DNA of 64,000 bases from Harriotta raleighana (Eukaryota): NCBI GenBank assembly GCA_050575255.1, contig JBNZDD010013681.1:3042543-3106542 (forward strand), written 5' to 3'. The position numbers and the translations under genes are program-made. The notes below the pieces were generated by a model. It searched no databases, had not been told where the DNA came from, and was given only the letters and a program-made list of their open reading frames with translations. Positions 1 to 64,000 of this stretch are shown here, one piece after another. Position 1 is the stretch's first letter. Every line of letters starts with the position of its first letter.

Positions 1-3000
1 CACTGCTAGTTCATTATTGGTATCATCAGTTATGCATTGCTATTGCGTGCTCCTATTTTAGTGTAGGCTTTTTATTGCTGTTTTTATTGCAAAAACTCCA
101 CACCACTGAAAGCTGTTGTCATCTGAGAATATCCCTTGAAACTGTAGATGATTTGGAGAGCATTAGCAAACCTAAGGGTGCACTGTCACGCAAGGCAGTG
201 TTGCCTGGTTCTGCTTAACTTTGGGTTGGTTGCCAAATATCATAACATGGATAGGAAGATTGCTTGAGAGAGATTCATACGATTGGTTATTGCTTTGACT
301 GGTTTAAAAAATAGAGCATATGGAATCTGGCAGTTGTGATGTGTCATCACAAGTCTAGCACTAACCTGGCTGGCATCAGATCCATTGCAGACATCATGAT
401 GATTGAGAGTACAGACAGCTTGAATGTTCCTGCAATGCATGTGCAGTATCCAGTTAGACTAACGATTCCTTTATAGGCACAGTGCTGTGACCAAGAGTAA
501 GCAGTCTGCATTTATATAACCATGTTGCCTCTAAGTGAGAAATTGATTGAAAACAGCAGTAAAGGGATCTACAAAGTTTCAAGAATTGTAAAGAACAAGC
601 TGATTTCTTTTTCTTGTGCTTTGCTGCTACATCCAAAAATACCAAATCTTCTTTTCAAGTCAGGTATTGCATAGTCTTGAGATAATATAGTCTGAGATTT
701 GTTTTTTCTAAAATCTGAGTGCGGCTGAATCAGTCTTTGGGTTATGGTAGTAAATTCATCTTGTCAGCTAGCTTTTGCTGTTTAACTGATTTACAAGTTG
801 CACTTTTGAAGAGATGACAGAAATTGTACAATAATAATAACAATTATATTTCATACAGTGCCTTTCCTGTCACAAAGATGTTTCATAGTGCTTCACAGGT
901 TATACTGTAATTTTGTAGGGGGATGTGACAAACAGCCATGAAGTGAATGACCATTAAATAAGGAGAAAAACTGGTCTAGAGTAGTGTCTGTTACAGAAAC
1001 ACAAATGTTAAGATACATGTGGTATCTTAATAAGGTTTTCAAAAATGTGAGTTAATTCAGTTAATTTGTTATAAATATGATTTCTTACTGAAAAGCATCC
1101 TACAACAGAAATTTTCATTTATATAGCTTGTTTCATGTCAGAGTGCATCTCAAGGCTCAATGATCATTGCAACAGCTCTGTCTCCCCACTGTTATTATTG
1201 ACACAGTTGAAATTATTCTGAAAGCATTCATTTATGCTAGATTTCCATAACATCTTTTTAAATGCATATACTATTAATCAATGATATGGTATATCAAATT
1301 CAAGGATTATTATTGTTGTATACAAGTGTAATTTTGTTATTGTCACATATTATTGTTTGCCAATTTTCTGTAATATAGATGCTTTACTCATTGTAAAATA
1401 GAGATTTGACCATTATCATTTTATCAGGATACTACCGTTAATTTTAAAGCACAAGAGAACCACTAGATGCATTTACTTCAATCTTTATTATATTTAAGTA
1501 AAATCCTGCCTTATCTTTTGGCCTTCAATTAATCTATTGTACGAAAGTGGAAATCTCCTCTGGTAGGTATTGTTTATGCAGGGTAATACAGATCTGTCAG
1601 GAAACTGCTACCTCAACTGACATCTGTTAACTCAGCACAGATTGGAATTGAACATGCAACCTTCTGGGCTATGTGGCTTAGTGCTACACCATGTATTGCA
1701 TTTACTATGTAGCCCATTGTCCGGGGGGGCTTGAAATTTTCTCGTGCAATTTGATTTTAAACTGTTTTTTCTGTGCCGTTCTAGCATTATCCATGGGATA
1801 GTAATACAATACACCGTGACAGAGTTACAGTACACGACAATGCCAAACTCCCAAAACCAAACTCAACACTGAGGAATACAACCAAATAACAAATATTGTA
1901 ATTTCTGTTCAAAAGCACCTTTATTGAAGTATAAAACAGTAAAAATCTGGTTACGAAAATAATCATACAATACAAATTAAAGATGTCCATGTTTGCTGTC
2001 ATTCATGGAATATATTCAATTAATAATTGAACTGTTGGTAATTTTCCTTTTAATTATGAAAGTTTAATATTGTGAGTGTCTGCCCTTATATAGGAATGAT
2101 TGCGAGTAATCTGATTGAGGAAGTTGGTACAAGGCTATTTAGTGTGAGGAAAGCAAAGTAGTTTGTTTTTTATTCTATTGTATTTTTAATATGTACACCT
2201 GCTTCCCACCAATGTGGGTTTTTTCTGCTTGCGAGAGTTAGTGCAAGTAGTCGAGAATGATTATCATTAGCTTCTTTGGACAGTTAAGAGTCCACTCTTA
2301 ATGATGCACAAAGACGTCCATTCTGTAGGATTAGCGCACCTAGATTTCCAGAAGGCATTGTGTGATTAACTATTGCGCTTGGATCACTGCTAAGTAGATT
2401 GAGAGAATCTAATTAGTGGCCACTATACATTATTTTTAACTCTGTTTTAGACCTATTTAGCATTTTAAAGTATGTTTACAATAACTTTATTGCAGTGGAA
2501 CCAGTTCTCTTTGGGTTTTAAAGAGATTACAAGAGCATTTATTAAGACAGTTGTTAATTGAAACTTGAAAATTAGATATTCTGTTTTATTGGAAAGGTCT
2601 GCGTAGTTGTATGTGGTTATGTGTCATGCACTGTAAAACAATAAACTGATTACGCATATATACTCTTCGCACGCGTTGTTAGAAGGAAGTTGTCCAGAAT
2701 ACGGTACAGACCAAAAAAGAAGAGGTACTGAGCAATGTACGGCAAAAAAAGCGGAAATAGGATATCCTCACATTGTTACAGTAGTTAATGGCACCTTCTA
2801 AAGAGTCTGTATCTATGGAAATTATTTTATACTTGCTACATATCTTGGGCAATAATTGTCTGTGTATGACTGATTTGGGTTTCTTGTTCACTTATAATCG
2901 TTTTATTTAACATAGTGGCTTATCATGACAACGTCTTAATACTTATCTGTAAAATTTAGTAACTGTAAAGTGCAGTAACTACTTTGTAAGCAAATATTTT

Positions 3001-3079
3001 GTAAATTATATAGGCAATTATAAATTTTAATCATATAAGCATATAAGAAATTGTGCAAAAGTCACAAGGCTGTTAATGC

Positions 3080-4290
3080 TCAATCAAATGAGGAAGAACA
3101 TTGTCTTGGTTGTGTTCAAATATACCTAGACTTTTGCAGTTTGTTGAAAGATACTTTGATCCATATCTTCCTGATAGGACTTGAGAAATTAAATTCTGTA
3201 TCTTAATCAAAGTAAATATCGACTTTTTGATCCGCTGGATATTTTAAAATATGTGGACACCCATCAACATGCTTAAGAATATCAAAACCAAACTGAAATT
3301 CCATGCATTCCACCTACATATGGAAATTCCAGAGGTAAATTATAGGAATGGAATGCGTACTCTCTCCCTGGAACGACACATCCTGTTTACCTAATTCTGG
3401 AAAGCATTAGGCGCAGGTTGGCAAGAACCAGGCTTGGGGACACTAGAGTATGAGTTGCGGTATTGCTAGAATCTAAAGCCGCATAACTTGCCATTGAGAG
3501 CACTACCTGACAAGCTTTCTCACTGCTTGTTCAGCTAGGAACACCCTACCTGTTAGGGCTTTGGCTTTCAAGGTTAACCAGAGCTGAGTGGGGAGATACC
3601 CTGCCCCCACTGACTGGCTTGCCCTTTCAAGTTCTGCAGCTGAGCCAGGCTGACTATGCTGTCTTTCGGGAATGCCTTGTATTGTGGACCTGCTTGACAT
3701 CCGATAAACACGGGTTTGAACCTTCACTAGGTCGATGGCAGGTACCAGGACCTCCCTGCAAGCTTCCTGGTGGATAACACAGCTCAGCATAATTGTGTGG
3801 GAGTATTTCCACCATCTTCCTAGCCGCCACTTGGGCACACATAGCTTCCCATTGTGCAATGGTTCCACTAATTGCAGAGTTTAAGCGGCAGCTGCTTGCC
3901 TTCTGCAAGGTTTCTCTCAATCAAATGATCAGTCCCACTTGTTGATTCCTATTGGAACTGGGGTTGTGGTAGACACCAACATTTGCCGGAAGATTGTCCT
4001 AAAGGACTGAGAAGGTGCACTTTGATCATGTTCGTCCCTCTTCAAGGACAGCAGGTCATTGCAGGTCAGGATTGCGGCATATAGGAATTGTGTGCAAACA
4101 ATTAAGCAGCTGGTACTGAGTAAGCCTGGTATATGAGATTGACTTGGAACTTGAATATAATGGTGGCTGTCATGTCACAAGCTGTCTGTCCTATAAAGAT
4201 CCTCCCACCATGCTGAAGGCAGATTTCCGACAGATAGCTGTTGTGACAGCTGCAAGAAAGCATTACCTGGAGTCTTGAGTTCATGAACAA
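3080..4290 (+). mobile_element. Unclassified degenerate coding repeat, copy A
   Basis: Broken reading frame (IPCIPPTYGN...ESIRRRLAR...TGLPFQVL...FLVDNTAQH) homologous to 47770-48700(-) and 56460-57420(+); boundaries approximate. Confidence 0.7.
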
Positions 4291-4299
4291 ACATTCATA

Positions 4300-4441
4300 C
4301 ATCCAAAAACGCAAAATACTGCAAATGCTGGGAATCTGAAACAAAAACAGAAGTCGTTGGGAACACTCAGCAGGTCAGGCAGCATCTATGGATAAAATAA
4401 AAGTGAGTCAACGTTTCGGGTCCATGATCCTTCGTCAGAAC
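4300..4441 (-). mobile_element. Penelope-like element terminal fragment with hammerhead ribozyme-like core
   Basis: Minus strand CTGACGA-A-GGATC-ATG-GACCC-GAAA-CGTT; related copies near 11915-12000, 38718-38812 and 61010-61080. Confidence 0.7.
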
Positions 4442-4554
4442 AGTCGTGGACCCAAAATATGCATACATTCAAAAAAGAGTGGTAGAAATCTACAATTCTC
4501 TTCTCCCAAAAGGCTGAGGACGCTAGATCTATCCATGCCCGCGAAGAGTGAGGT

Positions 4555-4815
4555 TAATAATAATCATGCTTGCATTTGATATAGCACTTTTTATATCTTC
4601 TAGACATTGCAAAGTGTTTCACAGAATATACCTTACTGTAAAGTGAATTGACTGTATATTTTGTGGGCGAAACTCGGCATCTGATTGCGCATAGCAGTGT
4701 CCCACAAACATTCATGGATTGAGTGACCAAATTATTATTGTTTTTTGGAGTGGGGGGTGGGGGATTATTATTAGGCTTGTTGAGTAGGAAAACTTGCCCA
4801 AGATTTCGCCCTGCA
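4555..4815 (-). mobile_element. tRNA-derived SINE, 5'-truncated
   Basis: Same body and (ATT)n tail as full-length copies at 20327, 42158, 52429 and 61553. Confidence 0.85.
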
Positions 4816-5174
4816 AAATGATGAGGGAAAAGTGATATGTAAATCAATGGAAACTAATGCAGAAATTAAATCTGTAATCAGTAAAGATTATTTACAAGAT
4901 AATACAATGTGCAACCATTAATCCCAAAATACCAGATAAATAAATGAATCAGTAAACTATAAAATAAAAATCTCAAATTCACAGTAAATAAAAAATTGAA
5001 CTGACACTACAAATTGCCCTTCTAGTCAGCCATAGTTATAGTTATGAAATGCACAAAATTTAACCCACATTTCCTTCAAGGTGAACTCATTCATGTGAAC
5101 ATTGGTGGATCACTCAGTTTGATTTCTGGTGTGCATATGGCCCCAAAAGAAATCTGACGTTAATCTTCCAGGAA

Positions 5175-5467
5175 CAATAATAATCCTTACATTTGACATT
5201 GTGCTTTTCTTGTCTTCTAGACTCAAAGAATATACTCTAAAGTGAATTGATTTTATACGTGGGCGAAACACAGCAGCCAATTGCGCACAGTAGTGTACAA
5301 CAAGCAGTCGTGGATTGAAATGTCCAATGTTTTTGTTATTGGTTTTTTTGAGGGATTATTATCAGGCATGTGGAGTAAAGAAACTTTCCCAAGGTTTCAC
5401 CCTGCCTGGAATCGAACCCACTTTTCTTGCTTCAAGGTGTTAGTTACCACTGAACTACAGGACTCCT
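5175..5467 (-). mobile_element. tRNA-derived SINE
   Basis: Family body plus B-box-like GGTTCGATTCC on the minus strand. Confidence 0.85.
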
Positions 5468-8400
5468 CAGGTTGATAGATTTTCGGTAGGTCAGGGTATG
5501 AAGGGATGTTGGGAGAAAGCAAGAAATTGGAATTGGAAGAATTAGTTGATGTACAGATCAGCATAGTGGAACAGTCTGGAAGGGCAAAATGGCCTACTCC
5601 TCCTGTTCCTACATTGGAATAATCTGAATTCTTCCAAATTTTATGAGTGTCAGCTAGAAAATAAATATTTTAGATTTGAACCTTCATTGCCATGGGTTTT
5701 CATGAAACCAAGAAAACCATAACTTTTATTCTTCACAATATATAACTTCACAAAGCATAAATTTGAAAGAAGAAGTGGATTTGTTTTCAATCCTGGTGTG
5801 ACCCATTCCTGCATGCAATAGGTTAAATATTTATTTTAGTTTGATTGCTTTCATATTGTGATTTGGAACTACAGTATTAGTTTTGTTTACAATTTTGTAT
5901 AAGCACTATAGGTAAAATAGGGAATTGTTTTAAGCAATTTAATTCTAAAATACAGTGTAACTTTGATCTGTCTTCTAATAATTCATTATGACTTTTCATG
6001 AACATTTACAGTGTACTTCCACTTTTCATTTGAAATTATGCAAAAATAACATTCTTTTGCCGCAACGTGCAACAGTTAAAGGGATTAAACCGAGCATTAC
6101 ACACATCATTAATTTTGCTTTTTTAGTTGAGGGCATGTGGATAATCAAGGTTTTGTTGTATTTATTGACCTAAATGTTCTTTCTTTCACACTTTCATCTT
6201 GTGACTGTGCATGTGTTTTTACTGTCAATATTTCTGTCGCCTTCGGGTTAAAATTTAAGTAATGCAATGCAGGTTAAAATCAGAAATATTATTCCTTTCT
6301 AGGATAACAGATAGTCATATATGGATATTTAATGCCCAAATAAATACAGATTTATTTGAAAACCACAGTTTGCAGTTTATATACTGTACCTTTGCTGTGC
6401 AAGCTAAGCTTTGGTCGTATTAAAATCTAAAGTTAAAATATTAATCTACACAAAGTTACATTTAGTGGTAGAGATAAGTAAGTGTCATTTTCGGAAAGAA
6501 TAAATTGAGAGATTACAAAATTACTGTTTAACTGAAAGTTTGTGAGTGGAAAAATCAGTGCTTCCAAAGAATAGTTTACTTTCAGCAACTAGAGTTTTGT
6601 GACGAGCTTCTTGGCAGCTTGGAGTGAAAGTTCAAAATTGAAGCAGCAAATGTTGCATTTACTAAAAGGAAATACTACTTTGGAAAATATGTAAGACGCA
6701 GTCTTTCATCTGTCTCCAACCCCTTTGCCCCCCATGTTAGAAATGGGTTGTATTTATCTGTAGAAGTACAGTAACTGTACTGTTTGAATCTCTATTTAGT
6801 GACGGATTCTGCACTCATTAATATACAAAGCACTGCCATTTGCTGGTATGAATTACTTGATTGTTAGGAAAAGGTAATTACAGATCAAGCTAGCAACCAA
6901 ATTATGTCAAATGATTCGGAATTTATTTTACTATCAAACATTCAAAAGTTGTAATGAAACATTTACATCTATAGTTAGTGAATGCAGTTTTGGAGGGTGA
7001 GTAAGGAGAATGTAGTGCCTTCGGCTTTATAACGTCTAAAGACACGAGGGTAAAATAATCATTGATGAACAAATTAACAGGCAATACCAAGTAAAATTAT
7101 ATCAAAATGCAAATTTCTTTTTATGTTTTCACTCTTTGGAAAAAGGATCCATGTCCTACAAAGTAATTTATATAGAAAAGGTGCATGTGGTAAAGAATGT
7201 GCTATGCAACCATGGCTGTTCCACTGCTTACAATAAAGCAGTATTCCGAAAGGGCAGTACCATGATTTGTGCTATTCCAGTAAGTTCCAGTTCCACCTCA
7301 GTTCAGTTTCCTGTTGCAGTTTCTGTTTAAACATGAATAAGGCTCCAGATAGTTTATGAACTGTTCTGCCTGCTGCACTTAATATAGCCCTACATTTACT
7401 TGCACAAGAGATGAGATACAGTAGCAGTGCCCTCATCTGGTAAGCATGATAACTACTGTACAGTAAACTTTACATTAGTCATATCAGTTGGAACCACACA
7501 TTTAATATGACTTGTGCAAAGTATGAGTTATGTCAAACTTGCATAGAATATAACTCTTGAATAGGACTGTACAATTTATACAGATCAGACTTACAATGTT
7601 TACTGTATAACAGTATATTAACGGGCATTGAAATGTACTAAAGCCATGGTTGCAGTGCATTGCTTGGATTTAAATCTAAAAGGAAGAACAGAGCAGGGAA
7701 GATGTTTATCTGTGTATGTACACTTATTTTTCCAGTTTGGAGAAATAAATTAATTTCAAATGTAATTTCCAGATTTGAAACAATGTAATTAATGGCCATT
7801 TTTAAAAAGTTTTTTGGGGGGAGGAACATAAAAATAACACTTCCATAGTTTGCCAACCAGTACCTCTTCTACATTTGGACTCTATTGGTAGCCCCCTTTT
7901 TAAAATTAGTTTCTGGACACTTTTCAACACATACTCCACCTAGGTGAGCCTAGACTGTGTATCAGCAGGTTGTTTGTCTGTGGGAGAGAGAGCATTGTAG
8001 CTGACCACAATTTTTGTCAAGGCAGGATGTCCATGAAAGTGCTCTTTCCATCAGAACATTGTTGTCTAAAATTCTACCCTGGCTGATTGACATTGTTAAC
8101 TCCCATTTAGTGCAGTCAAGATTGTTGCATTTGATTGCAATGGAGTGCCCTCTTGTGTTGATGCACGCATGTACACTCGTTAAACCTATTTGATAGATAC
8201 TATACACCTTTATATATATATATATATATATATATTCTGATGCTAGACCTTCAGATCGTATTTGCAAATGCATAAACTGCTTATCGCGCTCAACTTCCAG
8301 CAACATCTTTCATATTGGGAGGACGTATCAAGCAGGAGAGCTCCTGTCTTGTTCAACTTAATACGATTGTACTGACCAAACCTTGTACTTCTTTTCAACA

Positions 8401-9408
8401 GAAATTATTTAGGTGTGTAATATTTAGATTCAAATTATAAAGTGAGAGTTACAGTAAACTCCTGGTGTATCTTTCACTCGAAGAGAAAGTACCTTAGAGA
8501 TTATATCCGAAGTGACACTATCGAAATGAATCCTCAACTGGCACTAGGGGGCACTGTGGCTTGGAGGACCTAGACCCTGTGCTTGCATTGTGTGTATAAA
8601 GTTATCCAGCTTACAATTGTACTTTCCCTCTCCTAATTTGCAAGGTACTGTAATTCACACAAAAGCACGAGTTCACCGGGTGAGTTTAGTCATTTTGCCA
8701 CTCTGTCATTCAAGCAATATAATTAAGAGTAAAGCCACTAAACAACAAAATAGAAATTAGAAAAGTAGCTCACAAAATGCTATTATGATTTCAATCTACT
8801 GGGGAAAATAGCCTGTTGTAGTCAGATAGTCAATGTTTTAAAATCCTAAGAGTTCACTGGGGGGCCCTGGTGTGGGGTATGACTAACTGAGCAGTGGTAG
8901 GTTACTTCTATCTGATGATATATCCAATATTTTACTTACTGAGATGTATAGAATGCGACTTTTTAAGTGAGTAATAAAATAAAGGAGGGGAAAGGAAAGT
9001 CCCTTATTCAGATTTTGCACGGGATGTAGCTGGGATATTGACAGCAAGATGATAACAGCCAGGCTATTATCAGGAGTTTGCTGTATTTAAAGCTAAATTT
9101 TTGGAGGAGTAACCAGCTCAGCAAATCGGAATTGACTTTGAAGGTCTTCATCTGATCTGGTGATAAAAGCACCAAGACCCTTATCTATTAGAAGTAAAAT
9201 TTAAACATTGTGCCAAAAAGTTTTTCTTGTACGTGGTAACTGGAATAAAAGTACTTTGTGAATACAGTCTCTATGTGGTTGCGAATTTGTTAGAAGAGAT
9301 CAATAATGCACATTTATTTAAGGTTTAAAATTGAAACGCTCATGTTGCATGCTTATTATATTTAGTTATTTGAAACATTAACTAACTCCTAATGTTTTAC
9401 TTCTCCAG

Positions 9409-9501
9409 GTTCTGTCCTCCCAGATTTAACGGAGCAGTTCACATCGCCTGAAGTTGCCCCAGCTATCTTGGTGAAGTTAGTGGAGGCTATTGAAAAAACA
9501 G
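9409..9501 (+). CDS. PIK3R1: PIK3R1 coding exon (human exon 3 equivalent), start of BH/RhoGAP region
   Basis: ttctccag|...|gtagga; 93 bp; [30 protein letters not shown] resembles p85-alpha [28 protein letters not shown]. Confidence 0.95.
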
Positions 9502-10377
9502 GTAGGACTGATCAACTGAAATCATAACTACCAGTGCCTTGGAGTATCCTTGTGATGTGAAAGTTGCTATACAAATGAATTTTTGTATAAAGCTCTTCAA
9601 AGGATGGACAAAATTGCTTTGTTTTTGCAAAGGTGTGCAATTTTGTTTAAATGTTACATTAATGTATTGTAGAATCAGACTAAAAACATTAATGATATTA
9701 ATACTTATTGAGCTTGTGTTTAGGGGATTTCTGATTGATTACTCAAAGTAGGATTGAAAGTAAGCTTAAGGGATATTCCCAGTAACTGTGGTTAACTATT
9801 GGTTGCATGAAAAACAAAGTTACTGCTGCTGTAAATTTGCTCTTGTCATTCAATCCTGTTGGAGATCCGAATCAGACATTAACAATCCAAAAATGTAAAG
9901 TTTTCAAGGATGTTTGTAGTCAGCTCTATGAGTAAATCCTGGGCAAATTCAAGTTGCTTTTGTAAATATAATTCTCAGAGTAGAGGTAATTCTTTGTAAC
10001 ACATTGGGCTAGAGACAAAGAACAAAGTTGTCTAAACTCTGCAAATCCATTTGTTTAACAATGCAGATATATTTTTTTAAAAGTACTGAATTGCCTGCAT
10101 TGTTGGTTTTATGATTGGGGTAGCATGAATTTGAACTCAAATCTCATAGGAGATGTAAAGCTATAGAAAATTGCAACACGGAAAGGCGATCATGTCTGTG
10201 CTGTGACATTTGATGCAGTGCAGAGAAAAAAAATTACACTTTCCTATCAGTGTTGCAAAACATGACGTTTTTAATGACGACTTTAACCTTTTTCCTCACT
10301 CTATATGTGACCTGTTGAAGTGTATTATTGTAAACTGTAGTTGGCTTAGTACTAGCATTTTGATTTATATTTCATAG

Positions 10378-10452
10378 GTCTAGAGTGTGCCAATTTATAC
10401 CGGACTACTGGATCAAGTGGTGGTGCTGAATTGAGACAAATGTTTGATTATG
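10378..10452 (+). CDS. PIK3R1: PIK3R1 coding exon (exon 4 equivalent)
   Basis: ttcatag|...|gtaagc; 75 bp; GLECANLYRTTGSSGGAELRQMFDY; phase 1-1. Confidence 0.93.
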
Positions 10453-11159
10453 GTAAGCATATTTGAATGTTCTCCTATGTGCAACTGCAGTACAAAAAGC
10501 ATTTCAGAAATGTGCTAGTGTCCTTGCTACTTGTTGTGAAAGTGCCATTTCTCCTTTGCTGTGTATGTCCTACATTTCACTGATTTTTTTTTCTCATAAT
10601 AGTTCTTTGCAATAGTGGGAGGAAGGGAATGTTGTCTTTACTCAGAATTGCGAAACAGTTTTTTAACTGAGGTTTTAAATTCACACCACTTCAGCATTTT
10701 AATGTAATGTTTTTCTGTAGTACTGTTTTGTCTGCACAAATATTGGATTGACACCAGGTGGCTCCCTAAATGTATGCAGTGTTGATTAAGTTATATGTCT
10801 GTAGATACCATTATAAATGTAAATAGTGGTTTGGGCAATTGGCCAAAATGCGTCTGGTTTGACTAAAACAATGACCATTAGTAATCAGTACCAAAATTGC
10901 CTGTACTCATTCCCTCCTTAATTATCTTTATGGGCATAATACTTTAGAAATAAAACGTACTGCTCTGAATTCTACTAGTCTGGGAGGGTGCTACTTATGG
11001 ACTCATAATGTAATCAAGCACTACAAAGTGCCTCTCATTTTATTTATTCTGGGTGTAATCATCTTTCAAAATGGATACTTAACATTTGTTTTGCTTGCAA
11101 AACAAATTGTAAATTTTTTTTTGTCAAAACTCATGTCAAAATGGAGACAAATCTGATGG

Positions 11160-11732
11160 GTTATCACCTGCACCAAGCTCCGCGACTACACCATTCCCAC
11201 CCTTGCCTAGCTCCATTGGCTCCCCATCCCCCAGAGGATCAAATTCAAGATTCCCGTTCTCACTTTCAAGACCATTCAAGGCCTTGCCCCCTCCTATCTC
11301 TCCCACCTACTGCCTCCGTTAGAACCTCAAAGCGTTCTGAGATGCCGTCCGGCGTGGAGGGCGCTATATAAGTCAAAGTTGTTGTTGTTGAACCTGCAAG
11401 ATCCCTTCATTCAATGGGCTTCAATCTGCTCCGTGTCCCGCACCCGACCCATCCTACCATCGGTGAACGGGCTTTCAGCCTCTCAGGCCCCACACCCTGG
11501 AACTCCATCCCACAGTCCCTTCATCTCACATCCTCCCTTGCCTCCTTCACGGCCGGTCTCAAGACCGTCCTCTTCATTTGTGCTTCTACCGCCTTCCCAA
11601 TTCTCTCCCTCCCCTCATAACTCTCTCCCACTGCTCCTCCCTACTCGCCCCTCTCCCTTATTCGTGACAGTTCAGCTCCTTGGGATGTCCTCCCGACATG
11701 AAAGCTGCACTATAAATGTAATTTTATTTTTG
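11160..11732 (+). mobile_element. L2 LINE 3' fragment
   Basis: ORF2 C-terminal remnant (IGERAFSLSGPTPWNSIP...GLKTVLF) and tail gaaagctgcactataaatgtaatttt. Confidence 0.85.
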
Positions 11733-12026
11733 TTATATTAAATGTTCAATGTTTATGGGTTTTGTTTTATTGATGTCGTTTCTGATAAAATAATGATAAA
11801 CCAAGGTGGTCCTGAATTAGCAATTAGAGATTGTACATTGTCCAAGTTGCCCAAATTTCTAAGACTTGGCAAACTGACTGAAAACAACCAAAGAAAACCT
11901 GTGTTAACTAACAGATTTCAGAAAAGAAAGCAAAAATCTTGGAAATCTGATATAAAATCAGGAATTCTGGAATTGTTTCACAGGTTGATAAGCATCTGTT
12001 TTGAGCAGATTCCAACAGCTCATGTA

Positions 12027-13077
12027 CAGTAAAATCTTGTTTATCCGGCACCTACGGGACTGGACAGTGGCGGTTAAACGGATTTCTGGTTGAACAGGGT
12101 TTTAAAAATATATTTTTTTTAATTTAAAAATTATTTTAACACATACTATATTTATAATAGACTAAATAATGACAGAATATTATATTAGTACATTATTATT
12201 TATACTTAACTTCACAACGGAGGTAAAACAAGACGCGACTTTTAAAAGGAACAGCAGCGAGACCCAACTAGTGGCCAGCACACACACACACAAACACACA
12301 GACACAGACCCTCAAAGATATTCAGTCTGAATCTATCATATAAATTCTGTCCACAAACCTCACCCCCCCACCCTCTTCCTTTCCTCTCTCTCGCCCTCCC
12401 TCTCTCTCTGCATCAACCTGCCTGCATCACTCTCTCTCTCTCGCTCCATTATGCTTTCCCCATCTCTCTCTCCTTTTCCCCTATCTCTCCATTCCCTCCC
12501 CCTCTCCCTTTCTCCATCTCTCCATCCCTCCCCCCTCTCCGTTTCCTCCATTTCTCTAATCCCCTCCCCTTCTCTTCCTTTCCTCATCTCTCCATTCCCC
12601 CAACCCCTCTCTCCTTCTCCATTTCTTCCATCTCTTCATCTCCCGTCTCTCTCTCTCTCTCTCTCTCTCTGCACCAACCTGCCTGCATCACTCTCTCTCT
12701 CTCTCCATCATGCTTTCCCCTATCTCTTTCTCTCCCTTTCCCCCATCTTCATCTCCCCCCCTCTCTCTCTCCCTTTCTCCATTTCCTCCATCTCTCCATT
12801 CCACCCGCCTCCACTCCCTCCCTCCTTCTCTCTGACTCTAGCCACTACCTGCAGCAGTATTTATTATGTATACTTAACTTCTCAACAGCAGCACTCATCC
12901 GAACAAGGTGAAAAAAAAGCGACTTTTAAAAGGAGCAGGAACGAGTTTAGACCCAACATTAAACGCATTACCACTATTTGGCAGATAACTTCCGGTTAAT
13001 TGAATCGGGACTTTTTTGAGATGACGGTTGAACGGGTTTTCCGGTCATTCAAGTCACGGATAAACAAGGTTTTATTG
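12027..13077. mobile_element. Tc1/mariner (Tigger/pogo-like) MITE carrying a CT-rich expansion
   Basis: TIRs CAGTAAAATCTTGTTTATCCG / CGGATAAACAAGGTTTTATTG, flanked by TA; inverted homologue of 14593-15099. Confidence 0.85.
12350..12840. repeat. Polypyrimidine (CT-rich) low-complexity tract
   Basis: Nearly purine-free + strand with (CT)n runs and a duplicated ~60 bp unit near 12400 and 12660. Confidence 0.9.
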
Positions 13078-13456
13078 TACTTTGATATGCTGATGTCAGG
13101 ATTCTGACTGTACTAGCAGCAGTTCCTCAGTGAAAAATTTTGGTCTGAATTTGGAATGCTAAATAGACTCCAGTTCCAATACACTAAAATTTACCTTCCA
13201 TTCTCAAATGGGAAAATTTAAAGACTAATAATCCAGCTTTATTAATGCACGCACGTGTGTGAATATATTTTATTATCAGAAAAAAATGATGGTTGCAACA
13301 AATCTGTTGTGTATATAACATTGTGAATACTTTTGAGTGAAGCGCAGTGGATTCCTGTTTATACCCTGTTTATGGATAAAAACATTAGATGTAATTATAA
13401 TGTACTTACAATTTATTTAAGTTTTTTTTAAAAAAAATTTGAACCTCACCTTACAT

Positions 13457-13782
13457 CAGTGGTTCCCAACTATTTTTTTCCCGCGATCCAAACTTTTTTT
13501 TTGCTGCGACCCAAATTAGCCTCCAACAGGTCCTCCCACCCCTAGGGGGCGATATTGCAACTGAAGCGAAGCTCAGACAAAACATTATCTCCGTCTCTTT
13601 TGTGGACTCCGTGCAACTCGTAAGTATGTTCTTTCACAGAAATTGCTCGGCGATGTCTCCTCGGGCGGTTTTTTATCATTAAAAAAGCATTTTCAACTTT
13701 AAAAAAAGTAACAACAATTCTGATGACCCATCACAACCCTACTGAAGACCTCCGCGACCCTGATTTGGGTTGGGAACCACTA
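13457..13782. mobile_element. hAT (Charlie-like) MITE
   Basis: TIR CAGTGGTTCCCAAC / GTTGGGAACCACTA; 8 bp TSD ccttacat/ccttacac. Confidence 0.9.
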
Positions 13783-14592
13783 CCTTACACGGTGAAAAAA
13801 AAAAAAATTTCCACCAAGAAGCATTGTAGCATTCTCGTCAGGTTTCCTAGCTTCCAAGGACCTAACAATAAGGAGTTGATGATATGGGGGGAAAAGGGGG
13901 CAAGAGATGTTTTGATTTTTTTTTGCTTTAATGTATTTTTTTGAGAGGGGTAACAATTGGGGTTGGGAGGGGTAAGTCTTCTGTTTTTAAAGTCTATTTA
14001 GAAAATGGAAATTTTAACTTTTTTTATCTGCTCAAAGCTTGAATGCAAACTAAATACCCAATAGAAATATGGGAGTAACTATAAATTAAACTCAGAATGG
14101 CGGAGCTCAGAGAAAATTCAGATTCATCATTGCCAAGGAAGACTGGAAGGAAATAGGCGCTGAAATGAAATATCGGGCCCTTTTTAAAAAAAACTAATTT
14201 GTGTAAAGAGTAACATTCACAAGAGGATGTAGGCATTCAGTGGGATGTAATTCACATTTTTTTAATAACTGCTCCAGAAGTAGGTTATGATAGAATGGAA
14301 TTTCCACAGGACAGGGAACATGCATCCGGTTGCTGAACTAGATGATAATAATAATAATCCTTACATTTGATTGATATATTCACAGAATATATTGTATATT
14401 TTGTGGGCGAAATATACAGATCTTCGTGACAATCACAGGGATGTATTGCATTGAACCCCAATCCTGACTTCACCTAACATCCACTTGTGCCCAGTCAGCA
14501 AGTATCATTATTAGGCATACCAATTTTGTGAGGGAGACCACGAACAAAATGGTAGCGCTCCCCTGGCTGGCTATGTTCGTATAAGTATAATA

Positions 14593-15099
14593 CAGTAAAA
14601 GCCCGTTTTACCAAGACTCGATGAACAGGAAAACCCATTCAACTGTCACCTCAAAAAAAAAGTCCCGATTCAATAAATCGGAAGTTATCCGGCAGAATAG
14701 AGATGACGCATTTAATGAATCGATTATCGCACGCGAGTACTGAACGGGTATTTCGGCTTGCCGCTAGTCGAGCCTAAAGTCGCGATACTGTCGTTTTTTT
14801 AAAAGTCGCACTGCCGTTTTGATTTCCTCCTGTGGTGACCGCCATTGCAGAAGTTAAGTATAAATAATAAAGTACTAACACAATATTCTGTTATTACAGT
14901 ATCTGTTATTACTGTATTTAGTCTTATTTAAAAAGTAGTGTACAACATTTACAATAAAGTACCCATACAATATTGTTATTACTTGTTATTATTTACTCTA
15001 TTATTAATATGGTATGTGTTAAAATAATTATTAATTTTTAAAAAAATTTGACCGGCATTGGCCAGGTCCCTTGGGTGCCAGATAAACGGGCTTTTACTG
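14593..15099. mobile_element. Tc1/mariner-type MITE
   Basis: Perfect 16 bp TIR CAGTAAAAGCCCGTTT and TA target duplication. Confidence 0.9.
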
Positions 15100-15173
15100 T
15101 AATAAGAATTATTCTTGCATTTGACATAGCACTTTTCACGCCTTATAGACTTCTCAAAGTGCTTCACAGAATA

Positions 15174-15536
15174 CAGTAAAAGTCCTTTAATCCAGCACCT
15201 GATAATCCGGAAAGTTTTAGAGTCTGGCATCTGCGACAGTCTGTTTTTTTGCAATCTATGCATCGCTTCCCAGAGATCCTTCACACTACCCAGTAGTGTA
15301 TTTTCCTCGGGGGCCCGTCACTGATGTAACGTGCGCAATCGCACTTTAATAAATGCGTGCACGAGCGCAATTTTTTTAAGTAACTTTCGGCCGGTGCGAT
15401 GCCTCTTTAGGCGGCTTCATTGAGGCTTCGCCGGGCTGGGAGAGCTCTGGTTTTTGCTGTACAGGTTTATAATATAGATAAGAGCACAGGAATAGCAGGA
15501 TTTGAGTGTGCTATGACACTTTTACGGACTTTACTG
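15174..15536. mobile_element. Tc1/mariner-type MITE inserted in a SINE
   Basis: TA-CAGTAAAAGTCC...GGACTTTACTG-TA; SINE sequence resumes on both sides (15100-15173 and 15537-15615). Confidence 0.8.
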
Positions 15537-15890
15537 TATAATGTAAGATGAATTGACTGTATATATGTGGGGAATACGTGACAGCCAATTGTGCACAGCA
15601 ATTGCACAAACAACAGATTCAAATTCAAATTGTTCCTATCTATTTAGCAATTCACCACACTCAACATCATTAATTGAGCTCTGGTTGATTCTATTTATGG
15701 ATTTCAGCTGTGTTGAAAATCAAGACAATTTCTGTCTTTAGATGAATCCCATAACAGTACTAATGCTTTTTGTAAACACTGTTGGATGTTTCTAACCATG
15801 TAACTGCTATATATAACAGCAATCAAAGCAGGAAGATGTCACATGACATCCAAGTTGTTGAATATATTTTCTATATTGTGTTTTTTTTAG

Positions 15891-16022
15891 ATGCTGCTTC
15901 AGTGAACATTGAGCAGTTTGATCTACAGTCATTGACTGATGAATTAAAGCGGTACCTTCAAGATCTGCCAAATCCTGTAATTCCAGTATCTGTTTATAAT
16001 GATACGGTTTACAAAGCTCAAG
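15891..16022 (+). CDS. PIK3R1: PIK3R1 coding exon (exon 5 equivalent), BH domain
   Basis: tttttag|...|gtaaga; 132 bp; DAASVNIEQFDLQSLTDELKRYLQDLPNPVIPVSVYNDTVYKAQ. Confidence 0.95.
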
Positions 16023-16776
16023 GTAAGAAATAATAATAATCCTTGCATTTGAGATGTCTCAAAACGCTTTAGAGAATACACTGTTAAGTGAATTGACTCC
16101 ACATAATTGTAAAATAAATTCTGAGCAGATATTTGAATCCATATTAATCTATAATGTTCCTGATTTGTTGGAGCTGACTTTTTTTTCATATGCTTTGTGT
16201 TTAGGCTATTGGAGTTGTGAATATGTATAAAATGTAAAAGTGTTAAACTTTTGCTGTGTGATGTTAGCAGTAAAGGTTATGATGCAATTTTGATACGGCA
16301 CTCAAAAGTACTGAAGGACCTACTCTTGTGGTTATAAATTCTTAGTGCTTTGTTCCAGCGCATGCTAGGCAAAGGTTTGAAAACTTTACAAAGAATTTTG
16401 GCAGCGAGCCTATCATATGATTGCACTGCAGACATTTGTGGTTCATCTCACAATTCCGTTTTTACTAGCACAAGACAGCTCTAGTTTTATCTGCCACATC
16501 TACAAATTACCCAATCAGCTACAGTATCATTCGAAGACAGAGCTTATAGTACGGTGTTTTCAATATGTGTGTGGTTACGCAAGTGTACTTTTCCATTTTT
16601 CTAGTATTTGAGTGGTTTTCTTTTCTTCCTACCACTGCTACATGCTAAGTGCGGCCTGTCAATAATCTGAATAGTTAAATTTTCTGTCGACTTGGATTTT
16701 GATCAAACTTGGTGAAAATTAGTTAGTCCTCTGCCTTCATTGAATACAGCACTGATGGTTTACTTTTTTTGAACAG

Positions 16777-16978
16777 AGGTACTGAACACAGAGGAATGTG
16801 CACAGTTGCTGAGAAGAGCCATCAAGTCACATAATGTGCCTCACCAGTATTTTCAGACATTTCAGTATTTGATCAAGCATTTCTGTAAGCTTTGTCAGAA
16901 TTCCGCAAAAAACAATCTGAGTCCAAGAGCATTGGCAGAAATCTTTAGTCCCTTGCTTTTTCGACAACAAGCAGCAAG
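16777..16978 (+). CDS. PIK3R1: PIK3R1 coding exon (exon 6 equivalent), BH domain
   Basis: gaacag|...|gtatgt; 202 bp; EVLNTEECAQLLRRAIKSHNVPHQYFQTFQYLIKHF...LAEIFSPLLFRQQAA. Confidence 0.95.
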
Positions 16979-17019
16979 GTATGTATATTTTACTCGTCAG
17001 ATGAATATTGCATAAATCC

Positions 17020-17380
17020 TTAGTTCGTTCAGCGGGCTCTGGCCTGCTCCATACCCCGCGCCGAACCGCCCTACCATAGTGGCCAGGGTTTCAGCCTCTC
17101 TGCCCCCACAGTCTGGAACTCCCATCCCACAATCCCTTTGCCTCGCTTCCTCCCTTTTCTCCTTCAAGGCCAGTCTCAAGAACTTCCTCTTCGAACGTGT
17201 TAACTCTCCCCACTTTCCTCCTAACTCTCCCCCCTTTCCTACACTCCTCCCTGCCCCTAACCCGACCCCCACCCTCCGCCCCCCCTCCACTCAGGTCCCG
17301 ACTTAGTTGTTCAAAGCCTTGGGATGTCTTCCCAACGTGAAAGGCACTCTATAAATGTAATTTTTTTGTTGTTGTTGTTT
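17020..17380 (+). mobile_element. L2 LINE 3' fragment
   Basis: ORF2 end plus tail gtgaaaggcactctataaatgtaa(ttg)n. Confidence 0.85.
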
Positions 17381-17484
17381 AAAAGTAGATATACCATTGT
17401 GGTCTTAACACGGGTGTATATATTATGGTTTCAATTGAGTTCTGCTTTTTGGGTAAAGAATTTATTTCCTTTGTGATTATTTAG

Positions 17485-17585
17485 CTCGGACACAAATCCT
17501 GAATACCATATAAAAGTCATAGAGTTTCTGATAGCCAGCGAATGGCATGAAACACAAGCTGCACCAGCACCCGCAGCAGCGCCAG
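17485..17585 (+). CDS. PIK3R1: PIK3R1 coding exon (exon 7 equivalent), end of BH domain plus Ala/Pro linker
   Basis: atttag|...|gtaaga; 101 bp; SDTNPEYHIKVIEFLIASEWHETQAAPAPAAAP; phase 2-1. Confidence 0.93.
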
Positions 17586-20326
17586 GTAAGATTAGTTTTT
17601 ACGTGCCTTGGATGGATATTAGTTTCTGACTTCTGAGCAATCCAGTTTTTTTTAAAAACACTTGCGTTTAATCCATTGGTGCAATCCCCACTCCTCTGCC
17701 CACCAGTGGTTCTTTCTTCTAGTCATTCTTCTGATATCAGGATTTTGGTCAAATTAAATTCCGCACCTATGCACGTTTATTGAGTGTATAGAAATGTTGA
17801 ACTGAGATTATGGCTCTAACTCTTAGTAGTAAACAAATAATAAATATTGAAACTAATAACTAATTTTATCAATATGTGGAGAATTCAGTATAGCTTACTT
17901 CGTTAGGAGTATTATTCCCTCCTTAAACCCGTGCATTAAGCAAGGACAATAGTAGTGATACCATGTTGCCATGCTGGTATTTCCTTTAGATTTGAGATGC
18001 ATTTACGCGGATCATGATTATACTGTACACATAGGGGTAACTGTTGTAACTGAATTGTACAGTTTATCTCTGAGTAACAGTTTTTTTTAAATTCAGGTTG
18101 TTGTTCAGGACACTTGTGTAAACCTTTATGCTTAGTCATTAGGACATATAGCATGTGCAAATAGTTTCAATACTTCCTAAGTCCAAAATCGTTTTACCCT
18201 TTGAATGACCTTAGGGTGCATTTGGGGAGTTTTAGAACCCAGTTTAAATTTTCAGTAACTTTAATCATAATACAAAGCAGAATTAACTGACATATCAGCT
18301 AATTTATTTAGTTGTGTAGCTGTAACGGCTATTTTATGATGTGCATGTGATCAAACAACATTTTCTGCCCCCCTCCCCCCCCAACCCACGCCACCCCTGC
18401 CCTGTCAACACGTTGTGAATATGGTGGCTACTGACTTGTGAATATTCATGAAAAACAGTTCGGGTGACCCCTTGATAAATGAACTAAATTCAAAATCAAA
18501 CTTCAGATTCCAAGGCAAAGTAGTATGTTGTGTTTGCCCCACACTGTCATGGCAGTACAGAACTGGGATGTGGGATTGATCTGTTTAGCGATTAGTCATT
18601 CATTACTATGTTGCTGTGGGAATAAGTCAGAGGGTATTGCATCCTCACACCCATGCATATCTCCAATGACTGACTTAGAATTGCACCTGAGAGAGGGCGC
18701 CTGCCTCTTCAACCACAACTAAATTGCAATAATTCTATAACAAATTGCCAGGCTATACTGAAATGTAATAAGTACAGAACCTTATTTAAATGATGGAACT
18801 TTCCAGCACAGATGTGGACCATTCAGCCCATCATGTCTGCTAGCCTTTGAAAGAGCAATCCATTTACTTCCATTTGCTTTCCTTTTCCCCATTTTCCTGC
18901 AAATGACTTCTTTTAAATATATCTAGTCCCCTTTTGAAAGCTAATCTGGTTTCTGCCTCAATTACTGCTCCTACTGCTAATCTTAAATGAATGCCCTCAA
19001 TTCAACGGAAATTATTTCTCCCAAAATGATGGGTGAATACTGCTTACTGTAAAATGAAATTGTTAGCTCACGGTGTGAGAAAGATTTGAGTAAAAGAAAA
19101 GGATGTAGTTGCAAGCACAAAAAAGTATAGAAAGCAATAGTCATAAGTATTCTGACAGTTTGAAGGGGATAAAATAAGCAAATGATTCAAATGAGTTTTT
19201 AAATACAGAACACCTATAACTTCTCTCTCTCCTTGAGTGTGTGTTTCTCTGTGTGTCTGTTTACGGCGGCAGCCTCGAGCTTGTTGTGCTATGTTTGGTG
19301 CTTGTCGTATCTCCAGCCTTATAAATGTAGCACGGGGTGGAAACAGACCATTCAGCCTTTTGGGCCTGCTCTGGTATTTCTACCCCCACCCCCAAAGGGC
19401 CGCTAATATTTTGTTAAACAAGGCATCAATAATTTTTTTTACAAGAATCTAATATGTTGATTATTTAGATTTGGGTTTAATCAATAAAATAAAAAATACA
19501 GCAAAATGTATCTTTTAATAGTATTATTCAATTCCCCGCATTTTCCCGTAAAATTTGTCAAATTACCCAACAATTTTTGGAGAAATTTGTAAATATGTTC
19601 ACCATGTATTTCTGCAATTTTTTATTGGCCTTGGTCATAGCTCATTTCTCTAACACGGGACTGGCCTGAGCCTGGGAAGTACCTATGTCCCAGTGACCAG
19701 AGTGTGTGCAGGACACAAGGAGCACTGACCAGAACACTCTACAACCTAACTTAAACAACAACAACTTGCATTTATACAGCACCCTGCATGCCAGGTGGCA
19801 TCACAAGAGTGCTTCAACTACTGAAATTAACTGCTGATGAAACATAGCAGCATGAAAATTTGCCAGGAGAAAATAGCATTAAGCTAAATCTAAAATTGGG
19901 ATAATTATTTCACACTTCAGTTAACCTATCACCTAATCAATCTTTCTTTAGCTTCCTTCTCTCTCCACAACCTCCACCCACTCCCACCCCCTACCCCTCT
20001 CCCGCAGCATTCTAAAATGCCTGGCATTTGAAAAAATCAGTAGGTAATGAAGTGGGATAATGATGCTTTGTATTGTGTAAAACTAAATCACTTTTGTAGA
20101 TACAGCTCTGTAGATAACTTAACAATAAAATAATAATCTTTGCATTTGATATAGTGCTTTTCACGTCAATATTACGTCTCAAAGTGTTTCACAGGATTTA
20201 TTATAAAGTTTATTGACTATCTGTAGGCAAATGTGGTTTGTGGTCTTGGAAAAGTAACATCAGGGCATGTTGCATTAAAGCAAACCACATGCATAAACTG
20301 GAAAAAGAGTATCTGTTTTAAGATAC

Positions 20327-20657
20327 TATAATAATAATAATAATAATCCTTGCATTTGATATAGCGCTTTTCACATCTTATCAACGTCCCAAAGCACTTC
20401 ACAGACTATACTGTAAAGTGAATTGACTGTATATTTGTGGGCGAAACGCGGCAGCCAATTGCGTACAGCAATGTCGCACAAACAGTCATAGATTGAAATG
20501 ACCAATTTTATTATTGTGGTTTTTTTTGGAGGGATTATTATTAGGCATGTGGAGAAAGGAAACTTTCCCAAGGTTTCGCCCTGATCTCCCTGGATTCGAA
20601 CACAGGTCTCATGCTTGTAAGGCATGTAAGGCGAGTGCTCTAACCACTGAGCCACAG
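20327..20657 (-). mobile_element. Full-length tRNA-derived SINE
   Basis: A box TGGCTCAGTGG, B box GTTCGAATCC, family body, 3' end GTGAAAAGCGCTATATCAAATGCAAGG(ATT)n. Confidence 0.9.
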
Positions 20658-21068
20658 GAGTATACTAGAGTATGAGTTTTATTCTGTGGATTTGCAATTA
20701 CCAGAAGTAAAGTAGTTTTCCAGTGTGCTATTATTGCTTACAAGAGCACACAAGAACTTACACGAGCACACACAGCTGATTTGTCAGTTTACTGTGTGGA
20801 TCCCAGCCATTATAGTGAGCTGGTGGAGTGATGTCAGCTGTGACCTTAATACTCCAGAACCTTGACCTTGCCTTTTGTGGCCATTTCCTTCGTGGGCCCA
20901 TTGTAAAGCACTGTCTTATTTTGTGAAACCATTGTTTTCAGCGCCTTTGGACATCCTCTCGACATGAAAGGTGTTCTATAAATATAATTTTGCTGTTTGT
21001 TGTTGACTATGTAGACCAAAATATTGTCTGTTCGGTGCCTCGGTGCGTCCTTGCTATGTGCTATATAA

Positions 21069-21464
21069 CGTAAAAGCTTTGTTATCCGGCACCCTCGGGA
21101 CTTGACTGGTGCTGGTTAATCAAATATGCCAGATATTCGAGCGGCAAGTTGCTGAAAGTCTTACACAAAAAAATTAGCTTATTTTAAAACATACCATATT
21201 AATAATAGACTGAATAATAACAGAATATTGTATGGATACTTGCCAATAAAGCATACATAAATAGTACAATGAACCCTTGCCGAAAGCAGGCGTTACGTTC
21301 CTGGAAAACAGCGCACTTGGTAAAATAGCGTTCAGTAAGTTTAATACGTGCACATGGCATATGCGCTGGGAAAACCGCATATACTCCAATTTTACTTGTA
21401 TTGGGAGATACCGGTTGGTTGAGTGTGCCGTTTGGTTGGTTGCTGGATAACCAAGTTTTTACTG
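21069..21464. mobile_element. Tc1/mariner-type MITE inserted in an L2 tail
   Basis: GTAAAAGCTTTGTTATCCGGCA / GCTGGATAACCAAGTTTTTACTG-TA; L2 tail gctatata|tatatgtaattttgttgttg is split around it. Confidence 0.75.
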
Positions 21465-23394
21465 TATATGTAATTTTGTTGTTGTTGTAGAGCAGTGTGT
21501 ATGTAATTCTTAGTCCCAAAACACTGCAGTTTTGCATTTTTGCTGAAGAGGGCTCCCAATATTAAGTGGGTAATAATAATCCTAGCATTTGATATAGCGC
21601 CTTGTCCCAACTGCGAGATGTCTCAAAGCGCTTGAAACATCAGAACATTCTGTAAAGTGAATTGTCAGAAACATCAGCCTTTTGAGAATAGTTCATGTTG
21701 GGTTTCAAGATTAATCTTTTTATCTGGTAGATGATTCTTTGTCCCACTCCCCTTATGGCACTTTTTACTTCCTCTAATTAATGTTCACATTTATTATACC
21801 TCTGTCATTAGTGACTAACAATAAGAGATACTTTACAATGTTGTTTTGTTCCGGTAATTTTAAAAGCTGATGGTCAAACATATACTGTATGTAGCAGTAG
21901 GCTCATTTGTAATGATACATTCAAAAAATCAGACAGATTGCCCACTGTGATTTCAATCCAGTAACCACTAAAGGAAAGTATGCATGTGTGGTCTTTGGAT
22001 GAAAACAGCATCAAGCTTGTTATGATGCCTTTTTTCATTATTGTTTCTCTCCCCCAACCATCAGGTGTATGCCTAGACAAATGAAGGATAGCCACTTGTT
22101 TAGGGTATTTCGGGGCTAACGGGAGTCATAGAACTGCATCATGCAACAAGTCACCCCACCACTGTCTTGAGTCACCAACTTTAGGAAAGGAAGATAACGG
22201 GAGAAAATTGGGGAGGAGGACATTTAGTTTTGACCCGAGTGGCAATACTGCAGCAGTCCTCAGCTGTGGAAAAGGTACTCGGCTGTGGTGGTGTGTGGAA
22301 CCAAGAGAAGGGTCGTACTCTTTCAGTTCAATGCTTTCTATATTATATTTGAGGTCATTGAAGTCTTTAATAGAGAAATATTTATTTGGGGAATTGTTGA
22401 CTCCGAGGTGAGAGTGCTACCAACTGAGCCAGGCTGACGCAACACCTAGTTCAAGTGCAATCCAAAACTGGTGGGTGGGTGTAGTAATTAAGAGAATCAT
22501 ACATTTGTATAGTGCTTTTCACTCATTAAAGTATGTTCTTTTGGTGAATGCCTTGTTACATCAGCACATCTGCATGCTTCACAAGTAATCACTATCAGTA
22601 CAGTATCAATGATTTTGAAGCAAACCAGTGGATTCCAATTTTTTTAAATCTGAAATAAATCGTCAACACCTTTTTGATTGTCCTATTACTACTGTTGGTG
22701 AGCTCGGTAAATATGAGCAGAAATCTATCCATCTCCATCTAGTGTCTTGGCAGAGAACTAACTAAAGAGTTTGAGCATCAGGGGGCCCTTAGCCATCTGA
22801 CTTTTTGGTTCAGAATCAGATACTGAACCACTCTTGGTATCAGATCCAATTTAGTTTTGCTTTTACTTATGTAGAACGTAAAAGTGCACCCTGGTTTTGT
22901 AGGTTTAAAATGTTTATCTGTTTTATTTATTAAATGCAAAGTGCTTTACAATCTCGTTGAACTTTACCTCTCTACCTCTGGGTTACTCACTACATGGGTA
23001 TTTTTATTATTGAAATGCACTCTGGGGACTGAAATATGAGCCCTTTAAAGTAATGCAGAGTTGTCTTTGTTCTGCACCTGCAGCCAAACCTGATGAAATA
23101 GATGGGAGTCAAATTCTGAGCTGGACTGCTAGCAGAGAAAGTAGCTCATAAGGAAGGCTTTGATTTCTAATTTTGTTGAACCAGCTTAGCTGCTTTCTGC
23201 AAGTGGCTGCTTGAAATGAAGTAGTTTGCTTTCAATTATTTTAATGTTCAGTGTAGTTACATTTTAAGAACGTTGGTGCATCTAAAAAAAATACCCTGTC
23301 CCACAACATTTTTTGCATTAGAAGTACTCTCATGACAGCTTTCCCATGTCTCTTTATGTATTGCCCTCTCTTCCCTCCCACCAGCAGAAATCGG

Positions 23395-23825
23395 TAACTC
23401 AGCAAATATTTGAGCCTGCCTGGGTTAATGTTTAAAAAAAGATCTTTATCATTAGTTAATTCCAGACCACTGACTGTGCTGTAAGTACTGAACTTAAGTT
23501 CATTTTATAATCATTAACTTTTTGTTCTGCAAAGGCATCTGCACACTCATTGCAAAGAGTTCATTTATTAATCGCATGAGTTTTTGGACTTGCTTATCAC
23601 AAGAAGTCTGCATTCAGATGCAGCGAGTGGTCTGTTTAACTGAAGTTACCTCTCCAGTATTAAATGCACTCTGAAGTTGCTTGGTAAAGACAAAGGCTTT
23701 GGTTTACAACTTTTTCCGTATCCAGTTGTCCAGAAATCTATATAATATTGTAGACAAGGCAATGAGGAAAATGGCATCACAATAGTTGAGCAAAGCTCTG
23801 TTGAAACAGGAAAGCCACATTGAAG
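23395..23825 (+). promoter_or_regulatory. Putative internal promoter/5'UTR of the p50-type isoform
   Basis: Directly upstream of the p50-type ATG; HNF1-like GTTAATGTTTAAA (23424) and TATAATCATTAAC (23506), FOXA-like AGCAAATA (23401), GATA site CTTATC (23593). Confidence 0.45.
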
Positions 23826-23841
23826 ATGCATAATATAAAAA
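23826..23841 (+). CDS. PIK3R1: Coding part of p50-alpha-type alternative first exon (MHNIK-T)
   Basis: ATG CAT AAT ATA AAA A|GTAAGT; the phase-1 donor joins 28514 to give MHNIKTLPPKPPK, compared with mammalian p50-alpha MHNLQTLPPKPPK. Confidence 0.85.
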
Positions 23842-24829
23842 GTAAGTTTGATTCATAGTACTGTATGACTTTTATAACTTATAAATTATTTCTTACAGCA
23901 ATGCAAGATGAAGTGTTCATTTTCTTCCTCTCTTTATGTCTAGCCAGCGTAGAGCTGGCACCCGAGCAGGGCATACATAGGCTGTGGAAAATCACCTGTC
24001 CGTCAGTTGTCCTGTCTATTGCTGTGTTAACATATGGTGTCGCAGCAAGCTAGACTGGTTTGAGTTGAGCATTAACCTAATTGTACAAGTATAGGCATCC
24101 AGGGTTTGACTGTTTTGGTAAAGCCCTGAAGGGATTAAATATTTTCTGCCCTAGTTGCAGAACTCCAGATTTTTATTTGTAGCCAAACACAGTATAGTTT
24201 ATTTACTTTAAAATTAAAATAAGAAGCCTATAAGGATTTTTCTTTATAGTGAATTACAGAAACCAGAATGTTTGATTGAATCTTATCAATGCTTTTATTA
24301 AATTAAGAATGTAGCACAGTTTTAAGATGTTATCATTGATAAACTGAATGTGAATCCTCTTGTTTGTTTGCTACTTCTTCTAAAGGCAACAAGTGTTTTT
24401 TTTGTTTAGTTCAAAAAACAATGCTTTCTCCCCCACCCCCATAGATTTTATTTTTCTCTAAATGTAATTTTGTATTTTGATTTTTCTTTTTTTTGTAAGT
24501 GTGGATGGATTACTAGTGACCAGAAATTTGGCAAAGTTAAAATTAATCTGTGGAAATTTTTCAAAGTTCTTTTAAAAAGGATTTGATTTAATTTTATTTT
24601 TGTAAATTACTACAATTATATATTTGCTTGTGTTTGATACAAGAAATATTAGTCATCTACATTTAGAAATAATTATAAATTTCAGTACACTGACAAAAGA
24701 TTCTCTTTTTTAAGATCAAACGGTAATCTCAATGTACTTTTAAAATGTGTTCTACTTTTGCTAATATTATTAGGCTTGCTATCTAGGATTTAAATAGACT
24801 TAAAATACAGTGCAAATCCTTCTAAATGT

Positions 24830-25276
24830 TAACACTTCTTGGAATGAGCTAGCTGCCTGTAATGCCAGATACATTGATAGCCTACGTGCTGCAGTTCAGA
24901 TTTTGTCAGCTTGCCAAAGTGGGATGTACCAAGTTGTAAGCATTAGGCATGAAATAGAAAATTCTTGAGCTTTAATTTTTTTGCAGTGTTTGCAGTGCTG
25001 TGTATTTGAGCTTTTGTGTGTGATTTTTATTTTATGGTCAATCTACTGAAGTTTGGAATTGATGCATAAAAATAAAGTGGTACTGAAACGCCACTGAATA
25101 TAGGAAATGAAACAGGAGTGGTCTGGTGACATTATCCTGATTGGATTGGCTGTGGAGTATGATGTAAGAGGTTACAGTGCAGCTCTTCATAGGTTTTAAA
25201 ATGAATTCCAAGACACCATTATAGAAAGACTGCATTTCTTCTTTTGACTGACCCCGAGCAGTGATACCTGGTTTTA
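24830..25276 (+). promoter_or_regulatory. Putative internal promoter/5'UTR of the p55-type isoform
   Basis: STAT/GAS site TTCTTGGAA (24836), ETS-IRF-like GGAAATGAAAC (25103), tandem inverted CCAAT ATTGGATTGG (25140-25149). Confidence 0.45.
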
Positions 25277-25382
25277 ATGTGCAAGACGGTTTGGAATATG
25301 GAAGAAGTAGAACTAGACTATTCTAGAACAGAAACTTACTCTGCTACAGATTTGATGTTTTACATAGAAATGGATCCACCAG
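25277..25382 (+). CDS. PIK3R1: Coding part of p55-alpha-type alternative first exon
   Basis: MCKTVWNMEEVELDYSRTETYSATDLMFYIEMDPP, then CAG|GTAATA phase-1 donor; resembles mammalian p55-alpha MYNTVWNMEDLDLEY...TDLMFYIEMDP. Confidence 0.95.
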
Positions 25383-27218
25383 GTAATACTGCAATAAAAC
25401 CCAAACCCTGGTTTTTGCTCTGTATATGTTGTGTGTGTGTGTGTGCGCAGACAGCTGTGGGCATTTGTTAATTGTAGCTGGTCAGAAAGTTGTCAAATGT
25501 ATTATATTTAGCTTTTGAGAATTGAGCTAAAAGCATTGATTGTTAAGGATATGTCATTTATTTTTCTCCTGTACCCTAGATAGAAATATTAAGAATTAAA
25601 AGAAACTGCTACAGAGCTAGGGCTTGTTCCGAGTTGGAGCTAGTAACCTCAAAGAAGACCAAATAATTCATTCTTAATGGAAATGTTGACTTCTTAAAGT
25701 CTGCAACAAAATTAAAAGTGTAATTTATAACTTGAGTATTAAAATGAATATTTCTGTAAATGATTTTCTTCATCACCACCTTGCTGCAAGGGCTACAGAA
25801 AGCTAGCAAGGTGGCAGCACAGGCTGTATTGTATGTAAGTGCATCATTCTGCTGAAATCTAGGCTACAAAGTTACTAAGGCTTCATATTATGAGTCAATT
25901 GGAATAGTATCACACTGGTTTTAACTGAAACCTTGTCTCAATGATAAATTTTGGTCATGTAGAACGCGTTAGTGAAGAACTAGTGAGGCAAGGTACAGAT
26001 TTGATTACCATTACCAGAAAGCTATCTTAAATTTGCATTTGCTCAGAAAGATTTAACAGAACAGGAAGATTTACCTAGATAGATTTTTTTCAATAATTAA
26101 GTTAAGACAAGATACTATTGCAGCAATATATTTTTCTAATTGATTTGATGACATGTTGCCTCAGTTTAAGTAAGACTCATCACCCATCTAAGATTTTTTA
26201 ATATTTGATATTTTTACTATATAGTTTGATTTTTTTTACACAATGCATGTTGTAAGGCCTTTAATAAGCAACTTTCTTCTACATTAAAAATACTATTCAA
26301 TTAGATTTTCTAGCAATCCCAGTGGTACAAATAAATACTGTTATGGAGTTAGCTATCATTAGAGACTATAGGACATTATCTTGTGATGCATATGAGACTT
26401 TTGTCCAAAGTGGTTTCTATAGAGCCGAAATAGGTGATGCAGTGGTTTTTGAAACCGGGCAAGTTTATTTTTCTTCAAAAGTATATGTTTTGACAATCTG
26501 TTGTTCACCACACATTATTATACAATTTAAATTAATAACCAGGAGAAGAAGAAGAATCTTTGCATTTGATAGGAGTATGCAAAGCGATTAACTGGTGCTC
26601 TATGCAACTGTAGTTACTTTCCAGTGCCCTTATTTAAAGTTTAGCTAATAAAACCTAAAGAGCAGGTCCCACTTTGCACTGTCTCTATGTTAATGACTAA
26701 CCTCTAAGACAGTTTAATGGCCACTGAAGATGAAAAAAAATGCAGTATTGTTTTTATTGGCTGTAGAATCTGTTTTGTATGCTCCATTTAAAGAGCTTTT
26801 TAGGCATGATTTTAGAATGGTAATTTAATCATAAAATGGTCATGTTTATAAAATGTTTGTGTTTGATCACAAATATCACTTATGAATTTTATCAAATATT
26901 TTTAAATAATATTTCAGAATTATCTTTGTAAATATAAACATGAGCGAAATGGCCTCTAAAGATTTCAAACTCTTTGGGAAATATTCAAATGGATGTTGAA
27001 CAGATTAGGTTTGAATGTCCTGTTTTCTCTGTGTTGATTTGCTGTGCTTGTATTTCATCTATGAAGAATTTTAATGTTTGATTTCATATTTTAAGAGATT
27101 TCACTTTAGAATTCTTAGAAATTTAAATCGTCTGTTTCTGTGTTTCAAAAGACCAAAACTCAAAGTTGACTCTCTTCTGGCCACTAGTCTTCAAATGATT
27201 TTTGTTCCTCATAGACAA

Positions 27219-27385
27219 AGATAATAATCATTGCATTTAATATAGCGCTTTTCACATCTTCTAGGCGCCTCAAAGTGCTTCAAAGAATATACTGTAAAGT
27301 GAATTGACTAAATATGTGGGCGAAATGCAGCAGCCAATTGCGTACTTTTTTAGGAATTATTATCAGGCATGTAAAATAAGGAAAC
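27219..27385 (-). mobile_element. tRNA-SINE 3' fragment
   Basis: Matches family tail and body with an internal deletion. Confidence 0.8.
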
Positions 27386-28513
27386 GTTAAAAGATATTTG
27401 AATAAGGTCATCTTTAATTTTCTCAAATGTTCTTGACTTTTTTTAATAAAAGAAAGGAATGAGAAGTCGGTGGCTAGATCTGAATTTTTATATTTTGATT
27501 GTACTTGAGCAATGTGGTGGATTGGCAGGACTTTAATTTCTTATTCTATTCAGTTAGTTTAAAATATTGCGGTATTGTACTCTGGCACATAGATGTGCAT
27601 TCAGACTAGCCCTTGGATCCCAACTCCATCCTGCGGTATCTAGAAATGACCACTTTGGGACGGATATGTGCACTGCAGATGTTTAGTGAAGTGATTGTTG
27701 ACAGCATTATTCACATTCTAAATGTGTGTCTATGTGGTGATGAATGCATTTACCTCTGGGAATGCAGTCTCTATATTTCCTCTTTAATATCTGGAGTATG
27801 TGAGTTGCTAGAAAGCAGAAACCTTCTCTAGGCCGATCAAATTAAAGTAAGGGCAGGGGATATGATCAACAGGAATGTAGATTTTATTTTCTCTGTCTTC
27901 TGTGCGAACCTATTCCTGAAAATGCAACACTTGACTGAAAGAGGCTAAGTCCAGTAACATATTGCTTGAATTTTCAAATAGTTTAATGCAACCAATCTAA
28001 ACTAGCTCTCCTCCAGCCACGACAGTTGGGAATCGAGCAGCATATGGTGTGCACTGTAGGCACAAAATGTTTCTCAGTGATGTGGTGTGAAATGGAATCT
28101 GATTGATCAAAGCCCATGGCCTAACTCAACTGTATTACTTTCTCCAAACTTGTTTTGGTTTCTTTACCAATTGTAACACATTTGAGCTGATTATGTGCTG
28201 AAATGTTTGACAGCAAATGGCGAGTGCACTGTACAAAGGCCTTCAGACAACACAAACTGTACTAGAGCCGCACTCCTGACACCGCTGGGAGGAAATGGTT
28301 TCAGGTGCAATGCAACCTGCACCTGCACAGTATAAGTAATTCATAAAGTTTCTAACTTCCCAATTGATGATGAAACTATACAAAACTCCCTTTGTAAAAG
28401 TATGTTTCAAAGATGGCTTAATACTGTATTTGGTGTATTAATGTGTGATAGGTCAGGAAGGGAGTTGTGCACTGAAAGGTTCGGCATTCTGAATTCTCTT
28501 TTTTTTAATGCAG

Positions 28514-28616
28514 CCTTGCCACCAAAACCGCCAAAAGCCACACCTGTAGTGAATAACGGAATAAACAGCAACATGTCTCTACAGGATGCTGAATGGTACT
28601 GGGGAGATATTTCAAG
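28514..28616 (+). CDS. PIK3R1: PIK3R1 common exon (exon 8 equivalent): proline-rich motif and start of nSH2
   Basis: tgcag|...|gtaagt; 103 bp; [35 protein letters not shown]. Confidence 0.97.
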
Positions 28617-30223
28617 GTAAGTCAATTTCATTTGGATTTAGAAGTCAAGATTGCAAGGGAGATTCAGGTGGCAAAGACCTTTTTTGTCCATTTGATCTTG
28701 TGAATTCAGGATACCCACCCTATTGTCTTCCTATTTCTGCATTGAGCTGTGTCATCAACCTTCCGTCTTGTTAACACATTCTTGCTGTTAATCTGTGTAA
28801 AGAAATGCCTGCTGTCCTAAACTTGTCCTTCATAACTGTGAACCTTTGCCCTTCTTTCCTGTTGCCTCTGGTATCTGAAGAGGTTTATTTTCTTTATCCC
28901 ATTAAGTTTTGTTTGGACAGCCCCTCTAAGAGCTGCTTTGAGATGGCTCATTTAAAATTTTAAGAGTTCTAATTGATCATTCTCCTAACACTAGGTATCA
29001 GCCTCATTGTTCTCATGTGGTCTGGCAATTTTATGCCACGGCAATCACAACTGCACAAAGTATTTCTAATGAATGCTATTTGCCATTATTAGTCCCAAGT
29101 GCATACCTTTTTTTATGTTCTTAGCTGCTTCCTCTTATTTTCTCGTCTCCTCATCTTGTGTCATCTGCAAATTTCACCTTGCGTTTGTGTGTAAGAGGAA
29201 GGTTATTCATCTGTTTTAGGAAGTGGAGTCCCATCACAGCCCTGTATCACACCACAAAATACATTGCAGTCATTCCACATTCGGTCTACCACCCCTCAAC
29301 TACCCTTTACTTTCTTTCTCTATCCAGTTACTGATCCATGTCTTTCTTCTTAATGTCCACTGGCGTTAATCAAGAAACAAGTCACTTGTTTAACTCCATG
29401 TTGTTTCTAATTTATTGCTACCTTTCCAGTTTAGAATAACTCCCTCAAAATGACCATCAAAGATTCACAAATCCCACCTCTTTTCCTTTATCTCTTTAAA
29501 TACCGTGGGGTATATTGTTCATCCGTCCTGGGAATTAATTACAATCCCTTGAGCCAATCTAGAGCATTTGTTTCAACAACAATAATAACAACAACAACAA
29601 CAAAATTACACTTGTATAGCACCTTTCAGATCAGGAGGACATCCCAATTCACTGATGTTTATATCCCAGAGATCATATGACATGTGTCAGATGTTGGCCA
29701 GCACATTGTGAGAACTCAATAACCCAACCTATGATGGCTGCTTGAAACTGTTCCCAATTTAAATGCCAAAATAAAAAAATCATTTATTTGAATAGTGTGA
29801 GTGAAGTCCTTGTGTGGTTATCAGTAAGGGCATAATTGAAGTATATTATTTAAATGAGAAAGGGAAATGTTTACCAAGTCAAGGTTATCTTTGATGAATA
29901 GGTTTCTTTCATGGTTATTGGAAACATGCTAAAGCAGAATAAGACTAATATACCCCTGGCAAAATCCTTACCTGTGTGGTTTATAGGTACTACACACACA
30001 GAAATTCTGTTGGCAAATAAACTTTCTTGAATTTATTCTTGATGGATTGGAGAAGATTTGATACCCAAATTAACCAATTCCTAAATTAGCAAATGTTTTT
30101 ATTTTGATGATATTTCCAATGGCTTCAGAATTGCTGCTAGATTATTTTAGCTAGAATTTCTTACCTGTATCTAGCTATGTACATTAGAGATCTGATCAGA
30201 ACAGTAGGCTAATTGAATTTTAA

Positions 30224-30648
<425 letters not shown>

Positions 30649-31349
30649 TAATTTGGGTAGAGTATGCTAGCATTGTACAACAACAAAATTACATTTGTAT
30701 AGCGCCTTTCATGTCAGAAGGATGTCTCAAGGCACTGGACAGACAATATATATTGTAAATATGAATCTATGCTACATTTGAATTAGTAACTAGCTCCTTC
30801 AGGTGAGGTAATATGCTTGTGTTGCATTAGGGAACTTGGAAAATCTAATTGCAGTTTCATGCTTCAAGAGTGAGTGCTATATAAAATGTATCAATCAATC
30901 AAAATCAAAATTACATTTATAGGGAGGGGTGACATTTACAGCCATCAGGGGGACGTCCCAGGGCGCTGAACAGTTAGGTAGGGACCAGAGCAGGGGGGGG
31001 GAGGGGTTGGAGTAGTGGGGAGGAGAGTAGGAAAATTTATTCACGTGTAATTTAGTTAACTGGTTCCTCCTCCCTTGCTCAGCATCCAACATAGGCTCTG
31101 GAAAGGGCTCCATCCAAGATGGCATCTTCGTGTGAAGGGCCTGTATAACATTTAATTGTTATCATTAGCACAGATTTAAAGGAGAACATTTATTAAACTA
31201 AGTAGTAACATTACATTAGTAGAAATAGAAGATAAAGTTTAACTAATGTTGAGGTTGTGATCTAATCTATTTAAAAATCACCGTTACAATCAATGTTCAT
31301 CTATATTTGTTGCACAAGGGTTTTCCTTCATATTGTCTCCTATTTTTGA

Positions 31350-31502
<153 letters not shown>

Positions 31503-31750
31503 TAGAAGACATTTCTGTTAGTACTGCATTGAGAATTCTGCAGACATAAGGGTATCTTTAATATAGATTTTAAGAGATTATTCATGATTGTCCTAATTTC
31601 AATGTATTGGGAACACTGTAATCAATAATTTAATTACTAATGGGAAAACAAGGTCGTGTTTTGTGTTTAACAACAACAAAATTAGACTTATTATTTCAGG
31701 CATTTTTGGGTGATGTTTGTACTAAAAATGTTATTTGCTTTTTAAATTAG

Positions 31751-31924
<174 letters not shown>

Positions 31925-32202
31925 TGAATTTAACAATGGTAGACACCTCAGGTCGTAGGAAAGGGGCATTACCTTGGTGACAAAGTGATAATGTTGATTT
32001 TTTTTATTTAAAGGATTCCACACATTTCTGTATTTAATTTTAATATATAGCATTTATTTTTAATTTTTAGTAAGTGTCTTGGAAGGATTATCTTTCTCTT
32101 TATTTTCCATTCACAGAAAGTTATCACACCTTTATTTTTGTTTACACCTTTGTTTCATTATTATTATTATAGTAGCATTATCTAGGATGCTGCCCTGCAT
32201 GA

Positions 32203-32463
<261 letters not shown>

Positions 32464-32659
32464 TAAGTAGAGTATTTACCACTTTTGAATCTGTAACTGC
32501 AATATTCTTCCCCAAAATAATTAAAATGCCTTAAAATGTAATGACTTGTAGAAGGTTGGAAACTCATTTTTGTAACAGTTAAATGCACAATTGTAAACTG
32601 AAACTAAATGTTCCAAAATTCTGCTTGGTCTTCCACTGTAACAGAATGGTTTTAAAACA

Positions 32660-32800
32660 TTACTTTAGGCTGGACATGAGGAACGGCTTATTCACCCACA
32701 GGGTGGTGGATGTCTGGAACAGACTCACGTGTAATACTGTTTGTTCAAATAGCATCCACTTGTTCAAAGAAATCCTTTGCAATTGTAAATTGAGAGCCTA
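32660..32800 (+). mobile_element. CR1 LINE fragment
   Basis: FRLDMRNGLFTHRVVDVWNRL motif of the CR1 ORF2 C-terminus. Confidence 0.7.
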
Positions 32801-33543
32801 AACTTCCATGTGACATCAACATCAGGGAGCAAGGTATAAGAGGGTATTGAGCAATGCTCTTATGTTAACGATAGCTCGGCACTCCTGTAAAGCTTGCTTT
32901 CAAGTGCTGGGGAGGATTTTTCCAGATATCCCATTATTTCCCTGAATAGGCCATTTCTGTTGCTTTTCATTTTGCCCATAAAATACACACTACACTATGA
33001 AGCGTTTTGAGTCATCTCAATGACCTGATAAGGACCTATTATCAAAGATAAGGATTATTAGATTCTTTCTGTATATTTGCCCCCCCCTAAGAGGATAAGA
33101 ATGAGTGGCCAGTACTATGAAATGTGTAGATGGAGAATCGGGAGAATTTTCCAAGGAGCAGACTTGATGCTCTTTCTTGCCTATGTATGTGTGGTCTTAA
33201 GGCTGTAACCATGAGATATGTGGGCGACTTGTTATTCTACCTAAAATTCTAGTTATGGCCAAATGACTTCTAGCTGGATTGCAGAATTAAATGCATCACA
33301 TGGTTAGGGGTGAGAATGCAAAAAGCAGGATGTTTAATTTCTTCCCTACCCCTCTCCCCATGTTAAATAAGCCCCCTTTGGCCAGCACAGAATCAGTTAG
33401 AATGTACAGGTACTTGACAAATGGGAAGTTTGCACCCTTGGGCTATCTTAGCCAAAGAGAGAAAGCATAGAGGTGAAAAATAGGTTTATGCTGTATTTTT
33501 TAAAAACAAGTTTGCTGCAATTTTTCATTTTTATTTTTTCAAG

Positions 33544-33618
33544 GTGGTTGACACAGAAAGGTGTTCGACAGAAGAAAATCAACGAGTGGTTGGGTATCAA
33601 GAATGAGAATGTTGAAGA
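33544..33618 (+). CDS. PIK3R1: PIK3R1 exon 14 equivalent
   Basis: ttcaag|...|gtaagt; 75 bp; [24 protein letters not shown]. Confidence 0.96.
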
Positions 33619-33704
33619 GTAAGTTTAATTATTTTAAAAACATATTAAGAAATAATACTGGAATATGTGTTGTTTTTACACTAAAGCATGTCCATTTCTT
33701 TTAG

Positions 33705-33875
33705 CCAATACTCCATGGTGGATGATGATGAAGACCTACCACATCAAGATGAACGAACATGGAATGTAGGGAATATTAACAGGAGTCAGGCAGAAAACCT
33801 GCTAAGAGGAAAGCGGGACGGAACATTCCTGGTTCGAGAGAGCAGCAAGCAGGGCTGTTATGCTTGTTCAGTGGT
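33705..33875 (+). CDS. PIK3R1: PIK3R1 exon 15 equivalent, cSH2 (FLVRES)
   Basis: ttttag|...|gtatgt; 171 bp; [22 protein letters not shown]...[20 protein letters not shown]. Confidence 0.97.
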
Positions 33876-34288
33876 GTATGTACATTTTTCTTCTTTATAC
33901 CAGTTATGCAGAATGTCATTACACCGATTCCTCATAACCATTTCTATGAATGCTTTTGCTTTCTAATTCTTTATCACCTTTTCTCCTAATAGTGGTGATT
34001 GGGGCTTGTCACAGTTGAGCCAAACTCTAGCCAAGCCCATTTCTTTTTTCAACAATCTTAATTTCTTGTCAGTAGCTTTCTATTAAATGCCTTATTCAAT
34101 TTTACTGTTTTAAAATTATTACCTGGCCTTTGCAGATAACACTGCCACTGTGGTATTAGTAATATATTTTCACTCTGAATGTTTTTCTAATCTGTTGAAA
34201 TTATGAACCACTGTGCTGCTCATTTTGATATCAGAGGTAATTAAGGCTAAACTCTAGTTAATTTGCTAACAATTTTTAATGGACTTAG

Positions 34289-34507
<219 letters not shown>

Positions 34508-36699
34508 ACACTGAACACTCTGGCTTTTGATTGCTGGACTACGATCTTCAAATCAGCTCCTACTTTGCTCTGATTCAGCTTGACTGCTGTTGAAGTGACA
34601 AACCGGTTTCATGTGCAATGCTGAATTGAGCTTTCTACCGATTTAACTGAGAGAGAACTATGTGGAGCTGTGAATGTAAATTCCTAAAGTGCTTTTAAGT
34701 AAGCACAAATGAATGGAGGACTACAAAATTATCTCCTTTTGGGGAAGTTGAGGCCTTTTTTATTGGTGCTTGTTTACATTCTTCAAGAAAATTTACCAGC
34801 TGGAGCTTCGGACACTGCAAACCCAGGGAGATATTAAAAGAATTTGAAGCAAGAATGTTGGAGGGAAACATTAGACATGAATTATCCAATGATGGTGTAT
34901 CTATTTTTTCCAGACTGGAGAATGGTTCAAATATAAATGACTTGTTTAAGAAACAAATAAGGACTTTGTGATGTGTAGCAAGCACTTTGGAAATCTATAC
35001 TGGTTTCAAGATGAGAAACCTAAAGGGAATATTTCTGGAGAGGGGGAGTGGAGGAGGAACAGAACGCTCAAAAACAAGTGCCAGATTTGTATAGTTCAGG
35101 CCTTTTATGCCTGCTTTATAAACTGTTAAAGACCTGAAAAAGATGACTTTAAAAAAAGTGGCACACAGTATAAAAAATCATTGTACATAATGTGTATAGG
35201 CTACGTTGATCTGGAAGAGTTGGATCAAGTAAAATGGTATCAATCCAACCATATCATATTTTGCATTTTTTGTTCCTATTTTAATGCAGAATGTTTTTCA
35301 GACATTGCTATGCAAGGCTATATATTGCATATTTTCAAGAGTACTCACAATATAAGCTTTTATTGTTGCCTATAAGTTTTGCCATATTATTGTAATGCTG
35401 TTCTGTTAGGTATTTTCAAAATACCTTGCCTATGAACGCAGCTTCTAAAGTTAATGAGAAACAGTTAATTCTGCATCATTTATTAACAGTTGGATTAGCT
35501 CACTTAGTTATGTCAACCAAGTAACTTTTTTTTTTAAAAAGCAACCAAAATGCTTCCCGTTACTGTCTCTCATGGTGCTTTTTTACCTGTCTCAAACATT
35601 TCCATAATGCCACCTTCTACTAATAGGCTAAAATTGCTTTGTATCTGATAGACACTAAAACGTCAACAACAACAAAAAAAAGTTATGTCAGGCCTTAACT
35701 TTTTCAGGAGTAAATTCTACTGTTTGTGAACTTCAGGCCTGGATTGGTTTAAACTGTACAAGAGTACCAAATGGCCTTGCATGTGTTAGTGGAAAACATC
35801 ATGTGTTGTTATCAGACTCGTAGTTCTTTAACATTCTGAGTTCATTGTACTATTGTAATTTACTGCATTGTTTCACACTAACAACAAAAAAAGGTGTCTT
35901 GTGATATAAGCAAAATCATGCACATTTTGCAGCTCCTGAATTAAAGCCAAAATATCTATATTTGTTATCTCATTAAGTTTGAACTGCTTGAGGCCGCTTC
36001 CTAACACAAGGTGGGAGAATGCCAGCCTCCCAAATAAGATGGGTATAGGTTCACATCTGAGGTCTGGCAGTGCTCAAGTACACCCAGCAATATGTATAAG
36101 TGAGTTTTGTAAGTATTCAGCTGGGGAGCAAGATGAGTATTGTTGTTTACTTTGTCTTCAAGGGAATAAAAATTGTAAAATAATTGGTTTACCACCTCCT
36201 GGAGGCTACAAGGGCAGCATTCACTGAGTCATAGAGCTGGGTCTTCCAAACCTTATCTGTCCTACTAAAGATGCCTGCATGAAAAGCAGGAACTTCTGTG
36301 GAAAATTTAGAGAGATGGAAGATAGAGAATGACAATTAACTGATTGATACCTTTTTTAGGTTAAATCTGGCTAACATATACATGGGTAAATAGAGCACGG
36401 TAAACTTTGAAGTATCATTTTTGAGAAAACTTTACAATATTGGTGTATTTCCTAACCAGTATTCAAAACTATGCAACTTCAGTTGTCTTCATTAGAGACC
36501 AAGTCTGAATCCTGCTAAAGGACAATCAAATGAAAATGTAATATTGTATTATTGGTTCTCCAGGACCGCTAAATACAGTATATGGACAGTTTACTAACAG
36601 GGTCTTCTATTGAGAGGAAGCTAAGAATCGTAGGGATTTATTCACCACTATTGTGGATTTTTCCTGCTTGTCCTCCTGGATCTCTGCCACATTTAACAC

Positions 36700-37410
36700 A
36701 GCCGTCCCCCTCCACCGCCTCTCTTCCCTCATCCACCTTAATGGGATCCCACTTAACCAATCACCTCCACTTCATCTCAGTAAATAGTTTACCCTCCTGA
36801 CCCTGCCCATTCACCTGCGGGGTACCCCAGGGCTCCAATCTTGCCCCTCTTTACCTCATCTTTATGCTTCCTCTTGTGGATGTCATCCGCGGGCATGGGA
36901 AAACTGCCAAATGTATGACACACAAATCTGTTTTGCCCTCTTCAGCATCGGACTCCAGGTCTGCCGATGTTCTATCAGCCTGTCTGGCAAACATCAGCAC
37001 CTGAATTGAGTGCAAACATCCTGCAGCCAATTGTAGACAAGACGGAAAACGTACTCTTTGGCTCCCGTCAACGTTTTCACTCCTGCGGAAGTTTCCTCGA
37101 TCTCCGCCATGTTACCTGCCTCTGACCATATGTAACCCCAAATGCAGTTAAAACCCTTGTACGCGTGTTTGTCACCTCCTGCCTGGATTACTCAAATGCA
37201 CTAGTTGCCAGACCCCCTAGCTCCATTATTCAAACAATCCAGCTCATTCAGAATTCACTCTCAATCTCTCCACCTGCCTCCCGCCAGAAAACCTTCCTTT
37301 TCAACCATGCTTACTGCCACCAACCCCCCACCGCCAGAGTCCGGCTCTGCCACTGTTAACACTCACACTCTACCCTCCGTGGAGGGCATTATTTAAGTGC
37401 AAGTTGTTTT
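36700..37410 (+). mobile_element. Degenerate L2 LINE fragment inside the inferred 3'UTR
   Basis: RT remnants CGVPQGS and FVTSCLDYSNAL; L2 tail at ~37375-37410. Confidence 0.8.
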
Positions 37411-38640
37411 CAGTTTTAAATAAGTATAATACACAAACGTCTTGTGGTCTGAAAAGTAAAGAATTTTAGGCTTTGTCACCAAGGTATGAGAAATGGTACT
37501 GTTCACTTAATTTAGCAATGCTATTTGAATTCACAGTATTGAGCTTTCCACTAAGTTTCAGCTAGAGTTGGGTTTAGAAGCTTTAGTATAATTTTCCTGT
37601 AGTGTGTACCACTAACCCTGTTGCTCTTTTTGCCATATATTTGTAACTTTCAGAATGTTTTATGCAGTTGGTAGTGTGAAACAATCTAGATGCAGAAAGC
37701 TGCAACACAGTAACCATGGTTCCACAAGCATGCATCATTATTTAAGCTCTCCCAAAGGTACCATGTGTAATGGGCTTTACAGATGTAGTTAAAAACTGTT
37801 AAGTGTTTTAGTGTCCAAACCGGTTATGCGCACAGATTTTCCCTCTGTATTGAAACTTGTTTGTTTCTGTCTGTATTTTGCCTTGCTGTTAGCTGTGTCT
37901 TGAAGAAGCTTTGCTCCTTTAAAAGTGTCATGCTTCTTTGTTTTAATGGTACTACTGTTGTGGTGCTTTGTGTGCTTTTTAAAAAAAAATGCATTGTGTG
38001 CTATTTTTGTTCAATGTGGCATCTCTGTGAAAGATCCGTTTTCATATGGAGATGTAGAACTTAGCAAGACTGATCTGAAAGGATGTTAATTTGTAATTAA
38101 TCATGAGCCATATCATTTCTTGAAGTAATAAATTGTAGTTGCAGAAATTATGCTGAAGTTGGGCGTTTTAAAGACCTCTTTCCTCCTACTCCTTTTCCCG
38201 TTCTTCTCAAATGCAACAAAATTCAGTTGTCCTTTAACAGTTTCACATTTTTATTTGGCAGGTTACTACTTTCCAAAATATGCTGGATGCAACTAAACAA
38301 ATTTGCCCTGCTGTATAAATGACCGATAGTCATTCATATTGTGTGATTTGTCACCGTGAGACTGCAGTTGCTGCCCAAAATGCTGCTATTTTTTTCAATC
38401 TTTAGAAATTTTGAGAACTCCACTTGTTGAATGATGTTTATAAAGTAGCCAGAATTGCTTTGTTTAAAAAGCCTATCGCTTACTTTGGTTTATTTTTAAA
38501 TATTGGGAAGGACAGGCTTGTCTGAAGGCAGCACCATTACTGTCAAGTACAACCTCATAAAACTCTATGCTTAAGCTTTAGGTTTGATAAAGTTGTATTG
38601 TTTCAAGTTGCTATAATTCATGTATTTGGCTATCGTAAGG

Positions 38641-38646
38641 AATAAA
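38641..38646 (+). terminator. Probable polyadenylation signal AATAAA
   Basis: AATAAA preceded by TGTA motifs and followed by T/GT-rich sequence. Confidence 0.65.
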
Positions 38647-38717
38647 GTTTTTTTGTTTGAAAAAAAATACTGTGTGGAATTTAGGAATAGGCTTGGATAT
38701 GAAGTACTGTAGTATAA

Positions 38718-38812
38718 AATAGAAGTCACTGAGAACTCTCAGCATGTCAGGCAACATCTATGGAGAAAGGAAAGTGAGTCAACGTTTTGGGTCCATGACC
38801 CTTCATTAGAAT
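38718..38812 (-). mobile_element. Penelope-like terminal fragment with mutated hammerhead core
   Basis: Homologous to 4345-4441; core reads CTAATGA...GGGTC-ATG-GACCC-AAAA. Confidence 0.65.
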
Positions 38813-40182
38813 TGTATTGAGTTTTATGAAGTAGTGTTTAGTTCAGGATATGTTGGGTTTAATTTTCATGCAATCATACACCATAATTCCTGCAGACTTT
38901 CATAATTAAAGACAAGATAATTTTACAGATCTATAGTTGCAATACATATATACACTCCTATGAGGATAGTTGATGCAACAATTTGGTAAATGTGCACATT
39001 TGAAACTTAAAACTAAAACCAATCTGAGAACTTACAATTTTTTTAATAAAAATGAAATCACAATTTTCTTTTAAGACAAGTATTTGAACTGGTTCTAACT
39101 GACACAATTTTCAACATTTTATTAAAAGTGTGAATATGAATAAGGTTGTTGCAGACAGATGTGAGTGACTGTATTTATGGTATGTACATCTGCAAGCCTC
39201 CATTTCATATAATGCTCTTGAGTGCTACTGAAGCCCCTGAACTGCTAGTTTTCAAAAGCAAGAAATAGAACTTGCCAGTGGAAATGAAGAGATATGCACA
39301 CAGTGAGTGATATACATGCAGAAAATTATTACTTCTGCACGTTATATAACTATCAAACAATGGTTCAAAACCATTAAGCAAGTAACAACAATCTTGTGAA
39401 CCCCAATAGTTAACTGACAAAATTATTTAGAACAGTGTTAATCTTCAGGTCTTTTTAGAAAATCTTTTACCAACCATATTCATTGATTAGTTTGAATATA
39501 ATTTTTTTGAACAATTCAGACTTCCTATATTTTTAACATAGAAATATCATCTCCTGATTCTTCCTACAGAATGTCAGTTAGGGGTATTCCAGGGATTTGA
39601 GCATTCTAATGTCTAGCACATTAGGGTAATTCATATTCTGTACTGCAAAATTTCTCATTTTAAAATTCAACTGGATCCCTTTACCAGTTTGAGTTGTGAA
39701 GTTTCAGCAGTAGTTTAGAGCTATCCATACCCAGCAAGATAGTAGTGAATCCTAAATATAAGAGCGTACATATTTCTCAATGTGTTGACACTCTGGTCCA
39801 CAGGGGTGGCATTTTCTAGCCATCCTCATCGTCCCAAGCCTCAAGTTTTTCCACATCCGTCTTATGACTAACTCGTTTTGAATGGGGTTGAAAAAGCAAA
39901 AACAGCATTGTAAATAACATTGTAAACTGGGAAAAGTGCCTTTAGATATAAAGTAAATGGTCTCTAGGGAACCCACTCTTCTACACACCAATTTATGTCA
40001 CGCCGACCGAGATCATAGTTCCACCCAAGGGTTTTATGGATCAACATGATATATATACGTTTCTGTGAATTTTACTGAGGTGCTAATTACACTTCTGTTT
40101 CCTTAGTAGCACTCGAGTAGTTGCAGAGATCTTTGCAGGACATCTTATGATGTCCTCGGGAGTCCAAGTTAATTACCAGGCT

Positions 40183-41340
40183 ACAACAATAACTTACATT
40201 TATATAGCGCCCTTCATGCGGGGTAGTTTCCAGGAGCACTTAACAGTGGCAGAGTCCAATCCTGAGCCAAAGGCAGTCGGGAGGTGACCATAAGCACGAT
40301 CAAAGTGGATGGTCTTTAGGTGGGATTTCAAATTTGGGAGTGAGGGGGCAAAGCAGAGGGATTGGGGGAGAGAGTTCCAGAAATTTGAGGCATAGTCACT
40401 GAAAGCATGGTCAATGATGGAGGAGCAATGGGGGCAAGGGATGAACAGAGCCGGCTGAGCAATGGGTGTTGGGAGTGGGGGTTAAGCAAGTCAGAAAGGT
40501 AGGGTGAGGCGAGGAAATGAAGGGATTTGAAAATGAGTGAGGGAACCTTGAAGTTAATCAATTTGGAAATTGGGAGCCAGTGGAGTTGGCAAGGACTGGT
40601 GTGACAGGAGTATGGAGTTTTGTGTGTGTTAGTATCTGGGTGGCGGAGTTCTGAATTAATTGGACTGGTGGAACTGAGGGAGGCATTGGAATAATCCAGC
40701 CGGGAAGTGACAAAGTCTTGGATGAGGATTTCGGCTCCTGTGGGGGTGAGGTACAGACGGGGGCAGGCAATGTAGAAAAATGCAGTCCTGGTCAGGGAAT
40801 GGATGTGGAGACGAAAATAAATCTGTGGATCGAACCTGATGCCCAGATTGCGTACGGGTTCGGTGAGTCTGAGGAAGAGTCTTGAAAGGATGAGTTCGGA
40901 CCCGCAGACAAGAAGACATTGATGGGAGCCAAAGAATATGGCTTCCATCTTGCTGGCATTCAGCTGCAAGAAATTTGGACTCATCCAGGCCTTGATGTCC
41001 CTCAGGCAAGCTGACAGGACATCAGCAGACTGGGAGCTGCAGCTGGAGGAAGAATAGGAAAAGTAGGTTTGGGTGTCATGCATATGCAAGTTGACCCCAT
41101 GTCTACAGATGGCATTGCTGAGAGGCAGCATGTAAACGAGGAAAAGAAGGTGGCCAAAGATGGAGCATTGGGATACTCCACAAGTGAATGGCTGGGGACG
41201 AGAGGAGAAATCGTTGGACATCAATTGTTTCATGAACTCAAATAAGGAGCCTTGGAAAGGAGGCGAGACTGACGGCCTGCAGCGTTTCTGGCCCCACCCC
41301 CCTGGAACTCCATCCTGGGACATATTTGCCTCACCTCCTT
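40183..41340 (-). mobile_element. L2 LINE ORF2 fragment
   Basis: TCGVSQCS, CLRDIKAWMSPNFLQLNASK, FVTSRLDYSNA, LHWLP motifs; tail near 40185. Confidence 0.9.
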
Positions 41341-41376
41341 AAAGGCCTGTCTCGTGAAATTTTTGACTGTGCCTTC

Positions 41377-41945
41377 AACAACAACAATTTGCACTTATAT
41401 AGCACTCTCCACACTGGGAAGCAAATCAGGACATTTGAAAGTGACTCCAAGCCAAGAGTGGGACTTGGAAGGTGGTTGAAAGCACCGTCAAAGAGGAAGG
41501 ATTTCAGATGGTACTTTAAAAGGGGGAGAGAGGAGGCAAGGTGAGGGAGAGCCTTTAAGAGTTTCGGGGCATAGTGGCTGAAAGCACGACCTCCGATGGT
41601 CAGATGGAGGCTGCGAGGGCCGAGCAGGAGGTCAGTGCCAGTTGAGCAGAGGCAGGTTGGGGAGTGGAGAGGTTGGAGAGATGGGGAGGTGCCAGGGAGT
41701 GAGTGCATTTCACCAAGAGTGTGAGGATCCTGATGTCGATCCATTCAGTGATGGGGTTCCAGTGGAGCATGGACTGGAACTGGTGAGATGTGGGTACAGA
41801 GTTTCTCCGAGTCAGTATTCAGTTCTGAATCAGCTGGATCTTTTGAATGGTGGAACTGGGGAGACTGTCGAAGAGTGTGTTGGAGTAATCCAAGCGGGAG
41901 GTGACAAACACATGTATGAGGGTTTTGGCTGCATTTGGTTCAGCC
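41377..41945 (-). mobile_element. L2 LINE 3' fragment
   Basis: IGGRAFSHYAPKL...LKSFLF and (TTG)n tail. Confidence 0.85.
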
Positions 41946-42061
41946 TTATTCCTACCTCTATGCCCTCCAGCCTTCTTGACTCCAACGCTTCACTGTCCAG
42001 CGCCTTGGGCCTTCCCCCCAAGTGAAAGGCATTATATCATTTGTTGTTATTGATGGAGTAA

Positions 42062-42666
42062 GTGACCAATTTTTTAATTTGGTGGATTGTTGGCCAAGAT
42101 AATGGGAGAATCTCTTCTTTTTCAGATAGTGCCATGGGATATTTACTAATATTTCTGGAGACGTGTAGTTCAGTGGTTAGAGCACTTGCCTTACAAGCAA
42201 GAGACCTGCGTTCATTTCCAGGCAGGGTGAAACCTTGGGCAAGTTTCCTTACTCCACACGCCTAACAATAATTGCTCAAAAAACAATAATAAATTGGTCA
42301 TTTTCAATCCACAACTGTTTGTGGGACACTGCTTTGCGCAATTGGCTGCCTTGTTTTGCCTGCATTTGTATAGTCAATTCACTTTACAGTATATTCTGTG
42401 AAGCGCTTTGAGACGTCTAGAAGACATGAAAAGCTCTACATTAAATGCAAGGATTATTATTATTATTATTAATATCCACCCACATAGTCAGTCGGGGTTT
42501 CCGGTCTCAGTTTAACATCTTATTTGATGGACGGCCCCTCCAGCAATACAGCACATCCCCAATCCTACATTGGAATGTCAGCTTAGCCTATGCTTTGCCA
42601 AGTCCGTATGTAAGACTTGAACCACAAACCTCTGAGGCAAGAGTGCTAGCACTGAGCAAAGCTGAC
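42062..42666 (-). mobile_element. Old DeuSINE-like element split by a younger SINE
   Basis: gatagtgccatgggatatttac [insert] ccacccac...cagtttaacatct...gagtgctagcactgagcaaagctgac. Confidence 0.7.
42158..42470 (+). mobile_element. Full-length tRNA-SINE nested in an older DeuSINE-like element
   Basis: A/B-box-like head, family body and (ATT)n tail; flanks continue a DeuSINE-like sequence. Confidence 0.9.
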
Positions 42667-43914
42667 AATCAAATCTATCATGACCTGGTGGAAACAAATC
42701 TATGAAACCAATAGTGGTCTTTGAAAAACGTTGAGTTCATTTAACTATATTAATGAGGAGGTAAAGAGAAGTTGCTGTTCAGCCCATCAAATCTGCCCCG
42801 ATTGCTTCGGCCTGGGGAAATTACTGCTCAGAACCTCTGATTTCCTTATCCCATCTTCAGTTAATTACACAATCACTTATCTAATTCCCTAAATCTCCAT
42901 TATGTAAATGTGACTTTCCCTACATTATAAACACATACCTCTTGCCTCTGCTGTCCAGAACATTATCTTGCACAGCATTGTTCATCTCAGTCTCTGCCTA
43001 TCCCAATATCTCAAATGATATTTAACCAAATCATTATCCAAGGAGATAAAGCTCATTTGTTCAGAATCTGTGCCACTTGGGAGGGGTGTGTGGGGGGGTA
43101 AGAGATGGATTATTTTAACCTCTAGCACCTTTTAAGGCATTCATTTATAAGCCGTGCTCTCCAGATTGTTATGAGATTTGAAATTCCATGCTGTTAATAG
43201 CAAATCTGAAATCAGATCAGTAGTGCAATTTGGGGAGAAGAGAGGGGGGAAAGGGGGTCATAATGAGACTTGGAAATTCCTGTGATCATTTTTTTAGGAT
43301 ATTGTAGCTTTCTCTCTTGTTGTGGATCTCTCCTATGAGAAGGTCATTAACATTCTCGGTACACTGAGAGATTTCATTGAAAGTAGGAAATTACATTATT
43401 TTACCAGTATGTATTTTACCAATATGTGTGGGTGAGCATATTTATATATTTTTTAATGTATATATTACATATGTATACATGGCTCTTTGATACATTTTAG
43501 TCCATGATTCTGTTGGTAGTGGAGATTGCAGAATTTGGGATAAAAATATCTGTGTGAAAAAAAATAAAAGAAATATATAGAAAATGTCTGACGACCAGAG
43601 TTTGGTGATCAAAATCTTTACTTGCAAGTGCCTAAGATTAATAATATTCAGATTTAAGATGTAAATGGCATCCTATCATATCAAAACGTCACAAAGAACT
43701 TCAATGTGTGTGGATTTGTAAGCAAAAGAGACAGTAAATATGCATGCAAATAACACAATTCAAATTTACATTTATTTAGGAGTTTTCAAGTCAGGAGGAT
43801 GTCCCAGCGAAATTAACAATATTGGCTTGGCCAGAACTGGGAGTTGACGGGAATGGGGAGGGGAAAGTTGACTAGAAGAAAGGTCAAAGAGACCTTGCAA
43901 CACAATACAATACA

Positions 43915-44545
43915 ACACAATCCTAAATTACACTTGAATAGCGCCTTTCACATCTGGAGCACATCCCAAGCTATTGAACAGTCAGGAATTTGGACCCGAG
44001 CTGGGGTTCGGTATCGCGGAGGGTAGGAGGGTGACCGAAAGCTCAGTTGAATAGGAGAGCTTTGAGATGCACCTTGAAGGAGGGAAGGGAGGAAGCAAGT
44101 TGAAGAGAATGTGGGATAGAGTTCCATAAGGTGAGGGTAGAAAGTCTGAAGTCCCGACCGCCGATGATGTGACAGACTCCACAGGGGATATGGAGCAGGC
44201 CACAACCTGCTGAGCAGAGGGAGCAGACAGGCTGAAAAGCGGTTAGCAGGCTGCAGAGGAACTTTCCTATGAGAAGGACAGGGAGGGAGGGGGCAAGTCT
44301 GTGGAGGACCTTGAAGATGAGGATGAGAATTCTGGGGAATGGGGAGCCAGTGGAGCCAGGTGAGGATGGGGATGATGGGGTCAAGGAATCTGATGTGCGA
44401 GAGGACACTTAGCTGCAGAGTTCTGGATGATAGTTTGTGGAGGGAAGATTTGAGAAGGCTGACAAGCAGGTAGTTGGCATAGTCGAGCCTAGATGTGATG
44501 AATGTGTGGATGAGGGTTTCAGCAACCTGATGGGTGAGGAGTGAT
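43915..44545 (-). mobile_element. L2 LINE 3' fragment
   Basis: AETLIHTFITSRLDYAN...LHWLP. Confidence 0.9.
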
Positions 44546-44654
44546 TGATCGAGATTAGGAATGAAGTAAGTCAAACTTCAGAAAGGTTCAAATCTTGTCA
44601 GCTAATGTTGAGGCGGGCAGTTGGACAGCTATTAAGTGTACAACCATTTTTTTC

Positions 44655-44930
44655 TTGTTGGTGAGGACACCAGAGAAAATATCCTCTTTTTAAATGGTGC
44701 CATGGGATCTTCAACATTCAGCTGAACTGTCAAATGTGGGATTCCTGTGTAGCATCTCATCCAAAGGATGGCACATTAGACAATGTGTCGCTCCCCCAGC
44801 GAATGTTGATGTGGCAGCGAAGAAGACTGTGAACTAAAAATCCTGACGTGGAACATGAAACGACAACCTTCTGAAGTGAGAAACCCCAACTGATTATTTG
44901 AACTCCCGAGCCCAGAGTTGCTAACGCCCA
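44655..44930 (-). mobile_element. DeuSINE-like fragment
   Basis: gtgccatgggatcttcaacattca...catctcatccaaaggatggcac core. Confidence 0.7.
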
Positions 44931-45687
44931 TTGCATCATTTTTGTTATTATCACAGCTGAAATCAGTTTATGCAAAACAGACCAAGCATCAAATATGGAA
45001 CTTTCCTGGTATATATGGTTCAGTTTTATTCTAGACTATGGGCAGGAAACATTTTTCAATTGAATTGTCCTATCGTATATCATTTATGTAGTCATGGAAT
45101 TTTCAAACCATATTTATGTTACAATTTACAACTACACAAGATATATTAATTGAAAATTGGTCCCAATCATGTGGTCAGCTTAAGTAATGTGAGAGTGTAG
45201 TATTCACTGGCTCCATTTAACAGCAGAAATTTTTTATTGTTGTTATATTGTTACAGAACAAGGAAATCAGGTTTGAAGATATTACATTCTCTATCCAATT
45301 ATCAACACAAGTGTCTTCAGAAAATGCAAAGAAGAGCATTGTAATGATTCAATGTTACAACTGAGTGAGTGATACAAATAGCAATGTCATGCAAGCTTTC
45401 ATCTTAAGGTTCTTAAATTGTGTTGGATAATGGATGATTTGGATAGATTTCTAGGTTTGTGCTATATGGCATTAATAGTTCTGAAGCTTGCCGAATTTTG
45501 TTGATAGATATAAATTTATAGAGACTATGTTGCGGATAGATTTATTATTATTAAGTCTATAACGTTTAGCCAGGGGCAAATGAAAGCTGATGATTTGTGC
45601 GATAATGTAATCATTTTCTTGCATAGCTAAAAATCATATAATGAAGTAGAAACAAAAGGTGCTTTATTCCATTTTTAAAATGCCATT

Positions 45688-46330
45688 ACCAGCACCGCCT
45701 TCCACCATCTCGGTAACATTGCCAGACTCCGCCACTGCCTCACCCCTCAGACTGCCGAAACCCTCACACATGCATTTGTCACATCAAGGCTTGACTACGG
45801 AAACTCCCTCCTCGTCGGCCTTCCCAGCTCTTCCCTTCATGAGCTGCAGATCATCCAAAGCTTTGCAGGTCGTGTCCTCTCAAGCACCAGGCTCCGCAAC
45901 CCCATCATTCCCACCCTCCCCATCGCCCAGAAGTTCGTATTCAAGATCTTTGACCTCACTTTCCAGGCCATCCACAGCTATGCCCTTTCCTATCTTTCCG
46001 ACCTGATGACTCCCTAACAACCTGCCTGTCCACTCCGTTCAGCAGGCTCCAGTCTGCTCCATGTCTCCTGCCCCACCATCAGTGGCTGGGCTTTCAGCCT
46101 CTCTGCTCACACACTCTGGAACTCCATCCCACAGAGCCTTCACCTCGCTTCCTTCAAGGCCGGTCTCAAGAACTTCCTTTTCAATCATGCTTTCTGCTAC
46201 CCTCCTTCCTCTTTCTCTCTCCTCCTCTCTACCCTTCCCCTCCCCTATGCTCAACTCCTGACTGTTCAGCAGCTTGAAATGTCCTTCCAACATGAATGTC
46301 GCTCTATAAATGTAATTTTGTTGTTGTTGC
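45688..46330 (+). mobile_element. L2 LINE 3' fragment
   Basis: ORF2 remnant (AETLTHAFVTSRLDYGNS) and (TTG)n tail. Confidence 0.9.
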
Positions 46331-46499
46331 TTGTTGTAAAAGCATATGTGGGATAATTGACCAGGTGTACCACTTAGCTTGCTATCTTTCCATTGAGAAT
46401 CACACAAATGTTACCTCGGGATGTGTAAAAAGGCATTTGGGAAGAATGATTGTAATCAGGATCTGGGGGTTGTGGTAAACACCAAATTTTCTTGGACAC

Positions 46500-46790
46500 T
46501 GTTCTTCAGTACTGCATTGAAAAAGTGAGCAGGAGTTTCAGCACAGGTTCACCAGAATATTACCGGGCCTAAAAGGGTTAAATTACAAGGAAAGGCTGGA
46601 TAAACATGGATTGTATTTCCATGAGTTCAGAAGGTTGAAGGGTGATTTGATTGGTGTATGTAAGATGATAAAGGGATTCAATAGAGTAGATACAGAGAAG
46701 CTATTTCCTTTAGTGGGGAATCCAAAACAAGGGGGCAGAACAGACTCAAACAGCTGAATGGCCCACTCGTGTTCCCATGTTCCTATCACT
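46500..46790 (+). mobile_element. CR1 LINE 3' fragment
   Basis: FTRILPGLKGLNYKERLDKHGL..EFRRLKGDLIGVYKMIKG. Confidence 0.85.
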
Positions 46791-46954
46791 TTCATAGATC
46801 TGAGCTTCTGAGCATGGAGTGGAGGCCAGATTCCTTCAGCCCATTTGCAAAGTCCACATGCAATCTGTCAGGTGGATTTATGGGAGAAAGAGGATGTAGC
46901 TATAGGGAGAAAGAGGATGTAACTATAGGGAGGAAGGCCTATTGCTAACCTATC

Positions 46955-47758
46955 AACAACAAAATTACACATGTATAGTGCCTTTCTCGTCAGGAGGATG
47001 TCCCAAACTCGCTGAACAATCAGGGACCCAAGCAGGAGGGAGGGTCGGGGATAGAGGGAGAGGGAAGGAGAGGGGGAAGAGTTAGGTGGGGGGGAGCCGA
47101 AGGCGCGTTCAAAGAAGAAGGTCTTGAGACCGGCCTTGAAGGAGGAAAGGGAGGAAGCAAGGCGGAGGGACTGCTGGATGGAGTTCCAGAGTATGGGCGC
47201 AGAGAGGCTGAAAACCCGACCACCGATGGTTGGGCAGTTAGGGCGGTGGATCTGGAGCAGGCCTGAGTCTGCTGAACGGAGAGTGCGGGCAGGCTGATAG
47301 GGAGACAGCAAGTCAGAGAGATAGGATCTTGAATTCAATCCTCTGGGGGATGGGGAGCCAGTGGAGATGGGCGAGTGTGGGAGTGATGTGGACATGGAGC
47401 CTGGTGCAGGAGAGTACACGAGCTGCAGAATTCTGAATGATCTGCAGTCTGTGAAGGGAGGAGTTGGGAAGGCCGACGAGGAGAGAGTTCCCGTAGTCAA
47501 GCCTGGAGGTGATAAAGGTGTGAATCAGGGTTTCGGTGGCATTGGGGGTGAGGTAGTGGCGGAGTCTGGCAATATTACGGAGTTGGTGGAAAGTGATACC
47601 AGTTAGGGAGCGGATATGAGGGAGGAAGGACAGTTTGGAATCAAACAAGACACCCAGATTCCTGACTGGCTTCGAGAAATGGAGAGAGCAGCCTTGAATG
47701 CTGATGTTGTCAGCACCCGAGGTGCGGAGGCACTGACGCGAGCCAATCAGGAGGGCCT
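46955..47758 (-). mobile_element. Relatively well-preserved L2 LINE 3' fragment
   Basis: VRNLGVLFDSKLSF...ETLIHTFITSRLDYGNSLL...LHWLPIPQRIEFKIL; tail at ~46955. Confidence 0.92.
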
Positions 47759-47769
47759 GATCACTCAGC

Positions 47770-48700
47770 AACCTGGAGACAAAGTCGGTTGCATGGCAGA
47801 CACATTTATTTGCCAAACCGTGAACTGGATTAATCAATTGGTTTGCTTGATAAACCTGTTGCACCACATTGGTCTCGGATCTCTGGAACTGCCATGCACA
47901 ACTAGTCCAGCACAGACCTCTCACCATGTTAAAGGCAAATGTCCCTTGAATAACTGATCTGGAAACTCTGAGGCCTATGATGAGCTGCTGGTAGGTATTA
48001 CTTGGAGTTAAGGTATATATACTCAGGACTTGGAATCCACCTCGATTGATATACAAAGAGTTAGTCAGGTGCTGCTGAAGCTCTGTATATTCAACATGGG
48101 TCTATTGCTCAATGGGTAGGGATGTGGGTCCTAAATGTGGGCATTAGGATGTTTGCAATGAATTCATGCATCTTGTGCTGAGTTGTGTTGTTCACCAGGA
48201 AAGTTCTGCTATCTGTCTGTTGAAGGCTCTAACCACTCTGCTCAATTGTCAAATGGCTAAATGGAGACTATCCCGAATGGGGGACAACAGGGGGGTCTCC
48301 TAGGAGCTGCGCATGCTCTCAGGTGATGTGCTCGGTAATGGAAAGTCAAAATTGAATCACCCTCTGGAACAATCTTGGTTATCTTATTCCTGAGCCAAGC
48401 AAGTCCACGGTCCTCCAAGACACTGTTGATTATAGATCAATCAGTCTGGCGCTCCGACAAGACTTGGAAGGGCAGACCAGTCATTAGGAACATAGTTTCG
48501 TCACACTCTGCTCCTATTAACCTGCAAGCCAAAGCCCTAAAAGTTTTGATGAACCTAACAGGACAAGCAGCAGGTCGCTCGTCAGATTGTACTCGGTGCG
48601 TTTTTAGCTGGTGAACCAGCAGTAGTACCCCCAATACACATTCTGGGTCCTCAAACAATGATCCTTGCTCACCTTCTGCATCATGGATTTCTTTAGCTTA
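47770..48700 (-). mobile_element. Unclassified degenerate coding repeat, copy B
   Basis: RALACRLIGAECDETMFLMTGLPFQVL...FLVNNTTQHK...HLGPTSLPIEQ aligns to copy A; abuts an L2 fragment near 47760. Confidence 0.7.
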
Positions 48701-48829
48701 GTGGTAGAGCACTTACATAAGCACCACTTACTCTGCATGCCTCTGTTTACCGAGCAGTAAATAGGAACCTGGTTGTTAGTCGATTTGGCGGATCAATTTC
48801 CGTGGGTAATAAACCCTTGAAAAAAAAAA

Positions 48830-48990
48830 AAAAAAATTGTTCACTCAATCCATGGCTGTTTGCAGAACACTGGTGTGCACAATTGGTTGCCGCGAAAGTC
48901 AATTCACTTTCCGGTATATTCTGTGAGGTCCCTTGAGACAACTCGAAGATATGAAAGAGCGCTTTATCAAATGCAAGTAGTATTATTATT
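48830..48990 (+). mobile_element. tRNA-SINE 3' half
   Basis: caattggttgccgcg...gtcaattcacttt...gaaagagcgctttatcaaatgcaag tail. Confidence 0.8.
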
Positions 48991-49481
48991 ACTTTCTGGT
49001 ATCAATTATTCTCTCCAGGGAGAGAATATGTATGCATTCTAAATATAAGGAAATTTCCATGCATAGGTGATTGGCATATGTTAAACTATCAATCTGGTTT
49101 GGATATCAATGATTTCCCATATGAGTAAAAAAAACAGTTGACCGAACAAAAATAGCCTTCCTACTACTGTATATTGTAAATTTGTTATTGTTGTAGGATA
49201 TAATCTTGAGAAGCATTAAAAATTAATTAAAGCTCTGGACCCTTATTATAAAAATGAATGGTCAAATCGATGGACTCCACCATACGAGTCTTTCATTCAT
49301 AATCTCAAAGCCGCTACATTGTATGGAAGACCACAAAGATTATAATATAAAACAGATTAAAGACACAACATACTTGAATGTTGCTTTCCAGTATTTGAAT
49401 CATTTGTCATTTGAAATAAGATTGAATTTTGGCCCATTCTATATCACTCCCCCGCTGTCCAGGAGCCTTTTGTTTTTCTAA

Positions 49482-49880
49482 ATCATAGAATCATCATAGA
49501 ATTATATAGCACAGAAGGAGGCCATTACACCCATCATGCCTGTGCCAGCACTTTGAAAAGAGCTGTCCAAATCAATCCTACTCTCACCATAGCCCTGCAA
49601 ACTTGTCCCACCCAAATAACTATCTATTTCTCTCTTAAAAGTTGTTATTGAATCGGCTTCCTTGCAGGCAATGCATTCCAGATCCAAACAACTGGCTGCA
49701 TGAAAACATTTCTCCTTACCTCCCCTCCTGTTTCTTTTAACAACTATTTTAAATGTCCTTGGGTTACCGACCACTTGCCAGTGGAAATAGTTTCCCCTTG
49801 TTCATGCTATCAAATCCCCTCACAATTTAGAAAACTTCTATTAAGGCTCCTCTTAAACTTTTCTGCTCCAAGGATTACAA
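49482..49880 (-). mobile_element. CR1 LINE 3' fragment
   Basis: CR1-type 3' end (atggcctccttctgtgctatataattctatgat repeats) and ITTFKREIDSYL remnant. Confidence 0.8.
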
Positions 49881-50509
49881 TACAATCCTTCACACTCACA
49901 AAACACATTTACTGAGTAGAAGACTGAATCTTGGATGTATCATTTTTCCTGGTTCACCTCTGGAATTTTCTGGATAATGTGTGGCCACAATTTATTTTTG
50001 ATATAATTTTTTGGGTGAATTGGCCTCAGATTAGATCAGTCTGTAAACTGTTTTCAGGCCAGACATACGGGTGATTTTAATTCACAGATGGGCAGTTATA
50101 TAATGGATTTACTAGTGCTCTGAATGATTATTATTAAATTCTATTCTTGGAGCAAGAACTCACACTGTTCTACTTTACAGTGAGCAATTATCAGATCCTC
50201 CTTCAGTATAACTGAAATCCCCAGCCATCACGTTATACACAGGCTTAATAGCGAAGGGTTGGATTGAACAAACATTGTCCACAGTCTAGTAAACTATAAG
50301 GGAGCATGTTAGGTCAGGCAGGAAACTGAAGCACTACACTAGGATGATCTTGGAATTACAGTAGTTCCAAAAATCAAATCAAGGGAAAATAATTACATCC
50401 TGCTCCAGAGAAAATGTACTTTTCTTTGCTTTACTTACTGCACAAGGAATGTAAAAACTCAAGCTTGCATCACAGAACCATACTTCTTTACTCATATGTT
50501 GTTGTGTCC

Positions 50510-50710
50510 ATGAGTGTGTGACTGTGAATGTATTTGTGTTTCTCTGTGTCTGTGAGTTTGTATTTCTCTCTCTCTCTCTCAGTGTCTGTGAGTGGAAGTA
50601 TATGTGTGTTTCTCTCTCTGTCTGTAAGTGTATGTATCTGTCTGTGAGTGTTTGTGTGTGCGTCTCTCTCTCTAAGTATATATGTCTCTCTGGGTTTCTA
50701 TGTGCGCAGT
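50510..50710. repeat. Mixed (TG)/(TC) microsatellite-like tract
   Basis: Interspersed tgtg/tctc runs. Confidence 0.8.
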
Positions 50711-52428
50711 GGTCTACCCCAAGAGACAAGATCTGATGACCAATTGTATTTCTGATGGAGAATTAACCAGTGCTTTGTATCAAAAGGAAAATAAAACATT
50801 ACATTTCATGGGAAACACTGCTACACCTCTAGTCAAGATAAAGAAGAGAGTGGGCCATATAGTTTTTGAGATAAGAAAACAAACATGTATTAATCATGGC
50901 CCATTGTTTACTTCCTTTGAGGAAGCTACCAATCCAATTACACAACTCACTAAATAGACCACATCTTATAACAGAGCAAGATATATTGGTTTATATCGTA
51001 ATATGACATAGATTCAGCCCAATTAATCAGTGCCAGTTTAAACCTCTACACAATTCTCACTCCACGGTTTCCCCATCCCACGGTTTCTCTCCCTGAGATA
51101 CACCTTCCACCCCCAAACCCCCATGTATACATAAACATTTCTCTTAAAACATTGATGCTATTTGCTTCAACCATAGTTTCTAGCTGTGAGTATCACATTC
51201 TCACAACCATTGCATTACAAAGTTCTTCTGAAACTCCCTATCACCTCCAAATCAGGTACCTAACCGTCATTGTCAAGATCTTCGTAATGTCCTCCCAATG
51301 TGAAAGGTACTGTTAGAATATAGATATTATAAGTTATTAGATAACTAGCTATCTTACATTGATGCACTCTAGATTTGTATTCACAAGTCAAAAGGCCTAT
51401 CAATATCAAATCCTTTCATACTCTTAAACATTCGTATGAGATTTTCTCAGTTATCTCAACTCCAGTGAAAACCTATATACTGTATGTACAATCTTTCTTG
51501 AGAGATGTATCCACTCATCCATGGTAGCATTCTTTTAAACCTATGCTGTACACTCGCAAATTATATAATATCTTTTGCTCTGAATTCAGATAGCCACCAA
51601 ATTAACAATTGAAATGGTGCAGCAGTAAGAAATCAGTTTACAGCATTAGACTTCATCCTTTATTGAGTCATTACTGTGCTCCTTGAGCTGGACCACACAA
51701 GTTGTCAGGGGCAGTTAAGGTAGGTGGACAACCCAAACAGCTTGTTCCCCAGATACACTGTGGATAATCTAAGATCCTCTTCCATCTCTGTTAATGTTCC
51801 TCTTCCATCTCTGTTAATGTTCTTGGTTGCCCTTTCAGAGTGCAAAGTGATGAGAAAGGCGAACTATAAATATAAATTGTTGTCGAAGTTGTAGTTAGCT
51901 TTCTAGCAAATAATCCAATTGAGGGCAATGAGATAAAACAGAGAAGCGTGGAATTACTTAATGTTTTTCTTAAAAGTTTGGGACTGGCCAGATGACTTGA
52001 AGTTTTCTTTTCTGGTTCTTACATTTATGTCTGAGAAACCAATATTTCTGAAGTCAAAGGAAAGAGATGCTTTTCTTTAAAAAGAGATGTTAGCTTTCTT
52101 TCGTTGGCCTTGATTTGGCTGATAGGGCTGACAAGCTTCAATGGAACTTTCCATTCTAGAAGTTGGATTCCAGATGACCGTTCAGTTAATTTATGGGGTA
52201 GAATTTTGTCTGGATCTAGATTGCTCTAGTGATGTAACATTTTAGAGAGTCCAGAATTTGACAAATTGTTGAATTCAGTCTAAATATTTAAGTCAGTTTT
52301 GTGTAAATCATATTTTTTTTTACAGAAAACGTGCTTCAGAATTTAGGCTGTAATTAAGAATTCTGGATGCTCTGAAATGCTACAATGGTTCAGCATCCCA
52401 CCAAAGGGATGACACTTGTACATTGTTT

Positions 52429-52738
52429 AATAATAATAATAATAATCCTTGCATTTGAAATAGTGCTTTTCGTGTCTTCTAGATATCTCAAGCGCTTCAT
52501 AGAATATACCGTAAAGTGAATTGACTGTATATTCGTGAGCGAAACGCGGCAGCCAATTGTGCACAGCAGTGTCCCACAAACAGTTGTGGATTGAAATGAC
52601 CTTTTATTATAGTTTTTTGGGGGATGGATTATTATTAGGCTTGTGGAGTAAGGAAACTTGCTCAAGATTTCATCCTCACCTGCCTGGATTTGAATCACAG
52701 GTCTCACTCTTGTAAGGTGAGTGTTCTAACCAGTGAGG
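52429..52738 (-). mobile_element. Near full-length tRNA-SINE
   Basis: Close match to the 20327-20657 copy. Confidence 0.9.
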
Positions 52739-52759
52739 CCGATTTCCCTGCATATTAGA

Positions 52760-53320
52760 TGTCAGTGGTTCGATCTTAAAACTCTCCTTTTTGATAGTCC
52801 CATCGGCAACTCCTAATACCCCCTTCCCTCCCCTCCACCTGTCCCCAGCTCGGGTCTGACACAGTGACTGTCCTGCGCCTTGGGAAGTCCTCCTGATGTG
52901 AAAGGTACTATACAACTAATTTTGTTGTTGTTGTTGTTACAGTGGTTTGAGGAAGGTGCAGGTAGTTGAACATATAAAACTGTGTTTGTTTACAATTGTA
53001 CATATATTTGTAAATGTAAATGTATATATTTGTAAATGGTCCTCCCATTTAAAGCACTCCACGGCCTCACCCCACCCGATATCCGTGACCTACTATCCCC
53101 TTACCAACATGCCCGCCCCCTCCGTTCAGCAGGCTCTGGCCTGCTCCACATCCCCCGACCCACCCGCCCAACCATTGGCGGGCAAGTCTTTAGTCCTCTG
53201 CCCCCAACCTCTGGAAATCCCTCCCCTCAGCTCAGGTCTGAAGCAGTAACTGTGCAGTGCCTTGGGACGTCCCCCTGATGTGAAAGACGCTATATAAATG
53301 TAATTTGGTTGTTGTTGTTG
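52760..53320 (+). mobile_element. Two tandem L2 3' fragments
   Basis: Two L2 tails (52880-52935 and 53255-53320), the second preceded by ORF2 C-terminal remnant. Confidence 0.8.
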
Positions 53321-55387
53321 TAAATGCATTAATTCAAGCTCAAAAACATCCGACTCAGAAACAAATCGTAATCAGTGGTGTTAATAAGCATCAAGGGTTA
53401 GACAACACATTTTTGCAAAATGTGGCCAGTCTGTCTTAATCTAAGCAGTTCCACAGTTGTGATTCCACCTTCCCTCCATTTCCCTACTTCCTTCCTTTTC
53501 TTCTATGGTTAGGCTGAAAGTCTCTCATTTTGTTTTGTTGTCAATATTTTTGCTAGTGTAGCCAATATTCCAGGACAGATCACTACCCTGATGCAATGTG
53601 CAGTGCTGGGGTGATGGATTCACAGTAGAAATGCCTCATAAGGTGAACTCCCAAATTCAGTTGTGCTATTGGTTGCAGAGGAGAAATCTGCAGCTTCCAT
53701 ACAAACAAGGAGATAAAAACAGAGTGTAATATACCCCAACTTAATAACGTATTTGCCTTTATTTTTTCAGCACTCTTACTAATGCAGGACTGAACATTCC
53801 TCATCATATGACCTAAGTTCAAAGTGAATCTTACAAGTTTATACTATTGTGCAGTTTCCCATAAATGTTTCAATTCAAGTGAGCATCACTCAAGTGGAAT
53901 CGCCAGTAAATTGAACTCAAGACTGAAACACACAACGTACACACAGTGTGTGGGTGGAATAGTCTATATCCTTAAGTAAACCTCAGAATTATGGTTTGAA
54001 CTCAAATTTTTATCCCATCCTTACAAGGAAATCATGAGTTTTCTGTGTATTGTTTAACCGTTAATAAATGGTGCTACAAAACAAAGTACCTACAATTTTC
54101 CTTTGTCTTGTACACATTTTCCAATTGTTCTCCTGCTTAACTTCTTTGTGCGGTGGAGATAGATTGGATTCTTATTCTTGGAACATCTAAGTTTTGACAT
54201 TATCTTTCTGACATTTATTTTGTTACATTGTCTCATGGCCAGCAGAAGAAAACACAGATTATGGGGCAGACACACCAATAAAGATAAGATGACTGAGTTA
54301 TAAAGGCCGACTTTCTAAACAATAACCACGATTGTTGCGAGATCTTGGGAAACCAACCATACTTTGTTCCACCAATCCAATGATGTAAGCCCAAAATTGG
54401 GAAACACCGGGTCCAGAGTGCAAGTACACTGTGTAAATGAACACTTATGATTAGATATTTCACAATTTCGTTAATGTTTGGCAGACGTATGCGAAGGACC
54501 GTACACCATGATCATTTTTCAAAACACAATGGCTGTTGCCATTATAACAATCAAAAATTCCATTTATTTTCTTTCAAATAAGCAGTTGTTTTGTGTATGA
54601 ACTTACAGTAATGAAAAATAATCACAATACAAATGCACAGCAGTGTAATTGTTTTAGTAAAGAGCACTTATTTTGTTGCTGTTGGATGTTTTCAGGGAAG
54701 GCTATGTTCTTGGAACAGCCAGGAATGGCCGGCTCCAAAAACTTCTGCTGAACTTCTGCCATGTTTGTGGGAAAGTTCAAGCTGCACCAGATGCTGTCTC
54801 CTCTGCGCACGGACCTTTCAAAATCACCATTAATCTGTCTCTATTTGTTTTGCTCCCTTGTTCTCTTTCTTGGCAGGCTTGCTTTGTGCACCATATGTGA
54901 TATGCTGCATCTGCTCCCCAGGTCATTTGGTGACAACCTGAAACTGACCACTCAGAGGCAAAGCATGCTCGAACTTGACTGATTTCCCTGCGGTAAAGAA
55001 ATATCTCTCGACACTGGCATAGTTGAAATCAAGATCTAAGCATGTTGGAGTGGCAGCTACAAACCCACTTCATGATGTTCTAATGGTGGAGTGTTTGGAT
55101 TCTAATGCATTTATCCAACAAATAATAATAATTATTATTATCCTTGCATTTGATATGGCGCTTTTCACGTTTTCTAGATGTGATGATATTGATACAGTTT
55201 GGAGGTTATTATTTAAGGAAAATATAAACCATCACAATACTGTACTGAAAAAGTAATCAGAATTACTCATGTGGTTGGTACCTTATCACCTTGGATCTGA
55301 AATCCAATCAGAAAGAATTCAAATCTATGTAGCCTGGTATAGGATTTGGGTGACTTTTCACTGGCCACTCTTTGTTCTTGGTAGATA

Positions 55388-55604
55388 TAGGAAAATAGAT
55401 AAACAATCTTTTTTTTTTAAATGCTCAAATAATACACAATTCAAAAGACACTTAAGGAGAGTTGAAATGAGCATTCTGGTTACATACATGTATGGNTAGG
55501 AAAATAGATAAACAATCTTTTTTTTTTAAATGCTCAAATAATACACTATTCAAAAGACACTTAAGGAGAGTTGAAATGAGGCATTCTGGTTACATACATG
55601 TATG
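55388..55604. other. ~107 bp duplication flanking a single N (probable scaffolding artefact)
   Basis: Near-identical copies at 55388-55494 and 55497-55604 on either side of N at 55496. Confidence 0.8.
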
Positions 55605-55974
55605 ATTACATGCATTTCTTTTATTCCTAATAATAAAAATAATCATTCTTATAATCGTTGCATTAATTGTAACCCTTAACACTTCAAAATGTGTCAAAGT
55701 GCTTGATAGGGCTGTTCTGTAAAGTGTAGTAGTTGGAAGGATGAGATCAAAATTACTGAAGGGCCTTCTTCATTCAAACTCTTGTGATTGTGTATTTGTA
55801 GGTGAATGCTGCATCCAACTTACACACAACAATGTTCAACAAACAGCCATGACATGAATGACCTATCTTTATTTTGGGGTATAGCTGGCCAGGACACTGG
55901 GAGGGGTCACTCTTAGAAATTCATTGGAATGTCAGTCCCAATTGCAGTGAGAGTGCAGGAGACCACACAAGTCA

Positions 55975-56425
55975 AATACTTAAATTTCATATAGTGCATT
56001 TCACATCAGAAGGACATCTCCAAGCACTTGCAGGATAACATGTAACCCGGAGTGACTGAGTTTTGTGGGCAAATGCAGCAGTCAATTTATGGAAAGCAAT
56101 GTCTCACAAACAGCCATGAAATTAATTATCATTGTGGCCAGGACACTCGGAGAAATTTCCTTCCGAATAGTGCCAAGGGATCTTTGACTTCCACCAGAAC
56201 AGACAGGATCGGAGTTGAACATCTCATCCGAAGGATGGGATCGCCCAACAATCCAGTACTGAAGCGTCAAATGAGAAGATTTGGTTACATGCATCTCTTT
56301 TATACATAATAAGAGTAATCTTAGACGATTTGAGTTCTAAGTCCCGGCATGAGGCTTATATACACAATCTTGTGACTCAATGTCGAGAGTGACGGGCTGA
56401 GCAACCAACTGAGCCAGGCTAACAT
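55975..56425 (-). mobile_element. Old DeuSINE-like element (SacSINE1/AmnSINE1-type central domain)
   Basis: Minus strand: head GCCTGGCTCAGTTGG, Deu-like core TTCGGATGAGATGTTCAAC...AAAGATCCCTTGGCACTATTCG, L2-like tail; family assignment from recalled consensus. Confidence 0.75.
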
Positions 56426-56459
56426 ACAAGGGATGAAAAAAGAGATGAGTATATCAAGT

Positions 56460-57420
56460 AGTGAGTATATCAATGATGTCAAACTTGGATTTTAAAATCA
56501 TATGGATTATGAGAGGAAGAGAATACCAATGGATGTTTTTTAAGGGTGAGGTTGTGCAAACCAAACTGAGAATTGCATGCATCTCACCTATACATGGAAA
56601 CTTCTGTGCATTAGAATGGAATCTGCCCTTTCTCCACAGAGAGTATGCTACTCGCTTCATTCCAGAGAGTATAAGGTGCAGATTGGCAAGAGCGAAGGCT
56701 TGGGTACCCTGAGGTGTTAGGGTGTATTAGGGTGCTGCTGGAGATTAACTACCTAAAACAAGGGAGCAAAGTTGTCCCACTTTTTGAGGTCCTGAGAAAA
56801 ATATAGGAAACAGTGTGATAGTGAGGAGGAAACAATGGGGTAGGACAGAAAATGTGGAGCTTTGGTGGAATAATAAAGTTTAAATACATAAACTTTTTTT
56901 GTGACGTGTCATAGAGAAAAATAATAACCCATTTCTTACATGACGGATTCACTGTATTTCTCTTGGTCAATCCCGTCAAGCAAAGAATTAATGAGAAAGT
57001 AGAAAGTATTGGTTATAACTGATGTTCATGAGAAGGGATGCCAGGTGTGAAATTATTCATAATCCTGCACCTTATCTTAGACAATATCACACTATCATGT
57101 CAATCAGAATGAATGAGTTCCACTGACTCTATGAATATCTAGGAAACATCTTTTCCGTGTCAGAGAAGAATCACCAAACAACTGTTCCTTGGAAATATTC
57201 ATTATCTTCAAACTTCCACATTGTCATCTATACACCCAGCAACATGAATCATCTTCACTGAATGGGATCAAGTATAACCCTTGGGTAACAAAACCTGATA
57301 TTATAAACCGGGAATCCCAATCACAAATGCATTCCATTTTGCTGTAATATATTCAATTTTTACCCCTCCAGGTGCAAAATACATTATGCCAGAGCCAGGT
57401 AAAACTGCAGTTTTGTTGAT
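56460..57420 (+). mobile_element. Unclassified degenerate coding repeat, copy C
   Basis: IACISPIHGNF..LEWN...FIPESIRCRLAR aligns to copy A 3286-3450; extent beyond ~56750 is only weakly supported. Confidence 0.6.
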
Positions 57421-59048
57421 GGATGTTACTGATGTTATGTATACACACTGTGATAGTGAGAAATTGCACAATCAATGAATAAGAACACTTCATAAAATGT
57501 AATCGTATGGGTTTTATCAACCTTACACACACAAAAAGGCAATGAAATTGCCAGTTTGCTCAGCAGATTGAGAACACCTTCAAAACACTGGCCTCAACCA
57601 ACTCTGCATGTGTAGCTGCAATAAAACTAGGAACAACAATAAAAATTACATTTACAAAGCACCTTTCACATTGGGAGGACATCCCAAGGCGCTTCCCAAG
57701 GAAGGATATATTATCCAAACTGCCTCTTAAACCTCTACACTGAGTGTAAAGTATTCTGCCCATATGGCTTGAGAACTGAGTCCCAGCCATTCCCGGGTGC
57801 TCTATAAATGTAATTTTGGGACGTCCTCCTGACGTGAAAGGCACTATGTAAATGTAATTTTATTGTTGTTGTTGTAAATGAGGTCTATCTCATGTGTCAG
57901 TAAATTCACATCAGAGAAAACTTCATTTTCAGCCATACGCACTGTTTGAGGAGGAACTTTAAATCTTGAAGCAAAATGTGTTACTGCGTTGCACACCCAG
58001 AAACTAGCTAAGAGGCCAGAGCTCAGAACTTTCACCTTGAGACTTAAAGTTCCATATTGAGCACAATTTGGGAAAATTCTTAAATTCATTCTTAATGGTG
58101 ATTTTCCACAATGATCGACATCGACAATAACTAATGGAGTCCCAGGTATCTAAAGCTGAAATACAATCTCTGGTTAATACTTTTGGAACTCTGCTGTGTT
58201 TTTCCTTTCCGATCCCATACTTACATGCTACGTATCAATTAACAAACACCTCCTCAATGCATTGTTGACTAGGATTCCTGAGCTGGGCTGACAATGGATC
58301 CATTGAATATGTTAGATTGTGTCATCACCAGAACATTCTTTACTTTGAATGGAACTCTGTCCACGCAATGTTAAGTTCACAAACCAGGGTTGCAATCATG
58401 CATTAAACTATAGAAACTTTCTGGCCAGGAGAAGTTTTTAATAAAAAAAAGGTCACAGGCATTTGGAACAGACTACAAGAACAGATGGTGAGACAAGAAA
58501 CCGCAAAGGATTTCAAAAAGGAGCACATGTTCCTGGCAACCATAAGGATTCAGAGATATTTAGAGATAGATGCATCAAAAGAACTTTGTAGGAAATTGAG
58601 GGTAGGCTGGATGGACGAATCCTGCTGGGTAAACCAATGGTCTAGTTTCGATGGAAGGACCAATGGTCTAATCCTCCCTGAAATCTCTCATTGTTACTAT
58701 ATTTTCACTTGCTCAGTATGCTTTCTCCAAGAACCACCAGGGTCATATTTGTAAGACCTGAATTGCTTACATTTGCACCACAACAACTTGCATTGTACTG
58801 TATAGCAAAAACCTTTCTTGCAAAAAAAAGCCTTCAAAGCTCTTTACAAAATGATAAGAAATGAAATTAGTGTTATGTAAAGCAGTTAACTTATGTCAAG
58901 AACTTCCCAACAGAGAAAAGTAGTCATTCATTTGAATTTGGGATTTCATAATGAGGTAAGGAAAGCAAGCGATTTGAAAATAAATAGCACAATGAAAGAA
59001 TGGGATGATTATCTGCAAATAAGTAATGCAATGTTATATCATATAGAG

Positions 59049-59340
59049 CAGTGGTTCTCAAACAGGGGTACATGTACTGTAGGGGGTACAAAATTACTTC
59101 CAGGGGGTACAGGTGGCAGGACATTGATTTATTTAGCTCTCTTATTTAGCATCTTATAGCCTTCCAAATTGTATATTCCATTGTTATACCCTTCATTTTG
59201 TATGTGCTAGTTATAAAAGAAAAGCTTGGTTATAAAATGCAAATGGAATGAGGGGGATGGTGTGTATGTGGTTAGGTGGGGGTACACAATAATGTTGAAA
59301 ATTAACGAGGTACATTACTGAAAAAGGTTGGGAACCACTG
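59049..59340. mobile_element. hAT (Charlie-like) MITE
   Basis: TIR CAGTGGTTCTCAAAC / GGTTGGGAACCACTG; 8 bp TSD atatagag/atacagag. Confidence 0.9.
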
Positions 59341-59949
59341 ATACAGAGTATAAGTATGTAGACAAAAGTGACAGTCAAGTTGCCCAGCAATGTTTGACAA
59401 TCAATTAGTATTATAAAAATTGAAGAAAAAAAATAATACAACCAGGAAATTAAACCAAGATAACATACCAGAGACTTATCCAGAGTATTATAATTGGCAT
59501 TTAAGTAGGTAACAATGTTGTTACAGAGATTTGTAATTTTATAAATTATTGGTATGAATCTGCCATAGGCATGAATGCATAGGAATGCATTATTAAATAT
59601 GGTTTTAAGATCTTGCAGCAATTTATACTATTTGAAAAACATACTCTATGGAACAGTAAAGGAACAGTATTGTGTGAGCTACTAGTGGAACTTATGCTCT
59701 ACTTTCATCAATCACTTTACAAAGGAATCTGAATTCTACATCATGTCTTCAGACTACATACTGATCCAGGAAATTCTAAGCTCCTTCAATTTACCATGAT
59801 CTGAGCTCACATGCCATGTGATGCTCAAACAAAGATTAACATTGCATGAACAAAAGACATTTGAATATCATAAGTAGCTAGTATGAAAATATTAACCCTA
59901 TGTGTGCTACACAATAAAATAAATCATTAATTAAAAAATGTAAACAAAA

Positions 59950-60230
59950 ACTAGGCCATTTAAGAGTGAAATCAGGAAGCATTTTCTTCACTCCAAGGGT
60001 GGTAGAAATCTAGAATTGTGTTCCCCAAAAGGTTATGGATGGGAGAAAGCAGAAAAGTGGATTTGAAAGGATTAATTCAGTGCAAATCAGCCATGATCTA
60101 ATTAAATGGAGGAACAGGTTCGACTCGTGATGTGAAAGGCACTATACAAGTGTAATTTTGCTGTTGTTATTGTTGAAGGCCTGAATGGTCTATTCCTGTT
60201 TCTATGTTCCTATGTTCTTATGTTCCTATA
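59950..60230 (+). mobile_element. CR1 3' fragment interrupted by an L2 tail
   Basis: FKSEIRKHF..QRVVEI remnant and (tatgttcc)n terminal repeat; L2 tail at ~60125-60175. Confidence 0.7.
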
Positions 60231-60709
60231 TTGTCTTGTTCTTCATCTTATCCTATTCTCTAGGCTTCCCTATTTTCTCTTTCTATTCTGATCATTTTCA
60301 CCAAGGTAATTTGCAATGCAGTTTTCTCACACAAACTTGCTTCAATTTAATAAGTTGTGTGATGTGGCCTTGGCAGTGACACCATGCCTCAGTGGGAAAT
60401 CGTAGCATGGACATAAGTCTTAAGGAAATGAGAAGCCAGTAGCTTGGGAGACATTACATATGTCAAAGCACTGTAATCAGTAGATCGGAAGAAAGAGAAT
60501 GAAGGAGAGAAATAGAGAGAATGTAGATTAGATGTGAGGAAAAGATTGCTCATCATCCTTTACTTGTCAGCTGTACTAGGTTCCTCAGCATCCTCAGATA
60601 TGGAATCAGAATTCAGATCTTGTATCTATTCAGAGTCAACATGCTTTGAGCGAGAAAACAATTGTTGTGCATGAAGGAGGAAACTCAGTTTGACCAATTT
60701 ATCTGGAGG

Positions 60710-60920
60710 CTTGTTGGCCAGTGTACTGGAAGAAACTCCCATCGGTTTTTGAATAGTGCAATGTAATCTTTAACATCCACCTGAATAAGCAGATGGGTCC
60801 TCAGTTTAATGTATTATCCAAAGATATGGCACTTCTGGAAATAAAGCACTCCCTTAACCAACTGACAGAAGTGTCAGCTTTCAGCCAGACTGTGAGCTCA
60901 AGCCCCAACCTCTGAACCAG
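60710..60920 (-). mobile_element. DeuSINE-like fragment
   Basis: gaatagtgcaatgtaatctttaacatccacctgaa...ctcagtttaatg...ccaaaga core. Confidence 0.65.
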
Positions 60921-61552
60921 ATGGTAGAAGGAGAAGAAGGTACTTTACAATCACAATCAAATCATCTGCATAGGATTGCAAAAAAGGTTCATCAAACATG
61001 TATATAGCATAATAAAAACAGAAGTTGCTGGGAACATTCAGCAAGTCAGGCAGCGTATATAGAGAGAGGAAAGTGAGTTAAGTGTCTTAATGTCCGCACA
61101 TTGGAAAGTAGCTCCTCAAATATATATTCTGTGGTCCTGTATATCTGGTTGTATTTAATCTGTGCAAATCTGTCTTTCTTTTCTGTTGTCCTTCCTGAAA
61201 AAGATGCTTCTGGGTCAGAAGTTACTAAAGTGTAGAAGGTTCAACAATGGGGTAAAAATGTGACCAGTGATAATCATCACATGGCTGAAAATTGGAAACA
61301 AATTTGTTGATAATTATCATCTAGCTGTGGGTGTGGATTCCCCACTTCTCCCTCCCCCACACCTAGACTTTCACAATGATTGAGCTGATTGAGCTGAAGC
61401 TCCTGCCATTGAGAGGCTGTCACTCTCTTAGGGAAGCTTTTTACTTCAACCCAACCATAATGCCAAATTGATGGGTGGGGGTGGGATAATTAATGACTAG
61501 TTTGACTACAATTTTTGGTAATATGACAATTGTCAAATCACTCATCACATTT

Positions 61553-61828
61553 TTGTGGCTCAGTGGTTCGAGCATTCACCTCATTAGTGAGAGACCTGGG
61601 TTTGATTCCCAGCAGTGCGAAACCTTGGGGAAGTTTCCTTACTCCACACACCTAATTTGGTCACCTAATCCATGACTGTTTGTGGGACACTGCTGTGCGC
61701 AATTGGCTGCCATGTTTCACCCACAAAAATACAGCCAATTCAATTTACAGTATATTCTGTGAAGCACTTTGAGATGTCTAGAAGATGTGAAAAGTGCTAT
61801 CAAATATAAGGGTTAATAGCATTATTAT
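61553..61828 (+). mobile_element. Full-length tRNA-SINE
   Basis: TGGCTCAGTGG head, GGGTTTGATTCCC B box, family body and tail. Confidence 0.9.
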
Positions 61829-63614
61829 TTTGCACCATAATAAAGCAAAAGTGCGATCAACCTTGGTAACAACTTCTCTGGTTAAAATAAAAACCCAAAT
61901 CCTTGTATTCAGATGTTGCTTGAACACATAACTGTGACTTCTCTACAGCTCCCAGGACACCGGGAATCTGGCCAACACGCAAAACCTTTTTGACCTGCTG
62001 TTTCTTTGCCTGAGATATGACGAAGCGGATGTAATGAGCTGCTCTCCTGCCAATACAGACTGATATATTCCACATGCGTCATCAGTTGGAATCTGAGGGG
62101 TGCCAGAATGTGAGGGTAGATTGACTACTACTGATAGTGTGTGGCTCCTGGCTGTGCAACTCTCCAGTTTCCCTTGCAGCTATTTGCAGAGGTCACCTCT
62201 TGTCTCTGTCAAGTGAACATCCGTTTCAAGCCCTGTGCCTTGATCTGGCCCAACACCCTAAAATGATATATTAAATAAAATTGGTTACTCACTTCGTAGC
62301 TGTTTGTGGGTCATTGCTGTATGCAAATTAGCTGCCACATTCATCTGCAAAATACACAGGGGCTACATTTTATAGTATGTTATGTGAAGCTTTGAGATGT
62401 CCAGCCAGTGTAACTGGGGCTGCATCAAATGCAAGCCAATTTCATTATAGTCTCTATTTCATTTCTTCCTTTTCCCGTCTCATATGCTCCTTAAACCTTG
62501 CCAGCTACGTCACTCCATCTCACCTGTACCTTTGTACACCATTTGTCCATCTGTTAGAAGGAACTGGAAGAAGCTTGTGATCTGCTGATTCATTGATTCA
62601 TAAATGACACAACACAAAGAGCAAAACTGACTTAGCATTGAAACATCAAATGACTCGTGGTTAAAAAAAACAGTCCTGTTTCCTCAAAAGGCCTTTGAAA
62701 GATATTGGTCACACATCAGAAGTCCTTTACTGAAACAAAAACTCCACATGAATGGTTTATAAAATTGGAAGTCATAAGCAGCCTTGAAAAACCATAACCA
62801 CAAGGACTGTTTTAAAAAAAAAGTTCCCTGATTCATTCTGCAATGTACCCTAAAGTCAACAGCAAAATTTTTTTTTAGATAGATATTAATATATATGGCT
62901 GTTTGTGGGCCATTGCTGTGAGCAAATTGTCTGCCAAGTTCACCTTCAAAATACAGTCAAAACATTTTAGAGCAAATCCTATAAAGGGATTTGGTATGGT
63001 CTCCCAATGTGAATGCAAGGATTATTATTAAATACCTAGCTCAGCTTTAAGATTGAGATACTGTATGTTAAGAATAAGTGGGGGTTTTCCCTGTAATCAA
63101 TGATTGATCTAGTCTGGAACTGAGTGTTTGGGAAAGGAAAGGAAATTAAAGCACTGGAATTCTGTGTTTATAATTTAAAACAATTGAAATATCCTATCTT
63201 AACCTTAATAGTTAGGAGGGAAATAACAATTTTAAAACAATTGGAAACATCTGCTGCAATGGTTTCCTTGGTGGGGAGGAATGGTGTAGCTGGTAAACTC
63301 AGATCTTCTTCATCTGAAGGAAGGCAGCAAACAACAATGCCAAGCTCCCCAGAACCGTGTCAGACTGGACACGACTCAAATTGACACCACGGAGCTTGAA
63401 CCCACTGAAAGGTGAAAGTATTACCAACTGGGGCAGGCGGACACCAATGAGCAAAGTAAGTTGCCGAACTCAGAGGTGCTGTTGAAGGGAATTGCAGAGA
63501 AGGTGTGGCCTGCGAGTTGCAGATGGCTTCCTGTGGGCTGACATAATATCTGGTCACTGTGGATGTCAGTTCCAGCATGCTACACATGTACTGTGTTCAG
63601 GAAGTTGCATCAGT

Positions 63615-63870
63615 ACAACAACAACAACAAAATTACATTTATAGAGCGCCCTTCACGTCGGAAGGACGTCCCAAGGTGCTGAACATTCAGGTTGGGACCC
63701 AAGCAAAAGGTAGGGGGGAGGCTAGGGGATGGAGAGAGATGAGAGGGCGGAAGAAGGCACGATCGAAGAGGAGGGTCTTGAGACCAGTCTTGAAGGAGGT
63801 AAGGGAGAAAGCAAGGCGAAGGGACTGTGGGATGGAGTTCCAGAGTGTGGGGGCAGAGAGGCGGAAAGTC
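63615..63870 (-). mobile_element. L2 3' end
   Basis: FRLSAPTLWNSIPQSLRLA...LKTLLFDRAF and (TTG)n tail. Confidence 0.9.
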
Positions 63871-64000
63871 CAATTATCCTTCCTCCCCCACATCCGGTCT
63901 CTCTCCAGCACTGTTTTCTTCCATCTCTGACACATTGCCCGTCTCTGACTGAACATTACTCCAAAAGCTGCCGAAAACCTTTGTCACCTCTCAGCTGGAA
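63871..64000 (+). mobile_element. L2 ORF2 internal segment in opposite orientation
   Basis: QLSFLPHIRSLSSTVFFHL*HIARL on + strand, directly abutting the minus-strand L2 end. Confidence 0.8.

What the first reader, a model, noticed from the sequence alone, without database searches (positions are those of the whole stretch)
3080..4290. Unidentified multi-copy, codon-conserved coding element (candidate endogenous virus or unclassified transposon)
Seen in sequence: three dispersed segments are homologous. A 3613-3636 (ACT GGC TTG CCC TTT CAA GTT CTG) and B 48458-48481 minus (ACT GGT CTG CCC TTC CAA GTC TTG) both encode TGLPFQVL, and all five differences are synonymous. A 3400-3426 vs C 56665-56691 gives ESIRRRLAR vs ESIRCRLAR, with four synonymous changes and one CpG-type change. 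A 3764-3790 FLVDNTAQH matches B 48175-48201 FLVNNTTQH. Inference: the source lineages evolved under protein constraint before inserting and decaying, and three copies in 64 kb suggest a high genomic copy number. I recognise no RT, endonuclease, DDE transposase, recombinase or host-gene motif. A viral structural or replication protein, or an unclassified TE ORF, is therefore possible.
Basis: partly seen in the sequence, partly recalled or inferred. Interest (0 to 1): 0.8.

Follow-up and report, generated by a model that had tools for sequence, protein, structure and literature searches.

The report
Old chimaera LINE, read backwards
This stretch is a worn-out piece of a copy-and-paste jumping gene (a LINE retrotransposon) whose protein lies on the strand opposite to the one first read, so it is not a hidden virus; the family is an ordinary kind, but one of its other copies likely supplies a 54-amino-acid exon to the chimaera autotaxin gene.

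Summary
The copies and quoted codons are real, but the reading frame is wrong. Walking through genomic copies gives an AP endonuclease, a non-LTR reverse transcriptase and a C-terminal CCHC knuckle on the opposite strand. The copies' C-terminal profile matches intact RT proteins (hhalign 99.3%, E 4e-20). Copies share one 3' end with a short A-tail and are 5'-truncated: an old, probably extinct LINE family (mean pairwise difference 28%). Copy A is 3224-4305 and 5'-inverted, with twin-priming geometry. RTE-X is the best clade guess, untested against Repbase; the named closest proteins are from fungi, algae and plants. A side result is more interesting: a copy in the ENPP2 (autotaxin) intron is shared with Callorhinchus milii and forms a 162-nt in-frame AG/GT exon. 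Three C. milii protein records contain it, and one contig from a probable RNA run splices it to the next exon. Three look-ups found no earlier scan note on this family.

The parts
3224..3228 (-). Short A tail: 3' end of LINE copy A
   Evidence: A T-run or T-rich stretch precedes the shared end in most of the 30 loci aligned; 31 of 62 copies that reach the 3' end carry a run of 5 or more A, against 4% in random 30-mers
3229..3545 (-).
   Evidence: Profile columns about 1200-1520; no significant third-position signal in any phase; dN/dS 0.70-0.83 in all six frames; motif maps to columns 1319-1345
3546..3697 (-).
   Evidence: Stop shared by 77% of copies at column 1197; third-position excess p=0.012 in this phase; single copy L006 reads through in one frame and matches the relatives' C-terminus, iE 2.8e-4; about 145 columns are deleted in A at 3697/3693
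3693..3924 (-). C-terminal ORF region with the decayed CCHC zinc knuckle (about 3780-3840); start of the non-inverted segment
   Evidence: nhmmer E 2.2e-49 to the family profile; the family's profile for this region matches intact RT ORFs, hhalign 99.3%; start at 3924 from pairwise alignment
3928..4305 (+). Inverted 5' segment of copy A (end of RT, thumb and linker), with an internal deletion at 4100/4101
   Evidence: Opposite orientation to B, L004, L024, L027, L029, L069; its outer end lies 16 nt before the start of the non-inverted segment in copies L087 and L090; nhmmer E 2.3e-36 and 7.4e-49
4310..4454 (.). Unrelated later insertion flanked by a 21-nt direct repeat (4289-4309 / 4455-4475, 86%); not part of the family
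   Evidence: Direct repeat D2; also matches window 38716 and 61011
47760..48675 (+). Copy B, main piece: older and more diverged copy of the same LINE, sense on +
   Evidence: nhmmer E 7e-163, columns 349-1331; colinear with L069 over about 880 nt; mean distance to other copies 0.37
48990..49150 (+). Copy B, 3' end with A-rich tail, split from the main piece by another repeat
   Evidence: nhmmer E 1.1e-11, columns 1339-1523; tail
46447..46913 (+). Two further 5' pieces in line with copy B (46447-46553 and 46787-46913), separated by other repeats
   Evidence: nhmmer E 1.5e-11 and 1.5e-18, columns 25-132 and 203-327
56553..56760 (-). Copy C: 3' UTR fragment only
   Evidence: nhmmer E 5.4e-37, columns 1265-1466
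39681..39859 (-).
   Evidence: nhmmer E 5.5e-9, columns 564-727

Best explanation
Shown: domain order, coding strand, shared 3' end with A-tail, 5' truncation gradient, the inversion and its geometry, constraint among source lineages, and an insertion shared with Callorhinchus milii. Inferred from established LINE biology: the endonuclease nicked the target, RT copied the RNA from its A-tail and usually stopped early, and in copy A the other target strand primed internally (twin priming). The copies then decayed neutrally. The family is probably extinct and most likely belongs to the RTE group (RTE-X-like); that label is not tested.
For: Shared sharp end plus T-run in the 30 loci, with variable other ends; first-look candidates fall from 9011 for the whole stretch to 7-324 for more 5' probes. 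RVT_1 in 10 of 15 RT stretches; best PDB matches are R2 and L1 RTs. Best database relatives are 1250-1450-aa proteins with Pfam EN + RT. EN matches in single copies, best iE 2.3e-14. Single copies link the domains on one strand: L154 EN to RT, L069 RT to C-terminus, and L069 maps onto A in four pieces and onto B colinearly. C-terminal profile vs 27 intact relatives: 99.3%, E 4.2e-20, 197 columns including CCHC; 53 of 53 C-terminal protein hits lie on the element-sense strand. Stop-column test, period-3 test, dN/dS. 17 of 55 relatives end in PxG, like the family's ORF end. Inversion geometry fits the twin-priming description (PMC2912911, passages).
Against: Copies A-D on their own score nothing against Pfam or the relatives' protein profiles; their identity rests on nucleotide homology to better copies. 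The tail alignment A3 vs relatives is not significant by hhalign (E 0.4 and 0.039). The frame link across the G-rich tract near column 935 is length-polymorphic and rests on L006 and the phase test. Single decayed EN frames gave no EN hit in Pfam. No target-site duplication was found for A. No full-length copy was recovered.
Confidence: 0.96

Rival explanations
1. Endogenous viral element, or another unknown gene, coded on the reader's strand.
Against: The frame is closed by shared stops on both sides and repeatedly further on. No match in Pfam (best E 0.22, 1 of 14 members), PHROGs (0 of 14), viral contigs (0 confirmed of 486 pattern hits) or the ESM Atlas (best 0.79). The opposite strand is an EN-RT ORF.
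Confidence: 0.01
2. A LINE as above, but the 110-codon antisense frame over the ORF tail is also a real small protein (like primate L1 ORF0), constrained together with the main ORF.
For: Open frame and equal dN/dS on both strands in the tail; the tail's match to relatives is weak.
Against: A frame sharing third positions is expected to mirror dN/dS, and it does so in the upstream ORF too (0.655 vs 0.613) where it is full of shared stops. No homologue was found.
Confidence: 0.03
3. The inversion in copy A arose after insertion by an ordinary chromosomal micro-inversion, not by twin priming.
For: The copy is old, has two internal deletions, and no target-site duplication could be found. Only 5 of 130 loci show adjacent opposite-strand fragments, and 3 of the 5 do not have twin-priming geometry.
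Against: The inverted piece abuts the non-inverted piece within 3 nt with no flank DNA between, and only 16 nt of element are lost at the break; L011 shows the same geometry.
Confidence: 0.25
4. The ENPP2 'exon' is only a gene-model artefact or a rare mis-splicing product in an intronic LINE copy.
For: Cryptic sites are common in the family at this place (AG in 26, GT in 10, both in 8 of 32 copies). The junction contig is one contig with 25 letters on the short side, in a run only guessed to be RNA. The upstream junction was not shown.
Against: The exon is in frame and free of indels in two species (49 of 54 residues identical), is the least diverged of 42 copies over this stretch, is in three C. 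milii records, and the joint has canonical ends exactly at the predicted sites.
Confidence: 0.3

Closest known systems
RTE-X (RTEX) LINEs, e.g. Ectocarpus RTEX-1_Ec32 and RTEX-2_Ec32 (PMC12477816, passages and supplement rows seen)
   Same: Single EN-RT ORF of similar size in the intact relatives; relatives include Ectocarpus, Pylaiella, Laminaria and Batrachochytrium proteins, organisms where RTE-X is the label given to LINEs. A C-terminal CCHC is present (its being typical of RTEX and absent from RTE is recalled).
   Different: No labelled RTEX sequence could be compared. Ectocarpus RTEX have (C)n ends and C-rich targets, whereas this family has a short A-rich tail. An esterase/zinc-finger ORF1 (recalled for some RTEX) was not looked for beyond the N-terminal extension.
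Unnamed single-ORF EN-RT-CCHC proteins P0131-P0239 and P0009-P0129 (named members from Smittium, Batrachochytrium, Synchytrium, Amphiamblys, Galdieria, Picochlorum, brown algae, Adiantum, Taxus)
   Same: Best matches of the family's RT profile (E down to 3e-69); same thumb, CCHC, LLGG, VxxFL and terminal PxG features.
   Different: The chimaera copies form their own branch (SH-aLRT 93) with no supported sister group in a quick tree of 65 rows. None of the named hits among the best 120 is an animal, but most hits are unnamed.
L1 / Tx1 LINEs
   Same: APE + RT + CCHC, A-tail, 5' truncation and 5' inversion by twin priming (PMC2912911, passages).
   Different: Human L1 ORF2p scores only E 5e-15 against the family's RT profile; 5' inversion is about 30% in young human L1 but at most 2 of 130 loci here.
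CR1-type LINEs of the same genome (L183-L190)
   Same: APE-type LINE RT; they are the best own-genome hits to relative P0139.
   Different: Young, open for 400-990 codons, no CCHC visible at the C-terminus, and score 96-97 bits against 160-251 bits for the non-animal relatives. The CR1 label is from recalled motifs.
Exonised LINE fragments; autotaxin-gamma exon 21 (PMC8073485, passages)
   Same: The LINE-derived 54 residues sit where solved mammalian autotaxin chains are continuous, between residues 587 and 589 of 5m7m; chain 8c3o is 25 residues longer and its first matched stretch also ends here.
   Different: The insert is LINE ORF protein read in its native frame, not the mammalian exon. 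That 8c3o is the gamma isoform and that exon 21 lies at this site is recalled.

Membership tests
Non-LTR retrotransposon (LINE) | Non-LTR-type reverse transcriptase | tested here: met
   RVT_1 in 10 of 15 stretches; R2 and L1 best in PDB
Non-LTR retrotransposon (LINE) | Endonuclease in the same ORF (AP type, 5' of RT) | tested here: met
   Profile of EN-bearing relatives hits L158, L142, L098 and others; L154 carries EN and RT on one strand; Pfam itself missed 9 of 9 decayed frames
Non-LTR retrotransposon (LINE) | Shared 3' end, variable 5' truncation | tested here: met
   candidate counts fall towards the 5' end
Non-LTR retrotransposon (LINE) | A-rich or simple-repeat tail | tested here: met
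   31 of 62 copies with 5 or more A, background 4%
Non-LTR retrotransposon (LINE) | Target-site duplication | tested here: inconclusive
   None found for copy A; not searched for other copies
RTE-X (RTEX) clade | RT groups with curated RTEX references in a tree | not testable with these tools
   No Repbase or Dfam sequences available; the defining paper was not held; tree has no labelled references
RTE-X (RTEX) clade | C-terminal CCHC knuckle after RT (feature recalled) | tested here: met
   invariant C486, C489, H503, C508 in relatives
RTE-X (RTEX) clade | Single EN-RT ORF as in Ectocarpus RTEX | tested here: inconclusive
   Relatives are single ORFs with an 80-230-residue N-terminal extension; in the chimaera copies only weak hits reach into it (L156, L168); no full-length copy
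RTE-X (RTEX) clade | (C)n end and C-rich target as in Ectocarpus RTEX (a family trait there, not known to define the clade) | tested here: not met
   Tails are short and A-rich versus supplement rows
RTE clade proper | No CCHC knuckle after RT (recalled) | tested here: not met
   CCHC present
L1 / Tx1 clade | RT closest to L1 ORF2p | tested here: not met
   L1 ORF2p E 5e-15, below R2 and far below the unnamed relatives; Tx1 references were not available
CR1 / L2 clade | RT closest to CR1-type RT, no CCHC | tested here: not met
   96-97 bits vs 160-251 bits; CCHC present
Endogenous viral element | Homology to a viral protein in an ancestrally open frame | tested here: not met
Processed pseudogene family | Homology to a spliced host gene | tested here: not met
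   The only host-protein hits are C. milii ENPP2 models and one 102-aa uncharacterised model that took the sequence from the LINE

The most novel reading that the evidence does not exclude
This is a LINE lineage not yet recognised in vertebrates, whose nearest kin live in fungi, algae and non-flowering plants and which entered the chimaera ancestor by horizontal transfer, spread to thousands of copies, and left a 54-residue piece of its own protein as a selected alternative exon of autotaxin, at the same site where mammals independently have the brain-type exon 21. The exon part alone I put at about 0.7; the unrecognised-lineage and transfer part at about 0.15-0.2.
Probability: 0.12. Interest if true: 0.65.

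Novelty: new member of a known kind. Interest (0 to 1): 0.3.

Why it matters
The finding itself is ordinary: a dead LINE fragment. It is a clean example of a trap in sequence-only scans, where the antisense frame that shares third codon positions mimics purifying selection. Two leads could matter. First, if the family falls outside the LINE clades known from vertebrates, it adds a lineage to the cartilaginous-fish mobilome and a candidate cross-kingdom transfer. Second, the ENPP2 copy dates the family to before the split from Callorhinchus (modern Holocephali diversified about 167 Ma; PMC5499810, section 13 read) and offers a testable case of LINE ORF protein taken in frame into a signalling enzyme.

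Tried and rejected
Pfam on all six frames of A and B, and on 16 open stretches of copies: nothing useful. My first guesses, Penelope RT and an L1/Tx1 C-terminus, were dropped once RT and EN were reached. An apparent ORF end at profile column 974 was rejected as a one-column profile artefact in a G-rich tract. Intact relative P0009 and protein profiles of relatives do not detect copies A-D directly. Rfam on 2900-5600: no match. No target-site duplication for A. A search of the own genome with relative P0139 returned 36 scored places; the 8 fetched are young CR1-type LINEs, so no intact copy of this family was seen, which is a lower-bound search. Three of the 8 hits were fetched whole and proved to be repeat-driven chance hits or had unrelated domains (P0003, P0007 seen; P0005, P0008 by Pfam); P0004, P0006, P0009, P0010 are real. 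The careful tree did not finish; the quick tree leaves the family's sister group open. The look-up of sequencing runs listed no holder on record as RNA; run X1 holds 0.05 of the words and was laid before use. The upstream junction of the ENPP2 exon was not among the joints shown. Literature: searches gave no description of this family or a definition of RTEX; (10 of 68 and 5 of 5 listed) showed no report of a LINE exon in chimaera autotaxin. These are small searches of open-access text only; Repbase and Dfam were not searchable, so the family may already have a name. Before column statistics, 27 of 234 fragments were dropped as duplicates above 95% identity, and L001 and L031 were left out as repeats of copy A.

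Full report
Observation. The window is repeat-rich vertebrate DNA. The own genome holds the family in large numbers: 9011 first-look candidates, 40 scored. A profile over the 3' 1.5 kb collected 234 fragments, 207 distinct, from 130 loci, with mean pairwise difference 0.277 over 4120 pairs.

Polarity. The 30 loci share one sharp boundary at window 3224-3245, mostly preceded by a T-run, and fray at the other end. On the minus strand this is a 3' end with a short A-tail: 31 of 62 copies that reach it have five or more A, against 4% of random 30-mers. First-look candidates drop to 252, 324, 200, 7, 23 and 23 for probes further 5'.

Domains. I walked 5' through overlapping single copies. RT motifs appear on the sense strand; Pfam RVT_1 is hit weakly in 3 of 4 whole decayed copies and in 10 of 15 frameshift-free stretches, best E 8.4e-12. 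Further 5' lie AP-endonuclease motifs, matched by a profile of EN-bearing relatives (best iE 2.3e-14), though Pfam missed them in 9 of 9 frames. Single copies tie the parts together: L154 has EN and RT, L069 runs from RT to the C-terminus, and L069 aligns to A in four pieces and to B over about 880 nt. The region under the finding, aligned from 12 copies, found an intact RT protein (P0009) and matches 27 such proteins by hhalign at 99.3%, E 4.2e-20, including the CCHC knuckle. All 53 C-terminal protein-profile hits lie on the sense strand. Copies A-D are too decayed to score alone.

Counting columns where at least 40% of copies have a stop, each antisense frame has 14-18, while the sense frame has only two weaker ones (51% and 40%, likely CpG decay) before column 974. 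That apparent end is a profile artefact in a length-variable G-tract: the next phase is open to column 1197, has its own third-position excess (p=0.012), and copy L006 reads through it in one frame with a match to the relatives' C-terminus (iE 2.8e-4). Third positions vary most in the ORF (p=0.0002) and not significantly in the 3' UTR. Pairwise dN/dS is 0.61 and 0.58 in the true frame, 0.655 and 0.58 in the antisense frame that shares its third positions, 0.73-0.98 in the other frames and 0.70-0.83 in the UTR (no transition correction, so neutral is below 1). The 3400-3426 motif maps to the 3' UTR, so its pattern is chance selection.

Anatomy of copy A. The non-inverted 3' segment runs 3924 to 3224 on the minus strand; the segment 3928-4305 is inverted. 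The outer end of the inverted piece lies 16 nt before the start of the other piece in element coordinates, and the two meet within 3 nt. That is the geometry described for twin priming (PMC2912911, passages). One other locus (L011) shows it, among 5 of 130 loci with opposite-strand neighbours. No target-site duplication was found, and a later repeat with its own 21-nt direct repeat sits at 4310-4454, so a later inversion is not excluded.

Relatives and clade. The RT profile's best matches are mostly unnamed 1250-1450-aa EN-RT proteins on 4-5 kb contigs; named ones come from Smittium, Batrachochytrium, Galdieria and Picochlorum, and, through P0009, brown algae, a fern, Taxus, Synchytrium and Amphiamblys. 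They share an N-terminal extension, the CCHC, and often a terminal PxG. They outscore the genome's own young CR1-type LINEs (160-251 vs 96-97 bits) and human L1. Curated Ectocarpus AP-endonuclease LINEs are labelled RTE-X or RTE, all single-ORF (PMC12477816, supplement rows), and Batrachochytrium LINEs include RTE-X (PMC9926174, passages). RTE-X is therefore the best guess, but no labelled reference could be compared and the quick tree gives the chimaera copies no supported sister. The lack of named animal hits is weak evidence, since animal repeats are usually left out of protein sets (general knowledge). RTEX is a clade known from vertebrates (PMC5753468, passages).

Host and age. The own genome's ENPP2 exons are 86-94% identical to those of Callorhinchus milii, so the host is probably another chimaera. 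Copy L033 lies in an ENPP2 intron, and three C. milii ENPP2 records carry the matching 54 residues. The insertion therefore predates the split of the two lineages; modern Holocephali diversified about 167 Ma (PMC5499810, section 13). No intact copy turned up.

The ENPP2 exon. In L182 (3483-3644, minus strand) the LINE, in the same orientation as the gene, gives a 162-nt AG...GT exon, in frame with both neighbours and in the LINE's own reading frame. It is 49 of 54 identical to C. milii and the least diverged of 42 copies over this stretch. In run X1, which splices other ENPP2 exons, one contig joins 3483 to 1723 with canonical ends (depth 40, 25 letters on the short side). The site is the linker before the nuclease-like domain, where mammalian chains are continuous and where, as I recall, the gamma isoform's exon 21 lies (isoform described in PMC8073485, passages). 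That V9K9M5 derives from a transcript is recalled; the genome paper only confirms that transcripts were deposited (PMC3964593, passages). The upstream junction and function are untested.

Verdict. A decayed LINE copy of an old EN-RT-CCHC family, read on the wrong strand by the first stage: new member of a known kind, low interest in itself, lifted a little by the open clade question and the autotaxin exon. Other papers seen as passages only and not decisive: PMC9004415, PMC4350176, PMC3747384. Supplements of other papers were not read and might name this family.

Noticed in passing
L182:3483-3644 (G000:C13728, ENPP2 intron; copy L033): A sense-oriented copy of this LINE forms a 162-nt in-frame exon with AG/GT ends in autotaxin; shared with Callorhinchus milii records and spliced to the next exon in one contig of run X1.
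   Followed up: partly
L182, about 5870-8240: Two ENPP2 exons appear twice with identical matches, 1580 nt apart: a tandem duplication or an assembly artefact.
   Followed up: no
window 4289-4475: A 145-nt repeat with a 21-nt flanking direct repeat inserted at the end of copy A; also at window 38716 and 61011. It resembles a common shark Penelope-type end (recalled).
   Followed up: partly
P0131-P0199; family profile columns ~1180-1199: 17 of 55 cross-kingdom relatives end their ORF in PxG, as the chimaera family does; such a conserved last motif may reflect an overlapping RNA signal near the 3' UTR.
   Followed up: no
P0010 (UniRef A0A4W3IMZ1, Callorhinchus milii): A 102-aa 'uncharacterized protein' is another gene model built partly from this LINE's ORF.
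   Followed up: no
L011:1481-2191, L036, L058, L083: Other copies with adjacent opposite-strand pieces; L011 has twin-priming geometry, the other three do not.
   Followed up: partly
L183-L190: A young CR1-type LINE family with open frames of up to 990 codons and near-identical copies; possibly still active.
   Followed up: no
window 4555-4814, 5173-5466, 20329-20656, 42164-42472, 52428-52737, 61554-61845: A ~300-nt repeat family, 70-82% identical, with many copies in the window; SINE-like (label recalled, not tested).
   Followed up: no
window 40183-47750: Cluster of decayed L2/CR1-type LINE 3' fragments in both orientations, nested into copy B.
   Followed up: no
window 55388-55604: A 108-nt tandem duplication at 98% identity.
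   Followed up: no
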